NCBI GenBank assembly: GCA_019828565.1
Contig: JAHDYR010000069.1
Coordinates: 248,001-312,000 of the forward strand
From: Carpediemonas membranifera BICM
Taxonomy: Eukaryota; Protista; Fornicata
Direction: 5' to 3'
Length of the DNA: 64,000 bases
How positions within the stretch are numbered: the first letter of the stretch is position 1; every line of letters starts with the position of its first letter. Positions 1 through 64,000 of the stretch are shown here, one piece after another. The notes under the pieces are model-generated. The model ran no database searches. It was not told where the DNA came from and saw only the letters and a program-made list of their open reading frames with translations. The translations under genes and the position numbers were made by a program.

Positions 1-964
1 CTTGGTCTGGGTCGGCCTGACACAAGCACCAGAACCTCCTTGTCCGCCGTGCCAACGACAACAGTTCTCCCGTCGTGAGAGATTGTGACAGATAAAGATT
101 CAGTCGCGCGTTTGGCCAGGTGCGGTGGCATGCTGATGCATTTGCCACTGGCCACGTCCCATTGTCTTGAGATTCGCCCACGGGAGACCGAGAAGAGGGT
201 GCGGCCCTCAGCGGGGAAGGCGAAGCTGTTCACTTCATCATTGTCCCCATTCAACGTCTTCATCAGCCTGCCAGAGGCCACGTCCCACAGTATGATAAAT
301 GCGTCAGTCCCGCCCTAGGCGATGGTCGACCCGTCCGGGGAGACGGCGATGCAGAAAACATCATCTCCATGGTCCATTCTCATGATGCACCGTCCCATCG
401 TATTCCACAGCCTGATGCTGTTGTCGAAAGAAGCAGTGACCATGGTGCCGTCAGAGAGGAATGCCGCGCCTGCAACCCGGCTACTATGCCCTTCAAGGGT
501 CTGGATACATCCACCGTCTATCTTCGCATTCCATGTAGCAAGTGCTCGGTCAAGTCGGCTTGGTTTGTCAGCAACAAGAACGCCTTGGGTCATCGTGACA
601 GTGAGGTCGGGGTCGGTCAGCCTCATGCTGAACTCGCCGGGGAACGCCAGTGCATCCAGTGTTTCGAGGTGGTCGAGGACGCGGCTGAGGTCTGTTGCAG
701 TGAGAGGCGAAGCGCCACTGGGCTTGAGGTGGAGCTTGTGCTCTGGGGAGAAGGCGTGTTTCGTGACATCTAGCAGCATGTTGTCTACTGCTATACAGTC
801 ACTGCTATATGAGATTTTTGGGGAGGACGCACCATTGCTGAGAAGCACTGTGTGAGCGACAAAAACAGTGTAGGCATCATCACTGCTCTACAACAACGAG
901 GGAACGAACCATCTAGGTAATAGTAACAACGGGGAACGTACTTTCTTCACCGTCGAGCCTTCAT
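1..964 (-). pseudogene. WD40-repeat gene with micro-exon-encoded N-terminal Cys motif; paralogue of the 52106-56426 gene; two in-frame stops; runs off the window edge
   Basis: Predicted exons 964-942, 912-910, 847-833 and 804-<1 give MKARR*RKCASQQCSDCIAVDNML. WD repeats follow (LEGHSSRVAGAAF...ASFDNSIRLWN; VFCIAVSPDGSTIA*GGTDAFIILWD). The frame stays WD-like and open past the TAG at 315-317 to the window start. TGA at 947-949 sits where the paralogue has Cys. Confidence 0.7.
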
Positions 965-1223
965 CTGTCAATCACCTTTCTCACTCGCAGCGCGTCCAAA
1001 CCTGCTCGACTCAACCACAGTCGCTGGCACCAGAGTCACGATGTCCGCCCACCCATGCCTGGCGACTGATGAGCGCCCCTATTCAGCGGCCCCGAGTTTA
1101 CCCTGGTCGGTTGGCTGGATCTGAGACCCACCCTTGAGCTACCCAACCTTTCTCTCACAATTCTTTACCCTGCAAACGACCTCACAGCCTTTATATACAC
1201 CCCAACCGTAACACCCAACCCGC

Positions 1224-2531
1224 TTACATGTCAAAGTGGAAATATTTGTACCACACCGCGTACTTGAGCCGAGTGATAAGGGAGTTCATCGCAACAGTCG
1301 CCTTGCCGCTCTTACTATACTCCACAAACAACGTCTTCTTCCCCAAGTAAATGAGGTGAGGGTATGTATCAACACCCACGTCCGCGTACTCCTTCCCCCG
1401 CTCCATCTGGGGGAACCGGCCCCTGTGTGCCAGAGTCTCTTGACCTCGACTAGGCTCCTTCATCACCTGCTTTCGTACCACTGCCATGTTTCGTGCCGCG
1501 AGCTTGGCTTGAGCATCCATGTAGTGAACGAAGTTGCAGTCGGACTTGTCGTCTATGCGGGCACATGAACCAACTGCCCAGACGAACGGGACGGGCTTGT
1601 CGCCCACTAGAACGTTCAGGTGAGTGTCTACGTCCACAGTGCGGCCCATGGGCTGGTCTTCCACCTCTGGTGCCATACTGACAGTGATGTCTGGGGCAGT
1701 AAAGGTCCCAGCGGCCCAGACCACGACGTCCGCGTCAATAGTCTTCTCTTCTGGTACTGCGCCCTCCTCCTCGGCGGGCACCATATATGTGAGGCCGCCT
1801 TCTTTTGGCTGGATGTTGGTGACGTTAGGGTGCACGTCAACGCCGAGCTTGGAGACGGCAGTGTCTACCTGCTTGCGGGTCTTCTTGGGAAGCTTCTCTG
1901 CTGCAAGGACCTCGCTGCTTCTGCTGAGAATGCTGACCTTCGCCTCGGGGCACTGCTTGGCGATGTACGTGGCGTACTCGATGCCTGTCGCACCCGAGCC
2001 AATGACAACTATGTTCTTCGCAGTTTGAACGGCCGTCCTGGTACCCTCCATGCCGACAACGTTGCTGTCATAGCCGTTGATTAGCAGCGGCGCCCCTTCG
2101 GTAGTACTGAATGCTTCGAGAGTGTCCGTGGGAATCGCCCACGAGAGACCGTGAGCCAGGACAAGAACGTCGTAGGATTCCTTGGTCAGCACGGGATCGT
2201 AGCCCTCGAGCGTGGGAATATAGGTCACCTCCTGGCCAGCGTAGTCGATGGCTGTGACACGCCCTTGGATGAAGTTCTGAACATGGTCGCATTCGAAAGC
2301 AAGGGAGACCTGGCGCTTGCTGAAAGTCTTGGGTTGCAAGAATGTGATGGGAATGTCTGGGATGAAGCAAAAGTGTGAGTTTGGCGCTATGACGGTTGTT
2401 TCAAAGCCATGAGTCTTGTGTAGGTACTTGGCTGTCGCAACGGCAGAGAACCCGCCACCAACGACGATTGCTTTCAGTTTGTGCATGAATTGGTATGGTG
2501 AAGCAAGGCATTGCTCCTCGCCTGTCGACAT
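1224..2531 (-). CDS. FAD/NAD(P)H-dependent pyridine nucleotide-disulfide oxidoreductase (AIF/FSP1/NDH-2-like)
   Basis: Two Rossmann motifs (IVVGGGFSA; VVIGSGATGIE), ESYDVLVLAHG, DVVVWAAG, and VWAVGSCA at the FAD-binding GD site. Confidence 0.8.
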   Translation of the reverse strand: MSTGEEQCLASPYQFMHKLKAIVVGGGFSAVATAKYLHKTHGFETTVIAPNSHFCFIPDIPITFLQPKTFSKRQVSLAFECDHVQNFIQGRVTAIDYAGQEVTYIPTLEGYDPVLTKESYDVLVLAHGLSWAIPTDTLEAFSTTEGAPLLINGYDSNVVGMEGTRTAVQTAKNIVVIGSGATGIEYATYIAKQCPEAKVSILSRSSEVLAAEKLPKKTRKQVDTAVSKLGVDVHPNVTNIQPKEGGLTYMVPAEEEGAVPEEKTIDADVVVWAAGTFTAPDITVSMAPEVEDQPMGRTVDVDTHLNVLVGDKPVPFVWAVGSCARIDDKSDCNFVHYMDAQAKLAARNMAVVRKQVMKEPSRGQETLAHRGRFPQMERGKEYADVGVDTYPHLIYLGKKTLFVEYSKSGKATVAMNSLITRLKYAVWYKYFHFDM

Positions 2532-2906
2532 TTGTGCTGTTGTCGTCTATTTGGGTCCAAACCTGCGGCAGCCGTACATCTGCCGGGAGGAGATGGCGGA
2601 CTGGGATAAGACACGTATGAGCTCGGGTGGACATGTATGGCTCGATTCAGGATATTGTAGACATGCTCGGCAATACTGCGATTTTACTTCTTTTTTAGTT
2701 TAGGATACCCAGGTTTGACCCAGGTTCGACTGTATGGGGGCTACATCATTTAGACACTCGGACTTGGCCTTGTCCTGTAGAGGGCAGGAGCTGCCCGAAC
2801 ATTTGCGACTGTGTTCCTGCAGTCTATATTGCGGGTTGGTCGAGCCAGGCTTCTTGCCGAAGACTGCTGGGACTTGATCGAACACGGTACAAAGCAGTGT
2901 CGAGCC

Positions 2907-5375
2907 TTACATCATATCCAAAGCAATCTTACCGTATCTCTGCAGCAAATCTTCAACCCACGCCTTCTCAATCTTAGATACGGTCTTGATATAAACACAG
3001 CGCGTCTTGACCACCTGGTGAAACAGCACGAAGCCAGGCATCTTACCACCGGGCGGCGGTCGGGCAAACTTGGAGGATGGGTGCACTCTGACATCAAGCG
3101 GCGGTCTCACAAGACGGTACGGTCCTCCTACGTACGAGGCTGTGTTCATGAAGAACCCCTGGCACAGTGCGCGGAGGACCGGTTCAGCTGGTATCGTTCC
3201 ATCGCCCAGAGCGCAGCTCACGGGCTCAGCGGACCCCAGCATGTTCATTAGCTGTACGCGGATGTCTGCAGCCCGTTGCATGGCGCGGGCATGGACGAAG
3301 TTGTCGTGGCACCACTGATCCCGCTGTGCATCTGGTACACTGCTCCATGCGTTGAACAGGGATAGGAGAGTGAGATGATCTCCTTCTTGTGATACGAACC
3401 CCTCATGGGCCGTCGCTGCTTCCCTCTGGCCCTGCTTCGTCCGTGGTTTGAAGAACGGGTCCCAGTCCGCACTGAGCATTGCAACTACGCTGAGCATCTC
3501 ACGCAGACACCCGTGCTGTTGGCCTGCGTACAGTGCTACGCCCATGGCCGGTTCCATGGGCAACTGGGCCACGAGCTTGCCCATTTCAGTCACCATCGTC
3601 CTCCGCATCACCGCAGCGGTGTCTACAGCGCTCACCTGTAGAGCTCCGAGGGTGAGTAGACCCCCGGCGGCCAGCCTGACCTGCTCTGGGGCTGGGCAGT
3701 CGAGGAAGTCAAGGTCTGTTCCGAACGGGTTGTCGATGCCGATGCTCTTCAACATCAACAGGGGCGAGTCGAGCTTTGTACGCTGAATCTCGGGCTTTGT
3801 CGACTCAGGGAGCTCGCGTTTGAAAGCATCTGCGGTGTAGAGTCGGAAGCAATGGCCTGGGGCTACGCGACCTGCTCGGCCAGCCCGTTGCTCGGCCGAC
3901 GCCTTGCTTATAGGCACGATCTGCAGCGCCTCAGCGCCCGTGTCTTCGTCGAAGTCCTTCATTTTGACGTAACCACTATCAACCACATAAACAATATTAT
4001 CAATCGTTAGCGAGGTCTCAGCAATGTTAGTACTCAACACAATCTTCCTCGCATGCCGCGGGGTTGGTGCGAACACGTCCATCTGCTGGGCCCGCGGCAG
4101 GCTGGCGTACAGGGGCACAATGATGATCTCAGCCATCTCCTCCTCGGCACACTCAAGACCGTTCCGCACAGCGGTGTCGTGCTGCTCTCTCAGCTGGCGC
4201 TGGGCGTCCTCGATCTCTTCCTGGCCTGTGAGGAACACTAGGATGTCCCCAGGCCCCTGGGTAAAGTGGACTTGGAGTATCGTCAGAACCGCGGCGGGAA
4301 CGTAACCGCGTACTGGGTCGACGGAGTAGTAGATACTGACAGGGAAGCGGCGGCCTGGCACCTCTAGGATAGGCGGTTCGAATGTGGTATCACCTAGTTT
4401 CATACGGAAGAAATCGCGGAATTTCAGACGTTCTAGCGTAGCAGAGGAAATTACAACGGTGAACGGGTCGTACCAGGGACTGGCAGGGTCGTTACGGGCG
4501 AGCAGAAGCTGCTTGACCATCGCGAAGAGGATGTCTGTCTGCAGTGTTCTCTCGTGGGCCTCGTCAATCATGAGCACAGAGAAGGAGGAGAGCCGGGGAT
4601 CGGATAGCATTTGACGGATCAGCATGCCGTCGGTCAGGAACTGTATCGCCGTGTCATCGGATGTGTGGTCCTCGAATCTGATAGTGTAGCCTGACACAAG
4701 CTTCGGAAGGCCAGGGTTGGTCGCATGGGCCTCCTTGTCAACCCGCATCGCCACAGACATGGCCGCTACTCGTCGAGGCTGCGTGCACGCTACCCGTTTG
4801 CTGGCAGAGGCGATACCAGCCTCATACACGAATTGGGGGATCTGCGTCGTCTTGCCAGAACCGGTGGCCGCGCTGACAATCACCACTGGGATGCGGGGGT
4901 CTTTGATGGTCTGGATTATCTCGTCCCTGTATCGAGAAATCGGGAGAGATTCGCGGACGTCTCTGATATCATCAGAAGGGGGCGGGCGGTGGTCTTCCTC
5001 GCCGCTGGTCTGGCCGAAGATGAAGGATACGCGGTCGTCGATGGTTAGGTCGATGCCGGCCTTGCGCAGTTGGTCCTCCTCGAATGCAATGTCGGCTCGC
5101 TTCGTGAGTGTGGGCTTTCTGTATTCGTAGACAATATCCCGGAGCTTCTCCTTGTTCTCAAGGGCTTCAAGGCGATCAGGTACCGCTTCTCCTTCTTCGA
5201 GCTCGATCCGGTCACGCTTGATCGCCATTTCAAGAGCCACGGATTGCTTATCAACCCGATCATGAAGGTACTGACGCCGTGAGAGCTCGCGAGCCTTTCT
5301 AATCTCTTCACTAAACGAATCCTCTTCGTCAGAATGCTCAAGCTCCCGCTCCGCCTCTAGCGCGTTCCTCTTCAT
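2907..5375 (-). CDS. DHX16: DEAH-box splicing helicase, Prp2/DHX16-like
   Basis: ATGSGKTTQIPQ, TQPRRVAAMSVA, DEAHER, SAT, STNIAETSLT and QRAGRAGR, plus HA2 and OB-fold regions. N-terminal SRRQYL resembles DHX16. The start is uncertain (MKRNA at 5375; the open frame extends to 5639). Confidence 0.8.
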   Translation of the reverse strand: MKRNALEAERELEHSDEEDSFSEEIRKARELSRRQYLHDRVDKQSVALEMAIKRDRIELEEGEAVPDRLEALENKEKLRDIVYEYRKPTLTKRADIAFEEDQLRKAGIDLTIDDRVSFIFGQTSGEEDHRPPPSDDIRDVRESLPISRYRDEIIQTIKDPRIPVVIVSAATGSGKTTQIPQFVYEAGIASASKRVACTQPRRVAAMSVAMRVDKEAHATNPGLPKLVSGYTIRFEDHTSDDTAIQFLTDGMLIRQMLSDPRLSSFSVLMIDEAHERTLQTDILFAMVKQLLLARNDPASPWYDPFTVVISSATLERLKFRDFFRMKLGDTTFEPPILEVPGRRFPVSIYYSVDPVRGYVPAAVLTILQVHFTQGPGDILVFLTGQEEIEDAQRQLREQHDTAVRNGLECAEEEMAEIIIVPLYASLPRAQQMDVFAPTPRHARKIVLSTNIAETSLTIDNIVYVVDSGYVKMKDFDEDTGAEALQIVPISKASAEQRAGRAGRVAPGHCFRLYTADAFKRELPESTKPEIQRTKLDSPLLMLKSIGIDNPFGTDLDFLDCPAPEQVRLAAGGLLTLGALQVSAVDTAAVMRRTMVTEMGKLVAQLPMEPAMGVALYAGQQHGCLREMLSVVAMLSADWDPFFKPRTKQGQREAATAHEGFVSQEGDHLTLLSLFNAWSSVPDAQRDQWCHDNFVHARAMQRAADIRVQLMNMLGSAEPVSCALGDGTIPAEPVLRALCQGFFMNTASYVGGPYRLVRPPLDVRVHPSSKFARPPPGGKMPGFVLFHQVVKTRCVYIKTVSKIEKAWVEDLLQRYGKIALDMM

Positions 5376-5733
5376 TCGCTGGTCTTTTCTGGCAAAACTA
5401 ACGCTTGCCACCGCCACGATGGAGGGTCTGGAACAGGTCCAGAGCATGCGACACGTGCTGTAACGGCAGCGGGCCGCGGAGCTGGTTGTCGTTGAGCAAG
5501 AGGTACTGAGGCTCGGGATGATTCGCCGGTGGTGTTGTGGGAGAGTCATTGATTTGATGGTCTCGCTAGATGTCACAGTATCATTTGGTGCGGGGAACAT
5601 TGGCAAGTGGCATGTCAAGAATAATTTGGCCTTCGCCAAGAGATCGACCTTAAACTGCTCGAATCAGCGTAGAATGAGTCAACTCGTATTAGTATTGTTC
5701 AGGCCACCACACAATGTCCGCGTCCCCGGTAAT

Positions 5734-6633
5734 TTACTCCATGCTTTCGATCATCCTCCTATTCTGTTCGAGCATCTCCACCATCCGCCTCTGCCCCTCC
5801 TCCAGCTCCCCCACAGCCGCCCCCACAGTCACGGCCGACTGGTGGACCTGCTCCAGGGTCTCCATTCGATCAAGAACCCACCCGAGGCTTGGCAGGGCAC
5901 GATCCCACTCGACAAGGCGGTCAACGATGTGGGTCATGTCGCCGTCTGGCCCGATGACGTCGCGGAGCTTGCGGGCCTGCGCTGTGATGCCTGCGAGGGC
6001 CCTTGAAAGGCTGGTCAGGCCTGCTTCAGTTGTGGAGAGAATGCGAACGTCCGCCTTCAGATCGTCCACGGCCTGGCGGAGAGGGACGTCTACAGATGCA
6101 CCACCCATCTCCTTCTCGATCGCAGCGACTCTCGACTCTGCTTTCCTGAGTGTTGTGGCCATTTCTGAGGCTGCCGGGACAGGGTCAAGGGTAGGCGTTG
6201 TCCCGGCCGCGGGGACGGAAGAAGAGCCGAGGGCTTCTCTCAGAGCAATCAGGGGCTTCTCTCGTGACTGTAGGATGCCTGCTCTCATGCTCTCAAGCGC
6301 CTTTCCCGCTGTCGCTCCATGGGTGCTGGCTTTGATGTCCCGCTCAAGGGCATCTGCGTCCCTGAGAAGGCGGGCATATCTTTCTTGCAGCGAATCTAAG
6401 CTATTCTCGCTCTTTTCCTTCATACGGCCCAGCCGTTCGCCAAATTGGGCCTGCTGAAGCATTTCGAACGCACGCACGGTAGCAGTAGCCCTTCTATCGA
6501 TCCTGCTGTCTATATTGAGAGCATTCATGTCATTTGGTGCCACAGGCGCAGCCCTAGGCTTGATGGTTAGCGTCTGTCCCTTGTTCATACACTGCTGACA
6601 CAGTCGTGGAGTCAACCCAGTCGGCCCGGCCAT
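5734..6633 (-). CDS. Coiled-coil protein resembling dynactin p50/dynamitin
   Basis: SLQERYARLLRDADALERDI and WDRALPSLGWVLDRMETLEQVHQSA resemble conserved dynamitin blocks. Start uncertain. Confidence 0.5.
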   Translation of the reverse strand: MAGPTGLTPRLCQQCMNKGQTLTIKPRAAPVAPNDMNALNIDSRIDRRATATVRAFEMLQQAQFGERLGRMKEKSENSLDSLQERYARLLRDADALERDIKASTHGATAGKALESMRAGILQSREKPLIALREALGSSSVPAAGTTPTLDPVPAASEMATTLRKAESRVAAIEKEMGGASVDVPLRQAVDDLKADVRILSTTEAGLTSLSRALAGITAQARKLRDVIGPDGDMTHIVDRLVEWDRALPSLGWVLDRMETLEQVHQSAVTVGAAVGELEEGQRRMVEMLEQNRRMIESME

Positions 6634-6766
6634 GTAGAAGGTAGTATGGCGTGTGATCGTGTTGAACTTGCACGCGGGAGTCTCAGCTTGGCGATGTAGC
6701 TTGATTTTGGGTGCATGTGCCAAAACCGGCAAAACCTAAGAGCAGCATCGTTTCTCCATCAATTTC

Positions 6767-7741
6767 ATGGGACCGTGCACAGTTTTCTGCATTCTTCTTC
6801 TTCCTGTACTATGGATCCTGTATGCCCTGTATCCAGCCCTCAGAACCAAGTGGGCTTCTGTTCAGAACCTCAATGAGAAGTACGCCTGCCAATGGGTCAT
6901 GGTCACCGGAGCTGCAGGCGGAATCGGACAGTCCATCTGTGATGACCTAGCGAGACAAGGCCTCAACGTCCTTGCTGTCGGCAGGAACCAAGAGAAGCTC
7001 GACGAGCTGTGCTCCCGTCTCCAGACGTCGCACCGCATCCTCGCTGAGCCCGTCATCGCAGACTTCTCTCAGACTGACAACTACACGTCCCCACCCTACA
7101 TCGAGGCGCTTGAGTCTGCCTGTGCCGGCAAGGATGTCGGCATCCTCGTCCTAAACGCCGGGCTCGCCCAGGTTGGCTCGGTCCTCGCCCCCAACGCTAG
7201 AGCCCTGGCCGCCATCGCCCAGATCAACGCCGTGTCCCAGGTATATGTGGTGGAGTGGTTTATGCGTCGTCTCGTCGCTCACGGCAGAGTCACGAGTGCC
7301 GTCGTTTCAATATCGAGTGTTGCCGCCTTCACACCCACGCCGCTTGCCTCCACGTACTCTGCCTCCAAGGCGTTCGTGTCTCGATTCATGGACGGCGTAC
7401 GGCCCGAGGCGACGGCGGCTGGGATCGACCTGCTCACCGTCCATCCAGGCCCCGTACGAACCCCGTTCTACGACTGCCTCGACGACCAGACTGCTAAGCG
7501 CGGTATGTGGCTCGTCAACATGTGGGCCACAGGGCCAGAGGCTGTGTCTCAAGCTATTCTTCGTTCTGTGGGTAGAGTTAACAACATTCCGCAGGGATTC
7601 GTGGGTGTGTGGGGTGAGCTCGCCATGCGTGTGGTGGGGACAGGCACTGTTGCCTGGATTATGGACAGGGTTGGGCTGGGGCTCATTGCCAGGAAGGAGA
7701 GGGCGTTGTATGTCGATAAGTTCGCCAAGAGAGCGGATTAA
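6767..7741 (+). CDS. Short-chain dehydrogenase/reductase, 3-ketoacyl-CoA reductase (17b-HSD12)-like
   Basis: N-terminal membrane anchor, WVMVTGAAGGIG, LVLNAG, ISS and catalytic YSASK. Confidence 0.85.
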   Translation: MGPCTVFCILLLPVLWILYALYPALRTKWASVQNLNEKYACQWVMVTGAAGGIGQSICDDLARQGLNVLAVGRNQEKLDELCSRLQTSHRILAEPVIADFSQTDNYTSPPYIEALESACAGKDVGILVLNAGLAQVGSVLAPNARALAAIAQINAVSQVYVVEWFMRRLVAHGRVTSAVVSISSVAAFTPTPLASTYSASKAFVSRFMDGVRPEATAAGIDLLTVHPGPVRTPFYDCLDDQTAKRGMWLVNMWATGPEAVSQAILRSVGRVNNIPQGFVGVWGELAMRVVGTGTVAWIMDRVGLGLIARKERALYVDKFAKRAD

Positions 7742-8004
7742 AGTTTGCTTTTTGAATGGTTGAGAACGTGGTGGGGCACAGCCGAGTGTGATTGTGATGA
7801 CAACTCTGATTGGTTCTCTTGATCCCATAAGTGAACCGAGATGACAAGTCTATTTTTGTCAACCACTGAATCAGCACGGCGTCAGACGGCCAGCCAGACT
7901 CATTGCCACGGCCACTCGGGATTTGATCGTGATTGGAGCTGAATCCGCACATATCGTTGACCATCGCGGACCCCACAAGAAATCTCCGCACCCAACGCAC
8001 AATC

Positions 8005-9630
8005 ATGAAACTCCTGCTTGTTTCGCTGCTTCTGATATGCGTACTTGGCACTCCTATGACTGGTACTGTTAGATTGTGGCAAACCAGCGACGTTCACGGC
8101 TGGATTGATGGCCATCCCCACATGTACAAGGATGCCGGCCTTGCGGACTTCCTGGGCCTCGTTGAGACCGAAAAAACCGCTGTACAGAACGATGAGACCA
8201 CTGAGTTCCTCCTCCTCGACTCTGGCGACCAGGTCCAGGGCACGGGCTTCAGCGACGCTACCGACATTGACGGCTCCTTCATCTATGCAATGATGAAGCA
8301 CCTGCCGTACGACGGCATGACTGTGGGCAACCACGAGCTCGGCCTCCCCGACACTGTGAAGATGCTGCACGACCACGCCTCCGACCTCTTCACTGAGTCC
8401 GATCTCTACGTTACTACCAACACCATCTGGGGCTCCAACAAGGGCGAGAGCCAGGAGGACATGAAGCCCCTCGGCCAGACCCGTTACCGCACCATGACGC
8501 TCAAGAAGTTCGACATGAAGGTCATCATCTTCGGCTGGATGTACAACTTCAGCCACGACATCGACGGAGCCTTCGTCGTTGACGCTGTCAAGACGATCAA
8601 CTCTGATTGGTTCAAGGCCGTCATCGAGAAGGAGAAGCCCGACTTTGTGATCAACCTCAACCACATCGCCACATCTGACCACCAGAACAACAACATCTAC
8701 CTCGCCCAGCGCGCCCTGATGCCCGACACGCCCCTCCTCCTCCTGACGGGCCACTCCCACCAGTTCCGCCACGCCAACTGCATCGCCGCCGACGGGTCGA
8801 CTGACCCCCAGTGCTTCATGTCCGAGCCCATGTGCTACCTCTACATGTTCGTCGAGATGGACCTGCACTTCACCCGCGCCTCGGGCAAGTGGCAGTGGGC
8901 AGACCTCCCCAGCCCCAAGTCTGTTGAGGCAACCAAGGCCGCCTTCAAGTCCGTTGTCGGCGACGAATCAATCACTACCTCGCACTCAAAGGCCATGCAG
9001 ACCGAGATCGACACTGAGGCGTCCGAACTCCATCTCAACAAGGTCATGGGTTGCTCTGACAAGACGTACTACCGCTCCCAGGCCCCCGAAGGATACGGCT
9101 CGGCCAAGTCTTTCATCGGCTTCTTCCAGGGCAAGGTGATGCCCCAAGCAGTCTACCCAGACGACGGGGCCAACTACGTTTCATTCTTTAACAGCGGCAT
9201 CCTGCGTGCCAATCTTTATGAGGGCCAGGTCGTCCAGGAGGACATTTACACCATCGCGCCGTTCCCCGATCCCTTCAAGACTATCAAGGTCTCTGGAAGC
9301 GACATCAAGCAGCTGCTCAAGCTTGACCACGGTTACCCTTACGACTCTGACTTGGTGTCTGAGAACCACCATGAGGTTGGTGTCGGGCTCGGCATGGCTC
9401 CTTCGTTTGGCTATACGCCGCTGCCCCACTATATTCTCAGCATAGGATCGAGTGAGATCGTCGAGGATAAGGACTACGTCCTGTTCTGCGACGGATACGA
9501 TAGCGTTGCCTTCCTTGAGCGTCTGAACAAGCATGGTGAGTCGGCTCCTTATACTGCTGATGATTTCCACCCCGCCACCACCGTCCAGACCGCCCTTGAG
9601 GATTACATGAGCAAGTATATGTCGTGCTAG
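8005..9630 (+). CDS. Secreted calcineurin-like metallophosphoesterase / 5'-nucleotidase family
   Basis: Signal peptide MKLLLVSLLLICVLG; TSDVHGW, DSGD, GNHE and GHSH metal motifs; C-terminal NSGILRA...IAPFPD 5'-nucleotidase domain. Confidence 0.85.
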   Translation: MKLLLVSLLLICVLGTPMTGTVRLWQTSDVHGWIDGHPHMYKDAGLADFLGLVETEKTAVQNDETTEFLLLDSGDQVQGTGFSDATDIDGSFIYAMMKHLPYDGMTVGNHELGLPDTVKMLHDHASDLFTESDLYVTTNTIWGSNKGESQEDMKPLGQTRYRTMTLKKFDMKVIIFGWMYNFSHDIDGAFVVDAVKTINSDWFKAVIEKEKPDFVINLNHIATSDHQNNNIYLAQRALMPDTPLLLLTGHSHQFRHANCIAADGSTDPQCFMSEPMCYLYMFVEMDLHFTRASGKWQWADLPSPKSVEATKAAFKSVVGDESITTSHSKAMQTEIDTEASELHLNKVMGCSDKTYYRSQAPEGYGSAKSFIGFFQGKVMPQAVYPDDGANYVSFFNSGILRANLYEGQVVQEDIYTIAPFPDPFKTIKVSGSDIKQLLKLDHGYPYDSDLVSENHHEVGVGLGMAPSFGYTPLPHYILSIGSSEIVEDKDYVLFCDGYDSVAFLERLNKHGESAPYTADDFHPATTVQTALEDYMSKYMSC

Positions 9631-9724
9631 TGAATAAAATTGTTGTTCGGACCCTATGACTTCATAAATGGATAACATGAGCACTTTAACGAGCGCCAAT
9701 CACAAGCACTCTCGTCCCATCAAC

Positions 9725-11728
9725 TCACCTGTACCCAAACGTGGAAGTGTCTGACTCCGATTCGACAGTCAACTCCTCCACCTCCAGCGGCACGATCGCC
9801 TCTATGAAGCAGACCTCCTGCCCCCTGAGTCGACTCACACCACCCCCCGCTGAGAACACGAGCAGACTCATTAATGTAAAGAGGGAGTCATTGTAGTCGG
9901 AGTCGATTGAGGGGCTGAGCGCGCATAGGTTGGCTAAGAGCACGTTTGGAGTGGAGTTTAGTGGCTCTTTGAACCTCATTCGGATCCGGAGAAAGAAGGG
10001 TTCGTGGCGCCATAGAGGTAGGATTCCTCGAATAAGCGTCTGGTTGTGAGAGATGCTGGGTTCAAACGAGTACGTGGGACCGGAGAGCATAAACTGCTTG
10101 ACTTTGACTGCGTCGAGGACACGGTCGACTTCAACCTGCGGCTGGGTGGCGCTTACTAGCTTGGAGATATGCCGCAGAGCATGGTGGGTAGCAAGATCGG
10201 CTTTCACGAATGAATCAAATGATGCCATCAAATCGCAGCCTTGGGCAGCTGACAAGAGGCCCAGCTTGGCCAGAACTTCTCTTAGGGTACGAGATTCCGC
10301 GTCCGGGAGGCCCGGGGTGAGCGTCATTCGCGACACTGCGGCCACAAGTCGGACGTTTTGGATGGTTTGGACAACTGTGTTAAGCTGCTGTACGCTCTCG
10401 TGTAAACTTTCCTTAAATTGCACCGCCGACTCCTGTTGGTCAGTGCAATCACTGAGCAGTTTGCTCGTGAAGTCAAGGAGCCTGCAGATCGATGGGCAGG
10501 CGGGTGCGAGTACTCTTTGGATCCGATCGTCTACCTCCCGCATTCCAACGAGATACGCCGCACAACTGTCAGCGATTAGACGATTAACAGTCACTCTGTC
10601 ACACTGCACCGCCATGCTCCGAGCCATTCGATCCAGCACGATAACGTGGCTCGCGTTCCAGGCAACGTGTTGGTGCGAGGTCATAGTCAGCACGGCAACC
10701 CCACCCATGGGAGTCCGCCGACTGACGGAGAGAGCTGCGTTCACATGGCAGTGTCGCATGGGCATGGGAAGAGGTCTGGCATGGACCTCGAGCCCGCGCC
10801 ACACTGGAGGGGCGGCGTAGATGTGGGGGTGGAGCTTGAAGAAGGACTTGAACGACCAGCGCTGGGACTCGACGTGTGATTGCATCGAATCGAGACCGTC
10901 GACTTCAAACATATCTGGAAATCGAGTCGACTTTCTGAGATAATCTGGGTCTACCCCGTTGCAACGTATCCAGAGGACGGCTGAGTCCACTGACCAGTCG
11001 CTATCGACCCACGCATCAGATTCTGTGCATCGTGTAACGCCGTGGGCTTCGACTACATGCACAGGCTCGTCAACTGAACGCGACACTGCAACGGTCGTAG
11101 TCATCTGCGCAAAGATCGAGTTGACCGCTCTCGAGATTCTATAGGCCGCTTCCCGAGGATCTGAGTAGTCCGGAGACCTATATAAAGCTCTGAGTGTCTC
11201 CATGTAAATGCGGCGGGCTCTCATCTCTTCCGGGTCGACGGCTACAGCCTGGGTTGAGTTATTGTCGTGCATTGTAAAGCTGTGGAGCAGGACGGACGTC
11301 GCTACTGAGTACAAGTGGTTGACGGACGGTGTGACCATTGTCACAATCAAGTGAATGCCGGCCAGCACTGCAAAGAGCGGTCGACGGTAGGGAATGGAAG
11401 CGCGGTCAGACAGGATTAGCAGTGAGATAGCCACTGGTATGACGATTATGAGCGTCTGTGGGATGGTGTAGGAGAGAAAAAGGACGGCGAGAAAGGGCGC
11501 GGGCCAGTGGGAGAGGAGGAAATTGGGGGCGAGTTTGGATGTATTTGGCGGCTTTAGGTGGTATGTGAATGTGAATATGTACTGAATAGCGTGAAAAGCG
11601 AATGATATTGTTGCTTTGGGGTCTGTGGCGATGTTTGAGAGATGGAGAGTGGCTACTACGGGCAGCGCGATAAGTATCGCAGAAAAAAGAATCACAACAT
11701 CTTCATTAGGGCTACTGAGAGTTTTCAT
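9725..11728 (-). CDS. Hypothetical membrane protein (about 5 N-terminal TM segments, possible GAF-like sensory region)
   Basis: 667-aa ORF; the first ~150 aa are hydrophobic; no catalytic motif recognised. Confidence 0.55.
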   Translation of the reverse strand: MKTLSSPNEDVVILFSAILIALPVVATLHLSNIATDPKATISFAFHAIQYIFTFTYHLKPPNTSKLAPNFLLSHWPAPFLAVLFLSYTIPQTLIIVIPVAISLLILSDRASIPYRRPLFAVLAGIHLIVTMVTPSVNHLYSVATSVLLHSFTMHDNNSTQAVAVDPEEMRARRIYMETLRALYRSPDYSDPREAAYRISRAVNSIFAQMTTTVAVSRSVDEPVHVVEAHGVTRCTESDAWVDSDWSVDSAVLWIRCNGVDPDYLRKSTRFPDMFEVDGLDSMQSHVESQRWSFKSFFKLHPHIYAAPPVWRGLEVHARPLPMPMRHCHVNAALSVSRRTPMGGVAVLTMTSHQHVAWNASHVIVLDRMARSMAVQCDRVTVNRLIADSCAAYLVGMREVDDRIQRVLAPACPSICRLLDFTSKLLSDCTDQQESAVQFKESLHESVQQLNTVVQTIQNVRLVAAVSRMTLTPGLPDAESRTLREVLAKLGLLSAAQGCDLMASFDSFVKADLATHHALRHISKLVSATQPQVEVDRVLDAVKVKQFMLSGPTYSFEPSISHNQTLIRGILPLWRHEPFFLRIRMRFKEPLNSTPNVLLANLCALSPSIDSDYNDSLFTLMSLLVFSAGGGVSRLRGQEVCFIEAIVPLEVEELTVESESDTSTFGYR

Positions 11729-12332
11729 CGGCTTCTCAGCATTCGATACTCTACAGTTGTCATCTCATCTCTTTCATTCATTCTTCTGACTGAGCCCGAC
11801 TCAGCGGCAACTCAGCGACCTCGGCTACAGGACGACCACAGTCTCTGTTACATCATGCAACGCGGCTTGTGCCGAGTGCTAGTACCTTCTGGCGCTCTCA
11901 GCATGCTGGCTGATCTGGCCGAGCGCCTGTGCCCTGTGCCTGCCCTGCCACATGAGAACATCGACTGCCGCGTGTGGCCTAGAAGAGGTGTGCGATGCTT
12001 TCATCCCCCTCTTCTGTGCGTGCTCCTGTGAGCGGGTCGACGGACCCAGGCCGGGCCCACCAGCCAGGCTTGGCAGCGGGGAACCGGCTTGAAATCAATA
12101 TCCATGGCTTGCTACATCTGACTGCGACTGGTGGCGCCTGAGTTCCAGTCATGGGACCTATCGCGCCGCTAGGGACCAGTATGGTCGCAGTCGCATCATG
12201 CGCATTTTAAGGCACTCACACAGAATGGCTTGGACAAGCATGATATGTACATAAGCTGATGATAGTCGGCCGGCCGCGATTTTGACCCGAGTTGACCTGT
12301 CGACTTCGACGACTTCACGCGAGAAGAAGAAA

Positions 12333-15300
12333 ATGGATTTTGACATGCCACGACGAGCGCCTTGTGCTCTCGACGCAATGGACAATCTCTGGTACCCAGT
12401 CCTTGGCATACCGACTGGATTCTTTCTCACAGAGAGAGATGAGGCTGTTTCTAAGCTAAAGAAGACTCTGGGCGTCTCTGTCGTCGATCTAGGCGAGGTG
12501 TACTTCTTCGCAGCACTCAAGCTGGCATATGCAGTGCCAATGAGTCTATCTAAGCTCACGATGACCAATGTTATGTGCATCTTGAAAGACGGCGAAGAGC
12601 GCCACCACCTAATCATTGGCGAGCCACTCATTACACTAACAGGCGCCGTCAGCATTCAGATGTCGTGCTCAGACCTCTGTGCTGGCTTTCAGTCCCTCTG
12701 CGAGTGGGAGAAGGCGCGCTTTGGTCGGCCGACGACAACACTATCAATCGAACAGTCTTGGCTCATCTCCTCACTCGGCACGCTGACTGGCGACATAGAA
12801 GCGCTGAACATGTGCATGGAACAGGAGGAGATGGCGTTCAATGATGCACCCCCCTGCCACTTCTTCTTCCCTGGCCCAACCCTGCTGTTCGCCAATGCCC
12901 CACACTCGGCTGACGGCGAGACCCTCAGCGCATTCTTCACGGAGCATCTCAAGTGTCGTGTGGTCAGTTGCTTCACCATGCCTGAGCCAGCCGGGGCAGG
13001 AGTCCTCATCCTGCCACTCGCCGAGGACCTTGAGGCGTTGCTCGGCAACCTGCCACCTTTCCAAGGACGCCAGCTTTTCCTGATGCCTCTCGGGCACTTA
13101 CGAGCCTTCCCGCCCTCTCTCTTCGTCAGCGGCGCCCCCAAGGAGGCCATACTCACCTGTCCCGCCCTTCGCACTGAGCGTCGGGTCGCTGACTTCGAAG
13201 CCGAGGGTCTTGGTCTTGTTATCATGTATGACTCGGCCGAGACTGTCGAGTCAATCGAGCAAGACATGTTCTTCTCGCCCGAGGAGTTTACAGATGGGCA
13301 ACACACACTCGCTGTCGATTTCTACAGGGGCACGCCTGAGCGCATGATGGTCGCCCAAGACGTCGAAACCGTCCAGGATCCCGACCCAGAACCTGAGCCA
13401 GAACCTGAGCCCGAGAAGACCTACAGCTCACTCGCCCTCGACACCAGAGACGTCTTCCTCATCGACCGCGACTCGCTCCTGTTCATGACCCGCACCGAGT
13501 TCCCCCTCTACCGGACCGACTCAAACACCAGGCCGACCCTCATTGGCGTGATGGCCCACACACTCGGATGTATCCAGGCCGAGGAGTACGTCACAGCCAA
13601 GGGGCCAGAGCGTCTCATGCCGTCGAGGATGCGGAACTATCAGTATAGCATGGCCGACATCGACGAGTACGGCATGCTTGCGCACTTTCCCGAGGGCCAC
13701 CTCGAAGGGTCAGTCCGCGTCCAGCAGCAGGACTGCCTCGTGGTAGTTTCCAAGCTCAGTAATAAGCACCCTGGGGAGTGTATCGCGTGCCTCAACATGG
13801 CTAATGAGACCCGCGTCGGCGGGGGCTACAACACGGGCGCCCGGGCACAAGAGGAGGAGCTCATGCGCCGTACCACTCTCTCGTTTGCCCTCGACAAGCG
13901 CACCGCTCAGTTTTCGAGCACTTTAAGGACTGACTATCCCGAATACCCGTGGGTCTCGGACGTCGTCTTCACGACCGACGTGGAGCTCTTCAGGAAGTCC
14001 ACCGTGAACCAATACGACTTCATGTCCCGCCCCGTCAAGTTCGGAGTCGTTTCAACGGCAGCAGTCCAGAACCCGGCGACGATCAACCTCGGAGGAACTG
14101 ATTACCTCAGCTGCGAGGAGGATTCCACCCTCCTCACCCGTAGGATACATATCCTGTTCCGTGCGTGCATCAAGCACGGGGTCCAGCACCTCGTGCTGTC
14201 TGCCCTAGGGTGTGGCGCCTTCAGGAACCCCGTATGTCACGTCGCCTGGGTCTTCCGTAATGTTTTGCCACTCTACCGCCAGCACTTCAAGAGTATTACC
14301 TTCGCCATCATGGGTGATAACTTTGATCCATTCAAAAACGTCATTCTTCGAGCCGGACTCAAGAAGTTCACTGAGCCTCTCGATTCACGCTTTGATCTGA
14401 AGTACAAGTGCAACAACCCGAAGTGTCACCTTCGCGGCAATTTGGCTCACGAGTCATGCCTCTTCCACGTCCAAAAGTGCCCCAATGGCGTCAAATGCCC
14501 ACTGATTGGCTCAGACACACGCGAGGGGTCGGCCCACAACGCCCTTTTCACCCACCCCATTGTCCGGCCATGCAACAAGGGCGGCGAGTGCAAGGATTTC
14601 AGCGAGGACCACTGCGACCTGTTCACACACCCGCCCGACTGCAAGTACGGCGGTATGTGCAATGAACTGGCCGACCCGGTCCACTGTAAGAAGTTCCGTC
14701 ACCACGAGCAGCATTGCCTTTACGGACCGATGTGCACTAAAGTGCTCGATCATGCCCACTTTGAGTCGCACGGCCACGGGATTGTAGCCGCCAAGCCGGG
14801 CGACGAGCACAGCCTGGTCGACCCAGACAAGTCCGGTCTCCACATCTGCCCGTACGCCTCGAACTGCCAGCATTTCCAGAAGTTCCTTCAAGGCGATGAC
14901 AGTGCTGAGGTCCACAAGCACATGGCAAAGCATGTCCACCAGTTCTGGCCCGAATGCAGACACGGCGAGGGCTGTACGAGCAAGAACAGCGCGCACTACG
15001 ACGAGTTTGCCCACCCAGGCTGCCGCAAGTCCCGCTTCCCCTGCCGCTACGGCCTGGGATGTCGCGACATTTCCGACCCAGCCCACCTCTGCAAGTACGC
15101 CCACCCCGTCCGTGACGTTCCATACGCCTCGTTCACTGCCAATGAGCGCGTGTTCAAGCTCTCGTTCACTGAGAACGTCAAGCGCGTGCTCGAGCTCCAA
15201 AAGTCGTCTTCCTTCGTTTCAAAAGTCCACCCCAAGACACTGGTGACCATCTTCGAGCTCATCTCCCAGCTGAGGCCGACCCACAGATGTAATGCCGAGA

Positions 15301-18230
15301 TCTTCGCCTCTGTTCTCGACCATGGATACTTTATGTCCCGTCTGAACATGACTCGACTCGCACACGCCAGCGATGACCTCACCGCCCTCGCTGTCACAAA
15401 CCCCGAGCTGCTCGCCATCATTGACTCCAGCTCGACTGACAACCGCGAAGACTTGCTTCAACTGGCGCGAAGGGCTATCAAGTACGAACATGCTGTCACA
15501 TTCAACCTGGAGCACGAGCGTGCCCGTGCCAGAACCCAGCGAGATATGAGCCGCGACCAAGTGTCCAAACGAACGAGCCAGGAGATCGACAAGTTTGCCA
15601 AGCGCCTCGCCCAGGCCAGCAAGGTCCTCTACGACTCAACCCTGCCCGCCGAATCCCACGCACTAAGCCCAGTAGTAACACCCACCCTTGCCACACCCGT
15701 TTCAGCTCGCCCGGGCATCGGCTACGAGGTAGACAAGACGATGGGGACGGATGACACAGTCTTCTCGATCCTCGGACCCAACAGCTTCCACCGCTACGGC
15801 GAAGTCTACATTGTTTTCAAGTCTTCCTTGCTCGCCCACCCCCACACCTGGGCACACATGCTCGCAGCTACGTTCTGGAACACTCAGGGGCCGACACAGT
15901 TCAAGCGGTGGGGTCACGGTCACCTCAACATGCCCAAGGCCGGCGCTGACCGGGTCGACTACTATTACGATCATATAATGCACCTCAGCCTGGTCGAGAC
16001 AAGGAGGGCCTTGGCGTTCGAGCTCGCCTGTGCTGTGCTGAAGCGCGGGGTCGACCTCAGCGGCGAGTTGAGCCGAGACAAGCTGCTCGCCAAGATCCTG
16101 CCGCTGATGGTCAGTAACACGACCGAACTGAATTCCCACCACATGATTGAATGCCACCTACCCTCCCGCGTCTCCATCGACCATATCGCTGCCATTTATC
16201 TCAGCAAGAGCACGTTCCGTAAGCTCCCCGGCGCCGGCAAGCAGACCATCGACCGCCTGAATAAGATGAGTTCCCACAATCTTCTCCACATCCACGACTC
16301 TGACGGCGCTGACACCACGGAGATGTATGAAGGAAGTATCAGCCCCAAACCGTGCAAGTCGAAGCTCTCGCTCAACCTCCACCCGAGCGACGATGAGGTC
16401 CGTCTCCCAATGACCTGGCGCCCGGGCCACACCCAGGCCCTCAGGGTCACAGCAGTCGGCGCTGCCCCCCTGCGTCTTCGTCTCGTGTCCCATGGCCAAA
16501 CCGCGATCATTGACCTGGTTTCCGAGGGTCACACCGAGGTACGGGTGGGCACCAGCGTCTTGGGGATGTCCCAGCTGTCCTCTACCATCGATTGCGGGGC
16601 CGAGCGCGAGTACCACGTCAGTTGGACTAAGGGGACGAGGGAGCTCAAGGTCTACCGCCTGGGAAGCTCCCTGGTCCATTATACCCCGATTGAATGCAAG
16701 CTTGACGATATTACCGGCCATTTCTCCAACGTTGTGATCGAGAACCGAGCCAAGAGCGATGGCTTGACTGTTTCAGTCAGATTCGACTGCGCATCAAAGC
16801 CACCCGAAGCTCAGGCGATCCCCCAAGCCCTGCTCGACCGCCTCATGGAGCTGCGCAAACCGGTTGACCCCTGGAGAAGATCCAAGACCCCAACTAGAAG
16901 GAAGAGCATTCAGGGAACTGCCCAGAGAGTCGAGCTGCCCATCTGCCGCCACCCACACCTGTGCGAGGAGCGGGGCGACCCATACCACTGCGCCAACTAT
17001 CGTCACGTGTGCGTGTTTGGCTCTGGCTGTCCTAAACAGCACGAGGAGAAGCACTCGCGGCAATTCATCCACGTGCACCTCGAGAAGTGCGTGTACGGTG
17101 TCGCATGCCGGCGTCTGAAGGACATCGAGCACCGGCTGACCCACTCCCACGGGAGCTCGATCGAGACCATCCCCACGAGGCCCTGCAAGTACGGTGTCAA
17201 GTGCGACCGGTCGACCTGCACTTACCTCCACGCCAAGCCGGACGACGATCCTGGCATGAGCATCCACGAGGGTGAAAAGATGCGCGATGCTGGCACGAAG
17301 CAGTCAAGTGTGTCGCGGCCAACCCCCGTCCGATCCCGGAACACTTTTCTTAAGAGCGCGTCCAAGTTCTTTTCCTCAAAGGATTCAACGACTAAGAGGT
17401 CGTCATACTCGAGCAAAGCAGGGGCGAGCGATGAGCGGCCTCGTGAAGTCAAACCAGGCGCATCTGAGCGCGACAAGCACAGTTCCGGCGTCAAGGCTGC
17501 CCTAGCGTCGCTCGACCTGACCCGCACCGGCTTCGGCAAGGGCGACCGTGACCAGCAAGTTGTCTTTATTCTGGATGCCACAGGGTCTATGGGAGGGCTC
17601 ATTCGAACGACCGGAGACAACATCGTCAAGATCGCCACAGAGCTGAGCAAGAAGTACCAAGAGATGGCATACGACGTCGGGTACAAGTACGACGTCAGCG
17701 TCCGCTTTGCTGTGGTTGCATACCGCGACATCGGCGACAGCCCCATGGTCGAGGCGATGGATTTCACGGATGACTTGGGCCGACTCACCTCATTCACACG
17801 CGAACTGAGCGCCAGCGGCGGGGGCGACTACCCAGAGAACATCTGCGCGGGCATCGATCGCGCCCTCACGCTGAGTTGGCAGGAAAAGGGTGTTCGGACA
17901 GCCATGATCTGGGGCGACGCCCCCAACCACTGGATTTCGACTGCACGACTCAGGGGTGACTCGCATCCCGAGAAAGACGAGTTCGGGCAGCCATGGTCGA
18001 CTAGATTCAATAATATCTTGGCCAAATCAGCTGAGATGAAGGTCGGCTACAGATTCTTCGATCTCCGGCCTGATCGTGACACATTCAAGGAAATGAAGGA
18101 CCTCTTTGCTGGCAAGCTTGGGGCCACGTCTGCAGTCATCGCCTCGGTGGGCGGTGGTACAGAATCATACCTCGATGCGGCTGTGTCGGGCGCGGAGGAG
18201 AGCTACGCTGCCACGTTGGACAAGATGTAG
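12333..18230 (+). CDS. Multidomain ADP-ribosylation protein: PARG-type macrodomain (DUF2263/TIGR02452-like), PBZ-like zinc-finger arrays, ART/DarT-like domain, vWA
   Basis: Macrodomain LNMANETRVGGGYNTGARAQEEELMRRT and LVLSALGCGAFRNP; repeated CxYGxxC-x6/7-H-x5-H fingers; HRCNAEIFASVLDHGYFMSR...IECHLPSRVSIDHIAAIY; vWA VFILDATGSM, FAVVAYRD, ASGGGDYPEN, WGDAPNH. Confidence 0.8.
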   Translation: MDFDMPRRAPCALDAMDNLWYPVLGIPTGFFLTERDEAVSKLKKTLGVSVVDLGEVYFFAALKLAYAVPMSLSKLTMTNVMCILKDGEERHHLIIGEPLITLTGAVSIQMSCSDLCAGFQSLCEWEKARFGRPTTTLSIEQSWLISSLGTLTGDIEALNMCMEQEEMAFNDAPPCHFFFPGPTLLFANAPHSADGETLSAFFTEHLKCRVVSCFTMPEPAGAGVLILPLAEDLEALLGNLPPFQGRQLFLMPLGHLRAFPPSLFVSGAPKEAILTCPALRTERRVADFEAEGLGLVIMYDSAETVESIEQDMFFSPEEFTDGQHTLAVDFYRGTPERMMVAQDVETVQDPDPEPEPEPEPEKTYSSLALDTRDVFLIDRDSLLFMTRTEFPLYRTDSNTRPTLIGVMAHTLGCIQAEEYVTAKGPERLMPSRMRNYQYSMADIDEYGMLAHFPEGHLEGSVRVQQQDCLVVVSKLSNKHPGECIACLNMANETRVGGGYNTGARAQEEELMRRTTLSFALDKRTAQFSSTLRTDYPEYPWVSDVVFTTDVELFRKSTVNQYDFMSRPVKFGVVSTAAVQNPATINLGGTDYLSCEEDSTLLTRRIHILFRACIKHGVQHLVLSALGCGAFRNPVCHVAWVFRNVLPLYRQHFKSITFAIMGDNFDPFKNVILRAGLKKFTEPLDSRFDLKYKCNNPKCHLRGNLAHESCLFHVQKCPNGVKCPLIGSDTREGSAHNALFTHPIVRPCNKGGECKDFSEDHCDLFTHPPDCKYGGMCNELADPVHCKKFRHHEQHCLYGPMCTKVLDHAHFESHGHGIVAAKPGDEHSLVDPDKSGLHICPYASNCQHFQKFLQGDDSAEVHKHMAKHVHQFWPECRHGEGCTSKNSAHYDEFAHPGCRKSRFPCRYGLGCRDISDPAHLCKYAHPVRDVPYASFTANERVFKLSFTENVKRVLELQKSSSFVSKVHPKTLVTIFELISQLRPTHRCNAEIFASVLDHGYFMSRLNMTRLAHASDDLTALAVTNPELLAIIDSSSTDNREDLLQLARRAIKYEHAVTFNLEHERARARTQRDMSRDQVSKRTSQEIDKFAKRLAQASKVLYDSTLPAESHALSPVVTPTLATPVSARPGIGYEVDKTMGTDDTVFSILGPNSFHRYGEVYIVFKSSLLAHPHTWAHMLAATFWNTQGPTQFKRWGHGHLNMPKAGADRVDYYYDHIMHLSLVETRRALAFELACAVLKRGVDLSGELSRDKLLAKILPLMVSNTTELNSHHMIECHLPSRVSIDHIAAIYLSKSTFRKLPGAGKQTIDRLNKMSSHNLLHIHDSDGADTTEMYEGSISPKPCKSKLSLNLHPSDDEVRLPMTWRPGHTQALRVTAVGAAPLRLRLVSHGQTAIIDLVSEGHTEVRVGTSVLGMSQLSSTIDCGAEREYHVSWTKGTRELKVYRLGSSLVHYTPIECKLDDITGHFSNVVIENRAKSDGLTVSVRFDCASKPPEAQAIPQALLDRLMELRKPVDPWRRSKTPTRRKSIQGTAQRVELPICRHPHLCEERGDPYHCANYRHVCVFGSGCPKQHEEKHSRQFIHVHLEKCVYGVACRRLKDIEHRLTHSHGSSIETIPTRPCKYGVKCDRSTCTYLHAKPDDDPGMSIHEGEKMRDAGTKQSSVSRPTPVRSRNTFLKSASKFFSSKDSTTKRSSYSSKAGASDERPREVKPGASERDKHSSGVKAALASLDLTRTGFGKGDRDQQVVFILDATGSMGGLIRTTGDNIVKIATELSKKYQEMAYDVGYKYDVSVRFAVVAYRDIGDSPMVEAMDFTDDLGRLTSFTRELSASGGGDYPENICAGIDRALTLSWQEKGVRTAMIWGDAPNHWISTARLRGDSHPEKDEFGQPWSTRFNNILAKSAEMKVGYRFFDLRPDRDTFKEMKDLFAGKLGATSAVIASVGGGTESYLDAAVSGAEESYAATLDKM

Positions 18231-18857
18231 GTGGTTTCAAGGGTGTAAACTGGTTAAATACGTAACGCTTATCACAGTTATGTCGAGTGCCTCGGCCTGG
18301 GTTGCATGCCATTGGTGGCATACTTTCACGTTCACCCACGCCGATTTGATCCGACTATTGGCGCCGATGGACGTGTCCACACAAGAGCGTGGTCAGGAGA
18401 TTATGTGTGCCCATGGGGCGGCAGCTTGGGCTGTCCTGTGCAACATGCCATTATTCCACCACACACTCTTGGAAGGTGAAATCCATGATTCTGCACTTGT
18501 GTTTCTGATTAATGTCCTCTAGAGCGTACAGACCCTCGTTTCCATCGCCCTTTTACTATCAATGCGAGCTCCTGGCTTAGAACCCACCGGTCACTACGCC
18601 ACAGACGATGTCTGTCGTCACGGCAGGAGTAGTAGTGCTGCAGGTGTTCGACTCCCTCCCTCCATCAGCTAGTCCTGTAGGCGAAGCGCCTCCTCGTTGG
18701 TTTCCCATGTTTCTATGAACGAATGAATGTGTGGTGGCTAAAGTGCTTTGACCAAATTTGTGATTTACGTGTTACGTGTGTAGAGAGGTCGGTTTAGACC
18801 ATATTAGCCATAGGGTGAAACCTGTAAAGCATTCCGAGCCACGGTTCCGAACTACAA

Positions 18858-19045
18858 AATCAGCGCGGGTCAGCGTTTATCTCGGGTGCCGGGACAGCCT
18901 CATGTCGGGGCCGGGCACTAGGGGAGGAGTGCCCGGTAGCCCTAAAAAGAACAACCACAGCCGGGGCTATGCTGACGACTCCGCTTGACTCCACCCGATC
19001 CGCACGCGATCCTGTGATTGGGCCGCCAAATATTTTGGCCGCCGC
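18858..19045. repeat. 188-bp dispersed repeat, copy 1
   Basis: Reverse complement of 45117-45305 with one substitution and one A-tract indel. Contains the hairpin CCGGGCACT-N8-AGTGCCCGG. Confidence 0.95.
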
Positions 19046-19249
19046 GCCGATGACTTGTGTGGTGTGCTATTTGGCAGCAGCATGACGGCGGTTATTGGGT
19101 CTCATAAGGTCAATCCTCGATACCTCCTCTAGAGGTCCTGGCCACACCCCGCAGTGGGCCAGCCTGATGGCTACGACAGCCAGGGATCGCGAGCCAAGTC
19201 CAGCAAAAGTCTATAATGACCCAAGCTACTGTCACGTCATGCCTAGTGC

Positions 19250-19939
19250 TCACAACAGCCAGATCACGACCCGCTTCACCACTCGGGCCGTCTGACTCAG
19301 CCACGGCCATACCCAGCCCGAACACCACGCCGGCCTCAGACGCCGCGGTTTCTTGCGAACGGGGGTCGACTCCTCAGTTACAGGCACCAGTATAGTAGTG
19401 GATATATTGAGGCCATCATCCTTGAACGCCTCATGCGACAACCTAAGGGTACTTGGGTATGACGTGCCGATAAAAGACCGCGAGTTCTCTGAGAAAATAG
19501 GCCCGCCCGTGTGCGTCAGTGTGGTATACGAGGGCGTGTCGGTACGCTCCATTCCGTTGAGACTCGTGAGCGAGTCAAGAGAAGGGAATGTGCCGCTTGA
19601 CCCGTTTTCCATCATGGCGAGGTGGGATGCACCGTGATTATGTCTGTATCTTGGTATATATCGGGCAGACTCGATGACTCTGGGGCTTGGGAGAGATTCG
19701 TCGCTGGGGAAGTGAGATTTTCGCGTGTTCAAGCTGTTTTCGGGGGAGCATTTGAGGCCGATATCACGCCAGTCTTGTTTGATGGCCTCACGAATGTCTT
19801 TGAGGCTTCTGTGCAAGATGGCGGCGATTTCTTTTGCCTCGTGTCCTTCTCTAGCGAGGATAATGGCCATTGCTGTTTCAGTTACTGATAACCGATGAAA
19901 TAGGCCAGGAATAGCTCTATGAAGAGGCGCATACCTCAT
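19250..19939 (-). CDS. Hypothetical nuclear protein with HTH-like motif
   Basis: AIILAREGHEAKEIAAILHRSLKDIREAIK is helix-turn-helix-like; PVRKKPRRLRP is a basic NLS-like stretch. Confidence 0.45.
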   Translation of the reverse strand: MRYAPLHRAIPGLFHRLSVTETAMAIILAREGHEAKEIAAILHRSLKDIREAIKQDWRDIGLKCSPENSLNTRKSHFPSDESLPSPRVIESARYIPRYRHNHGASHLAMMENGSSGTFPSLDSLTSLNGMERTDTPSYTTLTHTGGPIFSENSRSFIGTSYPSTLRLSHEAFKDDGLNISTTILVPVTEESTPVRKKPRRLRPAWCSGWVWPWLSQTARVVKRVVIWLL

Positions 19940-20134
19940 CTTGATCGTGTCACCTCCTCTACAGCAATGCCGTCGAGTGGTCGAGTCGTTTAAAGTCGAG
20001 ACGGGACTGTTTTCTGGAAATTCGAACGTGCTGGCGTCGATCAATCCGTCGACAATATGGCCTATTCATTCGATCCTCAGTGAGACAGACGGCGTGGAGC
20101 TTTGGATTAGTGTCGACTGTATTTACCACTATTC

Positions 20135-20750
20135 TCACTTCTTCAAGTACTCTTCCCAGGACATAGTATACCTAGAGCTCTGGTACCTCACCGTCTCGAT
20201 CTTCGCGAGCAGGGCATCCCACGCCTCTGTGCCAGGGGTGAGCGGGGCTCGGTACCCAGCCTTGCGGATGAGGTGCTGGAGCGTGGTTTCCCTGTCCCAA
20301 CCCTGCTCGAAAGCTACTTCCTGTGTGAGAAACTGTGCTGAGGAGACAAACGGGGAGGAAAACTGCACTGTAGCCGTCCCACTTGATGATGATGCCGTGG
20401 GTGCCCACCGCCCAGTCAAGCGGGTTCTCGCACTTCTCATACTTCACGAGAAGAGAGACGCAGACCTCGAGGCTCGGAAGTTCGCTTGGGGTGATGGGGT
20501 TGAAGCGATGGTCCTGAGTGCCGGCGATAACTGCATACTGCGGGATTCCATCCTTGATGGAGAGGCCTGAGAGATTCCCAATGCAACCACGGAGATCGCT
20601 GCGGCCGTCGACGAGCTTATGCCATGTGACGAACAGAGGACACGTGTGGTCTTCGTAGTTCTGCCGAATTGGGATCTTTTTCTCAACGGCGGAACGGAGG
20701 GCATCAAATGCGGTGATGCAATGATTTTCGTTTGCTGCAATGTCGGCCAT
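20135..20750 (-). CDS. AMMECR1: AMMECR1-domain protein, one intron (20321-20351)
   Basis: PLFVTW, LRGCIG and DHRFNPI motifs. Removing the 31-nt intron GTTTGT...CTCACACAG joins AVFLP|EVAFEQGWD across the two ORF frames. Confidence 0.9.
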
Positions 20751-20844
20751 GTGTTTGCTACAGATGACATGACATAAAATGCACCGCTAATTACACTCAG
20801 CTACGGGCAGTAGCAGGCTATTTGGGCACTCTCCGCAGTCAGAC

Positions 20845-22338
20845 ATGCTCTGGCAAGACACAGTAGACCGTATCATTTTTTCGGGAAAAAACTCGCGAGA
20901 ACTATCAATGGCCGCACAGCTGGGAACGCAGGGCCCCTCAGAGAACAACCCTGCTTTCAACATACCAGACTATAGCATGGGACCTCCAGAATCCGATGAG
21001 GAGGAACCAGGAGTTCTTTCTTTGCACGAATTGGACCGAGCATCGCCACCTCAGTCGGTTGCTGGGTTCTCCTCAACGATGCCGCGTGATATTGCACGTT
21101 CATACATGACTAGAGCTACTCCCGACGACATCTCCTCCAAGATGTACTTCAAGACGCTTGATACCGAAAACCGGTTGTTACGGACGCAGCTGGGACGGTA
21201 CAGGAGCGTTGAGGGCGAGTACCACCAGCAGCTAGAGGCAGAGAAGACCGCTCATGCACAGACCAAGCGGGAATACGAGGCGAAACACACCCGCGCCGTG
21301 CGTACTCTCGAGCGGCGTGTTCAAGAGTCGGAGAGCGCCGCTTCAACACGGATCGCAGAGCTTGAGGCTGAGGTGAGTCGTCTGAACGAAGCACTGGCAG
21401 AGCAGCGGGACCAGAGGGGCCAGACTGAGGCCTCGCTCCAGACAAACGCCTCGACGATCTCCGACTGCACCAAGCTGGCTCTCGCCCTGACTGACGGCGT
21501 GCGTGCACTCCAGCGCGAGACCCTGCCCTCCTTCAACCCAGCCAGCGTCAACCCCGCCCCGCTCGTCGAGTTGGCCGACTCATCATCCGACTCTGACTTT
21601 GCCCGAGTCATGGTGAATCTGTCACAGTCGCTGGGTCTGCTGAAGCTGACTGTTGAGACGAAGATCAAGACGGGGGTTATTATCCGGGATCAGATTCGGG
21701 AAGATTTGAAGACTGCTCAAAAGGCGGAGACTTCTGTCAGGGCGGAGCTCACTTCTGCCAAGGAGAAGACAGTCGCATTGTGTGCGAAACACGACGCAGA
21801 CAAGCGGCAGTTTCAGACCGAATTTGAGCAGCTTACGCGTCTTTACGAGCGGGATCGGGTTGCGATGGCCAAGGAGCTGAGGAAAGCGACAGAGGAGCTT
21901 GAAGCAGCAACAGCAGCAAAGGACGATGCCGTACGCGATGCAAACGAGGCTATGGCCAAGACTGAGCGGGTCAAGTCCGAGATGGAAGCTCTCACAGTCT
22001 CCCACGAGGGCGACAGCGGCGCCAGGGCCCGTCTACTGGCCGAGCTAGATTCCACGCGTGCCCAGAGAGACAAGCTACAGCTAGAGATCAACGGCCTGAA
22101 ATCTTCCCAGAAGTATTCGCACACCGGCAGCCGCGGGCTCGAAGACATGGTCGACCGGCTCAATAGACAGGTGACTACGCTGACAGAAGACAATGCGAGG
22201 CTGGCCGAGGCTGCCAAGGGGCTCAGGCTCGCTAGGCGGCGGGAGGCGAGTGCGAGGTCCTCGGGGGCGTTTATGTGCCGCGGAGACGAGGACGAGATGG
22301 CCGCGAGGATGCTGACCGAGACTCTCAGGAGCCGCTAA
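20845..22338 (+). CDS. Long coiled-coil protein
   Basis: 497-aa E/R/K/A-rich ORF with a heptad pattern. Confidence 0.65.
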   Translation: MLWQDTVDRIIFSGKNSRELSMAAQLGTQGPSENNPAFNIPDYSMGPPESDEEEPGVLSLHELDRASPPQSVAGFSSTMPRDIARSYMTRATPDDISSKMYFKTLDTENRLLRTQLGRYRSVEGEYHQQLEAEKTAHAQTKREYEAKHTRAVRTLERRVQESESAASTRIAELEAEVSRLNEALAEQRDQRGQTEASLQTNASTISDCTKLALALTDGVRALQRETLPSFNPASVNPAPLVELADSSSDSDFARVMVNLSQSLGLLKLTVETKIKTGVIIRDQIREDLKTAQKAETSVRAELTSAKEKTVALCAKHDADKRQFQTEFEQLTRLYERDRVAMAKELRKATEELEAATAAKDDAVRDANEAMAKTERVKSEMEALTVSHEGDSGARARLLAELDSTRAQRDKLQLEINGLKSSQKYSHTGSRGLEDMVDRLNRQVTTLTEDNARLAEAAKGLRLARRREASARSSGAFMCRGDEDEMAARMLTETLRSR

Positions 22339-22449
22339 TGTAACATGTAACATACTGTAATAAACCATTCTTTCCCTGGCTGAGACCCTGCCCGTGATCA
22401 TAAACTTTACTGCCTTCCTCGGTTCTCTTCCTGACTTCTGTCCAATAAC

Positions 22450-23706
22450 TTATTGATACGGGAGAAAAACGTGCTGGCCGCCCGGCATGGCCTGGATTAC
22501 GCCCTCCGCCGTCGGGTAACAGAGCAGTCCTGTTTGGGGATGGATGAAGGGGAAGCCGACCGGGGCGACTTGGGTCACCCTTCCCTGGGGAGGCATCGGT
22601 GCGGCTGTGGCTTGGGTGAAAACAGAGGGCACGACGCTGTCCTTCTCGTCCTCCTCCTCGAAGATCTCTGAGGGAATAGCAGACAGGATGGCGTGGGGCG
22701 AGGGGACGTTGGCCTCGGCAACGGACGCAACAGAGGTGGACCTAGACCTGCCGTCGGCCGGTGTGGTCGCTGCCGACCAGCCGAGGTGGCCCAGAGGGAG
22801 CTGGGGAGACATAGCAGGCATTACCTGGGGCACGAGCGTCGCGTACTGTATGTGGGGCGACTGCTGGGGCCTTGTGTGTTGCTGGAAGCGGTTCCATATC
22901 GTGTTCCCCAGGTGACGGGCGAGCTGGGCCTTTGAGTGCTCGAGGGCAACGTCGTAGTGCTCGACTGGACCGTCGAGCTGGGCGAGTCGGATTATCTTGC
23001 TGACAAACTTGTGGTTTTTGTTGGGAGTGGAAGGCTCAAACACCTCTGGGTCTCCAGACCTGCTCGATGACCGGAAGATGTGGATAGGGAGGCCGTAGCA
23101 GTCGAGCGCTGCCTGTAGGAACAGCAGACGGACCACAGGAGCTGTGTGGACAGGGTCCCGAAGCATGCTGACGTATTCCCGAAGCGTTCCCGGCATCTGG
23201 AAGTACGCGTTGACAAGAGTCGAGGCCTCGAGGTACAGAGGCTCGTACGTGGCTTCGTTAGCTGAGATTTGGGCGAGCAACTCGGTCTTGACCAGGCGGT
23301 GGGCGCATTGGGAGCCGTACACTGCTTCGGCGACGGCCCTGTAGAAAGAGGAGAAGTTCGGCTGGGTGTATCTGCGCCAGAACCCGATCCTTTCGAAGAG
23401 GCTGTCCAGTTTCCGGCCCTCTGTCTTGATAAACTGGGGGGAGACGCGTGATGAGCTTCTGTGCTGGCGTCCGCCGGCGCGAATAGCGTATGTACCAATC
23501 TCAGCGCGTTCTGCAGACAGAGATGTGTGGTTAGCGGATCCGTTTGCGCCATTCTGCTGCCGTTGCTGTTGTTCGGCAATGAAAGCCTCAGAAATTGAAC
23601 GTATTGCGTTGCCCCGTTGTTGCTGTTGATCAGCCAAGTATGCTTCATTGATCATTAGAGACGGTTCTGCGCCGGATCCATTTGTATTAGCAGGGCCAGT
23701 TTGCAT
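22450..23706 (-). CDS. OTU-domain protein (OTUD4/5-like), catalytic Cys apparently replaced
   Basis: PNFSSFYRAVAEAVYGSQCAHRLVK and EHYDVAL match the OTU Cys-box and His-box; Gln/Pro-rich tails. Confidence 0.7.
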   Translation of the reverse strand: MQTGPANTNGSGAEPSLMINEAYLADQQQQRGNAIRSISEAFIAEQQQRQQNGANGSANHTSLSAERAEIGTYAIRAGGRQHRSSSRVSPQFIKTEGRKLDSLFERIGFWRRYTQPNFSSFYRAVAEAVYGSQCAHRLVKTELLAQISANEATYEPLYLEASTLVNAYFQMPGTLREYVSMLRDPVHTAPVVRLLFLQAALDCYGLPIHIFRSSSRSGDPEVFEPSTPNKNHKFVSKIIRLAQLDGPVEHYDVALEHSKAQLARHLGNTIWNRFQQHTRPQQSPHIQYATLVPQVMPAMSPQLPLGHLGWSAATTPADGRSRSTSVASVAEANVPSPHAILSAIPSEIFEEEDEKDSVVPSVFTQATAAPMPPQGRVTQVAPVGFPFIHPQTGLLCYPTAEGVIQAMPGGQHVFLPYQ

Positions 23707-24194
23707 TAAGGTTTAACGGTTCGTTTTGCCATAGACTGCTCGGCAGGCCAGAACGAAAACCCAGCCGCCACGGGCCAGGCTATCATGAATATACCGACCC
23801 AACCTATGGCAAAGCGTCTGATCTTCCAATATATTCCATTTTTTCGATCCGATAACGGCTAAGCTGCTAATCTGGGGATGCATTTGAATGAGTCACCCCC
23901 GGTGTGCAAGAGGTCGGAAACGAAGGATTTCGGTACATTAGCCTCTAAACTTGCCTGGGATGCATGGTTGCTCGATATGCGATGGTTAAACGCATTGGAA
24001 ATGAGCTTTCGTATCTCTGGCGGCAGTGAAAGGTATGAATTTTGATCAGCCTGCATCAAACGACAGGGTGCAAGATGCCGACTCACCACTACCTTACGAA
24101 CCCGTGATGAGATCAGACGATCCTTGATCTCGCCTCAATCTGCTGATGCAGTGAGTGTCGAAACGCGCTGTGAACACAAACCTCGCCGCCACGC

Positions 24195-26957
24195 ATGAAT
24201 GAGCTGTCTTTACAGCTTGAAGCAGTCAATACGATGTTCTTTCCCACTTGTGTTCATGCCGGGCCCGAGTTTGTGGCCATAGGCACGAGAAAAGGCAAAT
24301 GCATCGTCTTCTCACGAGCAACGCAAAGAATACACTCAATATTCACCGCAAAGAAGGTGTTTGGCCCAGTTGAGTTCATCGCTGTGTGCGATTATGCCAT
24401 ATTCTTTGTCGTCGACAGGCGGATTGTCGGTTTCTCCCTCGCTGACGGCCTTAGTCTATTCGACATCTGTCTCGACACAGTAGCAGATGCATCCCCAATC
24501 CGCGCCTGGCACCAAACTGGCCACCACGTCGTTGCCGCTACAGATGGGTCCATTCTTCACATCACTAGAGAAGGACCCGCACTGTTGTCGGCGACAGAGG
24601 CCGTCGTTGTTGGCTTCACCCACAGAGATGAACCGGTGAAGTCCACGGACTCCTTTACACCAGAGTTATCCCCTCATCAGGCTTGGCCCATCGTGGACGG
24701 GCTGGTTGGCAGAAGCGGGGCGACTGTCATGGTGGTCGAAGGGACGGGTAGACGCATTGTGACAGGCAGGATGGTTGTCAATGAACCGATTCTCACAGTA
24801 TATCGAGATCCTGGCGGTCGTATCTTTGTTCGAACCCGCAGTAAGAGATATTGCCTTACTTCTCAGGCTGTGGAGGATGCACCAACTGCCATCGTTGCTT
24901 GCTATTGTGGATCAGAGCTGACGGTCACACCAAGTCAGATTTCAATAGGATCTCATATCTTTTCGAATCTTCCCGATTTATGGGGGCTACCAGGTCAATC
25001 ACCAGCCCTTGCGGTCGGGCCACACTTCGACATTGTCACTGCGTACGTTTCTGACGGTGCAGCAATCATTACAGGCGCTACTGGTGGTACAACAATCTCA
25101 TTAGAGGGGGCGGCGCTCGTTGCCATGCACATTTCTGATGACAACCTCATCGTTGCGGTCGCATCTGACTCAATCGTGACTCTGAATCTGATAGCACCAG
25201 ATTGGCGCATCACGGAGCTTTCATCCATCTCTCTTCCCAGCCTGCCCGATCGCCTAGCTCTCTCCGAGGACGCCACGGTCGGCATGACTGCCTTGTGCTA
25301 CGAGACCAAGGGCATTCTCTCCATCGTCCTCGTCTCTTTCGGTAACCCGAGTCCCGTCTTCCAAGTGTTCACCGGACCCATAGCGTCCACTGTCTTTGGA
25401 GCGCCAGGATTGGTCGTCCAGCAGGGGAGCGCCACCGACCTCTTCACTGGCACGAGAAGTCCGTTCACTGCGATGAAACAGACGCAGGCAACAAGCACAG
25501 CGTCCCCAATGACCATGGCCGGCCACGTACTACGTCTTGAGATCCATGCAATGGCACTTCACATGGCAATGAAAAATCAAGGGCTCGCCTCAATCTTAAC
25601 TGAAGCCCTCACTGGTGTCGGCCCCTCCACCCTCGGCGTCCGCATCCCCTCGGAGCACGGCGCCCTCACACTATCCCCAGACGCCACAAGTCGATGTGCA
25701 GTTTATGGCACAGGACCATCAGCGGCGGTTACAATGATAGAGTATACCGCGAGGGCTCTAGGATGCTGGGGATCACGGGAGACCCGACCTTCCCGCACCG
25801 CCCTTCTCCTCGCCCAAGCCATGGCCCGGGCCCACAAGCTCCCCGCCCTGCCTGGGAACTCTCGGACGAACCCCTTGGGCACTGCTGGTGCTAAGATGCT
25901 TTCAGCCACGCCTGTGGACGCTACAGTGGTCTCCACACTCAGTGAGCAGCTTCCAAACCAGGTGGACTCCCGCCACACTGCTTTCACCTGCAACGAGCCG
26001 ATGCTTCAGCAGGACGGGACCCTAGGCCATGTCTCATGCGACCTCCGCGGCGTTCTCATGTTCCTCGGCCACGCGGCTATGGTCTGCCCCGACATACAGC
26101 TGAGCCCGAGGGCAGCAAGGCTGCTCCTTGCGCACGTTATGGCGTGGACAGCCGAAGAGGGGTTTGGCGGGAGAGGGCCCACTGCCACGCCAGAAGGGGA
26201 AGGCCGAGGCTCAGAGGCAATGCTTTCCTCCGTAGCCATGCTCTTTCTCAAGTTCATCGGCGAGTCATACGAAGACTGCGCCGAGGCCTTCAGTCATGAG
26301 GACACCACCGCTCTGGTCGACACTCTCTTGCGTGCTGTGATCGACCCTGCTAGCACCGGTAATATCGAGGAGAAGTCGGTGCAGTTTAATGCACACGCCC
26401 GCATTATCCTGCCAATGATCGCGGCAGTGACGCCAGCGCCATTCGTCGACCATCTGACAGTCCTTGCCGCTCTAGCTGCGAAGTCCTCGCATGTGAGGAT
26501 TCCTGCTGCCTTTGTTCTCAAGAGCACTCTTGTGCTTGAAGCCTTGGCCACCGTTCCAAGCTCCTCACCGCTTCCAGCGTTTGAATGCATATCCGCAGTC
26601 ATGACACTACAGGCCTCGAAGCTGCACCAGTCCCTGAACAAGTCGATTAGACGCACTGTCAAGGCAGCTCTCAACCAACCAACTGTCACGCTCAGTGCTG
26701 ACGGCAGAAGAGTCGCCGCGGCAGACTGTACACTCGCCGCAGTATGGCGCGTGACCACTGGAAAGCGCTCTCACGTCGTCCCTATCCCGGGTCTGCCCGA
26801 CATGCTCGAGCTCGCTCCGGACGGGTCTGCTCTCGCTGTTAGATGGGGCGCGCTGTCGGCCGTGTGGAAGCTGATGAGCAGAGGCCGCGTGGAGCAGGCT
26901 TGGATGGGGACGGGGGCGCCGGTCTGGTCGGGCGCGGAGTTTGTTCAACAAGTGTAG
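24195..26957 (+). CDS. Divergent beta-propeller/helical protein, possibly WDR7 (rabconnectin-3 beta)-like
   Basis: Beta-rich N-terminal half, helical middle and C-terminal WD blades (LSADGRRVAAA...VWRVTTGK; LELAPDGSALAV). Confidence 0.45.
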   Translation: MNELSLQLEAVNTMFFPTCVHAGPEFVAIGTRKGKCIVFSRATQRIHSIFTAKKVFGPVEFIAVCDYAIFFVVDRRIVGFSLADGLSLFDICLDTVADASPIRAWHQTGHHVVAATDGSILHITREGPALLSATEAVVVGFTHRDEPVKSTDSFTPELSPHQAWPIVDGLVGRSGATVMVVEGTGRRIVTGRMVVNEPILTVYRDPGGRIFVRTRSKRYCLTSQAVEDAPTAIVACYCGSELTVTPSQISIGSHIFSNLPDLWGLPGQSPALAVGPHFDIVTAYVSDGAAIITGATGGTTISLEGAALVAMHISDDNLIVAVASDSIVTLNLIAPDWRITELSSISLPSLPDRLALSEDATVGMTALCYETKGILSIVLVSFGNPSPVFQVFTGPIASTVFGAPGLVVQQGSATDLFTGTRSPFTAMKQTQATSTASPMTMAGHVLRLEIHAMALHMAMKNQGLASILTEALTGVGPSTLGVRIPSEHGALTLSPDATSRCAVYGTGPSAAVTMIEYTARALGCWGSRETRPSRTALLLAQAMARAHKLPALPGNSRTNPLGTAGAKMLSATPVDATVVSTLSEQLPNQVDSRHTAFTCNEPMLQQDGTLGHVSCDLRGVLMFLGHAAMVCPDIQLSPRAARLLLAHVMAWTAEEGFGGRGPTATPEGEGRGSEAMLSSVAMLFLKFIGESYEDCAEAFSHEDTTALVDTLLRAVIDPASTGNIEEKSVQFNAHARIILPMIAAVTPAPFVDHLTVLAALAAKSSHVRIPAAFVLKSTLVLEALATVPSSSPLPAFECISAVMTLQASKLHQSLNKSIRRTVKAALNQPTVTLSADGRRVAAADCTLAAVWRVTTGKRSHVVPIPGLPDMLELAPDGSALAVRWGALSAVWKLMSRGRVEQAWMGTGAPVWSGAEFVQQV

Positions 26958-27013
26958 GGCGAGTTTTTTATTATTTTATTAATATCAGCGTATAAAAACG
27001 TGTGGGAGATTAA

Positions 27014-28783
27014 TTAACTTTGTGTTGTGTTGTGTGTGTTGATATACTGGACTGGGAAGACAGCTTCCATGTCAGCCTCGCATATCACCGTATCAAGCTG
27101 CACGGCCCGCTCATCTCGGTGCATTCTGAACCAATCGCCGAGATCACTGTGGAAGAACACAAGATCGTCGTCGTATCCATATCCGATCTTATCAATCTCG
27201 AAATCGAATTCCATCCTGCTATAATTAAAGCTTCCGTGAACCCAGGTCGAGTGCCCTTCGCTGACCCACAGTAAGTCATTAACATGAGCTGACAGACGCT
27301 TGACGGGGCAAGGGAAGGTGAGAGCAGTTGCTGTGGTACACGAGTCGCCTCGGCTAGACCCTGGAAGCAGGGCGCTTGAGGCGATGTGCTCTGGGACCAA
27401 GCCTGAGAAGAGGAACGTGGAACCGCTTTGAAAGATGGTACACAGCCCTGTTGTCACGACTTGGTCGATACGGAATGGAGCCTCGACAAAATCTGTCGGG
27501 AGTCTGTCGTTCTGGCTGCTGATACTGTTCGTATGCCCGAGTCCCAGCTGACCATGCGTGTTTGAACCGGAAATCATCTGCCGATCGCCCATTGATAAGA
27601 CGGTCAGGTTTGGGAAAGATAGGATGTTGTCGTAAGGGACAAATGACTTAGGCAAGTCGACCCAGAACAGTGTGAGCGGAAATGACCTAAAAATGCCAAA
27701 GAATGCGAGGGAGAGTGTGTCGGAGTTTCTCCCGACAACGAGCCCGACCGGCGTGAGTATAAACAAGTATGCCCCAAACTTCACCCAGACCACCAGCTTA
27801 TGCTTCTCCCATGGCCCTAGGCCCTTTTCATACGCTGCAACGTCTGGGCATTTGTCGAGCGACACCCTTCTGGGTCGAGACAGAACATACTCAATGTCGA
27901 GCTCCGGCATGACCATAAAGGCTGGAATATCGTCCAACGAATAGACGCCCTTGGCTGTGACAATGACGTTGTGACTGATGCCGTCGGAGTGCACGTCTAC
28001 AATCGGGGGCACTCGTACCCTAATCATCTTAGCGTCTGCATCCAGGTCGGGTCCGATCTCCTTGTAGAACATGCGGCCGGCATACGTCATGCGTATGGTG
28101 AAAGCATGCAAGTTTGTGGTGTAGATGCAGGCTGTTTCATCCTGGTCCTTCTCGGCCACGTGCTGCGTGAAGAAAAACTTCTTGCATAAAAACCAGTGTT
28201 CTCTGGCGCCAGGAAGGAAGTACTTGCCGCTATTGAGGCGCTGTCTCGTCATTCTGGCAGACGATGGAGGGATTGCCAACCGGGGATTCGCCCCCGCTTC
28301 CATTAATAAGGCCCAGATCGTGCCCTGGAGCAGGGTGTAGACCGTCTCTGGAAGCTGCTCGTCTGCTTTGAGTGGGATGTTCATGCTCAGCTGCGGGCCG
28401 GCAGATAGGACGTCAACAACCTTGTCGAGGAGATCCTGTGCTTCGGGTCGCAGCGATGGAACTGCGTCGAGCATCTCGCTCAGGCTCTCGGCTGTTGATA
28501 ACATATCTAATTCTGCTGATGCTTCCGCTGTTGGTTTCTTAGGCATATTGCGCCCGAAATGGAGGAAGTACGTCTTTGCGATTAAAGACGGGATGTCTCC
28601 GGGCATTTCATCCGAGACACGCAATGCCGCCGCATATGCTGCCATTAGGGAGGTCCGTATTTCCTTGGTCGCCATCAAGTCCCAGGTATCTGTGGTCGTG
28701 TTGTTTGACAACGACCCAATCGACTCCAGGTGAGTCGAACAAGCAGGCACTGACCAAGTTGGAGGGGAGATCTGCTCTCCCAC
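27014..28783 (-). CDS. RCC1/BLIP-II-like repeat protein
   Basis: MISGSNTHGQLGLGH RCC1 signature. The 5' end is uncertain (first ATG at 28675). Confidence 0.6.
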   Translation of the reverse strand: MGEQISPPTWSVPACSTHLESIGSLSNNTTTDTWDLMATKEIRTSLMAAYAAALRVSDEMPGDIPSLIAKTYFLHFGRNMPKKPTAEASAELDMLSTAESLSEMLDAVPSLRPEAQDLLDKVVDVLSAGPQLSMNIPLKADEQLPETVYTLLQGTIWALLMEAGANPRLAIPPSSARMTRQRLNSGKYFLPGAREHWFLCKKFFFTQHVAEKDQDETACIYTTNLHAFTIRMTYAGRMFYKEIGPDLDADAKMIRVRVPPIVDVHSDGISHNVIVTAKGVYSLDDIPAFMVMPELDIEYVLSRPRRVSLDKCPDVAAYEKGLGPWEKHKLVVWVKFGAYLFILTPVGLVVGRNSDTLSLAFFGIFRSFPLTLFWVDLPKSFVPYDNILSFPNLTVLSMGDRQMISGSNTHGQLGLGHTNSISSQNDRLPTDFVEAPFRIDQVVTTGLCTIFQSGSTFLFSGLVPEHIASSALLPGSSRGDSCTTATALTFPCPVKRLSAHVNDLLWVSEGHSTWVHGSFNYSRMEFDFEIDKIGYGYDDDLVFFHSDLGDWFRMHRDERAVQLDTVICEADMEAVFPVQYINTHNTTQS

Positions 28784-28941
28784 AGCACACGGAATGGTCT
28801 TTTAGTGCTCGTTCTCGAGGCAGGCTCGCGCATAAACTGCGAAGCTATTTTGATTCTCTCAAATTCTATTCCGGTGTTGACACGGCCAACCCAGCCATCT
28901 GGGTAGTTGGCAACTGCTTCTAGCATCTGCATCGCGATTAT

Positions 28942-29787
28942 TTACAGATACGGGGCGTTGCCCTCGTTATCGTTCCCGGAGCCGGGTGGTGCCATCGGGG
29001 GTGCATTCTGCTGTGCCTGTTGCTGTGCCTGCTGCTCAGCCTCTCTGCGCTCCCTTTCCTTCTTGTTCGCGCTCGAGGCCAGTGCCGCGCCAATCAGTCC
29101 AGCCCCGAGCCCGCCCATGTACACGCCGGGGCCGCCCACCACGATGCTGGGGCCAAAGCCGTATGTGACGACCGGAGCAGCCACTACTGGTGTGATGCCG
29201 ATGTTGATGTTAGTCCTCTTGGGCGCCTGCTGCGGCTTGGGTTTGGCTTGCTGCACCTGCTTCAGGGGTGTCTGCTGGTACGGGGAATCGGCGCTGTACT
29301 GCGCGTCCTTGTTGGTCTGGCTGTAGTGAAGAGGGTTGCTCGCATTGCTCTCCGGAGCCTTGGCCTTGGGTTGCTTTTGTTTCCTTTCACTCGAGGATTG
29401 GACCTTGGCGCCGCCCTTGCCTGGTTCCTTGTCCTTGGAGTCCTTCATAAAGTAGCGAAGTAGCATAATGAAGCCGAAAATGAGGGCGGCGATGATTGCA
29501 ATGATAACAATGACCACAACGACCATGAACAGCAGATAGAGAATGACGCCCACGACAGGAAGGAGGAAACTCGCGGCAATGATCACTAGTGTGATGAAAA
29601 GAGTGAACAGAATAGATCCGAACGTCACGAGAAGGCCTGCAATAGCGGAATCGTCCCCATATGACTCGATAGCGGCAGAATCATCGGCTTCGGCAAAAAC
29701 CACGCCAAGAACAAGTCCAACAACCACAAAACTGAGCAAGAAACGGGTTGAGGAGGCAGCGGTGTGCCAATTCATCGGTGGATCCAA
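28942..29787 (-). CDS. Membrane protein with signal peptide, long hydrophobic block and Gln/Pro-rich tail
   Basis: Hydrophobic segments at aa ~15-32 and ~50-110, then a low-complexity C-terminus. Confidence 0.6.
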   Translation of the reverse strand: MDPPMNWHTAASSTRFLLSFVVVGLVLGVVFAEADDSAAIESYGDDSAIAGLLVTFGSILFTLFITLVIIAASFLLPVVGVILYLLFMVVVVIVIIAIIAALIFGFIMLLRYFMKDSKDKEPGKGGAKVQSSSERKQKQPKAKAPESNASNPLHYSQTNKDAQYSADSPYQQTPLKQVQQAKPKPQQAPKRTNINIGITPVVAAPVVTYGFGPSIVVGGPGVYMGGLGAGLIGAALASSANKKERERREAEQQAQQQAQQNAPPMAPPGSGNDNEGNAPYL

Positions 29788-29984
29788 AATGAACCTCCCT
29801 TAAAGTGCACCATCTCAATCTCCCAGGGTGATCCATCTGGGAAGCAAACAGCCACGATCAACGCCACTCAAGCCTCTCCTTACCCTGGAGAGCACAGAAA
29901 ACGTCGGCTTGGCTCTTGGCAGCAGGTTTAAGCACGGACAATCTCACCAGCTCTGGCCCTATCCAACAGCACGCCAGCCAAGCT

Positions 29985-32054
29985 TTATTCCGTGAGGAGC
30001 AGCTGTAGGTCGTCTGCCGTGAGTGACCTGACCATGCCCGAGATCCTTGTCTGGGTCAGCCCTCCATATATCGCCCTCATAAACTTGCAAGCACGGTCAT
30101 GACTGGAGGCACTGGTTCTCGGCGACGGGTCAGTTGCACTGGAAGTATGGGAGTCGGCACATGCTACTAGGTCCTCTATCCAGCCGTCAGGGAGCATTCC
30201 TGCTGGGAATTTGAGTCCATGAAGGAGCATGAGCTGAATAAACCGGCCCAGGCCCGATAGATACGGCAGAAATCTCCCAGATCGGATCCCGACTGCTTCT
30301 GATGAGATATCAAGACAATGTGGCAAAAACAGCTTCACACTCACGCCGCCAGAATTCACGACAGCTTGTGGTAGTGCGGCCGCAATGGTGTCAAACACAG
30401 AGAGGAAATCCTGACCAGACAGCACCACTCCTGTGACGAACAGGTCAGCCTCACACCCACCCAGGTCTGCCAGCAGTCGTCCGGGAGTCGTCAGGGTCAG
30501 ATGGATTGGTGGTCGACCGCTAAGCTGGGACTTAGCACACGCGATGACCTCAATCAACGCTTGACGTCTGATCGACTCTGTGTCAGCATCTCCTCGGGCC
30601 TGGGGTGTGGGAGTGTTGGCATTGGCGAGGGTCTGCGTCACTGGGCTGGGGGAGAGCTCGCTCCGACGCAACGGGGGCGATTGGGCTTGGGTCGGTGTGT
30701 GTCTGGTGCTTGTATCGAGTACTGGCGTTGCATTGCTCGGTGGGGCTGTGCGTGTTGTTTCGCCATTGCAATTGTCAGATTTGCGCACCTCAAGGAGCAT
30801 GATGACCGCCTCCAGGCATCCTACGACGTCGCCCACAGTCCTAGTCGGGTTACTCTCGAGCAGTTCCACCTGGCTAACAATGGCCGCAACTTCTGGCACA
30901 TCAACACTGTTCCCATCGCCTTCATTTGCCCCGCCTCGCATTCGCCGAACAAGCTCGTCGAGACCAGCCTGATCCACGCTTATAAAAATGATCTCGTCAG
31001 TCAAGTCAGACTCCGCGGTGTGGGCTATCACTCGCCACCGGGGCAGGCAGTCAGCAGTGTGTCTCAGGTCCTCGTAGCAGGCGGCGATCTCTCGCTTCAC
31101 CCTGCTTGGGGCTGCTAGTGTTGAAAGGCAGTGGTCTGCGTCTGCTAGCATGGCGCCAATCTCCTCTAACGAGGTGATACCGCTGTCATACTCGCACGCC
31201 CGGGCATGCTCGGCAAGGAGCTTGGCCTGGCGCACCTTGGCCTCGATTGCCTGCTGAAGTAACGGGAGTAGCCGGATACAACAGCTAGCAAGAGCTCGGA
31301 CCACTGCCCGGTGCTCCCGAGTCTCGCTAACACTGTATGCCCGCACCAAAGCAGCGAGGGGTGTCCTCACTTGGTGCGTCTCCTGGCACTGCGCGGCCAT
31401 GACCTCAATAGTGTCAGAGGCGGCGGGGTGGTGGTGGAGGGCGTGGGCAGCGACGGTGGCCTGGCGAATTGGGGTCAGATCGGTCGAGACTAGCACTTTG
31501 ATGCCTTCAAACGTGCTTCTTAGTAGTTCTTCGAGCTCGGCGACCTTGTGGACATGAGTGGAACAAGTCTGGCAGCAATCAGGGCCAGAATATACTTCAC
31601 TCGCGTGCTGTTCTGCTGCATGAGCGCTGAGCTGCAGCACGGTCTGCTTCAGTCGGGTGTTCTCGGTATCAAGCTCCTCGACCCGACCAATCAAGGTGCC
31701 CACCGCCGCGTGCTCCACGAGCTTACTCTGCTCTATGATAGATGCCTCGTACGCATCCTCAGTGTGTGCGGTAGCTTGTTGCTGCTTCGTGTGGCGGGTT
31801 TTGGCTGGTGCAAGCGCCACGGCGGATGCAATCGTCGTGCTGTTGGAGCTTTTCTGTTTCTGCTTCTTAGCCAGAGCGTGTAATGTAATAATAATAATGG
31901 TAACAGCTGTCATACTCAAGTGTGGAACATCGTAGAAGAGTCCAATAGCGAGAAGGACGACAGATAACGCCAACGAAGCAACCATGACATGAGATATCAC
32001 TCGAATTCGTCTTGCAATGCCTCCTATGTACGCAGATGCCCGGCTTCCATGCAT
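29985..32054 (-). CDS. Hypothetical protein with two N-terminal TM helices and a coiled coil
   Basis: 689-aa ORF; hydrophobic hairpin followed by RVEELDTENTRLKQTV. Confidence 0.55.
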   Translation of the reverse strand: MHGSRASAYIGGIARRIRVISHVMVASLALSVVLLAIGLFYDVPHLSMTAVTIIIITLHALAKKQKQKSSNSTTIASAVALAPAKTRHTKQQQATAHTEDAYEASIIEQSKLVEHAAVGTLIGRVEELDTENTRLKQTVLQLSAHAAEQHASEVYSGPDCCQTCSTHVHKVAELEELLRSTFEGIKVLVSTDLTPIRQATVAAHALHHHPAASDTIEVMAAQCQETHQVRTPLAALVRAYSVSETREHRAVVRALASCCIRLLPLLQQAIEAKVRQAKLLAEHARACEYDSGITSLEEIGAMLADADHCLSTLAAPSRVKREIAACYEDLRHTADCLPRWRVIAHTAESDLTDEIIFISVDQAGLDELVRRMRGGANEGDGNSVDVPEVAAIVSQVELLESNPTRTVGDVVGCLEAVIMLLEVRKSDNCNGETTRTAPPSNATPVLDTSTRHTPTQAQSPPLRRSELSPSPVTQTLANANTPTPQARGDADTESIRRQALIEVIACAKSQLSGRPPIHLTLTTPGRLLADLGGCEADLFVTGVVLSGQDFLSVFDTIAAALPQAVVNSGGVSVKLFLPHCLDISSEAVGIRSGRFLPYLSGLGRFIQLMLLHGLKFPAGMLPDGWIEDLVACADSHTSSATDPSPRTSASSHDRACKFMRAIYGGLTQTRISGMVRSLTADDLQLLLTE

Positions 32055-32446
32055 CCTTTGACCGTTCTTCCCCAGAAAGCAGCTTCGATAGTTTCACGAC
32101 TCCGCGACTGTGGCCAACACTCAGCCACAGTCGGACAAGTCGGCATGGAGCATCTGAGTGTAGCCTGGATGGATGGCGGCGGTCATTTGATTTGTGGCCG
32201 GCAACTGCGGCACTCGTTGCCTCACAGGCATCGGCTGGGCCTTGCTCCGCTCACAATGTCTCTCAGTCAGATCGGCAACCAGCAACGTCGCACTGCTTGT
32301 GTCAATGAATGCGCGAAGTAGTTTAATTGTCCAAAGACGCAATAGTAGAATCGTTCAAAATGAGCAAGCATCGTAAGCTCGATTCCACTCCACAGTTCAT
32401 GAAACACGGTGCAAGCACCCAGCAGCTGACCGCCTGAGTGACACAG

Positions 32447-33445
32447 TCAACCCCCAACCCTTGTCCACGCGACATCGACCCCGTCACTGTCACTATCGCC
32501 CACACTATCGCCGTCACTCATCCCATGGACCCACACTGGCATCCATCGCTGGGGTTGGGCATATGTGGCGCGTGTGTTGGTGCGTTCTTGGGGGCTGGAG
32601 CTGTCTGGCTTGTTCTGGTCGGAGGAGAGTGCGGTTGTATTGATTTCGCCGAAGAAGCTCGCTTCTGAGACTAGAACAGACTTGGGGTCGTGTGTGTAGT
32701 GCGCTGTGTTGTGCCTATGTACCTGTAGAAGCACGGTCGGGAGCGCCAGCAGGGGGCCGAGGCCGCAAAGTCCGCAGGTTAACCAGGACAAGACAGCGCC
32801 GACCCAGCCCTTGATGTAGAGCCGGTGTGATGCTCCAGGAACTAATAGCCTGACCACCGCGACCCACTTCGACTTGGGACCCGGCCTCACAGGTGCTGAC
32901 GCCGCACTGAGCAGTGTTGCTAGTACTACAACAGCGAGATGGAGTACGAGGACGACCATGGTAGTGCCTAGTATGGTTGAGAGGATCAGCACGAGGGCTG
33001 TGGAGAGGGGGGAAGACATGCGGATGTCGGCAGTGACGTCTGACGGGGCTACGGCAACAATGAGGATGACGGTACGCTCTTTGCGGAAGAACGTCTTCAT
33101 AGTCCTCATCTCGTGGACTTGGCGGACGTGTGGCAGGAACCTATCGGCGTGGTCGCCGAGGAAGTGGAGGGAATGGCCTCCAGAGGTGTATGCGTGGTAG
33201 GCGTGCTCTGAAAGAACGTATACGTCCACAAAACTAGTGAAAGAAGCGGTAATATCGACAGTAATGCGGGGATTCGCCTCGGCGATGGAGATTAAGGCAA
33301 CCTGGCCGCCGGCAGGGACAGTGCATGCCACATGGCCGCGATAATCCGATGAAAGGCGCGAATTAGTGTAGTACTCTTGTATGGCCAAAGAATAAGACGC
33401 AAACAGAAGCACACAAAGAAATAGCGTTCGACATCCGTTCGACAT
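32447..33445 (-). CDS. Membrane protein with signal peptide and degenerate TM2-like domain
   Basis: Signal peptide; PGASHRLYIKGWVGAVLSWLTCGLCGLG resembles the TM2 GxHRFY...TxG motif. Confidence 0.55.
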   Translation of the reverse strand: MSNGCRTLFLCVLLFASYSLAIQEYYTNSRLSSDYRGHVACTVPAGGQVALISIAEANPRITVDITASFTSFVDVYVLSEHAYHAYTSGGHSLHFLGDHADRFLPHVRQVHEMRTMKTFFRKERTVILIVAVAPSDVTADIRMSSPLSTALVLILSTILGTTMVVLVLHLAVVVLATLLSAASAPVRPGPKSKWVAVVRLLVPGASHRLYIKGWVGAVLSWLTCGLCGLGPLLALPTVLLQVHRHNTAHYTHDPKSVLVSEASFFGEINTTALSSDQNKPDSSSPQERTNTRATYAQPQRWMPVWVHGMSDGDSVGDSDSDGVDVAWTRVGG

Positions 33446-33531
33446 CGGACTTCATATGATGCATTCAACCATCATCACCCGTCAACCTCCCAAGGTTCCC
33501 TCCCACCGTCAATACCAATTCCTCTCCCCAT

Positions 33532-36500
33532 TTATTCTTCAGGAAGCATGTCGAGGAGCTTCTCTAAAAGCTGCGGAGGGATCTCGCCTCGAGGAATTGA
33601 CCGGAACAGCTGGCCGAGCTCAACCCGGTCGTGGCCGATGCGGACGATGGTCTTGTAGAAATGCGTATAGTAGAACAAAGCCAGGAAGAATAACATCAGG
33701 CCGACGAAGTAAAGAAGGCTCGATCTCATAGTCGCCATAGATTCATCGTTGCGGTCAATCAGCAGATCTTTGAGTCTGAACAGACCACTTGTAAGGTCCA
33801 AATCAGGCAGGGACATGTGCTGCATGTAATCTGGCAGCGTGAGGGACCCGTCGTCGATTGAATCAACCACCGACTCCATGTAAGTCATGAAAGCTGACAC
33901 TGCGTTGATCAGGCCGTTTTCTGCGTCAGTATAGACAACGTATGGGGCGGTACAGAAGGAAGAATTGAATCTGAGGCATTCTTCACGGTATAACAAGTCG
34001 GTGATCTCGTCCTCGAACTCGCCGTCGACCCAGCCGGAGGGGTTGATCGCCTCAATGAGCAGCATTGCCGGTGTCTCCACCCAGTGGGGCAGGCGCTCCC
34101 AAGCAGCCTCGACAGGCTCCCTCCGTAGCGGCGAGTCGCCTGATAGATGGGCGATGAAGTCTCCAAGTCGAGCTAGGTCGGCCTTAATAATTGCCGCGGC
34201 GTCGGCGGCAGTGAGGGGCGTGGGGTATGAGGGCAGCTGGTCCGCAGCGTATGAGATGGACGTGGATCCCATGTTACGGATGGAAACGAGGGCCGTATCC
34301 TGATAAAATACGGTGATTGAAGTCATTGTTACGACACCGGTATAGTAAATCACCATGGAAACCATAACAGTGTATGTAACACTGAACACTGCCATCCAAA
34401 AGATTATGGGCGGAGCCATACGTAAAAGAGAGCGTGCTTTGATGACAGTCGTGGCGAAACGCCGCTTCCGTGGTATCGACACAAGCTCCAGAGCGGATGA
34501 AAGCGACTCAGGCGGCAACATCGCTGCCGTACTTCCCCGCTGAGAGGGGGACCCAGAGTATAAGCCCGTGGGTCGACTCTGCAACGACGCGTTCGACTGT
34601 GGGAGGTTGAAGAGCACAGTACTCTGGTTACGACACGGGGAGGGGGCACGCGAGGTAACCTGGCTGTCCGCCGTCCGTGTAAGGTCGACAGAGCGGACCT
34701 TGAGCGACCGTCGGAAGGACGCGATATCACTGTTCAAACGGTCAATAGTGGTCGAGGGAAGCTGAGCCAAGAGGTGTCTGATCTTGAGAGCGAAGCCATA
34801 ATGAGAGAGCATGGGTCTAACGTATAGAACGGCCTCGATTTGCGGGAAGAAAGTGGTGAGGAGAAAGAGGATGACTGCGAAAATGACGACTTCAATTACA
34901 GGGAAAGCGAGAATCACGGCAAATGTCTCAAAAGAAACATCCAGTATGCCGTCGAGGGCGTGCTGGACCATGGCCCGCTCGAACCCCATGATAAGGTCCT
35001 CCTTCTCGGCAATACAGTCAAAGGCAGACGTGGCTGACCCCGCCGCATCCTTCTCAATCACACAGGCCCTGAGATACTCTGCTGTGTGGACGATAGAGGA
35101 CAGATACTCGATCGCGGATACATCCATTGTGCCTGAGGGGGCAAGGCCTTCGTATACAGGCACGGTGATGGTCTTGTCACGGAGCAGGCGCGGCACGTTG
35201 ACTAATAGGTGTGAGAGCGAGGTCAATGTTTCCTGGGTCAGGGTATCGAACCACGTCTCGTTGACTGAGTCGAAGACTTCGTAAATGGCGATGTCCTGGA
35301 TGTTGGCGTGGCTGTTGATGTTCCCGTAGATGGTCGAGGCGTCAGCTGCATGGTCCAAGGCGTGTCGTTGGTAGGCTGGGGCGAGCTCGGCCAGCGTGGC
35401 TCGCCACGGAGGGCCGGCCACCAGACTTGTTGCGACCAGAGGGGATGTGTATGTGCTCCTCAACGTGGCAAGCGACGTAGCAAGAGACTGTAGCCCGGTG
35501 TTAACGTTCATGAGCCCCATAAACTGCCACATGAGGTTATTATGGAGGTATGACAGTGCCACAATCGTACCGACTGTCAGTAGGACGAGACAGAGAGTGA
35601 GAAGCGTCGCCCCCACCGCCTCTGCATGGTGCAGGACGTCTATACCCGTGTCTGGGCGATCAACTCGGTCGACCCGAACCGCAGGCAGACCCGTCGCATT
35701 GTCCTCAGTGTCTCCTGGGGCGACCTCGAGCTCATCAGCCATCCCGAACAACTCATCTGAGTATGATTCCACTGCTGGCCGCGGGTCCATGAGAGATATG
35801 TACTGGGCGTACGTTCTGAAGACCCGGGGGGTTGGGCGGGCCAGCACGCGGTCGTAGAGGGAGCGGATTTGTCGGTTGAGTGTGGACACGCGGGACAGGG
35901 CCTGCATGAAGTTTTTGAACCCAGCCAGAGTGGTGAGCTCATCGCCCGTTCCTATGCGGGACCACAGCTGGGTCAGCTCATCCGTCAGCTTCTTCTGGGC
36001 CTTGGTCAGCGAGCTCATGTCACGCTGGGCCTCCAGTTTTGAAAGCATCCCCTCATCGCTGCTTAAACTGCGAGTATAATTTTGGACGAGGAATCTGTAA
36101 TACTGAACGTCCATGTTCATGCCAAGCTTGCCCGCACAGGTCCGCTCTGTGGAGTACAGCGCCGAGGCGAGAGACTCCTTCCTGAAGGCGGCGCTGAATA
36201 GCACGAACGTCAGGCCAAGGTACGGCGAGTGCGGCCAGCGGGCACGGGTAAGAGTGAAGAGACGCATGCCAAAGCCCGTCTCCTGCTCGACAACGCGGTG
36301 GGAGTTGCTTATGATCTCAAGATCTTCTGGTGAGAGTCTAGATTTGTCGAGGATTCCGTTTTCTGATACGGCGCCCGGGAACTCGAATATGGAGACTGGA
36401 ACCCGTCTCTGGATAGACTCGGCGGCCTTGATAGCCTTGCTCATTCGATTCCTTGACCTACGAAGCGCGACCTCGACCTGGAAAGGGAACAAGAGACTCG

Positions 36501-37576
36501 GCCTGGTCGATGGGATCATATCAGTGCTCTCCAGGGCCATGACCTCCTCCCTGAACTTCTGTGTGCAAAGGTCAGTGACAATGACGGTCAGTAGCGGTGG
36601 TATCGCTGCGAGTGGGGTGAGTAAGAGGAGAGCGAGTGCGGCAAGGGGACTTATGACTGCAGCGCTGACTGAGGCGATCGCCCAGTGGGTCGCGGCCAGG
36701 CCCATGTTGGTCATGGCCTTGTAGTATGGAGTGAAAAGTGACACCGCGATCGATAGCAGCCCGTTGCCGATGAAAACCACGGCGGCGCGGACGTAGCTTG
36801 TGTATGGGCCGGGGATGACAAAAACAACCACGGCAGCGGCAAGCAGGACGAATATGACTGGAGTTAGCCTCGAATGTTGTCGGGCGAGCACGTGGGTCGA
36901 CGAGAAAGAAAAGTGCTGCGACATGGCGTGTAGAAAGACTGTATGGGCCGCGTAGATAACAAAGGTTGCGCTGAATATGATGCAGATGACGACTGACGCT
37001 GCTGTCAGCTCGAGTCTCGCGTGTATATTGGCTGCGATGATGGCCAGCAGAGGTACGAATAGGACGGTCGACCTGAACACATAACTTACCACACTCAGCT
37101 TGACAATCCAAGCCCCAGGAATCGTTCCCCGCATGACCTGGCGCATGGATACGAAGTCCAGGACGAACCAGAAGCCGACGAGGATGAGAGCAACGGCGCC
37201 TGCCACATGCAGTGTTGTCTCAGTCAGCTCGTCGGCCAGTGGCGCCAGGCGTGCCCAGGTGATGGCGGTCTGGACTGACGATAGCACTGGCCATGTGTAG
37301 ATGGAGGGGTCCAGTGCGAGTGCTAAGGCTTGCACGGTGACGAGGAGAAAGAGAACAACGTGGAGCTGCTTCATCGTGGTGGTTTTCGGTGTAATGATGT
37401 AGGCGAACTCGAATACTGGATAAGAGACGGGAAATTGGTCACAAACGTGATGTTCTCCAGTTGCCGATGCGTCCGGCTGCCGAATTGCTTTGTGTGGAAA
37501 CGCTAGCACTCGCAGTGCTCTCAACGCGCGATAGATATGGAGGGTTCCTCTCTATCTTATCCATTTCTATCTCCAT
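33532..37576 (-). CDS. Large polytopic membrane protein (TmcB/TmcC-like); 31-nt intron at 37416-37446
   Basis: N-terminal multi-TM block ending FTPYYK, helical cytosolic region (RVFRTYAQYI) and two further TM hairpins. Removing the intron GTTTGT...CTTATCCAG joins an upstream exon (MEIEMDKIERNPP...WRTS|LFEFAY). Confidence 0.65.
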
Positions 37577-37931
37577 CACCGATGGCGAATGATTCTGCAT
37601 CAGTGCCGATTCTGCTAAGCACTTGGCCCAAAGTCGACATCACAAATATTCCGAAAGAGAGACATGGGCACAGTACGATGGTATACGACACGGATATGAC
37701 CCTTTACAGGGCAGTGCCCCATATTCTCGAAGTTTTTATGAACTGGGAAGGCGGAAGAAATTCTGTCTGCTGCCACCTTAATCACCTCAAGTTTAAGGCG
37801 ACTATGAACAGTCTCTGATTGTAAACATCCGTGTTGCTTGTGTGGCTTCTCAAACTCGCTCATTCATCAGTTGATTTTTGATGTGTTCAGTTTCTCAGAC
37901 AAACCCAAGCTCTTCATCTTCGCTCTACGCC

Positions 37932-40900
37932 ATGGCAGAAAGCGGAGAAGGCGAACATTTTTCGGATAACCGTCTATTAGCTATCCGAAGATTCGTATGC
38001 AAGAGCCTCGTGGTTGCTGAGTCGGTTTTCGACGAAGCATACCACAAGGACCAAATAATGGTCGATAATTTCCTCAACAACATGCACCAAGCGATCCTCG
38101 TGTACAGAGATTCCCTCCCAGAGTCACCAGATGAGTGGATTGTCCAATTTGGCGTCCCAGGCCCGCGCGAGTCTTCTCTCAACGTCCCCGATGTATCCTC
38201 TGGCACCCAGCTCTGTTACTTCATGAACATCACCGACGACGTACTCCCCGACACCGACGCCTTTGACATGGACGACTGCCTCGTCTACGGCGTAGTGTCG
38301 GACTCTTTGATCTCCACGCTCAACAAGCTCGTCAACGATGTCTACCTCCCCCTTGTGGCCGCCACACGCGAGTCTAGCGGCCTTACCGTCTATGCTGAGG
38401 CCCAGGTTGCTCTCAACAAGCTCGCCTCCCAGCTCTCCCAAGTCACTCGCGACGTCGGCCGCGTCTCCCTCTCGCCGCCTATCAAGATCGCCGACCCAGC
38501 CGCAGTAGACAACGACACCCTCACAGCGATTACCGAGACCGTGAAGGAGTGGACCGGAGTTGTCCAGAACCAGCTCGACCTCCTATCAGCCCTCTCAATC
38601 CCCGCGGAAGACGGGCCCACTGCTGAGATCCTCCTATGGCGCGAGCGTGAGTCTGGCTACGGTGCCCTGTACGAGGCGCTGCACAAAAAGGATGCCATGG
38701 CCATGGTGAAGGTTCTCTCCGCAGAGGACGAGATCGTCTCGCACCAGTTTGCCACGCAGCTGTCAGAGCTCAACAAGCGGTATACCGAAGCCCGCGACAA
38801 CGTCCGATTCCTAGGCACCCTCGAGCGCCACTTCAAGCTGCTCGAGACCGAGACCCGCCTCGGCGCCATCTCGGAGTCTCTCACGAGTCTGTTCAGTGCA
38901 GTGAAGATGGTGTGGGTCATCTCCCGCTACTACAACACTGATGACCGCATGGTGCCTCTGCTCGAACGCACAGCTAACCAGATCGCCAGCCGCGTGTCGC
39001 AGGAGATCACGCTGACCTCAGTAGTCTCCCAACTTGAGGGTAACGCCGCTGGTGTCGCCGAGCAGGTCTCCGAAGCCCGTGATTTCCTGAAACAGTGGCA
39101 GCGCGCTTACGCTGAGACCCGCAAGAAGATCGAGGACGACGGCAGGTCCCAGCGCTGGGAGTTTGATCGCTCCCGCCTCTTTGGTCGCACCACATACATC
39201 GCCTCGCGGTGCCAAGACCTCCAGGAGATGTGCGTGCTCTTCCAACAGTTCACCTCGGTCATCGGCATGGACAACATCCCCCCTGCCGAGCTCGACGCCT
39301 TCTCCAGGGAGATCGACGCGCTCTTTGACCCGTTGTCCGAGTTCATCAACGCCCCGTCGGTTGCAGAGGCCGATGAGAAAGTCGTCAAGGACGTTTTCGA
39401 CCCCAACGAAAAGGCAGCTTGGGAAGCAGCCTTCGCAGCTTTCAAGAACCGCGCCGAGAAGGCCAAGGCGACCGTCGAGCATATCATTGACACCGCCTTC
39501 GAGCGCCTGACCTCTGTCGACTCGGCCATCGCCACGCTCACCAACATGCTCGAGGGCAACCGCATCGTAGACGAGCGAATCTCCCAGCAGATCGTGGAGA
39601 TCGTCTCCCAAGTCCAGCAGACTGTCGCCGCAGCCGACGCAAAGTTCGAGCAGTTTAAGGCAGGTCCACCCACCCTTGCGTCGGATGCCCCGGTGTCTGG
39701 CAAGATCATCTGGGCTCGCCTCCTCTTCCTCCCCGTCGCCCAGCTCTACCGCCGCCTCGAAGCACTCAACGAGGCCAGACGTAACCTCTTTGACGACGTC
39801 CCAACATACCAGCGGTTTAAGCTCGAGTACGACCGGCTGAAGACGAAGATCCGCGACTACCAGGGGGATCTGTTCAAGACGTGGAACAACAACGTCGGCC
39901 AAGTGACGGAGCTGAACCTCCAGCGGAACCTGCTCACGTTTGCCGACGATGAAGCCTCAGTCGACCCTTGGGAGCGGGGCATCGCAGTCAACTTCTCCGA
40001 CGACCTCCGTACGCTCATCACCGAGTGCCGCGCCCTCCTCCGTCTCGACTTCAGAGAGTCTCTCATCAGCGAGCTCGTCAAGGCCGTAGTTACTCGCTCC
40101 GAGTACTACTACTCGTTCAAGGACCAGCTGCAGGAGATGGTGACCTCGTACGAACGGCTCATGGCCCGACTCAAGCCCACGTTCAGAGAGCTTCTAGAGG
40201 AGAAGCTCAAGGAGCTCCATGCCGTGATCGAGCCCGGACTCAGGGACATCAACTGGAACTCACTCAACATAGGCACGTTTGTGGCCAAGTGCAACGCCGC
40301 CATCGTCGGGCTGACCAAGATTGTGAACCAGCTCGAGTCAAGCGATGCCAACCTCGAGGTCCTTGTCAGTGAGATCGCACGCGGTACACTGATCGCCAAG
40401 GTCGCTGGCTCTGGCGCCGTCGTCCACTCGGCAGACGTGCCCGAGATCGCTACGTTTGCTGAGGAGGCACACAAGCAGATCGAGAAGACCACGAAGCGAC
40501 TCGTCACAAAGTACGACGAGATGACTGGCATCCTCGTGAAGATCGAGGAGTCTGTCACGGGCACCACGGGGGGCCGTTCCCCTGCCATGGGCTCGTACTA
40601 CCTCCACTGGCAGGAGCGGGTCCGCGTGGCACTCGCGACACTTGTATCCAGAGCCATTAACACGTTTAACAACAACTTGAAGGCCCCTAGGCGGGAGACG
40701 GAGGACCTCAACGTGCCTGTAGCCCCGCCGCTGTTCCGCATCGACGCCATCCTCGTCGCTCCGTCGATCCTCCAGAAGCCGAGCACTGAGGACATCCGTA
40801 AGACTCTGACCAAGGTGCTCAAGGAGATCGTCAACACCTCAGCCGAGTTTATCCGCTGGTACGACGGCACGTGCATCAGGTGTGAGCTTCCCAAGGCCGG

Positions 40901-43900
40901 CCAGCCGTTTGTTCCCGTGGACGCCGCCCAGCCTAAGGAACGGGAAAGCCCCTCCCTCTCGCGCCAGTCCTCCCGCTCCCAGATCGGTGGGCAGACTAGC
41001 CGCGGCCGCATCACCCAGCGCAACAGTTCGCAGCGCCTCACGCTGACCAAGTCGGGCACCAAGTCGAAGATCTCCGTCAGCAACATGCGCATTGCCCCCG
41101 CCGTTGCTGCCCCCGTCCCTGCGATCAACTACACCTTCTTTATCGACGTCAGCTCGGACCCGAGTGTGAATGAGGCTCACCTCAAGACGAATCAGATCAT
41201 CGAGGACGCCATCAAGCTCATTGAGAGCCACCTCAAGTCCTGGGCCAGCTTCAGAGGGGTGTGGGACCCCTCCCGCCCCCAACTCATCGAGCACTGGGCC
41301 CATGAGCCCCGGAGCGTGACTGAGATTGACTCGAAGCTCAACTGGTACGCCCGAGTCGCCCCTACACTCAAGAGCTCGTTCCCCGGTAGCAAGCCAGTCG
41401 GATTCATCCAGGTGGACGTCTCTTCGCTCATTGACGGCATCCAGGAGGAGTCTAGGAAGTGGGTCGGCGCGCTCGGTGAGCTCATTGAAGATCAGCACAA
41501 GGCAAGGCTCGCGGCGTTTGAGGAGAAGATCGCTAACTTCGAGGAGGCGCTGGCCAAGGGCGAACGCATGTCTGGCGCGCAGCTGGAGCCTCTGAAGAAG
41601 CTCCTCGGGGCCATCAGCGAGGTCTACAACGAGGACAACAACGCCGAGCTCGAGATCCGGGACCTGACATATGCTTACGAGACTCTCCAGAACTACAAGG
41701 CGGGCAACCCGGACGAGATCCAGCGCGCTCTGGCCCTGCCCGCTCGTTGGAAGGCTCTGAAGGAAAAGTCAGCGACCGTGAACAAGTCTCTCGACGCTGT
41801 CCGCGAGAAGTTCCGCAAGGACACCAGCAAGCAGGCCAAGCGATTCGGTGACACCATCCATGCTTTTGCCGAGCGTTTCGCTGAGATGGACCCCAGCAAC
41901 ATCGTCGAGGGCACCGATGAGGAGATGGATCGCGCCGTCAAGGCCCTCGAGAAGCTCAGCACCGAGGTCCAGGAGCTCGAGGCCGAGAGAGACAACATCA
42001 CGCTCGCCCAACGCCTCTTTAACGATGCGCAGAGCCAGTATACAGACCTCAAGGTCATCGAAGTGAAGCTCGAGCGCACTACCCGCATCTTTGACGTCTA
42101 TAACTTCGTCAAGAAGAAGCTGCTCGACTGGTCGGACGTCGCATGGTCGAAGCTCGACATTGCGGTCCTCAACGACGGAGTGAAGGAGATGGAGAAGATG
42201 GTAGTGCAGCTCAAGGGTGGCCGTAAGAAGGGCGAGGCCCCCTCCGAGCTCGCCAAGTCCCCCGCCCTTGCCGCGGTCGAGACCAAGGTCCAGAACTTCA
42301 AGATGTCCATTCCCCTCCTCCAGAAGCTCACAGACGAGGCCCTTCGCGACCGTCACTGGACGAAACTCATGGAAGTGACGGGCAAGACGTTTGACAGGGA
42401 CAACATGACAGTCGGCTCGCTGCTTTCCATGGAGCTACACAAGCACGACGACAAAATCAACGAGATCCAAGCGTCCGCCCAGAAGGAGTTCAGCATCGAG
42501 AAGGGGCTGGCCGAGATCGAGGCCGTCTGGGCGAAGACGAAGTTCGAGCTCGCCAAGTACACCAAGGGCACCACTGATCGCGGGTTCATCCTCAAGTCGA
42601 TCGACGACATCCTCCTGACGCTAGAGGACAACACGATGAACCTGCAGACGATGAGTAGCTCTAAGCACGTGGCAGCGTTCGCCCAGGAGGTGCACCAGTG
42701 GGAAGGAAGGCTCACTCTCATCTCTGAGGTGTCCGAGCTCTGGATTGCCGTACAGAGGAAGTGGATGTACCTTGAGTCGATCTTTATTGGATCAGAGGAC
42801 ATTAGACTCCAGCTGCCGGAGGAGGCACGGAAGTTCGACAAGATTGACAATGATTTCCGTAAGGTGATGACCGAGACAGCGACCAACACGAACGTCCTCC
42901 AGGCATGTAGCGCTCCCAGCCGCCTCGAGAAACTCACCATGCTTGCTAACCAGATGGACAGCTGCCAGAAGAGCCTGTCGGAGTACCTCGAGACCAAGCG
43001 CTCGGCCTTTGCCCGGTTTTACTTCATCTCCGACGACGAGTTGCTCTCTGTTCTCGGTGACTCGGACCCACGTGCCGTGCAGCAGCACATGATCAAGCTG
43101 TTCGACAACACCAAGCTCCTCACCTTCGGCACGGGCAGCAAGGCCTCTACCGTCATCGGGGCACAGTCAAGCGAGGGTGAGACCTTTACCCTCAGAGAGC
43201 CCGTGCTCGCAGACGGACCAGTGGAGTCTTGGATGACGGCGGTCGAGCATGCGATGATCTCTTCAATCCACCAGACCACCAAGGAAGGGGTGTTCCACTA
43301 CGCCCAAAAGGACCGCATCCAGTGGATCTTCGAGTGTCTGGCCATGGTCACGCTCGTAGGCTCCCAGATCTGGTGGACTTGGCAGGTAGAGGACGTGTTC
43401 AGGGCTGTGGCCGAGGGGGACAAGCACGCCATGAAGGTCCTCAGCACGAAGCTTCACGCTCAGATCACGGATCTCGTCGCACAGGTGCGCAAAGACTTGT
43501 CTAGAGGCGACAGGTCGAAGATCAACACCCTCATCATCATAGACGTCCACGCACGCGATATAGTCGACCGCTTTGTCCGCGACTCCATCCTCCACGCCGC
43601 CGAGTTCGATTGGGAGTCCCAGATGAGATTCTATTGGGACCGTGCACGCGATACAGTCATCATGCGCCAATGCACCGGTTCCTTTGACTACGGGTTCCAG
43701 TACATGGGCCTCGCCTCCCGTCTGGTGATCACGCCTCTCACGGACAGGTGCATCATGACCCTGACTCAGGCCTTGACGATGTATCTGGGCGGATCTCCCG
43801 CCGGCCCCGCTGGTACAGGTAAGACAGAGACCGTCAAGGATCTCGCCAAGCACCTTGCGCTTTCTTGCGTTGTTTTCAGTATGTTTACCCTTGAGTTATT

Positions 43901-44272
43901 CGAACACTAACACAGATTGCGGTGACGGTCTGGATTATAAGGCTATGGGCGTCATCTTCTCGGGCCTCTGCGAGACGGGGGCCTGGGGTTGCGTTTGTAT
44001 ACTAATCATTTGATTACACAGTTTGATGAGTTCAACCGTATCGAGGCAGAGGTTCTTTCTGTCGTCTCTGCGCAGATCAAGAACATCCAGACTGCTCTCC
44101 AGCAGAACCTGACGCGATTTATCTTTGAGGGCCGGGAGATCAAGCTTGACTCCAAGTGGTACGTCCATCAACGACCAAACTAACACAGTGGCATCTTCAT
44201 CACCATGAACCCCGGCTACGCTGGCCGTACCGAGCTGCCCGACAACCTCAAGGCGCTCTTCCGACCTGTGAC
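37932..44272 (+). CDS. DNAH10: Axonemal dynein heavy chain, DNAH10/I1-alpha-like: N-terminal ~2,080 aa only (tail, linker, AAA1)
   Basis: [39 protein letters not shown] and [10 protein letters not shown]; P-loop [15 protein letters not shown]. Introns 43879-43915, 43993-44021 and 44159-44188 restore VFNC, GAWGC|FDEFNRI and KC|[28 protein letters not shown]. Dynein similarity ends at donor GTTTGT (44273). Confidence 0.9.
43879..43915 (+). other. Spliceosomal intron, 37 nt
   Basis: GTATGT...ACTAACACAG; removal restores dynein VFNC. Confidence 0.95.
43993..44021 (+). other. Spliceosomal intron, 29 nt
   Basis: GTTTGT...ATTACACAG; removal restores WGCFDEFNR. Confidence 0.95.
44159..44188 (+). 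other. Spliceosomal intron, 30 nt
   Basis: GTACGT...ACTAACACAG; removal restores [11 protein letters not shown]. Confidence 0.95.
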
Positions 44273-44486
44273 GTTTGTTCCCTTTTCCAGCTCCTGTCTG
44301 GCGTCTTATGCAGTGATGGTAAGGTATCTCACACAGTGAAACAACAACTATGTAACAACATCAATGGGTGGCTGCTGGGGCGGGGTGGTAGGCTGGGTAT
44401 GCTGTTGGGGCTTATTCCATGCAATAGTAGTGGTTTTTATTAATCCGTGACTCGACTCCACGACACCCTTGTGTCGAATTTCGATC

Positions 44487-44644
44487 ATACTTACCATTGG
44501 AGGCCATATGTCCCTCAAGAACGACGTTGGCGATCTTGGAGTGCTACACGTTTGTGGTTGGTGCACCTAGGTCCTCGCTGGCTGGTCTAAGGCCTGGCGA
44601 GATCCTCTTATTTGTTCCAGCGGAGAAGGCGTTCGCGCCGCTCC
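44487..44644 (+). ncRNA. U1: U1 snRNA
   Basis: 5' end ATACTTACC. Helix H is GAGG(44500-03)/CCTC(44604-07). SL1 (44504-44530) has the 10-nt loop CCTCAAGAAC. SL2 spans ~44532-44573 and SL3 44574-44601. An Sm-like TATTTGT precedes SL4, GGAG-AA-GGCG-TTCG-CGCC-G-CTCC. Length ~158 nt. Confidence 0.9.
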
Positions 44645-45116
44645 TACCCCCCAACTAACAACATCAAATGTCCCTTAAACGCGCTTTAATACTTGTGAAC
44701 AGTCGTCAGACGTAGTCGCTTGCTGTAATGCGGCATTGTTTCCGCTCATTATGAGGGTATTAGCGTGATTGCATAAGTCCAGAGACATACAAGGGCACTC
44801 TTGCTTGGCTGCGGTAAAGTTCCTCATTGGCGCCGCACCTCATCTCAGCAATGCTGTGTGAATCTTCAGTCTTTCAGGCATCACGGAGCTCTGCCCAGCG
44901 ACTCACACCCCGGAGTGACGAAACCTGGTAAAGACGTGTACCTCCTATGCCAACGCTACATCCCTGCATCCGCCATAAACACAATAATCAGCTCGAGGGC
45001 AACACCGCAGAGTCAAGTGAGTCAACTTGCGCCGCAAAGACTCAAGCCCGCAAAGAAACAAAGGGTCCTGAGGACGAAAAGTGATCCTCTAGACTTTGAC
45101 CGTCGTTGACCTGGAT

Positions 45117-45305
45117 GCGGCGGCCAAAATATTTGGCGGCCCAATCACAGGATCGCGTGCGGATCGGGTGGAGTCAAGCGGAGTCGTCAGCATAGCCCCG
45201 GCTGTGGTTGTTCTTTTTTAGGGCTACCGGGCACTCCTCCCCTAGTGCCCGGCCCCGACACGAGGCTGTCCCGGCACCCGAGATAAACGCTGACCCGCGC
45301 TGATT
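45117..45305. repeat. 188/189-bp dispersed repeat, copy 2 (inverted relative to copy 1)
   Basis: Near-identical reverse complement of 18858-19045; ends 72 bp upstream of the receptor ATG. Confidence 0.95.
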
Positions 45306-45377
45306 CGACTCAGATCATGGCCGCAGGATAGCCTTCAAGGTTTGGTTTCCTCACCTGTAAGGTGCTATTGGACGCTG

Positions 45378-48233
45378 ATGCTCCGCCAATGGCTACTGGT
45401 CTTCCTTCTATATGTATTCCTCGCGGAAGGCAAGACCAACGTTTCTATTGCTGCGCCTGTTTCATCCGCAACCTCGAACTTCCAAACGCTTGCAGCGCAG
45501 TTCAACGCTGCTCAGAGCGACATCGAGGTCACTGTGACCCTTATTCCGACGACTGTAGACTACTATCACACCATCAAAGGAGCGCTGGTCCTCGGGGACA
45601 TCACATTCGACGGCATTGCCTTCGGACAAGTTCATCTGCTCGAGATGCTCCTAGCTGGCGTGGACTCCGCCTCGAACTCGGATGAATGGAACCTAGAACC
45701 GCTCACGGCCCGTGTAGCAGCGTCTCCCTTGCTCGACTGGGACGGCATCAACCTCTTCACACGTTCATACGGCACAAACTTCAACAAGGACGTCTACTTG
45801 GTGCCATTTGACGGCGACTACCACCAGCTCTACCTCAGGGAAGACGTGCTGGACTACTACGGCCTGGCTGTGCCACGCTCCATTCCCGAGCTCGTCGAGG
45901 TTGCTCGGGCACTTAGTGCAAGCGATATGGCGGACAACAGCAGTATGCCAGATGTCGCCTTTTGTGTGGGCGATGGCACAAACCTGCAGCGATTCGTCAC
46001 GGACTTTACGATGCCTTTCATCCAATATGCTGGCACGGCCCAAGGAGGGTACTTCACCACTGACGGCATGGTCAATCTGTTCAACAACGCAGGGTTCAAG
46101 GCGGGTGTGGAGGCCTTTAGAGCCATGCTGGACAATGGCTACGAGGACATAGAGATCGCCTCGTCCAGAGAGGCGTTCCTCAACGGAACCTGTGCCATCA
46201 CGATCGACTGGGGCGATCTACTCTTCTCAGCGCCACGCTCGGCGGTCGAGGGGGTAGCAAACCACACTGTGGCCATGGTCATGCCGGGGTCAACTCGAAT
46301 TTATGATCGCGACTCTGGGAGGTCAGACTTGGTCGACTGCACGGCCACACTATGCCCGTTCGCCTCGGCAAACAGCAGAGGTGACCTGGTCAACACAGCA
46401 CCACTTGCAAGCCATGGCGGATGGTCGATCGGTGTTCCCAAGATCGCCTCCCACAAGAATGAAGTCTTCGCATTTCTCGAGTGGGCTGCCTCCCCCGACG
46501 TAATCAACCCAATAACGCTCCAAGGGTCGGGATTTGAACCATTCAGAACTTCTGTGGCCGCCAACACCACTCTATGGGACGTGGCGGGATTGTCGGTCGC
46601 GAGAGATTGGATCATGGATGTGTTGGACACGATATTGACCGCTGGGAACGTCGCGCTTGACATGAGGTTGCCGGGATACAGTGATTATGTCGCTGTAATG
46701 GAACAGAATCTACGATCGTATCTATATGATGGCGAATCCATCGACGTTGCGCTGTCGAATCTGGATCGTGAGGTTGAGGCCGTGACCGATAGATATGGAC
46801 GAGACATGCAACTGCTGTATTATCGCATGAATCTCAACGTGAACCCGCTAACCACCCTCACCCTCGACCGGATTTACGGATTATTCAGCATGGCATGTAT
46901 AATTGCCACTGCCGCGGTAATCATCATCACCACCATTTGTGTGGTTTTCTTTGGATTCATCATGAACGACGGCAACTTTAAGCTCGCCTCGCCCAACTAT
47001 CTGATTCTCGGCAATGTCGGCTGGCTCACCGCCACCGCGGGTGTGGCGTTGTTTGTATGCTCTTTCGTCTGGAGCTCTACTCTGCTGTGCATCAACACGC
47101 TTGTCTTCATCGGCCTGGGCGTCGCTATCGCCCTCGGCTCCCTCTTCGCCAAGCAGGCCCGCATTTACTGGATACTCAGGGCGACCCGGAGCCATAAGAA
47201 GCGGTTCACGGTCCCCAACGACCTTCACCTACTGCCGCTGCTCCTGGCTGGCGTCCCGCTTCCCTGCGGTCTTGTCATCGTGTGGTCGATACTTGATGCT
47301 TTCAAGGAGTCATCAGTCAAGCTCGGCGACTACACCGCGTGTGTAGCATGTCAGTCGACCCACGCCATGCTCTGGGCGATCGCTGTCGGTCTACTCGCAG
47401 TGTTCTATCTTGTCCCCAACGGCCTGCTCGTGTTCAAAACAAGGAACCTTCCGATATCAGAGACACGACTGTTAAGTATCTCTATCCAGATCTCGGCAGT
47501 GATGTGTACCGTCATCGCACTCGTCTACCTCATCGCCGTTGACCCCTTCGTCATGCCTAAGATTGCACCGCCAGTGTTCACAGTCGGTGTGACGCTGATC
47601 CAGGCTGTTACTTTCGTACCGAAGCTCTGGAAAGCTGTGCGTCGACAGCCGCTGTCTAAGAGGGACTTCAGGTTGCTTACAGGCAAGGGTGATCTCTCAC
47701 TGGATGGGTACATCAGATGCCCTCGATGCCACAGCTGTTTCGCTGCATTCGGGAACCAGATCTCGAAGGATGAGGCGGTCGACGGCGGGTTCAATGAATC
47801 TGTGTCTGGTGCCAGATCACATAGGACACGATCTATCAGATCTGCCCTGTCTAGCGCTGTGTCGTCAGCCATCGTCCCCGCCAAAGCATCGCGGGCTGAC
47901 CCTGAAGGAATGCAGCGGTTCCTAGCATCTCCGTACGCCGATATCGAGCTGACCATGCCCGCTCGGCGCCTGAACCCAGACGCAGCTCCGCAAGATCCCA
48001 CCCCGCCCAGTTCACTGCTCGACAATCGGCTGTTACGGAGAGTTTCGGATGCTAGCTCCGTGAACGGGCCGGTTGACAGTGCGACGGAGACGCTGAGCTT
48101 CTCTGAAGAGGACTCGGGCGAGGCGTTCAGGCGCCCACCGCCCGTCTTTGAGGAGGTGGAGGCGGAGGTGCTCTCGTCCGAGCCTGTCGTGTCGAGTGGC
48201 GTCTATTCGTACGACTCGACTGATCCGATGTAA
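45378..48233 (+). CDS. Sugar-type solute-binding protein fused to a class C (7tm_3)-like seven-TM receptor
   Basis: Signal peptide; SBP family-1 motifs (VYLVPFDGDYHQLYLREDVL, AFLNGTCAITIDW, GGWSIGV); 7TM motifs FKLASPNYL, LFAKQARIYWIL and KTRNLPISETR. Confidence 0.8.
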   Translation: MLRQWLLVFLLYVFLAEGKTNVSIAAPVSSATSNFQTLAAQFNAAQSDIEVTVTLIPTTVDYYHTIKGALVLGDITFDGIAFGQVHLLEMLLAGVDSASNSDEWNLEPLTARVAASPLLDWDGINLFTRSYGTNFNKDVYLVPFDGDYHQLYLREDVLDYYGLAVPRSIPELVEVARALSASDMADNSSMPDVAFCVGDGTNLQRFVTDFTMPFIQYAGTAQGGYFTTDGMVNLFNNAGFKAGVEAFRAMLDNGYEDIEIASSREAFLNGTCAITIDWGDLLFSAPRSAVEGVANHTVAMVMPGSTRIYDRDSGRSDLVDCTATLCPFASANSRGDLVNTAPLASHGGWSIGVPKIASHKNEVFAFLEWAASPDVINPITLQGSGFEPFRTSVAANTTLWDVAGLSVARDWIMDVLDTILTAGNVALDMRLPGYSDYVAVMEQNLRSYLYDGESIDVALSNLDREVEAVTDRYGRDMQLLYYRMNLNVNPLTTLTLDRIYGLFSMACIIATAAVIIITTICVVFFGFIMNDGNFKLASPNYLILGNVGWLTATAGVALFVCSFVWSSTLLCINTLVFIGLGVAIALGSLFAKQARIYWILRATRSHKKRFTVPNDLHLLPLLLAGVPLPCGLVIVWSILDAFKESSVKLGDYTACVACQSTHAMLWAIAVGLLAVFYLVPNGLLVFKTRNLPISETRLLSISIQISAVMCTVIALVYLIAVDPFVMPKIAPPVFTVGVTLIQAVTFVPKLWKAVRRQPLSKRDFRLLTGKGDLSLDGYIRCPRCHSCFAAFGNQISKDEAVDGGFNESVSGARSHRTRSIRSALSSAVSSAIVPAKASRADPEGMQRFLASPYADIELTMPARRLNPDAAPQDPTPPSSLLDNRLLRRVSDASSVNGPVDSATETLSFSEEDSGEAFRRPPPVFEEVEAEVLSSEPVVSSGVYSYDSTDPM

Positions 48234-48319
48234 AGTGCACTCGCTCCGGTGTTTAATAAAACGAAAACAGGCAACCGCAGCGTTTTAGAAACAATCATAA
48301 TAATGGCGCAGTTGGGCAG

Positions 48320-49120
48320 TCAGCCTTCGACGGCCTGCGTGGCTACGAAACCCGCCAGAGTACCCGCTGCCTTTCTCTTCTGGCTGACCATGAAGCTGAC
48401 GGGCTTGAACCCGAGCTCATTCTCCTTCTCGGCGATCAGAGTGAATGGCGTCTTGTCGTCTGCGTGGAAGCCTTCTCTCGCAGGATGCGGCGCTGGTACA
48501 AATCCAACTCTTGCCTTGATTGTGGCGTTGACCACCTCAACTGTCGTTTGAAGCTTCTGCGCAGGTTTGCCAAACATTACAAAAACCACCCCCTCCTCCT
48601 TGCGGGCCTCGAGAACCATTCTGATAATGTCCGTCACCACCGGCTTCCAGAACTTCGTGTGCTTGGCGAGGTCGTCGCCTCCACTGAACGTCAGCGCCGT
48701 GTTCAGCCATAGCACGCCTCGCCGGGCAGTCTCGGAGAACCAGGCTGGCGGCTGTGCCATAGAGCTCTTGGCGAGTGCGGCGCGGAGCTCAGGGACCTTT
48801 GTAGAGCTGTCAGCGAGGCCCTGGGAGATGAGGATGGACTTGATGATGTTCCGCAGAGAAGGGCTCATGGGATCGGTCCATTTCTTCACTTTTCCGTCAT
48901 TGAATGCTTGTCCAATGGCGCTTTCCTTGCGTGGATAAGGGTCTTGGCCGAATATGACTATCTTAACGTCTTTTGGGGCCATCTCATTCAGTGCACGGAA
49001 CACAAGGGGGCCTGCAGGGATTACGCCGGGGGCGTCAATGAATTCGTCAACATTTGGCTGCTTTGCCACAATTTCACGGAGCGGGCTCCAGGCTTCTGAG
49101 ATGAAATTGTTTTGGCGCAT
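48320..49120 (-). CDS. UNG: Uracil-DNA glycosylase family 1, divergent
   Basis: VKIVIFGQDPYP, SPSLRNI, GVLWLNTALT, VFVMFG and APHPA. Confidence 0.8.
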   Translation of the reverse strand: MRQNNFISEAWSPLREIVAKQPNVDEFIDAPGVIPAGPLVFRALNEMAPKDVKIVIFGQDPYPRKESAIGQAFNDGKVKKWTDPMSPSLRNIIKSILISQGLADSSTKVPELRAALAKSSMAQPPAWFSETARRGVLWLNTALTFSGGDDLAKHTKFWKPVVTDIIRMVLEARKEEGVVFVMFGKPAQKLQTTVEVVNATIKARVGFVPAPHPAREGFHADDKTPFTLIAEKENELGFKPVSFMVSQKRKAAGTLAGFVATQAVEG

Positions 49121-49528
49121 CCAGTAATGGCTGCGCAGTTTTGTGCAGAGCGGCAGTCGTGGTTGGTTGAAGGGTATATGGGCCGTAGTGGTTCAGTGCA
49201 GCCACTTGACTGGCCCTTTCGATGCGCAGGCGACAAATTCGTTAAACTGCACTTCATCGCTTCCTGTTCGCAGCGATGCCAGGGTCTATTCATGTGAATG
49301 GTCGGTGAAACACGTGTGTTTAACTACAATTACCGCCTCTCGCATCGGTAGATTCTTCCCCTGGATACTGTGGCCATCCCCATGTCAAACTGGCCACTGT
49401 AACGCCATTCTACCAACCATCACATCACACCGCCATGTTCACGTCCCTTCCCTATTCCACAGCCATCTGCTTCTTCACTCCACCGCGTGTGATTGTCCCA
49501 TCGCTGCCGCTGCGAACCCGCTTCAGCA

Positions 49529-49969
49529 ATGAATGCGGAATACATGATAACACCGTCTCCAGCGGGGATAGATCCTCACAGGGACCACACAGCGCGTGTT
49601 CATGGGCAGAAGAAGTCCCACCGGCTTCGCATCTACCTGCCTAACGGCGCCTCGGTTTCTTTGAAAGAAGAAGGGTCAAACGTGCTGGATCTCAAGAACC
49701 AGCTCGTGCAGCACTGGGACGAACTTGGTCTCTCGGAACATGACCTCAGCGAGCTCCCACGGCCGTCAGCTCCCGGGCGGGTCCGTGTGATTTCCAAGGG
49801 GAGGATCCTGCAAGAAGCAGAGCGGCTGGACAGGCACAATTGCCTCGTGGCGCCTTCTACGTCATCACACGAGCTCATACTACACATCAGCGTCCGACCA
49901 AGGGATGTGCCGCCGTCTTCGCACCATCACCGGTCGCACCACCAGCACTCTGGCTGCCACGGGATGTAA
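49529..49969 (+). CDS. Membrane-anchored ubiquitin-fold protein (UBL3/MUB-like)
   Basis: VLDLKNQLVQHW, RVRVISKGRILQ and LHISVRP; C-terminal CHGM CaaX-like motif. Confidence 0.65.
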   Translation: MNAEYMITPSPAGIDPHRDHTARVHGQKKSHRLRIYLPNGASVSLKEEGSNVLDLKNQLVQHWDELGLSEHDLSELPRPSAPGRVRVISKGRILQEAERLDRHNCLVAPSTSSHELILHISVRPRDVPPSSHHHRSHHQHSGCHGM

Positions 49970-50211
49970 TGACATGCAGTAAATTAGTAATTTAAGCGAC
50001 TGGGGGTGATGTGCGCTTTGGTTGGCTTGGTATTTGATTCAAGGGCTATCACTGGCGGGTTAGGTGAGGCTGGGGAAAAGCAAGAGGCCTTGACCGTAAA
50101 CCTGGGACGTGTAGCAGCGTGGCTTGACTCTACTTGTTGCAAGTTCGGTTGGACAATTGTGGATTTGGGTGCAAACCTTGACCACTCCAGACAGCAATAT
50201 AGCCGACGTCG

Positions 50212-51108
50212 ATGAAGGCGCTAATATTGTACAGTTCTTTCACGGGAACGTGTAGGTACTATGCAAACTGCTATAAGACGGCCCTTGAGCAATCGGGTTT
50301 CACAGTTGATAAGCTCAATGCTTCGACACCGGAAACAAGGGCCACTTGCCTCAAAAAGATTGCACCGGCGCATGAATACGATGTCGTGGGCTTTGGAAGT
50401 TCTATAGCGATGGGAGGTTTCCAGAATGGCTTCAAGGACTTCGTCGAGAGAGATTTGAGCGATGACTATCTCCGTGGCAAGCGCGTCTTCACCTTCTGCA
50501 CTGCCAACGCGACGTGTGAGGGTGCGGGTGTCGTCGGCACGAACCTAGTGAAGCGGGGAGGCCAGTTCTTCTACCATGGCTTCTGGCCGTCAACCCTCAA
50601 CTGGCCACCGCTCGCCGGGCAAAAGGGTCTTCTCCTCTCAAAGGCCGACCTCGATATTCCCAGACGCCATGGTGAGGAGCTGGTCCAGCGCCTCGAACAG
50701 GGCGTGGTGACGTCTCCTCCATCAGTCCCGGCGTCTTTTAAGGTTATGTCCCATTTGGGAGTCTCGGCAAAAATGCTCGGAAAACTCGGTCTTGGCCGCG
50801 TAACAGTCGACCCAACCCGGTGCATAGGATGCGGCAAGTGTGTCCGCACGTGCCCTACTGGCGCGATGAGGATGGGCCCCACTCACGTTGCCGAAAAGGG
50901 CGCGGGTTGCCACGGATGCTTTGCCTGCTTCAACGCCTGCCCCAGCCAGGCAATCACTAAGCGTTTTGCAGACCCAGACAAGTGTCCCCAGTTCCAGTTC
51001 AACGACACTTATATCAAGATGGTCCAGACCGCTGACCTGCCCGAGAAAAAGCGGCTTAGCAAGACGGAGTGGGACGCGTTGAAGGCGAGAGTTAAGGCGA
51101 AGAAGTAG
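50212..51108 (+). CDS. Flavodoxin fused to a 2[4Fe-4S] ferredoxin (EFR1-like)
   Basis: LILYSSFTGTCRYYA FMN loop; CIGCGKCVRTCP and CHGCFACFNACP. Confidence 0.85.
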   Translation: MKALILYSSFTGTCRYYANCYKTALEQSGFTVDKLNASTPETRATCLKKIAPAHEYDVVGFGSSIAMGGFQNGFKDFVERDLSDDYLRGKRVFTFCTANATCEGAGVVGTNLVKRGGQFFYHGFWPSTLNWPPLAGQKGLLLSKADLDIPRRHGEELVQRLEQGVVTSPPSVPASFKVMSHLGVSAKMLGKLGLGRVTVDPTRCIGCGKCVRTCPTGAMRMGPTHVAEKGAGCHGCFACFNACPSQAITKRFADPDKCPQFQFNDTYIKMVQTADLPEKKRLSKTEWDALKARVKAKK

Positions 51109-51526
51109 TCGGGTCGTTTAAATGGGCTTTTGTTTCGTGGGGTGCGTAAGAGTCGCGTTTGTCGTTGGATATGTTGTTGGCATGTGGAGTGAAACACAGG
51201 TTGACCCGTCTGGAAGGAGAAAGAAGAAGGCCTATGACCAAGCTCATGAACTACCAAGGCGGGCCAGAGTCGTCTGGCAATGGGGCTGACCCTTGGAATC
51301 CATTCACTCGTTGAGTTCGACCTGATCAGACGGATCCGTCTGTAAGGTAAGGTATAATAACGACAGTACTGTCAATGTGACACGTGGACGGAGCCAGAAA
51401 GCACCTGATGAGTAAACACAACCCTCCTTCAGTTGCGTGAATATGTTGTGTGGCCAGCAAGAGGCTTATCGCCAAAGTGCGGTCATGTGCACTTTATGGC
51501 AAGCATTTTTAGGTCGAGTCAAAATG

Positions 51527-51599
51527 TACGCCTACCGGGATTCGAACCCGGGTCTCCACCTTGGGAAAGTGAAATGCTGAACCTCTACACCACAGGCGT
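51527..51599 (-). tRNA. tRNA-Gly (CCC)
   Basis: Cloverleaf with acceptor stem ACGCCTG/TAGGCGT, anticodon loop TTCCCAA and T-arm CCGGG-TTCGAAT-CCCGG; followed by a TTTT Pol III terminator. Confidence 0.92.
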
Positions 51600-52105
51600 C
51601 TAACGAGGTCAAATTTGCGCAAAATCGAAACGATCGATATTTCCTGAAGTGGGAGGATTATCGCTCAAACTGATCCGAATATGACCGACATTGCCACCTG
51701 CTCGATCTGGGATTAAGAGGATGCATGCAGCTGTTTGTTTGACCAACCAAGGTCGAACCAGACCAGTTGTTTATCCATTCTCTCAGTCAAGCAGCCTGAC
51801 CAAACCCCGACTGGACAGAGTGAAATCGGAGGATATACATACGTTGTAATGAACCATAAACCATCCGAATAAGCGGCTAATAAGAGGCTAACCCGGCGAG
51901 TGACTATATTGTTTTGTATCGAATGGGTGATGAAGCAGGACGCTCAATTGCAGAGTGAATGATGAAATGATGAGAAGAACAGGTAGACCCTATTTGCATG
52001 CCGGACTGATGTCTATGCCTTTTGAGTCCTGGGAACACCGGAGAATACTTTTTTATCACCGTGGAGTAAGACTGTCTCACGCTTGAGGCAAACCAATAAA
52101 TCTCA

Positions 52106-55100
52106 TCAAGGATCGCTATTTAGAGTCCACCAACCTGGGGCGCTGGGCATGTTCGCGCGATATGTCGCCGTGACGGTACCCATCGCTGCAAACGCTGCCG
52201 CTCTTTCATCTTGCGACAGCGTCATCCACGGGGCTCTAGCATTGCCGTCTGACAGTCTGATCGTTCCCACCGTGTCCGGCGAGCACTCTCCCAGGGTCAT
52301 CATCCCCGGAGCGTTTGCCCCAGCGAAGGTGGCGACCTTATTGCTTCGAACGGCGCTCTCAGTGTACATTTCCGGACCATCGCAGACGTTGTCCGGGATG
52401 GAGGCGACGACCTGAGCAAAACTTGGGCGATCTTGCGGGTTGGGGGCCAGGCACTGGGTGATGAGGTTGGCCACCGCTTGGGGCGTGCCGACGGGTATGA
52501 TTGGGCGATAGCCGCGACAGACCTCGACCCGGATTGCATCCAGACTGAATCCTTCGAGACGGTACGGGATGTCGCGCGCGGCGATCTCCCAGAGCGTGAT
52601 GCCGAAGGCGTAGACGTCGGCCTTCTCGCCGCCCACGCCGTCGAAGCGCTCGGGCGCCATCCACGGCCACGAGCCCTCGACGTTTTTGGAGCGCTTGCTC
52701 AGCTTGGTGGTCAACCCGAAGTCGCTGATCTTCGCAGTCTCCTTCGCGACGAGGACGTTGAGCGACTTGAGATCCCGGTGCTCGTAGCCCTCGCCCACGA
52801 TAAACGCCATGGCGATGGCGATCTCCCGCGCAAACTTCAGCCGTGTGTCCCAGGGCAGGTCGGCCTTCGAGAGCAGCAGCGCCGAGAGCGACCCCGACGC
52901 GAGCTCGAGCGCGAGCCTGATCTCGCGGTCACCTTGCTCAAGGGCATACAACGCGATGACGTGCCTGTGTCGCAGCTGCTTGTGGACGAAGATCTCACCC
53001 TGCAACCTGGCTGCCTGGACCGCGTTCAGGCCAGTCATGTCGACGACCTTGACGGCACACTCGCTGCCGCCGTACATGCCTCGGAAGACAGACGCCATGC
53101 CGCCCTGGCCGATGCGGTCGGTTACCTGGTGCATGATGCTTCCTGCAGGCTTGGTGATGTCCGCGTTGAGGCGTGAGCTATCGACAAGTTCATCCGCACC
53201 GTGGCTCAAGAGATAGACCAGGTGTGAGTTCTTACGGGCTACATGGGCAGCCGTCTTACCACGGAAGGAGAGCGTCGTGTCGGCACCGTGTTTCAGGAGG
53301 AGGGTGGCGGCATGAATGCTGCTAGTCTTGACTGCGGTGAACAGGGGCGGAGTGGTCGTCCCGTCCTTCGCCCCATCCACTGGCGCTCCTGCCATGAGCA
53401 GAGTGTCAGCTAGCTCCAAGTCACCATGGGCGATCGCCTTGTTGAGTCGGCGAGTCAAGATTGAATCGACTCCGTGGCGAATGAGACGAGTCATGAGCGG
53501 GTCGGCGACGGACTTCACCGCCTGTACGGCGTTCGTCCCGACTGAAGGGAGGAGGGGGTCGGCGCCGTTGTCCAGAAGGAACGTCGCAGAGTCCCAGTGG
53601 CCGCCCTGGATGGCGAGTACGAGGGCAGTTGTGTTCCGGCTGACGACGTTGACATCTACCTTTCTGACCTTCACCAGAGTCTCGAGCATCGCTGGCTTCG
53701 CCACGGCCCCGAGAACAGGAGGCCCTGACGGGAAATCGAGGACGCACTTGGCCTTGAGCAGCAGCTCGAAGACATGACCCTGGTCGCGGTCGAAGGCCAC
53801 GTGGAGGGGCGAGGAGCCGGCCCGGTCACGGATATTGGCCACAACAGCGCCGTAACGCTTGTCCTTCAGAGCTTGCTTCACCTTGCGGACGTCGCCAGTC
53901 GCCACTCTTTCGAGGAAGACGTCGCTCCGTTCTAGTGCCTCCCGAACCTTCCCGCGGAGGGCGGGCATCGGGTCTTTTGCCATGGATCGGGCGGGCTTGA
54001 GTCGTTCGAAGTCGGCCCCGACCTGACCCAGTTGTGTCGCGTGCTGCTTCACTAAATCAGCGAGACGGTCGGGGGATAAAACGGTGTGAATGAATGAGAG
54101 CAGTCCCTCAGTCTTAAGGAGGTCTGCCTCCTCGTAAAGGGCGCGGTCGAGGGCCACCATCTGGTCGGCAATTGAGTGTCTCAGCTTCCATCCCTCAAGA
54201 GCTTTCCACTCAAGCTGAAACTCATCCAGCAGCTTGGCCAGGGGAGTTCCACTGTCGCCAGTGACTATTAGCCCACTCCAGTGGACGGTGTCGAGGGACA
54301 CTGTGGCTGGCGGGGTTGTTACCATCCTGATCTTGATGCTCTCGGGGACCTCATCAAACTTCTTGATATGATTGAGGATACGGACGAGATCGTCGGTGCG
54401 ACACCCAACCCACTGTTGCGGGGGGTCGACGTGGATCACGGTCTGGGCTGTTATCGGGTTCTTACAGATCTGGTCGACCAGCTGGCCGAGCCTGCGGATG
54501 TTCAGGGGCAGAAGAATCTTCCCAATCTCGTCAATCATTTGATTAGTGGTAGTAAAAAACTTGTATGGGTCCAACACCACCGCAGTTCTGGGGAAAGTGA
54601 GCTGCATCCCGAATGAGTTCAGCTGGAGGCCGTTATTGACGACCGCCTTGGTGATGTGCTCGATAACCTGCGTCAGATGGCCCAGATCGGCCCCAGAGTG
54701 CGGTGGGAACCAGAAGTTGATATCAGAGCTCACCGGACCTGAGCAAAAGCCGGTAACAAGACCGTTCACGCGACACTTGTTGAACAACACGATGAGCCCG
54801 AGCACGTCAGGACTGCGCGACTCAGTCACGAGGAACTTGCCCCGATCCATGGTGATAGTCGCAGCGGGGTGGGTCAGAGTGACAGTCAATGACCGCGGGG
54901 CAGTGTTGGAGGCGAGTATGTGGACTAGAATGCGGGCTAGGTCGTCGAGGAAGACAGGCTGGTCGCTGCGGATGGTGATGTCAGTGGTACGCGTGACGTA
55001 ACGACGGCAGGTCTGGTCAATCTCGGCCGAAAACTGAGCTGACCGCGCCTGAGTGTCCCAGAGCTTGGCCGTGCCGTCACCAGAGCCAGAGGCGAGGGTC

Positions 55101-56426
55101 TCCCCGTCCGGGGAGAATGCGAGTCGCTTGATGACTCGCTCATGGCCCTTGAACTCACGGCTGGAGCCATCAGCCAGGTTCCACAGTCTGATCGCCCAAT
55201 CCCAGCCACCAGATGCCAGGCGACCGTCAGCGGAGAACGCGAGACAGTTCACATATCGCGCATGGCCGGTCAAGGATCGGATATGTTCACCAGTTTTCAC
55301 AGACCAGAGTTCGATAGCATTTGTCGCAAAAGAAGAAGCTGTGGCAACAAGCTCACCGTCTGGCGACACCGCCAAGCAGTCTATGCCGCGCCTGGTGTAC
55401 GCATCGAATCCTATGACCCTTACCTCGTCATACGACTCGGCCGACCAGACCCTGACTCGACCGTCCATGCCAGCTGACAATAGGATGTTGTCAGAGACGA
55501 ACTGGACGCATTTCACGGACTTGTTGTGGCCTTGGAACTTGTGTGAGAGGTAGCTTTGGCCGCTGAGAACGCGTTTGACTGTACTGAAACTGCTGACGCG
55601 CCACAGTTTGACTGTCTTGTCATCAGAGCATGAAGCGAGAGTCTTTCCGTCAGGGGAGAAGGCGAGGCCACGCACCCAGTCGTTGTGGGCCTCTAGAGCT
55701 ATGACTTGGCGGCCGCTCTCGAGGTCCCACAGCTTGATCGTCTTGTCTCCAGCTGACGCGACCGTGGATCCGTCAGGAGAGATCGCGATGTCACAGATAA
55801 ACCCACCGTTGTTCATCCAGGACCTATGGGCACCCGACTCGGCGTCCCACACGGCCAGCATCTTATCCTTGGAGGCCGTCACGACCCGGGTAGAGTCAGG
55901 TGTGTATGCTATGGCGACCACTTCATTACTGTTGCCGGTAATCGTCCTTATACAGTTGCCGGCCCTGGAGAAGCCTCTGCGGTGGCTTAAGTTCCAGGCA
56001 GCGAGGACGAGGTCGACCTGGTTGTGGCGAAGAGTTGCCACGAGCTCGCCGCTGGGGTGTTGGAGGGAGACGGTCACAATGGGGCTGGTGAGGGTCATGG
56101 TGAAGCTTAGAGGCTTGATTCTAGCGGAAAGGAGATGAGTGACAACGCGTTCCAGGTCTGTGATGGTGAGTGGCGTCTTCTCACGGGGGATTAGTCGAAT
56201 ATGAAGTGGTGGATTGTGGGCAAAGAGCTTGGATAGCTGGTCATCAATGAAGCTGCAGTTCTTGCTGTGTGAGAGGCTGCGGATTGGACGGACCATGGAC
56301 TGGATAACGATGGAATCGATGAGCGTACGTCTCAGAGGAGCTGTGTGGGAAAGTGATCGGGGAGAACGAACCATCTATGTAAATAACCACTGGATGCGGT
56401 ACAAACAGCGAGCAATGTCGCCTCAT
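52106..56426 (-). CDS. C4 zinc finger, novel repeated domain, WD40 propeller, ankyrin repeats and TKL-type protein kinase; four 5' introns
   Basis: Exons 56426-56407, 56374-56372, 56340-56329, 56299-56294 and 56264-52106. About 7 WD repeats; ankyrins (GSSPLHVA, TTALVLAI, PPLFTAV); kinase motifs GQGGMASV, AVK, HRDLKSLN, DFG and WMAPE. Confidence 0.85.
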
Positions 56427-56744
56427 GATGTTTTGGGTTTCGAGGAAGAATTCGATCTCCCGATTAAGGACGTCCGATCCCGCCCAACCCGGCCCAACGC
56501 GGGCACCAGAGAAGCACAGGGCATGTCTGATACGTTGAGTGTGAATATCCATTTACAAAAGCTCGGTCGAAGCATCGCAGCGCGTAAACTCAAAGATGGC
56601 ACGCGGTCAGAATCACACCCATGTTGGACTGATCCAAAGAGTCCACGGCGCAGTGAAGGTTGGCAACCAGCGGTTCTCCAGCAAGTCAGACGATTGATCG
56701 CCGGTCTTTAACCCGTCGTGGCAAGAAGAATTACAGCGCGCCGC

Positions 56745-57335
56745 TCACGAATTATGAACTTGATTCCATGAGTTATGATCAGGTGTGTTATAGTTGCTGT
56801 TTGAGAGCCCCTCGAAAGCTTCTTCCGGGACTTCGCGCCTAAAAACGATTGCTGGAGCTCCAGGACAAGTCTCTGGGATTGGAGAACCAACAGGTGTGGT
56901 AAATTCGTCCGGTATAGTATCTGTCGCCTGCATTTCTCCCAATCCAAACATTTCCCACGCTTTTGCTTTGCCCGCGGCGCCTAATTGCGCAAAAGTGCGC
57001 TTCATCTCCCGAGCAGCCTCTTGATCGACCTGAGCGAACGTAGTGTCCTGTATTCTATCCGTGTAATGGTCAGGGGATCCTGTGCCCCAGCCGCTACCCT
57101 TGGTGTCTTGGTTGGATCCATCGGACCGACATGCAGGGGATGCCATACGACCGGGACGATTGGGTGTCGGGCAGCAAGGCCCATGCCGACGGTGATGTCG
57201 TCTGTATTGAGTAGCATCATTGTCTGAATGCTGCTTTGCTCCAGTTGCGTCCCGTAACTTGCTTGTCATGAGTAGTGTTGTCGCCGTGGATGCTGTGAGA
57301 GATTGCACTGTGGAATATACGATATATGATTGCAT
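56745..57335 (-). CDS. Small hypothetical protein
   Basis: 196-aa ORF filling the gap between confident genes; low complexity; start uncertain. Confidence 0.35.
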   Translation of the reverse strand: MQSYIVYSTVQSLTASTATTLLMTSKLRDATGAKQHSDNDATQYRRHHRRHGPCCPTPNRPGRMASPACRSDGSNQDTKGSGWGTGSPDHYTDRIQDTTFAQVDQEAAREMKRTFAQLGAAGKAKAWEMFGLGEMQATDTIPDEFTTPVGSPIPETCPGAPAIVFRREVPEEAFEGLSNSNYNTPDHNSWNQVHNS

Positions 57336-57554
57336 TGAGCTCCACTGCTAGTCACGTTCCGCGAGGTCCCAGCAGATATGTCAGGTCGGTGGATATCGGG
57401 TGCTGATACCGTCACCTCACCCTGTGAATTGAATCAGCAAGGTATGCATGTCGTGAGAGGTTGTGCTGCTTCATATTTGATCTCATCTTGAGATCGAGAT
57501 GAAGATCGCATAACCCCCAGAGAGGTCGAGATCGAAACTCAGATTTCGACGACA

Positions 57555-58658
57555 ATGACGATGAAACTCCTTCTATTCTTCGCAATTGTATACGCAGTGT
57601 ACTGCATGACCCCTCAAACTGTCGGTACCCTCACTAAGGCCAGCGCTGATGGCGAGTATTTGCCTTTCAGCATGGTTGGTGATGCCGAGCTCATCCCGAT
57701 TTCCGTAGCGCACTACGAGACAGCTCAGGACCCTTCAGTCAAGGTCTATGTGTACTCAAAGGAAGCAGATCTCTGGTCCCTTTCCGATAAGATCGTTTCC
57801 GACGAGTACCGCTTCCTGCTTCCCTTTATGCTGAGCGAGAACAACCTCATCGTCGTCGCTGCGCCCAGTTTTACCAGTGCCAAGAGCGGAGCAATCCTCA
57901 ACTTCGTTCGCTCCGGCACTAAATTGACCCCCGCCGGCAAGCTCCCAGTCTCCTCCGATGAGGAGTTCTACGCCACGGGCATGAACGACCATCAGATCAT
58001 CACCGTTGGTAAGCACGGGGCGGTCCGTGAGTGGTTCATCAACGGTACAGAGATCATCCCGGGTGCGCTGAGTAGCATCATGGTCACTGAGCCAACCTCG
58101 GTCGGCATCATGACCGAAGACGCCATAATCGTGACCAAGGATGATGAGAACACCGCAATCCTTGCTACGAAGGTCAACGGTGTCTGGAAAGAATCCCAGC
58201 GAATCAGCGTGCCTCCCGAGTTTGAACTCCCCGGCACTCATGCTTCTGGCCACGGCCATGCCCTCTTCTCGCGGGTTGATGGTGAAAAGAAGACCAACCC
58301 CTCCATCGTCGTCTTCGAGCTTTACTGCGGTGCCCTTAACCATTTCAAGGTCGACCTCACCGAGGACATGCTTGGCTTTGACCCGAAGCTCATCAACGAC
58401 ATCCAGGCCCGCGTGATGGATGCCAACACTTTCGAGGTTGCCTTCACCACAGTGGACCTCAACAGCAACGTCTCATCGTACGGCAAGTTCATCCTGGTCA
58501 AGGACGGCAATTGGGTCGTCAAGTCGGTCGACCGTGCTGCCAACTTGCCCGTCGGCGTTGAGATCGCTGGTTCCTCTGTAGGCCGTGACGGCGGGCTGAT
58601 CGAGGTGACCATGATCGGCCGGAGGTACGAGAAAGACGTGCTGTACTTCGTCGAGTAA
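57555..58658 (+). CDS. Secreted beta-rich hypothetical protein
   Basis: Signal peptide MKLLLFFAIVYAVYC; strong GC3 coding bias. Confidence 0.7.
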   Translation: MTMKLLLFFAIVYAVYCMTPQTVGTLTKASADGEYLPFSMVGDAELIPISVAHYETAQDPSVKVYVYSKEADLWSLSDKIVSDEYRFLLPFMLSENNLIVVAAPSFTSAKSGAILNFVRSGTKLTPAGKLPVSSDEEFYATGMNDHQIITVGKHGAVREWFINGTEIIPGALSSIMVTEPTSVGIMTEDAIIVTKDDENTAILATKVNGVWKESQRISVPPEFELPGTHASGHGHALFSRVDGEKKTNPSIVVFELYCGALNHFKVDLTEDMLGFDPKLINDIQARVMDANTFEVAFTTVDLNSNVSSYGKFILVKDGNWVVKSVDRAANLPVGVEIAGSSVGRDGGLIEVTMIGRRYEKDVLYFVE

Positions 58659-58710
58659 TCGTAAAAAACATGATGCGGTGAGCTCTTTGTTACCATAAAC
58701 ATAACGGACT

Positions 58711-61700
58711 TTATAATGGCCCTCTAGCGTTGCCGTTGACCCAATTCACATGGTCCCTGATCCCTTCCCACATCGTCTCAACATACCCGTCCTGCCGCGT
58801 GGCAAACCGGTACTGACTCGCCACAAACTCGTCAAATACTGGGCGATCGATTGTAGCCGCCCTGATGCTTTTGGGCTGGGGCGCCATCGGATCGTACGAG
58901 TAAAGTGGCCAGAACCCGCAGCGTACGGCACGTTTCATGGCCGGCAGGGATTGTGACAGACCACCGCTGAGCTTCCAGTCCTTGCACGGGGCGAGGGCAA
59001 CGAGCAAACTCGGACCAGGGTACTCAAAGGCGCGTCTCATGCATTGTATCGTGTGCAACGGGTCAGACAGTGAAATCTGAGCGACGTACGCGTTGGTCCC
59101 GACGTACTGGCGGGCAATCGGGTCTGGCCACCGCACGGCAGAGTCTGTACTGCTCGTCTCGTACTGCCCGTCTGCTATTACTAGCCGGACCCGATCACTC
59201 CGGTTCATGGCGTGCATGATTGAGGACTTGTTTGCCCGTGCCCAGCGGTCACTGCCTGTCGTGACGACCTGGACGGGCTCGAGGAATGATAGGAGCTTCT
59301 TGATCACACCCAGGGCCCTAGCATCGGGGGAGAAGAGGTCGTTGTTGTCGTAATACGACTCGATCAGCTCGTGCTGGAACACGTGTGCCACAAAATCGTG
59401 TATATCGCGTGCGTGGTCAGGATTATCGCCCAGGGTCAGCCACCGCCGCAGGGCTGGTACTAGACCCGAGCTGATGTCCGTGAGCATCGGTGTGGGGAGG
59501 TAGGCGTTCACCCCGCCAGCCTGGTAGTATGGGTTCGACGAGGACTGTGTCTCCACGAGCGTGTTGATCTGCCGCGTAAGCTCGGCCCGGACGTGTGCGA
59601 GCCTGCTTACAATACCCATCGCGTGCTCCATGGCGTTGCCCGGGGTTGACCTGGTGAAGCACGGGGCGGTATCCGCAGCGCTGACGTCAGCCTGGAGGGC
59701 ACTGCTGTTGACCGTGGCCAGGTTGGAAGTGATGCAGCCGTCTGAACCGACGAAGATGACGTTACTGCCGACGAGCTGGGTGAGGAGCTTGAGGTAAGCA
59801 GGGATACCACAGCCGGGGCACGAGTTATCGGACACGTAAAGAGGTCTGAACAGCTGGCTCCCTTCTACTGTGTGGCGAAGCTCCGTGATGTCCTCTAACG
59901 AATACTGGTCTGCCATAAAACTGCCCTCCTTGAGCTTCGAACCCACGTACCCGAGTGACCTCGCCCTTTCCTTGTTGGACTTGGCGTCTGGGTCAGAATC
60001 GACGTGAATGGGTGTGAGGCTGTCAGTCGGACAGGCCTGGTAGCACACGCCGCACTCAGTACACAGCTGCTGGTTGACCTGGACCCTGAACATGAAGCCT
60101 GGATCACTGATGGGCGGCCTGGAGAGGAGTTTGGCTGGTAGACCGATGAATGGCCGCTTGCTCTTCTCCTTGGGGTCCGCCTGGTACCTCTTGCTCGCCC
60201 TGAAGTCGGCGTCGTCCTCGTCCTCCCTCCAGTGGATTATCCGGAGAGCCCCATGGGGGCAAGCGAGGCTGCACTGGTAGCACTGGGTGCAGAACTGGGG
60301 CAGCCACGACGGCACGTGCTTGGCCATGGACTCGTACGCCCTTCTGAGCTCGCCCCCGCCCAGCTGGCCCTGCTCGGACATGATATGGCCGCGGTCGCCG
60401 TACGCCATAGCCTTAATATCATCGACTAGGGGGGCCTCGATGTTGCCCGCCTCTACCATCTCGGGCCCAACGTCTGTGGAGGACGCGGCGGCCCAGGAGA
60501 CGGGCGAATACTCGACCTCGCGGAAGATCTCGTGTGCGGGGACGTCGCAGAGCGTGGTACCCGCAGCCCTGGGGAGGATGGCGTTGCTGGCCATGGACAC
60601 CACCGTGGCGTTCTCGATCCGCTTGTTCTTAAGACCCGTCGAGTCTCGTGGGAGGATATCGAGCAGGGAGGTCATAAATGTCCCAACACTGTGCATGGTA
60701 GCCGTTCTCTCTGGCAGGTGGCGCCAGATCGAGTGCGGTTGGTCGTATTTGCCCAGGAAGAGGCACACACAGGCTGTGGCCATCGCCGTGCTCTGTTTCC
60801 TGGGCGATAGGCCACAGGCGCGGTTGATGGCTCCGATGTCGATGGCGTAGAGCTTGGCATGGCGGTCTGCAATGATTTTCTTGAATCGGGGTGGGAGCAC
60901 CTTGTCAAAGTCGGTGTCCGGCTTCATATTGATCACAACAGTGGCGCCCTCCTTGATGTAGTCAAGATATTGGAGTTTTGTCAGATATGGCAAATTGATC
61001 CCGACAAAATTGGCCATACCCCGCTGCATGTAGGGGTCGTCGTGGGCCGTGTGGCCGATGTGGAGCAGGGTAGCGCACTGGCCTAACGCCATACGCTCGT
61101 CGCTCTCTCTAAACTGGTGGGTCACACGTAAATCCGTCGTGCGGTCGACCATCTTCGCCAAAGCACGCGATACAGTCTTCGTCCCGTCAGCCCCTGTTCC
61201 AAAGAACATGATGTCCACCCCCTCTGCATCCGAGAGTCTTAGGGGCGGGTCAGTGTCGTTGTTGACGATGCTAAGTGACTCAAGCCCGACTGCATTAGCC
61301 AGGCCGACCGAGATATGGTCCATAGGCTTGGGAAGGGCCATGTTCTCGAACAGGGTGAGTCCGTTGCGGGGCGAGAGGGTGTGGCCGCCGATGCCATGGG
61401 TCGCCCCGAGGATTTTGACGTCTGCCTTGCCAGCCCGCACCATGGCCTCGAGAATATCGTAGTAGAGGGGGTTCCTGGGCTGGGAGGGGGTCTCCAGCGT
61501 CCTGTCGAGCACGGTAATATGCTCCAGCCCCCGCATCATCTTGAGCCAATAAATGAGGTAATCAAACGGGAACGGACGGTACAGCGACACGGTGAACAGC
61601 CCGACCCGCCTGTCGCCGTGCTTGTTCATGTGGTTGACCACGCGTTTGAGTGTCTCTGTGCAGCTCCCCATTCCGATGAGGACGTCCTGAACCTGGGTGA

Positions 61701-62595
61701 TCGGTGCGCCGTAGTACTCGACCGGGTCGTATCGGCGGCCTGTGGCTCGGCCAAAGCGTTCCATGACGTTCTGGACGCGTTCGGGAGCCCGGTTGAACCA
61801 ATCGTTCGCGCGTTCGAAGCCGTGGAAGTATGTGTCGCTGTTGCCGATGGTTCCTCGCATGGCAGGGCGAGAGGGGGATAGCCGCTGCTCCATGAACCCG
61901 TCCAGTATCTCCCTGGGCATCAGCTCACGAAGAGATACCTCGTCTAGCATGGAAATTTGCTGGGTTTGGTTGAGAATCTTTGTCCCGTCGAAGAAATGGA
62001 GGAAGGGGAGGTGGCACTCGACAGCGGCGACCTGGCTGAGGATGGCGAAGTCGTAGGCCGACTGGACGGACGTGCTTGACACCATGGGGATCCCGGTTGA
62101 CCGCACGCTCATGACATCACTGTGGTCAGGAAACATTGAGGATTCCTGGCGAGTAATGGCGCGGGAGGGGATGTTGAAGACTACGGGGAGGCCGTCACCG
62201 ACTATACGGTGGAGGACAGGGGCTTGGAGGACGAGGGCGTCGCCGCAGGTGATTGAGGAGACGAGAGAACCGGTGGTAGCGGCACCGTGAATGCAACCTG
62301 CGGCCCCTAGTTCGCTTGGGAGTTCGTGAACGTCGATTCGATTGCCATAGCAGTTGACGCGAGGATTTCTCGTGAACGAACGGGCGATGTGATGTGCAGG
62401 CGTAACTCGCGAGTGGATGATCATCTCACTGAACGCACTGGCAGCATGGGATATCGCCTCAATCCCTGTCACCAAAGATGGCAGGGAGGCGTTGTCTTTC
62501 ATGATTTGTGAGGCCGTTTTGGTAATGACTTTAAAGTGCTCCTTCTTGGCATGGTACCCAACTCGAGAAATTATGACGACGCACGTGTCTGACAT
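58711..62595 (-). CDS. PFO: Pyruvate:ferredoxin oxidoreductase homologue, highly divergent
   Basis: SELGAAGCIHGA, DHSDVMSVRSTG, PFLHFFDG, LYRPFP and GTGADGT; ferredoxin motifs CTQCYQCSLACP and CTECGVCYQACP; CPGCG, LAPC and GFWPLY. Confidence 0.9.
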   Translation of the reverse strand: MSDTCVVIISRVGYHAKKEHFKVITKTASQIMKDNASLPSLVTGIEAISHAASAFSEMIIHSRVTPAHHIARSFTRNPRVNCYGNRIDVHELPSELGAAGCIHGAATTGSLVSSITCGDALVLQAPVLHRIVGDGLPVVFNIPSRAITRQESSMFPDHSDVMSVRSTGIPMVSSTSVQSAYDFAILSQVAAVECHLPFLHFFDGTKILNQTQQISMLDEVSLRELMPREILDGFMEQRLSPSRPAMRGTIGNSDTYFHGFERANDWFNRAPERVQNVMERFGRATGRRYDPVEYYGAPITQVQDVLIGMGSCTETLKRVVNHMNKHGDRRVGLFTVSLYRPFPFDYLIYWLKMMRGLEHITVLDRTLETPSQPRNPLYYDILEAMVRAGKADVKILGATHGIGGHTLSPRNGLTLFENMALPKPMDHISVGLANAVGLESLSIVNNDTDPPLRLSDAEGVDIMFFGTGADGTKTVSRALAKMVDRTTDLRVTHQFRESDERMALGQCATLLHIGHTAHDDPYMQRGMANFVGINLPYLTKLQYLDYIKEGATVVINMKPDTDFDKVLPPRFKKIIADRHAKLYAIDIGAINRACGLSPRKQSTAMATACVCLFLGKYDQPHSIWRHLPERTATMHSVGTFMTSLLDILPRDSTGLKNKRIENATVVSMASNAILPRAAGTTLCDVPAHEIFREVEYSPVSWAAASSTDVGPEMVEAGNIEAPLVDDIKAMAYGDRGHIMSEQGQLGGGELRRAYESMAKHVPSWLPQFCTQCYQCSLACPHGALRIIHWREDEDDADFRASKRYQADPKEKSKRPFIGLPAKLLSRPPISDPGFMFRVQVNQQLCTECGVCYQACPTDSLTPIHVDSDPDAKSNKERARSLGYVGSKLKEGSFMADQYSLEDITELRHTVEGSQLFRPLYVSDNSCPGCGIPAYLKLLTQLVGSNVIFVGSDGCITSNLATVNSSALQADVSAADTAPCFTRSTPGNAMEHAMGIVSRLAHVRAELTRQINTLVETQSSSNPYYQAGGVNAYLPTPMLTDISSGLVPALRRWLTLGDNPDHARDIHDFVAHVFQHELIESYYDNNDLFSPDARALGVIKKLLSFLEPVQVVTTGSDRWARANKSSIMHAMNRSDRVRLVIADGQYETSSTDSAVRWPDPIARQYVGTNAYVAQISLSDPLHTIQCMRRAFEYPGPSLLVALAPCKDWKLSGGLSQSLPAMKRAVRCGFWPLYSYDPMAPQPKSIRAATIDRPVFDEFVASQYRFATRQDGYVETMWEGIRDHVNWVNGNARGPL

Positions 62596-62637
62596 GCGTC
62601 AGAAAACCTGTGGCGGGTTGCTGACTGGCCATCTGGG

Positions 62638-63343
62638 ATGTCGAGTCGTCGACTCGCAACGAGACCAACGATGCCCAATACGTTCAGGACAGCCTTGGTA
62701 TGCGCCAGTAATGTGAATAGGAGTGTAGAAGCACACAAATACTTCCTTGACCATGGCTTTGATTCCGCGTTGGTGAGCTCATACGGCGCTGCCGACATCA
62801 TCCGCCTCCCATCGTCCACGGGCAAGCCTCTCTCTGCTCCGTTCAGCACAAACGAGAGAAGTGCAAGAAAGACGACCTATCAGATGCTCATTGATCGTTG
62901 CAAGGACGCAGCGGCTGATTTGTTCGTCCCCCTCCCATCATTGACACAGCTACGCCCGAGAGGGGATCATCGCCATGCTTGAGCGCGACATCACTGTCAA
63001 GGAGGCACCCGAAAGCTTCCAGCTGACCTTCCGTGCCTCTAGGAGGGCTGCCTTCCCCCAACTCGTCATCTGTTTCGAGGAGGCGGTTTATGTCGACCTT
63101 TGCCGGTTCATGCAGGTCGAGATGCAGACTGTAGACCTCATACCGGTACTCGTAGTCAACATCGAGACCCCTGATTCAATCAAATCAGCTGGAATCGGTG
63201 CAGAGGAGGCGTTTAGAGTTGCGTCTGCCCTAGGCAAGATCGAGCCTGCCGAGTGGATTGACAAGGCCGATGGCGTGTTCCGAGAGCTTAATGAGGAGAA
63301 GGAGTCCACTAAGGGTATGCTTCACACGTTCTTCTTCGTATGA
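62638..63343 (+). CDS. SSU72: RNA polymerase II CTD phosphatase Ssu72; one 28-nt intron (62922-62949)
   Basis: Catalytic VCASNVNRS. Removing GTTCGT...TTGACACAG joins the two ORFs as AADF|YAREGIIAMLERD; VICFEEAVY follows. Confidence 0.9.
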
Positions 63344-63495
63344 GGGGGATCTGCGGATGAATGGATGATATAAACACAGCATCAAGGCACTGTTGGCGGT
63401 ATGTGCGGCGCGGTGTACGATTGTATTGGCGTTGACAAGTTGGCGCGACTGACCCAAAAGTGCGTTTGCGGAAAATTCTGAGGGCGCCATACACG

Positions 63496-64000
63496 ATGCC
63501 AGAATACTGGCACGCCTTTGAACAGAACGAGCATAGATACATAGCATATATAGATGTGGAGGAGAAGAAACTGCAGCTTATCCTCGAGTCCCTGGTCGTA
63601 GAGGACTCCTACTGGGCCTGTAGCTACACAGCGAGCGGTACGTCCGGTCTATCATTCCATTTATGCAGGTATAGAAGAAATCACACATGGAACCAAGCAC
63701 AAGGCTTCCTTTGACGACTTTTGCGTGATGCTTCACAACGCTCTCCGCAGCGACCGCGACTCACACGTTTTCGTCCGACTCCTCACGGCCGACGACATCC
63801 AGAACCTAGCTGCAAGTCACCCCGACGCCAGCACGTCCATCACGCCGAAGTCTGGCATCATGTACTTCTGCGTTCGCCTCGACGATCAAATCGGTGGGGC
63901 CAAGATTGAAGCAACATACTCGCTGCGGCTAGAGAGACTGGAGGCGCCGACCAATGCTGCTCTGAGCAAGACAATCCGCCGGCTCAGACAGGAGAATATG
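63496..64000 (+). CDS. CCDC61: CCDC61/VFL3-like basal-body protein (partial); 31-nt intron at 63638-63668
   Basis: Spliced product WACSYTASG|IEEITHGTKHKASFDDFCVMLHNAL...LLTADDIQNL...TIRRLRQEN resembles the CCDC61 head domain. Intron is GTACGT...TTTATGCAG. Confidence 0.65.

Follow-up and report, generated by a model that had tools for sequence, protein, structure and literature searches.

The window that we analysed is a stretch of 64,000 nucleotides from Carpediemonas membranifera BICM (contig JAHDYR010000069.1, positions 248,001 to 312,000), and all positions given here are counted within it. It carries a complete, intron-free coding sequence for a protein of 1950 residues (Table 1). The reading frame is uninterrupted over 12282-18230 of the plus strand, with its earliest ATG codons at 12333, 12345 and 12378, and the entry for the same sequence in the protein collection (P0001) starts at the last of these. 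Within a single chain, a PARG macrodomain is followed by eight PBZ-like zinc fingers, a central domain, three more PBZ-like fingers and a C-terminal vWA domain. All elements named in the original prediction, which had been made from the sequence alone, were found within this one unbroken frame; the start that it gave, 13700, was too late, the true start of the gene lying ~1.3 kb upstream, so that its range omits an N-terminal region of ~340 residues together with 150 bases at the beginning of the PARG domain. Contigs from a public run align along the gene at a depth of 230 over the 3′ kilobase vs 3-5 upstream, a profile that looks like 3′-biased cDNA, given our guess that the run was of RNA; the acidic linker, being repetitive, was passed over in this alignment.

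Table 1. Features of the gene, by position in the window.
Feature	Position	Strand	Basis or remark
Complete intron-free CDS, 1950 aa	12378-18230	+	ATG at 12378
N-terminal region	12378-13376	+	No Pfam match
Acidic Pro-Glu/Asp repeat linker	13377-13415	+	Visible in translation
Microbial-type PARG macrodomain	13548-14321 (ORF aa 423-680)	+	PF10021, TIGR02452
Eight PBZ-like CCHH zinc fingers	14409-15104	+	Regular C-x5-C-x6-8-H-x5-H spacing
Predicted ART-fold domain, unnamed family	15210-16280 (ORF aa 977-1333)	+	AF2 model, structural matches, conservation
His1001	15282-15284	+	HRC motif, conservation
Helical insert, ~120 aa	~15357-15725	+	AF2 model
Tyr1172	15795-15797	+	Conservation; Tyr role assigned by position alone
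Glu1290	16149-16151	+	IECHLP motif, conservation
Conserved region after ART domain	16281-16877	+	Language-model neighbours 0.87-0.89, 171 shared features
Three further PBZ-like CCHH fingers	16944-17150	+	zf-CCHH match below threshold
One CCCH finger	17184-17231	+	zf-CCCH_2 match below threshold
C-terminal vWA domain	17559-18131 (end estimated)	+	VWA_4

Two of the less familiar segments yielded leads only. For the N-terminal region, the language-model neighbours were RRM_PARP14 clusters at 0.84-0.85, which is below the level of trust, and it possibly consists of PARP14-type RRM-like repeats. The conserved region after the ART domain, for which PF12248 was matched in one homologue (E 3e-4), is possibly a Methyltransf_FA-like beta-sandwich. 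A Trypan_PARP match was spurious, having been produced by the acidic repeat linker.

The macrodomain matched both the Pfam model PARG_cat_microb (PF10021; E 2.5e-19, 70.6 bits against a cut-off of 23.5) and TIGR02452 (E 2.4e-25, 89.6 bits against a cut-off of 50). Its catalytic signature, GGG-x7-QEE at 13818-13856, falls within the GGG-X6-8-QEE definition and does not vary across 5 orthologues, and its GCGAF diphosphate-binding loop is found at 14208-14222 in the context ALGCGAFRNP, which is likewise constant in those orthologues. Both motifs are thus intact, as had been claimed, with a spacing of x7 and not the x6 first read. A search with a single PARG sequence found no bacterial relatives; one with a 5-sequence PARG alignment found relatives that are 28-39% identical, the best of them from the amoeba-associated bacteria Simkania, Berkiella and Legionella. 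PARG-type (PF10021) macrodomains cut ribose-ribose bonds, and DarG/TARG1-type macrodomains remove base-linked ADP-ribose. Because bacterial-type PARGs are described as obligate exo-glycohydrolases of PAR (PMC4030884), it is not obvious that this domain could reverse a mono-ADP-ribose mark put on by the ART domain, which makes the logic of a PARG-ART coupling hard to see. Apart from this gene, the genome has canonical PARPs, recognised by their catalytic domains, as well as a PARG of the canonical type, and PAR is therefore presumably made in the organism.

All 11 CCHH fingers have the PBZ spacing C-x5-C-x6-8-H-x5-H, in agreement with the eight fingers and further downstream fingers noted originally, and the aromatic residues of CxYGxxC and H-x3-[FY]-x-H are kept in fingers 3, 4, 7 and 8 and in two of the second array. 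The Pfam model zf-CCHH (PF10283) scored 16.7 and 10.7 bits here, under its cut-off of 22.7; two homologues, P0002 and P0004, exceeded that threshold, as did 4 of the 34 distant members (best E 2e-11). These divergent PBZ-like fingers may bind PAR. PBZ fingers are described as occurring chiefly in DNA-damage-response proteins (PMC4245714). The C-terminal vWA domain matched VWA_4, whose cut-off is 27, with 29.6-33.6 bits; its MIDAS-like site is D-A-T-G-S, a D-x-T-x-S variant of the D-x-S-x-S expected of the "MIDAS vWA" first described. The vWA domain is also present in P0002 and in the Kipferlia protein P0104, and within the family it was observed in metamonads alone.

For the central domain, nothing meaningful was found in Pfam, PADLOC or the PDB sequences, whether the query was the single sequence or either of two family profiles; in PADLOC there was no match of any kind at E<=10, and NCBIfam, run over the whole protein, left the domain unnamed. 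The DarT Pfam model PF14487 (cut-off 22.5 bits) had no match in the domain at E<=10, in 77 homologues at E<=1, or anywhere in the genome translated in six frames, and by sequence the domain is not a member of the DarT family. Those sequence matches that did appear, to the helical insert and to a HEC1 fragment (E 0.19), were discarded as noise. DUF3626, proposed by structural neighbours in the ESM Atlas, was unmatched in the genome, but control genomes were equally silent. The 77 homologues are only 19-44% identical to the central domain of this gene, and its motifs (HRC at 15282, VFSILGP and YGEVYIVFK at ~15759-15819, and IECHLP at 16146-16163) are kept among them, which argues that they did not arise by chance. 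His1001 is found in 73 of these homologues, Ser1019 in 74, Tyr1172 in 68, Gly1173 in 75, Glu1290 in 73 and His1292 in 72.

An earlier AlphaFold run that drew on 5 sequences gave a poor model (pLDDT 47), and we replaced it with an AF2 model built from the 77-sequence alignment, which has a pLDDT of 89.4 and a pTM of 0.88, with all five runs at 87-89. The best 8 structural matches of this model among 48,161 solved chains were ARTs only (Z 9.3-11.0), headed by DarT (Z 11.0, 3.3 A, 168 of 210 residues aligned) and including SopF (Z 10.8), M. tuberculosis DarT (10.5), OspC3 (9.8), CopC (9.5) and DarT1 (9.5); the first non-ART match had a Z of 7.7, followed by Tpt1 at 7.6. The ART matches span model residues 1-357, the insert excepted, and the conserved His, Tyr and Glu lie on or beside predicted strands 23-27, 199-203 and 314-317. 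Foldseek ranked SopF first (probability 0.98, E 0.06). When the full-length family profile was compared with DarT by hhalign, only the C-terminal half aligned; with the insert left out, the profile aligned over its whole length with 9 DarT sequences and paired the His and the Glu with their DarT counterparts, although the match is weak (probability 10%, pairwise E 0.003). In DarT, the positions aligned to the His and the Glu serve NAD+ ribose binding and catalysis (PMC11543638).

The model thus supports a split beta-sheet ART fold for the central domain, and the AlphaFold and Foldseek check supports an ART call that had been made by eye; the end motifs on which that call relied are those that hhalign places, with weak statistics, on the motif-I His and the catalytic Glu of DarT. 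Calling the domain "DarT-like" was right insofar as DarT is among the nearest structures, but PF14487 is unmatched and SopF and OspC3/CopC are equally close. We infer both ADP-ribosyltransferase catalysis and the candidate substrates considered below.

[quoted passage not shown] Besides being the best structural neighbour of the central domain, it has in common with it an H-Y-E-type triad and a physical association with a macrodomain and, going by the weak hhalign alignment, may also share a motif-I His that leads into a helix and a C-terminal Glu-x-hydrophobic strand; a natural DarT-macrodomain fusion, Thermosipho DarTG (7omu), was among the structural matches. The central domain differs in being ~150 residues longer, owing to the helical insert, in being eukaryotic and set inside a 1950-residue multidomain protein, with DNA as no more than a possible target, and in that the fused macrodomain is PARG-type (PF10021/TIGR02452) rather than DarG or NADAR. 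SopF modifies Gln, and OspC3 and CopC modify Arg, in proteins. These secreted effectors, from Salmonella (SopF) and from Shigella and Chromobacterium (OspC3/CopC), act on host proteins and, going by the titles of their PDB entries, need the host cofactors ARF1 and calmodulin; they are tied with DarT structurally (181-186 residues), and the central domain is 12-17% identical to them. The PARP catalytic domain (PF00644, of the H-Y-E ARTD clade) likewise has the H-Y-E triad, and it too occurs in large proteins of eukaryotes alongside PAR readers and modules of the RRM-like or zinc-finger kind, but it is absent among the top structural matches listed, and the protein has no Pfam PARP match.

The ART-domain family comprises 414 cluster representatives and has no Pfam model. 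Its named members are all eukaryotic (metamonads, Naegleria, Amoebozoa, Diphylleia and bdelloid rotifers) and span at least five deep eukaryotic lineages. Of the 51 proteins in which >450 residues precede the ART domain, PARG is present in that stretch in 45, and a macrodomain hydrolase and PAR-reader fingers are systematically tied to the ART domain across the family. In members that lack PARG, the fusion partners are kinase, Roc-COR-LRR, GBP GTPase, RING and TCAD9 domains, and on a metagenomic eukaryotic contig GBP, PF01129 ART and LRR genes lie close by. The Carpediemonas gene is single-copy, groups with Kipferlia sequences with good support in a quick tree, and appears to have been inherited vertically in metamonads. 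Lateral acquisition, at least as a recent transfer, finds no support in this distribution, nor is the gene a singular fusion, since the PARG-PBZ-ART core recurs in distant eukaryote groups.

A bacterial-type PARG with PBZ repeats has been published for the rotifer Adineta vaga (Slade 2011, as cited in Perina 2014, PMC4245714). The A. vaga protein UJR32654.1 (2297 residues) belongs to the ART-domain family, in which the rotifer homologues have PARG and PBZ, so the published protein probably belongs to the same family as the one from Carpediemonas. The passages on it describe PARG and PBZ with no transferase domain; the metamonad proteins have a vWA domain in addition.

On balance we lean towards regarding the protein as a large PAR-guided enzyme of a conserved eukaryotic family, with a core made up of a microbial-type PARG, a PBZ array and an H-Y-E ART domain. 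The eleven PBZ-like fingers would dock it onto PAR that the organism's own canonical PARPs have built, where the ART domain, with NAD+, would put ADP-ribose on nearby nucleic acid or chromatin protein. The PARG domain would trim PAR ends, either shortening the residence of the protein or editing a poly signal into a mono signal, and in the metamonad branch the C-terminal vWA domain would supply a metal-dependent protein-docking surface. The PARG, PBZ and ART activities may in this way be functionally coupled. A tentative proposal, which we consider unlikely, is that members of the family ADP-ribosylate nucleic acid as a native activity of eukaryotes, placing DarT-like base or end marks on DNA or RNA, delivered by their PBZ fingers to PAR-marked sites and carrying their own glycohydrolase.

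The domain might instead be a protein-modifying ART, acting on Gln like SopF or on Arg like OspC3/CopC, and serve eukaryotic conflict or innate immunity rather than DNA-damage signalling, with PBZ and PARG sensing or regulating the ADP-ribosylation that infection induces. The statistical tie of SopF, OspC3 and CopC with DarT as closest structures, the fusion partners of the PARG-less members, the GBP, PF01129 ART and LRR neighbours on the metagenomic contig and the amoeba-associated sources of the best bacterial PARG relatives all point this way; the PARG-PBZ-ART layout, however, is dominant and unlike that of immune receptors, and the described association of PBZ mostly with the DNA-damage response (PMC4245714) also speaks for a different setting, so that we see here a possible explanation but not a likely one. 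Quite unlikely, in our judgement, is a one-chain toxin and antidote along the lines of the original prediction, in which a genotoxic DarT-like ART is restrained by its own macrodomain and freed for suicide or defence. It would account for DarT being among the best structural matches and for the almost invariable co-occurrence of ART and macrodomain, and it has a precedent in bacterial DarTG and its natural fusions (7omu). The analogy is nevertheless not obviously correct, because the macrodomain is PARG-type and not DarG/TARG1-type; moreover, ~300 residues of fingers separate the PARG and ART domains, and single-copy, apparently vertical inheritance suits housekeeping or signalling as well as defence. 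An interface prediction for the PARG and ART domains scored 0.00, which speaks neither for nor against intramolecular contact.

Two further readings deny the domain an activity or a fold. Pseudo-ART domains occur in eukaryotes, and the ART fold here is broken by the helical insert, so the module could be catalytically dead and work as a reader of NAD+, ADP-ribose or PAR, or as a scaffold; the retention of the His, Tyr, Glu and more polar residues at ~90-97% in 77 sequences is like that of an active site, and we think such a role improbable. The poor 5-sequence model, the weak Foldseek E-values and the want of a significant sequence link to any ART would fit a modelling artefact, with some other fold or function behind it. 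That the second model was confident in 5 of 5 runs, that eight independent ART entries topped an unbiased search with a clear gap below them, and that the conserved positions lie on those strands where ART motifs I and III would be expected make this hardly credible.

Transferases of the DarT type and the SopF/OspC type are known from bacteria, where they serve as toxins and effectors. A full-text literature search, with Aravind et al. 2015, the likeliest source, lying outside it, found no description of the central domain. A rotifer protein that combines PARG and PBZ repeats was known before (PMC4245714), and DarT-like activities in eukaryotic cells have been speculated on (PMC8501950); what appears to be new is a sizeable family of the DarT/SopF/OspC class by predicted structure, eukaryotic in all named members, whose ART domain almost always shares its polypeptide with an eraser and readers of PAR. 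The published rotifer "PARG and PBZ" proteins can accordingly be re-annotated as probable transferase-hydrolase fusions, and Naegleria gruberi, Adineta vaga, Kipferlia and Carpediemonas offer concrete proteins in which endogenous ADP-ribosylation by enzymes other than PARPs, and its interplay with PAR, could be studied. If nucleic acid does prove to be the target, reversible DNA ADP-ribosylation would be more than a bacterial toxin activity, and would be a form of endogenous signalling or repair in free-living protists and bdelloid rotifers.

All the domains discussed here lie within a single uninterrupted reading frame, and the protein collection places its 1950-residue product (P0001) on a 727,793-base contig. 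The original prediction had the gene spanning 13700–18230, but its true start lies about 1.3 kb earlier. Residue numbers (His1001 etc.) are counted from window position 12282, the start of the frame, rather than from the ATG at 12378. The gene's G+C content (58–60%) is comparable with that of the window as a whole (52–62%), and the neighboring ORFs are ordinary eukaryotic ones: a DEAH helicase, a short-chain dehydrogenase and a 5′-nucleotidase-like phosphoesterase. The last of these, about 2.7 kb upstream, matches the NAD nucleotidase C-terminal domain (NadN_nucleosid_C, E 1.7e-8), and that it neighbors an NAD+-using gene is probably fortuitous. Many ORFs of 60–230 residues overlap the gene on both strands and look like by-products of high G+C.

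The motifs called by eye were found in the translation exactly where they had been placed. The PARG macrodomain is indeed of the bacterial type, with catalytic signature and diphosphate loop intact, although the signature reads GGG-x7-QEE, with a spacer of seven residues and not six; it and the loop, ALGCGAFRNP, are invariant among five orthologues. Bacterial relatives of this domain are many (28–39% identity), the best from Simkania, Berkiella and other host-associated bacteria. Both predicted finger arrays are present, and several fingers retain CxYGxxC and H-x3-[FY]-x-H, which are hallmarks of PBZ; on P0001 the corresponding Pfam model scored under its cut-off (16.7 vs 22.7 bits), and fingers of homologues pass it. 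The vWA domain called as MIDAS-bearing is also recovered, but its metal site reads D-x-T-x-S. A Trypan_PARP match proved spurious, arising from a repeat linker; that model describes trypanosome procyclin, which is unrelated to poly(ADP-ribose) polymerase.

Locations of the features discussed in the text (window positions unless a contig of the searched genome, C6 to C68, or metagenome contig L103 is named)
Feature	Location	Strand	Remarks
Metallophosphoesterase/5′-nucleotidase ORF	7933–9627	+	
Reading frame of the gene	12282–18230	+	ATG at 12378
Asp/Pro/Glu repeat linker, short	13377–13415		
Microbial-type PARG macrodomain	residues 423–680		PF10021 E 2.5e-19; TIGR02452 E 2.4e-25; both far over curated cut-offs
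Eight fingers	14409–15104	+	C-x5-C-x6..-H-x5-H
Antisense ORF	14511–15200	−	
Central (ART) domain	15210–16280	+	helical insert ~15357–15725
Three further fingers and one CCCH finger	16944–17231	+	
vWA domain	C-terminal		VWA_4, 33.6 bits vs cut-off 27
Region beyond the stop	~18231–18646		
Further PARG-like macrodomain	C68:583473–583913	−	
Further PARG-like macrodomain	C67:581228–581533	+	
Further PARG-like macrodomain	C26:717053–717487	−	
Weak PARP-catalytic match	C6:83360–83560	+	within 2572-aa open frame
Weak PARP-catalytic match	C26:632195–632437	+	within 2014-aa open frame
Eukaryote-like stretch with family member	L103:902–16348		PARG fragment upstream

Sequence searches of Pfam, PADLOC and the PDB with the central domain alone gave no match, and NCBIfam, run on the whole protein, named nothing within it. 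A search for full-length relatives found four proteins of the same layout, including Rotaria proteins, and screening 1.84 billion cluster representatives with a profile of the five copies of the domain yielded 414 at E<=0.001, 152 of them at E<=1e-30. None of 77 full-length domain copies matched any Pfam family consistently, and this family therefore lacks a Pfam model. With these 77 sequences AlphaFold produced a confident model (pLDDT 89.4, pTM 0.88; all five models 87–89); with five sequences only, it failed (pLDDT 47). When the model was compared exhaustively with 48,161 representative solved chains, the eight best matches were all ADP-ribosyltransferases: Thermus DarT (Z 11.0, 168 residues, 3.3 Å), SopF (10.8), M. 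tuberculosis DarT (10.5), Thermosipho DarTG (9.9), OspC3 (9.8 and 9.3), CopC (9.5) and E. coli DarT1 (9.5). The ninth was an unrelated helical design (Z 7.7) covering the helical insert only, followed by Tpt1, which has the ART fold (Z 7.6). Foldseek independently put SopF first (E 0.06, probability 0.98), with DarT, CopC and OspC3 further down, and the nearest shapes in the ESM Atlas were a rotifer PBZ cluster, bacterial hypothetical proteins, DUF3626 clusters and DarT clusters.

Among the 77 sequences, which are 19–44% identical to the window's domain, a set of residues that includes the candidate catalytic positions is almost invariant: His1001 (kept in 73), Ser1019 (74), Asp1151 (74), Tyr1172 (68), Gly1173 (75), His1186 (75), His1286 (71), Glu1290 (73) and His1292 (72). 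Once the helical insert of about 120 residues had been taken out, hhalign aligned the family end to end with a profile of nine DarT genes from actinobacterial genomes, a weak match (probability 10%, pairwise E 0.003) that pairs His1001 with the His of DarT motif I and Glu1290 with the Glu in DarT's A-E-x-L-V strand, and that we read as consistency rather than homology. In DarT structures that His is assigned to the NAD+ ribose and the Glu to catalysis (DarT1 H17 and E152, the latter equivalent to DarT2 E160; PMC11543638). The by-eye ART call is thus supported by the modeled fold and the motifs. Assignment to DarT itself as a family is not supported, and DarT is also indistinguishable from SopF and OspC3/CopC as nearest relative.

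Named family members are all eukaryotic: bdelloid rotifers (Rotaria, Adineta vaga, Didymodactylos), Kipferlia bialata (two paralogues, one of 2844 residues with PARG and vWA), Naegleria gruberi, Copromyxa protea, Diphylleia rotans and the unclassified eukaryote GEM-RC1. Two metagenomic members that look short come from contigs whose gene calls are fragmented and eukaryote-like, and in both cases a PARG fragment sits upstream in the same orientation. L103, a 23.9-kb JGI metagenome contig, carries besides its family member a GBP, an ART of the PF01129 type and a fragment of an LRR gene within 10 kb, a hint that the family may cluster with immune-type genes in some organism. Of 154 representatives examined, 51 extend for more than 450 residues ahead of the ART domain, and 45 of them include a PARG; the 46 proteins that have both domains all carry the PARG N-terminal to the ART domain, together with at least three CCHH fingers. 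Other members join the ART domain to kinase, Roc-COR-LRR, GBP, RING or TCAD9 modules, and a vWA was found only in Kipferlia, in the protein of the window and in P0002, a relative 41–44% identical to the latter protein. A quick maximum-likelihood tree pairs the window's domain with P0002, and these two with the Kipferlia and GEM-RC1 groups (clade SH-aLRT 99); all rotifer-named rows fall in one separate clade of 33 sequences.

The genome searched comprises 24,237,836 bases in 69 contigs (published: 24.2 Mb, 69 contigs, 57.1% GC; PMC8516963). Its ART domain is single-copy. Three further microbial-type PARG-like loci, one in a 288-residue open frame and two within frames of 479 and 1518 residues, lack an ART-like domain. 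The genome also holds one canonical PARG, two strong PARP catalytic matches (C13, C63) and two weak ones, which may be divergent PARP-like giants; DarT and DUF3626 searches found no match. The parts are plausibly of bacterial origin ultimately, but with all named members eukaryotic, the lateral acquisition originally proposed is not plausible as a recent event in the Carpediemonas genome.

Half of the sampled words were present in a public 2017 sequencing run whose library type we guessed to be RNA. Its contigs over the gene are patchy (depth 3–6), except for one of 1450 bases at depth 230 that covers the last kilobase and about 400 bases beyond the stop. Such 3′ bias is expected of oligo-dT cDNA and not of single-copy genomic DNA, so the gene is likely transcribed. 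The deep contig reaches about 396 bases beyond window position 18250, suggesting a 3′ UTR of about 400 nt.

The central domain is probably an active H-Y-E transferase. PBZ arrays are PAR readers that bring proteins to PARP-marked sites (PMC4245714), and bacterial-type PARGs are described as exo-glycohydrolases that take off terminal PAR units (PMC4030884). Because such readers and a PARG are here joined to a probable transferase, the protein most plausibly acts at PAR-marked sites: the fingers would tether it there, the ART domain would write a further ADP-ribose mark, and the PARG would trim the polymer that recruited it. By analogy, the DarT-like neighbors point to nucleic-acid bases as acceptor, and the SopF/OspC-like ones to protein Gln or Arg. 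A toxin and its antidote in one chain is a possible alternative, although known DarG chemistry calls for another type of macrodomain.

PMC4245714 already records a fusion of bacterial-type PARG with PBZ repeats in Adineta vaga, whose protein UJR32654.1 belongs to the ART-domain family. A transferase domain in PARG-PBZ proteins is not described in the literature searched. The domain thus defines a eukaryote-wide family that lacks a Pfam model, is predicted to be an ART of the DarT/SopF/OspC structural class and is set in a conserved eraser-reader-writer chain.

What the first reader, a model, noticed from the sequence alone, without database searches (positions are those of the whole stretch)
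44189..44365. Dynein heavy chain ends at a dangling splice donor: candidate trans-spliced (split) intron
Seen: the intact, stop-free DNAH10-like gene stops at ...[10 protein letters not shown]|GTTTGT (44273), the same donor hexamer used by confirmed introns in this window. Dyneins continue here with a M-x-VPD-type motif and roughly 2,400 more residues (AAA2-6, stalk), and none of that is in the following 19.7 kb, which holds U1 and unrelated genes. The two nearby acceptor-like sites give non-dynein tails: TTATGCAG at 44313 gives TDGKVSH...GFY*, and CTCACACAG at 44336 gives TETTTM*. Established: Giardia builds dynein heavy chain and Hsp90 mRNAs by trans-splicing split introns whose halves base-pair. 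Inference: this is the 5' half of a split intron in another lineage and another dynein paralogue. Alternatively the motor is made as two polypeptides.
Basis: partly seen in the sequence, partly recalled or inferred. Interest (0 to 1): 0.9.

Follow-up and report, generated by a model that had tools for sequence, protein, structure and literature searches.

The report
Split dynein gene joined by trans-splicing
In a free-living relative of Giardia, one flagellar motor gene lies in two halves on different contigs, each ending in half an intron that can base-pair with the other, so the cell most likely stitches the two RNAs together, a trick so far described only in Giardia.

Summary
Observation confirmed and extended. 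The genome is Carpediemonas membranifera. The window holds the N-half of inner-arm dynein I1-alpha (DNAH10), ending at a phase-2 donor at 44273. The missing C-half lies mid-contig on another contig (C8, minus strand), behind an acceptor followed by one base and M-V-V-P-D; the halves meet with no gap or overlap and no intact DNAH10 exists. The two intron halves pair (interaction energy -49 kcal/mol against -9.5 +/- 3.5 for shuffles; best of 8,326 genomic tiles). A second Carpediemonas assembly is split at the same base; its intron halves differ in sequence but pair with each other, not across species. A motif TAAYAAYATCA follows the pairing region in both species and follows all 3 U1 and 6 U2 genes, the same layout as Giardia's 3'-processing motif, with different letters. 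Aduncisulcus, GEM-RC1 and 79 metagenome loci are unbroken here. Verdict: Giardia-like split intron, about 0.88; probably an independent origin. I found no paper on it. First-stage notes on another piece of this genome flagged an orphan dynein acceptor.

The parts
37932..43878 (+). DNAH10 / I1-alpha heavy chain, exon 1 (tail, linker, start of AAA1 with Walker A); start codon probable, another in-frame ATG at 37881
   Evidence: DHC_N1, DHC_N2, AAA_6 1-63; best PDB matches are I1-alpha/DNAH10
43879..43915 (+). cis-intron 1, 37 nt, GTATGT...ACTAACACAG
   Evidence: inferred from frame
43916..43992 (+). exon 2
43993..44021 (+). cis-intron 2, 29 nt, GTTTGT...ATTACACAG (same donor hexamer as the split intron)
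44022..44158 (+). exon 3 (AAA1 Walker B)
44159..44188 (+). cis-intron 3, 30 nt, GTACGT...ACTAACACAG
44189..44272 (+). exon 4, last exon of the 5' half-gene, ends ...LFRPV + AC (phase 2)
44273..44352 (+). 5' half of the split intron: donor GTTTGT, then about 50 bases that pair with the 3' half on G000:C8:541604-541521 (minus strand); perfect 15-bp helix at 44334-44348
44318..44336 (+). second donor-like GGTAAG and acceptor-like CTCACACAG inside the pairing region; similar pair in the second species; unexplained
44353..44364 (+). TAACAACATCAA motif, candidate 3'-end processing signal that would end the 5' precursor
44487..44646 (+). U1 snRNA gene (one of three copies); neighbour, not part of the split intron
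44656..44667 (+). second copy of the motif, directly after U1

Best explanation
The DNAH10 (inner-arm I1-alpha) gene of Carpediemonas is split inside one phase-2 spliceosomal intron at the end of the AAA1 large subdomain. Locus 1 (this window, contig C68) makes a precursor with exons 1-4, the donor, a pairing segment and a 3'-end motif. Locus 2 (contig C8) makes a precursor with the complementary segment, a branch point fused to the acceptor, and the rest of the motor. Shown in sequence: both splice sites, the in-frame fit (AC + T = Thr, then MVVPD), the complementarity, its conservation in a second species, and the motif shared with U1 and U2. Inferred: the 5' precursor is cut or ended at the motif by the snRNA 3'-end pathway; the two RNAs anneal through a multi-helix duplex that brings donor and branch point within about 25 nt, like the 29-37 nt cis-introns; the ordinary U2-type spliceosome joins them to give one mRNA for a heavy chain of about 4,630 aa.
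For: Partner found as the only orphan AAA1 C-part, starting at model position 163 where the window gene stops. Census of DHC_N2 and AAA5 shows one unpaired N-half and one unpaired C-half among the well-conserved dyneins. Both halves are I1-alpha/DNAH10; against PDB 8glv_Cn exon 1 ends at 1982, exons 2-4 add exactly 100 codons, the C8 exon starts at 2083. Pairing -49.0 vs shuffles -9.5 +/- 3.5, minimum -20.7; rank 1 of 8,326 tiles, next best interaction -25.8. Second assembly GCA_002919055.1: AC|GTAAGT on one contig, TTACTTAG|T-ATG on another, both with unrelated neighbours; cognate pairing -56.5 and -37.2, cross-species -14.3 and -20.6, shuffles -18 and -12; rank 1 of 266 tiles of its contig. 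Motif: 399 copies vs 4 for the reversed control; directly after 3/3 U1 and 6/6 U2 genes, absent after U6. No canonical GT donor within 200 nt of either acceptor, and upstream ATGs in both 3' halves. Same layout as Giardia (PMC3510501, PMC5224939).
Against: The C-half begins with ATG in both species and the second species' unspliced N-half stops exactly at FRPVT, so two polypeptides would lose no residue there. The donor pairs weakly with U1, though no worse than a cis donor on C8. A simple linear complement score does not rank the second species' partner first; only folding energy does. Many motif copies lie in repeats, so the motif alone proves little.
Confidence: 0.88

Rival explanations
1. 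The motor is made as two polypeptides that assemble after translation: an N-chain ending just after FRPVT and a C-chain starting at its own ATG (MVVPD).
For: The break is at a subdomain boundary; the C-half starts with ATG in both species; in species 2 the N-half stops at FRPVT with no extra residue. Precedents: Giardia outer-arm chain with a separately translated N-part, and basidiomycete cytoplasmic dynein split inside AAA1 in Wallemia (PMC5100056). NCBI annotates the C-half as a separate gene.
Against: It does not explain a donor and an acceptor in matching phase in both species, species-specific complementarity, or an snRNA-type end motif in place of an ordinary mRNA end. N-chain tails differ (21 extra residues vs none). 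Upstream ATGs precede the dynein ATG in both 3' halves. M is the normal residue at that position in DNAH10, so the ATG is expected either way.
Confidence: 0.08
2. Misassembly, or a dead partial duplicate beside an intact gene.
Against: Both breaks are mid-contig (292 kb into 728 kb; 541 kb into 1,032 kb). An independent short-read assembly of another species breaks at the same base with different flanks. No intact DNAH10 in the census. Both halves are stop-free and 75-85% identical between species.
Confidence: 0.01
3. The 5' gene is cis-spliced to a local acceptor (44313 or 44336) and makes a truncated tail-only protein; the C8 gene has a 5'-UTR intron.
For: CTCACACAG at 44336 and ACTAACTCAG in species 2 resemble cis acceptors.
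Against: Tails are not conserved (ETTTM vs R or QKHS...); these acceptors lie inside the duplex; no local donor near the C8 acceptor; it leaves the cell with no whole I1-alpha chain. It may occur as a side product.
Confidence: 0.03

Closest known systems
Giardia trans-spliced (split) spliceosomal introns: Hsp90, outer-arm dynein beta (two), dynein gamma, p68 helicase (PMC5224939, PMC3510501, PMC7641422)
   Same: Coding exons on distant loci; GT donor and fused branch point-acceptor like the species' cis-introns; extended pairing between intron halves; a short motif shared with snRNA genes right after the pairing region; a dynein heavy chain as the target.
   Different: Free-living, intron-richer fornicate outside diplomonads; inner-arm I1-alpha rather than outer-arm chains; motif TAAYAAYATCA(A), not TCCTTTACTCAA (only the first T and last TCAA agree) and absent after U6, whereas Giardia U6 has it; pairing is broken into blocks by hairpins; no RNA proof yet.
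Split dynein genes translated as two chains (Ustilago, Agaricomycota, Wallemia DHC1; N-part of Giardia DHC4) (PMC5100056)
   Same: Heavy chain encoded by two loci; in Wallemia the break is inside AAA1.
   Different: Those have no bridging transcript and no paired intron halves; here both splice sites and the complementarity are conserved.
Spliced-leader trans-splicing (kinetoplastids, nematodes); own knowledge
   Same: Spliceosome joins two RNAs.
   Different: There a short non-coding leader is added to many mRNAs; here a 6.2-kb coding half is matched to one partner by base pairing.

Membership tests
Giardia-type split intron | Two in-frame coding halves of one gene on distant loci, no intact copy | tested here: met
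Giardia-type split intron | 5' splice site like the species' cis-introns at the end of the 5' half | tested here: met
   GTTTGT as in cis-intron 2; GTAAGT in species 2 as in its cis-intron
Giardia-type split intron | Branch point fused to the 3' splice site before the 3' half | tested here: met
   TTTACATAG and CTTACTTAG, A at -6 as in cis acceptors ATTACACAG, TTTACCCAG, CTTACCCAG; branch use itself not shown
Giardia-type split intron | Extended complementarity between the intron halves | tested here: met
Giardia-type split intron | Giardia cleavage motif TCCTTTACTCAA after the pairing region | tested here: not met
   best match 3 mismatches in C. membranifera, 2 in species 2; a different motif holds that place
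Giardia-type split intron | A 3' motif shared with snRNA genes next to the pairing region (functional analogue) | tested here: met
   cleavage at the motif not shown
Giardia-type split intron | RNA reads or RT-PCR across the junction | not testable with these tools
DNAH10 / DHC5 / I1-alpha dynein | Both tail and motor closest to I1-alpha | tested here: met
   N-half 1,090-1,150 bits vs 559 for the next class; C-half 2,250-2,400 vs 1,444; best hits, no tree built
Two-polypeptide split dynein | Separate translation with no bridging mRNA | not testable with these tools
   needs RNA or protein data

The most novel reading that the evidence does not exclude
Split introns arose at least twice in Fornicata from one shared predisposition: a short snRNA 3'-end motif pathway, perhaps homologous between Giardia (TCCTTTACTCAA) and Carpediemonas (TAACAACATCAA), that lets a broken intron end cleanly, plus short fixed-geometry introns that can be rebuilt by base pairing. 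In C. membranifera the dynein 5' precursor may also run on into the adjacent U1 gene, so that cleavage at the first motif frees a U1 precursor.
Probability: 0.3. Interest if true: 0.9.

Novelty: new variant of a known kind. Interest (0 to 1): 0.82.

Why it matters
Base-pair-guided trans-splicing of coding exons as the only route to an essential protein has been described in Giardia alone; a screen found none in Spironucleus and concluded that it is taxonomically narrow (PMC5224939). A case in a free-living fornicate, in another dynein paralogue, at a site that is unbroken and intron-free in Aduncisulcus and GEM-RC1, points to a second origin. That makes the long-standing question of how introns fragment comparable across lineages: both use an snRNA-type end motif, both hit very long dynein genes. 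It can be tested at once with public RNA-seq, and it corrects the annotation, which lists the C-half as a separate gene. It also supplies a candidate ncRNA 3'-end signal for Carpediemonas.

Tried and rejected
The spliced model was searched exon by exon only; the joined step was left out. A BLAST-type search with the 5' intron half found only itself, since G-U pairs and bulges defeat it. Plain duplexfold energy did not separate the partner well from background (-78.5 vs -69); interaction energy did. No junction-spanning protein in three protein searches. Ancient intron position: rejected; paralogues have introns a few codons away, not at this site, as does Gonapodya DNAH10; Nematostella, Aduncisulcus, GEM-RC1 and 79 of 80 metagenome loci are unbroken (the last set leans to intron-poor genes). 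Two database proteins that start at the same Met were gene-calling artefacts. U1 as part of the mechanism: not conserved, none after the donor in species 2. U5 not found. Literature searches found no report for Carpediemonas; subscription journals are mostly not covered.

Full report
Observation. The window carries a dynein heavy-chain frame from about 37932 with DHC_N1, DHC_N2 and the start of AAA1. Three 29-37 nt introns restore the frame through AAA1 up to ...LKALFRPV plus AC at 44272. GTTTGT follows, the hexamer that also opens cis-intron 2. Nothing dynein-like follows; next come U1 snRNA at 44487-44646 and unrelated genes.

Organism. The genome is 24.24 Mb in 69 contigs, the figures published for Carpediemonas membranifera (PMC8516963), and the partner protein is annotated under that name, KAG9396016.1.

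The missing half. A whole-genome scan with the AAA1 model lists every heavy chain. One stops near model position 162 (this window, C68) and one starts at 163 (C8:541500, minus strand). Scans with DHC_N2 and AAA5 show that, among the well-conserved dyneins, these are the only N-part without a motor and the only motor without an N-part. On C8 the sequence reads TTTACATAG, one T, then MVVPDLAQICENMLFSEGF. AC plus T gives Thr, the residue found here in other DNAH10 proteins. Both halves match I1-alpha/DNAH10 far better than any other class. Against PDB chain 8glv_Cn, exon 1 ends at residue 1982, exons 2-4 plus the junction codon add exactly 100 residues, and the C8 exon starts at 2083: no gap, no overlap. 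An EF-hand gene ends 350 nt upstream of the acceptor. Both breaks are deep inside long contigs.

Pairing. The 80 nt after the donor and the 130 nt before the acceptor fold together into a chain of helices of about 50 pairs, with a perfect 15-bp helix at 44334-44348 and a 9-bp hairpin looped out of the 3' half. The innermost helix places the donor about 23 nt from the acceptor end, similar to the cis-introns. Interaction energy is -49.0 kcal/mol against -9.5 +/- 3.5 for 300 dinucleotide shuffles. Among 8,326 tiles from 277 kb of this genome the true partner ranks first; the best interaction among the other top tiles is -25.8.

Second species. The closest relatives of both halves come from assembly GCA_002919055.1. 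I take it to be the Carpediemonas frisia metagenome bin (from memory; contig sizes fit; not confirmed by a tool). Its N-half ends ...LFRPV AC then GTAAGT and is followed by flavin-enzyme genes. Its C-half, on another contig behind an unrelated gene, starts TTACTTAG, T, MVVPD. Neighbours are not syntenic with C. membranifera. The intron halves share little sequence between species, yet each 5' half pairs with its own 3' half (-56.5, -37.2) and not with the other species' (-14.3, -20.6; shuffles -18, -12). The second species has perfect 14- and 9-bp helices, and its partner ranks first of 266 tiles on its contig. Kept pairing with changed letters is the strongest argument that the pairing is used, and an independent assembly with the same break removes misassembly.

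End motif. TAAYAACATCA follows the pairing region in both species (window 44353; +120 in species 2) and follows U1 at 44656. It occurs 399 times in the genome against 4 for the reversed control. It or a one-base variant stands directly after all three U1 and all six U2 genes, but not after U6, which ends in a T run. One copy follows a box-D-like CTGA (L062). Many other copies lie in repeats. In Giardia a 12-nt motif shared by ncRNAs and all trans-intron 5' halves lies just after the pairing bases and marks the cleaved 3' end (PMC3510501). The layout is the same; the letters are not. That the Carpediemonas motif ends the precursor is inference. I noticed the motif from the two-species comparison; a first-stage note (s1-530142) had seen the two window copies.

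Expression. Two runs of this organism hold 0.71 and 0.68 of the sampled words of window 42000-45000; exons alone predict 0.69. This fits a spliced, expressed N-half but is indirect, and the runs' type is a guess. I worked beside those places and sent none of their letters to a search tool afterwards. The spliced model was searched exon by exon; the joined step was left out. So the junction is predicted, not observed.

Distribution. DNAH10 runs unbroken and intron-free through this site in Aduncisulcus and GEM-RC1, Nematostella and 79 of 80 metagenome loci; the exception is the second Carpediemonas. Paralogues have introns a few codons away but not here. The intron and its break therefore look specific to Carpediemonas. 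Giardia's split dyneins are outer-arm chains (PMC5100056), so the events are in different genes; an independent origin is inferred, not proven, since Kipferlia and other intermediates could not be checked.

Rivals. Two polypeptides remains possible: the break sits at a subdomain boundary, the C-half opens with ATG, and in species 2 the unspliced N-half stops at FRPVT. It leaves the phase-matched splice sites, the pairing and the motif unexplained, and both 3' halves hold upstream ATGs. Local cis-splicing gives tails that are not conserved. One feature is unexplained: both 5' halves hold a second GGTAAG followed by an acceptor-like stretch inside the pairing region.

Verdict. It works like a Giardia split intron and meets every sequence feature except Giardia's own motif letters; RNA proof is missing. 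No report for Carpediemonas was found in the papers held. New variant of a known kind; probability of trans-splicing about 0.88; interest 0.82.

Noticed in passing
L035 (GCA_002919055.1, PPCM01001278.1), protein P0274 residues 2008-2493: The second species' dynein C-half carries a 486-aa intein (starts C, ends HN before C) in the AAA6 region, absent from C. membranifera; that chain would need both RNA trans-splicing and protein splicing.
   Followed up: partly
window 44318-44336; L032 13593-13611: Second donor-like GGTAAG plus acceptor-like YAC[A/T]CAG in both 5' intron halves; in C. membranifera ATGGTAAG is an 8-nt perfect match to the U1 5' end; in species 2 it reads CAG|GTAAGT like a recursive splice point.
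   Followed up: partly
window 44487-44646; G000:C17:102711 and 111246: Three U1 copies, 98% identical; the two on C17 share an upstream flank that the window copy lacks, so the window copy may be transcribed differently.
   Followed up: partly
L066-L071, L074: Six U2 snRNA genes and one U6 candidate (C39:312760-312855); no snRNA annotation found in the genome paper's text. U5 not found.
   Followed up: partly
L062 (G000:C1:1278461): Motif copy after a stretch with two CTGA boxes: candidate box C/D snoRNA.
   Followed up: no
G000:C6:68204, C6:397039, C6:397091, C54:16231: Donor-like hexamer followed by the motif outside the two common repeat families; could not be cut out; possible further 5' halves or repeats.
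   Followed up: no
L036-L065: Most motif copies lie in dispersed repeats of several families, which may use the same end signal.
   Followed up: no
L032 13599-13610: A 10-of-12 match to Giardia's motif in the second species' 5' half, 26 nt before the Carpediemonas motif; may be chance.
   Followed up: no
window 44364-44410: G/T-rich tract after the motif can extend the duplex with G-U-rich helices; it would be lost if the RNA is cut at the motif.
   Followed up: partly
window 45342-48233: Bacterial solute-binding domain fused to a class C GPCR-like 7TM domain.
   Followed up: no
window 12282-18230: 1,982-aa protein with a microbial-type PARG domain and a VWA domain.
   Followed up: no
window 52106-56374 and 58711-62595: WD40-ankyrin-kinase protein and a pyruvate:ferredoxin oxidoreductase.
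   Followed up: no
G000:C68:402784, C13:826700, C6:547443, C3:390113: Very divergent dynein heavy chains in long open frames, not classified.
   Followed up: no

What the first reader, a model, noticed from the sequence alone, without database searches (positions are those of the whole stretch)
44353..44667. Same 12-nt motif after the dangling dynein donor and after U1 snRNA: putative shared 3'-processing signal
Seen: TAACAACATCAA occurs exactly at 44353-44364 (80 nt after the dynein donor) and at 44656-44667 (11 nt after U1 stem-loop 4, where an snRNA 3' box would sit). Both copies have CAAC just upstream. Established: in Giardia one 12-nt motif directs 3'-end cleavage of both ncRNAs and the 5' halves of trans-spliced introns. 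Inference: this is an analogous element with a different sequence, releasing a non-polyadenylated 5' pre-mRNA half. Caveat: the motif is A/C-rich and low in complexity.
Basis: partly seen in the sequence, partly recalled or inferred. Interest (0 to 1): 0.8.

Follow-up and report, generated by a model that had tools for sequence, protein, structure and literature searches.

The report
Shared RNA end signal in Carpediemonas
In a free-living relative of Giardia, one short sequence follows small nuclear and nucleolar RNA genes, histone genes and the first half of a dynein gene that is split between two contigs, so the cell probably uses one non-poly(A) end signal both to finish these RNAs and to free an RNA half for trans-splicing, as Giardia does with a different signal and different genes.

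Summary
Confirmed and extended. The genome is Carpediemonas membranifera. Both 12-mers sit where stated. The working signal is a looser consensus, about TAA(N)YAAHATCV. It follows U1 (3 copies), U2 (6/6), U4 (2/2), U3, a SNORD31-like snoRNA and the hairpin of H3, H2A/H2B and H4 genes, but not U6. The dangling donor is real: the missing 3' half of this DNAH10/I1-alpha dynein lies on contig C8, in frame, behind an acceptor whose intron stub pairs with the window's stub. A second genome (probably C. frisia) has the same split, a wholly different but again complementary stub pair, and the motif again right behind the pairing arm, and behind H3. Aduncisulcus is unsplit. It works like Giardia's processing motif but is not that motif. 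This scan noted the split dynein, the histone link and the U1 signal before, on other DNA of this genome.

The parts
37878..44272 (+). 5' half of a DNAH10 / inner-arm I1-alpha dynein heavy chain (tail, linker, AAA1 up to Pfam AAA_6 position 162), with three short cis introns at 43879-43915, 43993-44021, 44159-44188; true start codon not determined
44273..44278 (+). Phase-2 splice donor GTTTGT with no cis acceptor that restores the frame; partner acceptor lies on contig C8 (first exon base C8:541498, minus strand)
44276..44348 (+). 5' intron half: successive helices complementary to C8:541521-541604, ending in a perfect 15-bp arm (44334-44348)
44353..44364 (+). 3'-end signal, copy behind the intron half, 4 nt after the pairing arm
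   Evidence: counterpart at L092:11439 in the second genome
44487..44646 (+). U1 snRNA gene (5' ATACTTACC, Sm site about 44609-44616, stem-loop 4 ending 44644)
   Evidence: two further copies on C17 also followed by the motif
44656..44667 (+). 3'-end signal, copy behind U1, in 3'-box position

Best explanation
The motif is the Carpediemonas signal for making 3' ends of RNA polymerase II transcripts that are not polyadenylated. It is read on the nascent RNA or at its exit, in the sense direction, and the end is set a few nucleotides upstream of it. Behind snRNAs, snoRNAs and histone hairpins it does the job of a 3' box. Behind the dynein donor it ends the 5' transcript just after the pairing arm; that RNA anneals by about 50 base pairs to the intron stub of a separately transcribed 3' half from contig C8, bringing donor, branch point and acceptor together so that the spliceosome joins them into one DNAH10 mRNA. 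Shown: positions, strand, spacing, complementarity, reading frame, conservation in a second genome. Inferred: cleavage or termination at the motif, absence of poly(A), the splicing itself. Guess: the nuclease is an Integrator-like or CPSF73-like beta-CASP enzyme (about even odds that it is the IntS11 type).
For: Motif directly after 6/6 U2 and 2/2 U4 genes found without using the motif, 3 U1 copies, U3 and a SNORD31-like RNA, two copies each, 6-7 nt after a GGTGTC-N4-GACACC hairpin behind four H3, five H2A/H2B-type and at least three H4-type genes. Chance of a degenerate copy in a given 25-nt stretch is 6.6e-4. Absent after U6, which ends in a T run, after the tRNA, and after the ordinary genes of the 64-kb window. 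Always sense and downstream, never upstream of these RNAs. Dynein: exactly one orphan N-half (C68) and one orphan C-half (C8) among the dynein loci; they abut on an unsplit orthologue, residues 2018/2019 of P0188; duplex -79 kcal/mol against -42 +/- 7 for 3,000 random stretches. Second genome GCA_002919055.1: same phase-2 break, unrelated stub sequences that pair within species (net -37.7 against -7.7 +/- 3.2) but poorly across species (-21.7, -14.3), motif variant 3 nt after a perfect 14-bp arm, the only copy in 16 kb, and again 6 nt after the H3 hairpin.
Against: 1,274 degenerate copies genome-wide, most of those inspected in repeats, some inside coding sequence or antisense, so the motif is not sufficient by itself. 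U3, SNORD31-like and H3 were found by searching with the motif (their discovery is circular; U1, U2, U4 and the second-genome sites are not). The motif can partly pair with the C8 stub (44354-44358). The C8 half starts with an in-frame ATG one base after the acceptor and is annotated as a separate protein (KAG9396016.1). Nuclease identity untested.
Confidence: 0.8

Rival explanations
1. The motif is a real 3' box for small RNAs and histones, but the dynein halves are not spliced: each is translated alone (the 5' half reads 21 codons into the stub to a stop at 44336-44338, the 3' half starts at its ATG) and the two polypeptides assemble.
For: ATG right behind the acceptor in both genomes and separate NCBI protein; read-through stop; a separately expressed dynein piece is reported for Giardia (Roy et al. 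2012 title cited in PMC10711314; detail from memory).
Against: Canonical donor and acceptor in matching phase, and long complementarity rebuilt from different sequence in two genomes; the read-through tail is not conserved (second genome stops at once); the break falls inside AAA1; a motif-ended, non-polyadenylated RNA would be a poor mRNA.
Confidence: 0.07
2. The motif is a DNA-level Pol II terminator or binding site (road-block) rather than an RNA cleavage signal; RNA ends are then trimmed back by exonucleases to the hairpin, Sm site or duplex.
For: Many copies in LTR-like repeats, often several in the same orientation; no secondary structure in the motif; spacing to the last structure varies from about 4 to 13 nt.
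Against: Tight 6-7 nt spacing behind histone hairpins in both genomes and 3-4 nt behind both pairing arms looks like a ruler on RNA; Giardia precedent is cleavage of longer precursors (PMC3510501). This rival changes the mechanism, not the outcome.
Confidence: 0.1
3. The copy behind the dynein donor is coincidence (A/C-rich arm sequence) or an upstream element of the neighbouring U1 gene; the split could be an assembly artefact.
For: Low complexity; the arm itself is an AAC repeat; the copy lies 135 nt before the U1 start.
Against: The second genome has the motif at the same place with no AAC repeat and no U1 nearby; no other snRNA or snoRNA locus has an upstream copy; both halves are flanked by unrelated genes in two independent assemblies.
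Confidence: 0.03

Closest known systems
Giardia lamblia 12-nt ncRNA / trans-intron processing motif (Hudson et al. 2012, PMC3510501)
   Same: One short motif behind snRNAs, snoRNAs and the 5' halves of trans-spliced introns, placed directly after or overlapping the pairing arm; 80 nt from the donor here, 34-93 nt (17 in p68) in Giardia (PMC5224939), 119 nt in the second genome.
   Different: Different sequence (only the final T-x-A-A agrees with Giardia's TCCTTTACTCAA type); absent after U6, which Giardia's motif found; also behind histone hairpins, whereas Giardia histone mRNAs are polyadenylated and lack a hairpin (PMC1872034). Not conserved in Spironucleus (PMC6679479), so homology cannot be assumed.
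Giardia trans-spliced (split) spliceosomal introns: Hsp90, dynein beta (2), dynein gamma, p68 (PMC10711314, PMC5224939)
   Same: Distant gene halves, canonical splice sites, long intermolecular pairing, end signal on the 5' half.
   Different: Gene is DNAH10/I1-alpha, not one of Giardia's; Hsp90 and the other dyneins are contiguous here; the Aduncisulcus orthologue is contiguous and intronless at this site. Independent origin is the simplest reading.
snRNA 3' box read by Integrator in animals and plants (own knowledge)
   Same: Short element a few to about 15 nt behind the mature snRNA end of Pol II snRNAs, absent from U6.
   Different: Sequence unrelated to the animal box; also used by snoRNA, histone and pre-mRNA halves; factor not identified.
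Histone mRNA stem-loop plus U7-bound downstream element (own knowledge)
   Same: A-rich lead-in, 6-bp stem with 4-nt loop, second element just downstream.
   Different: Stem sequence drifted; downstream element is the snRNA-type motif 6-7 nt away, not a purine-rich U7 site; U7 and SLBP not tested.

Membership tests
Giardia processing motif | Consensus [TAC]C[CA]TT[TC][ATC][CTA]T[CTA]AA | tested here: not met
   Invariant C2, T4, T5 are A, C/T, A here (against PMC3510501)
Giardia processing motif | At the 3' ends of snRNA and snoRNA genes | tested here: met
   U1, U2, U4, U3, SNORD31-like; not U6
Giardia processing motif | Directly after the pairing arm of trans-intron 5' halves | tested here: met
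   4 nt and 3 nt after the arm in the two genomes
Giardia processing motif | RNA 3' ends map at or just upstream of the motif | not testable with these tools
Giardia-type trans-spliced intron | Orphan donor and orphan acceptor at distant loci, in frame | tested here: met
Giardia-type trans-spliced intron | Extended pairing between the intron halves | tested here: met
Giardia-type trans-spliced intron | Spliced junction seen in RNA | not tested
snRNA 3' box / Integrator | Element shortly downstream of Pol II snRNAs, absent from U6 | tested here: met
snRNA 3' box / Integrator | IntS11/IntS9 nuclease present and required | tested here: inconclusive
   Two Beta-Casp genes, open frames 672 and 600 aa; the CPSF73 C-terminal model found nothing; sequences could not be fetched
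Histone stem-loop / U7 system | 6-bp stem, 4-nt loop after the stop codon | tested here: met
   loop shorter in the second genome's H3
Histone stem-loop / U7 system | Purine-rich downstream element paired by U7 snRNA | not tested
   The element present is the shared motif; no U7 or SLBP search was run

The most novel reading that the evidence does not exclude
Carpediemonas uses a single signal for all of its non-polyadenylated Pol II ends (snRNA, snoRNA, histone mRNA, trans-intron 5' half, perhaps LTR transcripts), and capture of such a small-RNA end signal is the enabling step by which an intron can break in two; it happened at least twice in fornicates, with different signals and different genes.
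Probability: 0.5. Interest if true: 0.85.

Novelty: new variant of a known kind. Interest (0 to 1): 0.73.

Why it matters
In the papers searched, motif-assisted trans-splicing of split introns is described in this group only for Giardia (searches found nothing for Carpediemonas). A second lineage that reaches the same design with another signal and another gene turns a parasite oddity into a repeatable route for gene fission: pairing stub plus borrowed small-RNA end signal. It also puts histone mRNA ends and snRNA ends on one signal, which bears on how the U7 and Integrator pathways relate, and gives a practical handle for finding unannotated small RNAs in a culturable free-living metamonad. 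The public annotation treats the dynein halves as separate genes.

Tried and rejected
Donor-plus-motif patterns (45-75 and 76-106 nt) gave no second convincing split gene: L047 has no coding sequence upstream, most others are repeats or U1; a few (C6:397039, C6:1698253, C9:172445, C16:124050, C16:739693) could not be inspected, and shorter or longer spacings were not searched. U5 was not found by Rfam or loop-I patterns (the pattern covered only the 13-nt form). The metagenome scan returned only the known second genome. The exact-12-mer count (292 against 0 reversed) was rejected as proof of function because repeats and codon strings inflate it. The large protein search was not needed.

Full report
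Observation. The 12-mer TAACAACATCAA lies at 44353-44364 and 44656-44667 and nowhere else in the window at up to one mismatch; shuffles give 0.07. The first copy is 80 nt after the GT at 44273; the second is 11 nt after stem-loop 4 of a real, divergent U1 gene (44487-44646, Rfam E 6e-8).

Organism. The window is C68:248001-312000 of a 24.24-Mb, 69-contig genome. The best protein hit of the partner gene is named Carpediemonas membranifera, and size, contig number and GC match the table in PMC8516963.

The dangling donor has a partner. The dynein in the window holds DHC_N1, DHC_N2 and AAA_6 up to model position 162 and then stops. A genome search with AAA_6 finds one locus that begins at position 163 with nothing upstream, on C8, minus strand. 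Domain coordinates show one orphan N-half (C68) and one orphan C-half (C8); the other well-scoring dynein loci have DHC_N2 next to AAA_6, and Dynein_C or a single long open frame behind it. The C8 exon is preceded by a pyrimidine stretch, a TTTAC branch-like word and TAG, and donor and acceptor are in the same phase. Compared separately with an unsplit orthologue (P0188), the 5' half ends at LFRPV plus two bases and the 3' half starts at the next residues, MVVPD, position 2019. Homologues are DNAH10 / I1-alpha; 160 of the 188 long proteins retrieved carry the junction word intact. The 92-nt stub behind the donor pairs with the stub before the acceptor in successive helices ending in a perfect 15-bp arm (44334-44348 with C8:541590-541604); duplex energy -79 kcal/mol against -42 +/- 7 (minimum -70) for 3,000 random stretches.

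Second genome. The closest homologues of both halves come from assembly GCA_002919055.1, on two different contigs (P0121 in L092, P0002 in L091). It breaks at the same base, with donor GTAAGT. Its stubs look unrelated to those of C. membranifera, yet pair with each other (net -37.7 against -7.7 +/- 3.2 kcal/mol; perfect 14-bp arm) and only weakly across species. The variant TAATAACATCAC starts 3 nt after that arm and is the only copy in the 16-kb locus; no U1 lies nearby. This removes assembly error, chance and a U1-promoter role as explanations. The Aduncisulcus paluster orthologue is contiguous and intronless at the site.

Where else the motif stands. U2 and U4 were found by Rfam without using the motif: all six U2 and both U4 genes are followed at once by a variant; U4 is confirmed by its pairing with U6 (-40 kcal/mol). 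U6 ends in a T run and has none. Two more U1 copies on C17 have it. A box-D-plus-motif pattern yielded U3 (E 1e-10) and a SNORD31-like RNA (E 6e-4), two copies each, and, unexpectedly, histone H3 genes. Histone loci from Pfam carry a GGTGTC-N4-GACACC hairpin with the motif 6-7 nt behind it: four H3, five H2A/H2B-type, and a TAACCAAAATCAG variant at H4-type loci; several variant histone loci show neither. The second genome's H3 has a hairpin and, 6 nt later, TAATAACATCCT. Aligned, the sites share TAA, an optional base, then YAAHATC and little else.

Background. The degenerate motif has 1,274 copies (reversed control 33), one per 38 kb of strand, so a given 25-nt stretch has a 6.6e-4 chance of holding one. 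The association with the small-RNA and histone genes is therefore far beyond chance. But most copies inspected are in repeats: next to integrase or chromodomain frames of LTR retrotransposons, several in sense downstream of the frame, others antisense or inside coding sequence. The motif is thus not sufficient alone, as Hudson et al. also saw in Giardia. Whether the LTR copies are functional ends is open.

Mechanism. Strict sense orientation, downstream position, short fixed spacing from the last structured or paired base, presence on Pol II and absence on Pol III genes make a 3'-end signal for non-polyadenylated Pol II RNA the best reading (inference). For the dynein, an end 0-4 nt after the arm gives a 5' RNA that terminates in its pairing arm, protected by the duplex and free of the downstream U1 gene; the duplex leaves about 3 nt after the donor and about 22 nt before the acceptor unpaired, close to the 29-37 nt of the local cis introns. 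The genome has two beta-CASP genes with open frames of 672 and 600 aa, sizes that recall CPSF73 and IntS11 (from memory); I could not assign them. RNA support is indirect only: run X1 holds 0.70 of the words of 41500-45300, which matches the exonic share, 0.68-0.71, as an RNA run would.

Comparison. It works like the Giardia processing motif (PMC3510501, PMC5224939) but is not a member by sequence: three of Giardia's six invariant positions differ, U6 lacks it, histones have it (Giardia's are polyadenylated, PMC1872034), and Spironucleus does not keep Giardia's motif (PMC6679479). The split gene differs from Giardia's Hsp90, p68 and dynein beta and gamma (PMC10711314); Hsp90 is whole here. Paper searches found no report of trans-splicing in Carpediemonas, within a library that lacks most subscription journals.

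Earlier scan notes, opened after I had reached this reading, describe the split dynein from the C8 side, the histone link and the U1 signal; my own tests agree with them, and they are not counted as support.

Verdict. Real feature; new variant of a known kind; interest 0.73; confidence 0.8 in the combined model, higher for the association itself, lower for the nuclease.

Noticed in passing
L031-L036 (all six U2 copies): The branch-point pairing word reads GTGAAGTT instead of the usual GTGTAGTA; many introns here and in the second genome end in TTAC-N2-AG as well as CTAAC-N2-AG, which may be the matching change.
   Followed up: no
L091, P0002 residues about 2012-2497: The second genome's DNAH10 3' half carries a 486-aa intein (starts with Cys, ends His-Asn, followed by Cys) in the AAA6 region, absent from C. 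membranifera. Inteins in DNAH10 are known from Anaeramoeba (PMC10710043); one gene would then need both RNA trans-splicing and protein splicing.
   Followed up: partly
G000:C64:4379-4454 +: Single-copy RNA candidate with an Sm site, a small hairpin and the exact motif; context resembles the 3' end of U5 but no canonical loop I was found.
   Followed up: partly
L070/L071 (C6:235270-236273), L073 (C6:773579), L061 (C1:1278450, C54:40018), L047 (C6:413132), C10:298511, C10:340373 and three copies: Intergenic motif copies behind unannotated structured stretches, likely further small RNAs; L070 has two motifs about 100 nt apart, like a two-RNA precursor; L073 follows a ribosomal-protein-like gene. 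No Rfam match.
   Followed up: partly
L002, L006, L007, L016 and related loci: Exact motif in non-coding repeats 130-680 nt downstream of LTR-retrotransposon integrase or chromodomain frames, in sense; many repeat loci hold two or three co-oriented copies 58-127 nt apart. Possibly the elements' own 3'-end signal.
   Followed up: partly
window 44365-44415: G-rich tract directly after the dynein motif copy, before the U1 upstream region; the second genome also has a short G-rich run there.
   Followed up: no
window 45342-48233 +: Class C GPCR-like 7TM domain fused to a bacterial-type solute-binding domain.
   Followed up: no
G000:C68:402784, C13:826700, C6:547443: Very divergent dynein-like long frames with only weak DHC_N2 or AAA_6 matches.
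   Followed up: no
G000:C8:541339-541363: The C8 dynein half has a short cis intron 44 codons after the trans acceptor, absent from the second genome; the window's third cis intron (44159-44188) is likewise absent there.
   Followed up: partly

Follow-up and report, generated by a model that had tools for sequence, protein, structure and literature searches.

A cassette of 3-, 12- and 6-nt micro-exons at the start of a WD40-ankyrin-kinase gene of Carpediemonas membranifera recurs in its gene family

Micro-exons of 1–15 nt are known from plants and animals as tiny, conserved internal exons that supply conserved residues, are missed by annotation and often have a detained upstream intron; around plant micro-exons, such detained introns are a common and known intermediate (PMC8831610). 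In Schistosoma, runs of short exons, mostly multiples of three in length, characterize the micro-exon genes (MEGs), a lineage-specific multigene family (bioRxiv 10.1101/2023.06.21.545858). Introns of diplomonads and parabasalids are uniformly short (about 35–45 nt) and carry an extended donor and a branch point fused to the 3′ splice site, and hairpins that shorten the longer introns have been described in diplomonads related to Carpediemonas (PMC6679479). At the protein level, C4 zinc-binding modules of the treble-clef and knuckle-helix types consist of two CxxC pairs, of which the second opens a helix.

The gene described here lies in a 64,000-nt stretch of the Carpediemonas membranifera genome (the window; G000:C68:248001-312000) and encodes a putative sensor kinase. 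Its micro-exons are internal exons of at most 15 nt, each between two introns and conserved in position and phase. Unlike the plant and animal examples, they are stacked between introns of about 29 nt, all in phase 2, and divide a single motif of 13 residues, in a free-living protist with few introns. A series of symmetric exons is common to MEGs and this family. MEG introns span 0.1–5 kb, whereas those of the Carpediemonas family measure 28–68 nt (mostly 28–32 nt, shorter than in diplomonads and parabasalids). Micro-exons form most of the coding sequence of MEGs but only 21 of 4,200 nt here, and MEG products begin with a signal peptide, whereas the N-terminus here, judged by eye, is basic and Cys-rich and has none. 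Compared with C4 modules, the spacer between the two pairs is 4–5 residues, up to 12, and the first pair encloses 2–15 residues. We found no literature on micro-exons in Carpediemonas and no report of introns stacked around micro-exons in diplomonads or parabasalids. The cassette is real and unannotated, short micro-exons as such being already known in plants, animals and schistosomes.

The preliminary description of this DNA had proposed four consecutive introns ahead of a kinase reading frame, and their coordinates, ends and lengths (32, 31, 29 and 29 nt) were reproduced (Table 1), together with their common phase 2 and the micro-exon lengths in multiples of three. All four introns start with GT, end with AG and carry A at position −6. 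Micro-exons 2, 3 and 4 read ATG, a 12-mer and TCCATG. Joining the exons of 20, 3, 12 and 6 nt to the main exon yields 1400 stop-free codons beginning MRRHCSLCSSETPCKNC, so that the predicted spliced product starts with C-x2-C-x5-C-x2-C. Under a loose intron pattern, this four-intron chain was the sole chain in the window; shuffled 64-kb strands gave 0.18 chains of two and 0.003 chains of three per strand, and no chain of four in 1,500 shuffles. Elsewhere, the window contains a pyruvate:ferredoxin oxidoreductase-like gene (58711-62595, minus strand) and a flavodoxin-ferredoxin fusion gene (50212-51108, plus strand).

Table 1 Features of the two family members in the window (all on the minus strand).
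Feature	Position	Strand	Description	Basis
Exon 1, coding part	56407..56426	-	20 nt, M-R-R-H-C-S-L, holds Cys1	Joined frame; paralogues
Intron 1	56375..56406	-	32 nt, GT-AG, phase 2	Position conserved in paralogues; removal inferred
Micro-exon 2	56372..56374	-	3 nt, N-TG; TG gives first two bases of Cys2 codon	
Intron 2	56341..56371	-	31 nt, phase 2, off-consensus C at −8	
Micro-exon 3	56329..56340	-	12 nt	Present in RNA contig X1:8
Intron 3	56300..56328	-	29 nt, phase 2	Absent from RNA contig X1:8
Micro-exon 4	56294..56299	-	6 nt (TCCATG), last bases TG of Cys3	Letters in X1:8
Intron 4	56265..56293	-	29 nt, phase 2	Absent from RNA contig X1:8
Main exon, start	55946..56264	-	Cys4, helix, ~95-aa lineage-specific alpha/beta domain	
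Main exon, remainder	52106..55945	-	WD40 propeller, more domain repeats, ankyrin repeats, TKL-type kinase	Pfam
Second family member	804..964	-	3/15 type; Cys1 codon is TGA, broken copy	
Second member, exon 1	964-942	-		
Second member, first intron	941-913	-		
Second member, micro-exon	912-910	-	3 nt	
Second member, second intron	909-848	-		
Second member, micro-exon	847-833	-	15 nt	
Second member, third intron	832-805	-		

The suggestion that the gene belongs to a micro-exon family was borne out by a scan of the C. membranifera genome (24,237,836 bases, 69 contigs, ~57% GC; 24.2 Mb, 69 contigs and 57.1% GC in PMC8516963 Table 1). Residues 1–106 encoded by the main exon matched 146 places, and the cassette was found again upstream of copies of the N-terminal domain. 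The pattern acceptor-NTG-donor occurred 42 times against 2 in the control, 40 of the 42 being family members, and cassette copies number about 50 (about 53 with other loci, some decayed). Seventeen copies were parsed as a 3/12/6-nt type encoding C-x2-C-x5-C-x2-C and 21 as a 3/15-nt type encoding C-x2-C-x4-C-x2-C. Micro-exon 3 is 12 nt long in all 17 copies of the former type, most of which share the 20-nt coding exon 1, and basic R-R precedes Cys1 in most copies. Exon lengths are constant across copies, while intron lengths and interiors drift in any frame, intron 2 reaching 41–68 nt in most paralogues. Among the exon bases that never vary are the TG pairs of intron-split Cys codons, and the 3-nt exon reads N-TG, TG making up two-thirds of a Cys codon. 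The 109 distinct family introns parsed showed an extended donor and a fixed distance from branch point to AG, a consensus that the parser score itself favoured.

All family introns fall in phase 2, and the length of any intact internal exon is divisible by three, also in divergent members with shifted intron positions. One member (L077) has exons of 9/3/12 nt with the phase and Cys pattern kept. Another (L032; G000:C2:128800, plus strand), which likewise keeps both, has exons of 3/39 nt, in which 39 nt equals 12 + 21 + 6 and intron 3 appears to have turned into 21 nt of in-frame exon. The extreme is a short member (L072:2067-3089; G000:C4, plus strand) in which 15 phase-2 introns delimit 14 micro-exons (eleven of 3 nt, two of 6 nt and one of 9 nt) before the same domain; it reads C-x15-C-x5-C-x2-C, and its public model (J8273_1030) begins downstream of the micro-exons. 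The uniform phase may go back to an ancient duplication in which each unit comprised intron and exon, or to selection for skip tolerance. Recent tandem duplication was rejected as the origin of the introns, whose interiors are no more similar to one another than shuffled sequences. Signs of decay were also seen. Intron-like segments at cassette positions of L036, L037 and L093 start with GA instead of GT, through decay or as non-canonical donors, and L047 has a GC donor. Exon 1 of L004, L006, L007, L008, L018 and L040 carries TGA stops, mostly at CGA positions, which suggests repeated pseudogenisation.

RNA was represented by assembled contigs of four runs (X1-X4) from one 2017 study. Runs X2-X4 are cDNA, as poly(A) tails on the gene upstream of the kinase indicate; X1 is cDNA-like, its RNA status being a classification guess. 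That upstream gene (56745-57335, minus strand) is well expressed and without Pfam match, and its poly(A) site lies at ~56542, 115 nt ahead of the kinase ATG. A joint between 56265 and 56329 in contig 8 of X1 (depth 3.4), with the letters of the 6-nt exon between the two sides, shows that introns 3 and 4 have been spliced out and that exons 3 and 4 are present. All RNA support for the cassette comes from this one low-depth contig of one study, with possible retention of intron 2; other X1 contigs spread along the rest of the main exon. The public models of two paralogues (P0012 and P0014) splice out the equivalent of intron 4. P0012 opens (residues 1-40) with another kind of Cys/His-rich motif, placed before the family domain, which may stem from a gene fusion or from a mis-joined model.

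We propose, with reasonable confidence in the account as a whole, that the gene is one of an expanded family of WD40-ankyrin-kinases in C. membranifera, that its ultra-short introns are excised one by one, that the 3-, 12- and 6-nt exons are constitutively spliced together and that the resulting tip forms a zinc-binding cap. Each of the four introns would be recognized by the spliceosome through its own signals, namely a GTNYG donor, a branch point fused to the 3′ splice site and a length of ~29 nt, with longer introns perhaps folded back by a hairpin. If introns are recognized singly and removed in turn, exon size sets no lower limit. Such intron-defined, sequential splicing is the most likely mechanism, and the family proteins may have a signalling role. 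Predicted stems bring the long variants of intron 2 to an effective length of mostly 22–35 nt; these hairpins are mostly no stronger than those of shuffles (z from −3 to +1.6). Counting against the proposal, one member (L078) has a single 3-nt exon without Cys, and the N-terminus is broken in 9 of the 38 cleanly parsed copies, the other 29 having all four Cys.

The main exon matched WD40 (PF00400), ankyrin (PF12796) and kinase (PF07714, PK_Tyr_Ser-Thr) profiles in one chain, an architecture of WD40, ankyrin and TKL kinase that is also found in paralogues, and the core of the ~95-aa domain is repeated within the protein. A profile of this domain had 27 matches among 1.84 billion representatives; those looked up were from C. 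membranifera, except one weak match to a 3406-aa protein. Fold searches with the domain gave no clear match (best Z 4.6, best TM 0.50), and a feature search of the ESM Atlas returned a blank result. In the AF2 model of a paralogue with Cys3 and Cys4 (pLDDT 84), the second CxxC lies at the start of the first helix, where pLDDT is only ~60.

The preliminary description had postulated a hidden N-terminal C4 zinc finger. A four-Cys start in frame with the kinase was recovered, and its reading as a zinc finger depends on the conserved Cys. Zinc binding is plausible: structural zinc sites typically keep four Cys while tolerating loops of 2–15 residues, and have a CxxC where a helix begins. We take the four Cys to be a probable site for zinc, most likely one ion, and they would cap the first helix of an interaction domain specific to the lineage. 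We regard as unlikely, yet worth serious thought, a role of the four Cys without zinc, be it in an iron-sulfur centre, a redox or oxygen sensor, or an S-acylated membrane anchor. The anaerobic host, the many Fe-S proteins encoded nearby and the R-R before Cys1 would suit such roles, and we know of no zinc-finger family to which the short Cys spacer could be assigned with confidence; the features typical of structural zinc argue against them.

A further reading, originally put forward as possible variation of the finger by alternative splicing, is that skipping of the symmetric micro-exons is regulated and produces finger variants as in schistosomes. The family-wide phase and exon lengths are compatible with skipping, even though intron positions vary by subfamily; all 8 skip combinations leave the reading frame of the window copy open, and the loop of the 15-intron member consists largely of one-codon exons. 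However, skipped forms, proven as isoforms for the Schistosoma MEGs, were found in none of the RNA contigs of the region, which contain one low-depth joint, and that joint shows inclusion. Loss of exon 2 or 4 would moreover delete a Cys conserved across the family, and a uniform phase is also expected if exons arose by duplication of intron+exon units. Regulated skipping is therefore rather improbable, and the inclusion seen in the RNA joint and the deletion of family-wide Cys by most skips make constitutive micro-exons probable. An extension of the skipping idea, in which one-codon-scale exons, all in phase 2, serve this unicellular predator as a diversity generator whose combinatorial skipping varies the loops and the Cys set of the N-terminal metal site in its putative sensor kinases and switches their oligomerisation or activity, strikes us as distinctly improbable.

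We infer the removal of introns 1 and 2 from the paralogues. The window copy might instead splice introns 3 and 4 only, introns 1 and 2 being coding or detained, in which case the four-Cys motif would not form. In contig 8 of X1, 23 letters follow the joint before the contig ends; exon 3 accounts for 12 of them, and 11 lie beyond it. Their placement runs colinearly into intron 2 (a depth of 1.05 fits 57 nt); with the end of intron 2 retained, 23/23 of them would match, and with exons 2 and 1 spliced on, 17/23. We consider retention of intron 2 more likely for the molecule behind this contig, in line with a partly spliced intermediate of the kind described around plant micro-exons. Retention of both introns (63 nt) is in frame and stop-free in the window copy, and the C at −8 of intron 2 departs from the consensus. 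On the other hand, both introns have donor and acceptor motifs and a length of ~30 nt, and in most paralogues the two do not add up to a multiple of three. We consider a gene that splices only introns 3 and 4 very improbable, and retain the excision of all four introns as the preferred reading.

None of the 27 public models returned contains the four-Cys start; they read through the introns or begin downstream. A protein search with the N-terminal region matched only the window's own deposited model (P0001), and one with a short family member matched only its own truncated model. It is hardly credible that P0001, the unspliced 1422-aa ORF starting from the ATG of the 3-nt exon (56374), is the correct product, as this ORF does exist but RNA in which introns 3 and 4 are removed contradicts it as the sole product, the exon is CTG in half of the family, and the frame is not conserved. 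The proposal that the 3-nt exon provides an alternative start finds no support: among 42 loci, the exon reads CTG in 21, ATG in 20 and TTG in 1. Its companion claim, that this ATG is in frame with the kinase when the downstream introns are retained, is true of the window copy, but the frame concerned holds in only 2 of the 17 copies of the 3/12/6 type, intron-retention frames not being conserved among paralogues. Judged from these comparisons, that the 3-nt exon is an ATG is a coincidence.

Candidate micro-exons were also found outside the family. A pattern of an intron, 1–9 nt and a donor had 63 matches in the genome against 19 in the control, several of them in unrelated genes; a broader pattern with exons of 1–21 nt gave 59 against 95, dominated by repeats. 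In a CK2-beta gene (L100:501-1170; G000:C16:90900, plus strand), a 1-nt exon (G) lies between introns of 31 and 32 nt and forms the middle of a Trp codon, just ahead of the residue aligning with position 10 of a solved chain; position 9 of human CK2-beta is Trp. In a PP2C gene (L095:2443-2508; G000:C54, minus strand), a 3-nt phase-0 exon supplies the Met of the MED motif, here R-R-T-M-E-D. These cases suggest that tolerance of micro-exons could be a property of the C. membranifera spliceosome rather than of one family. Further candidates are 3-nt exons in a nucleotide-cyclase-like gene (L091:512-576) and a small conserved-looking gene (L076; G000:C1:322016, minus strand), and a 5-nt exon in a gene for a secreted protein (L081; G000:C4:286879, minus strand). 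In metagenomes, a pattern of two consecutive 3-nt exons matched at least 120 stretches, and among the 80 listed there was no non-repetitive intron chain with 3-nt exons.

These results correct the N-terminus of about 50 putative signalling proteins and add a conserved Cys module that is absent from the public models returned. A streamlined, intron-poor metamonad thus splices exons of 6 nt, and probably of 1–3 nt, between introns of ~29 nt. The family is a small, naturally occurring case in which to study how neighbouring splice sites that lie too close for joint occupancy are dealt with by a spliceosome, and its uniform phase despite shifting intron positions bears on clustered intron gain and loss.
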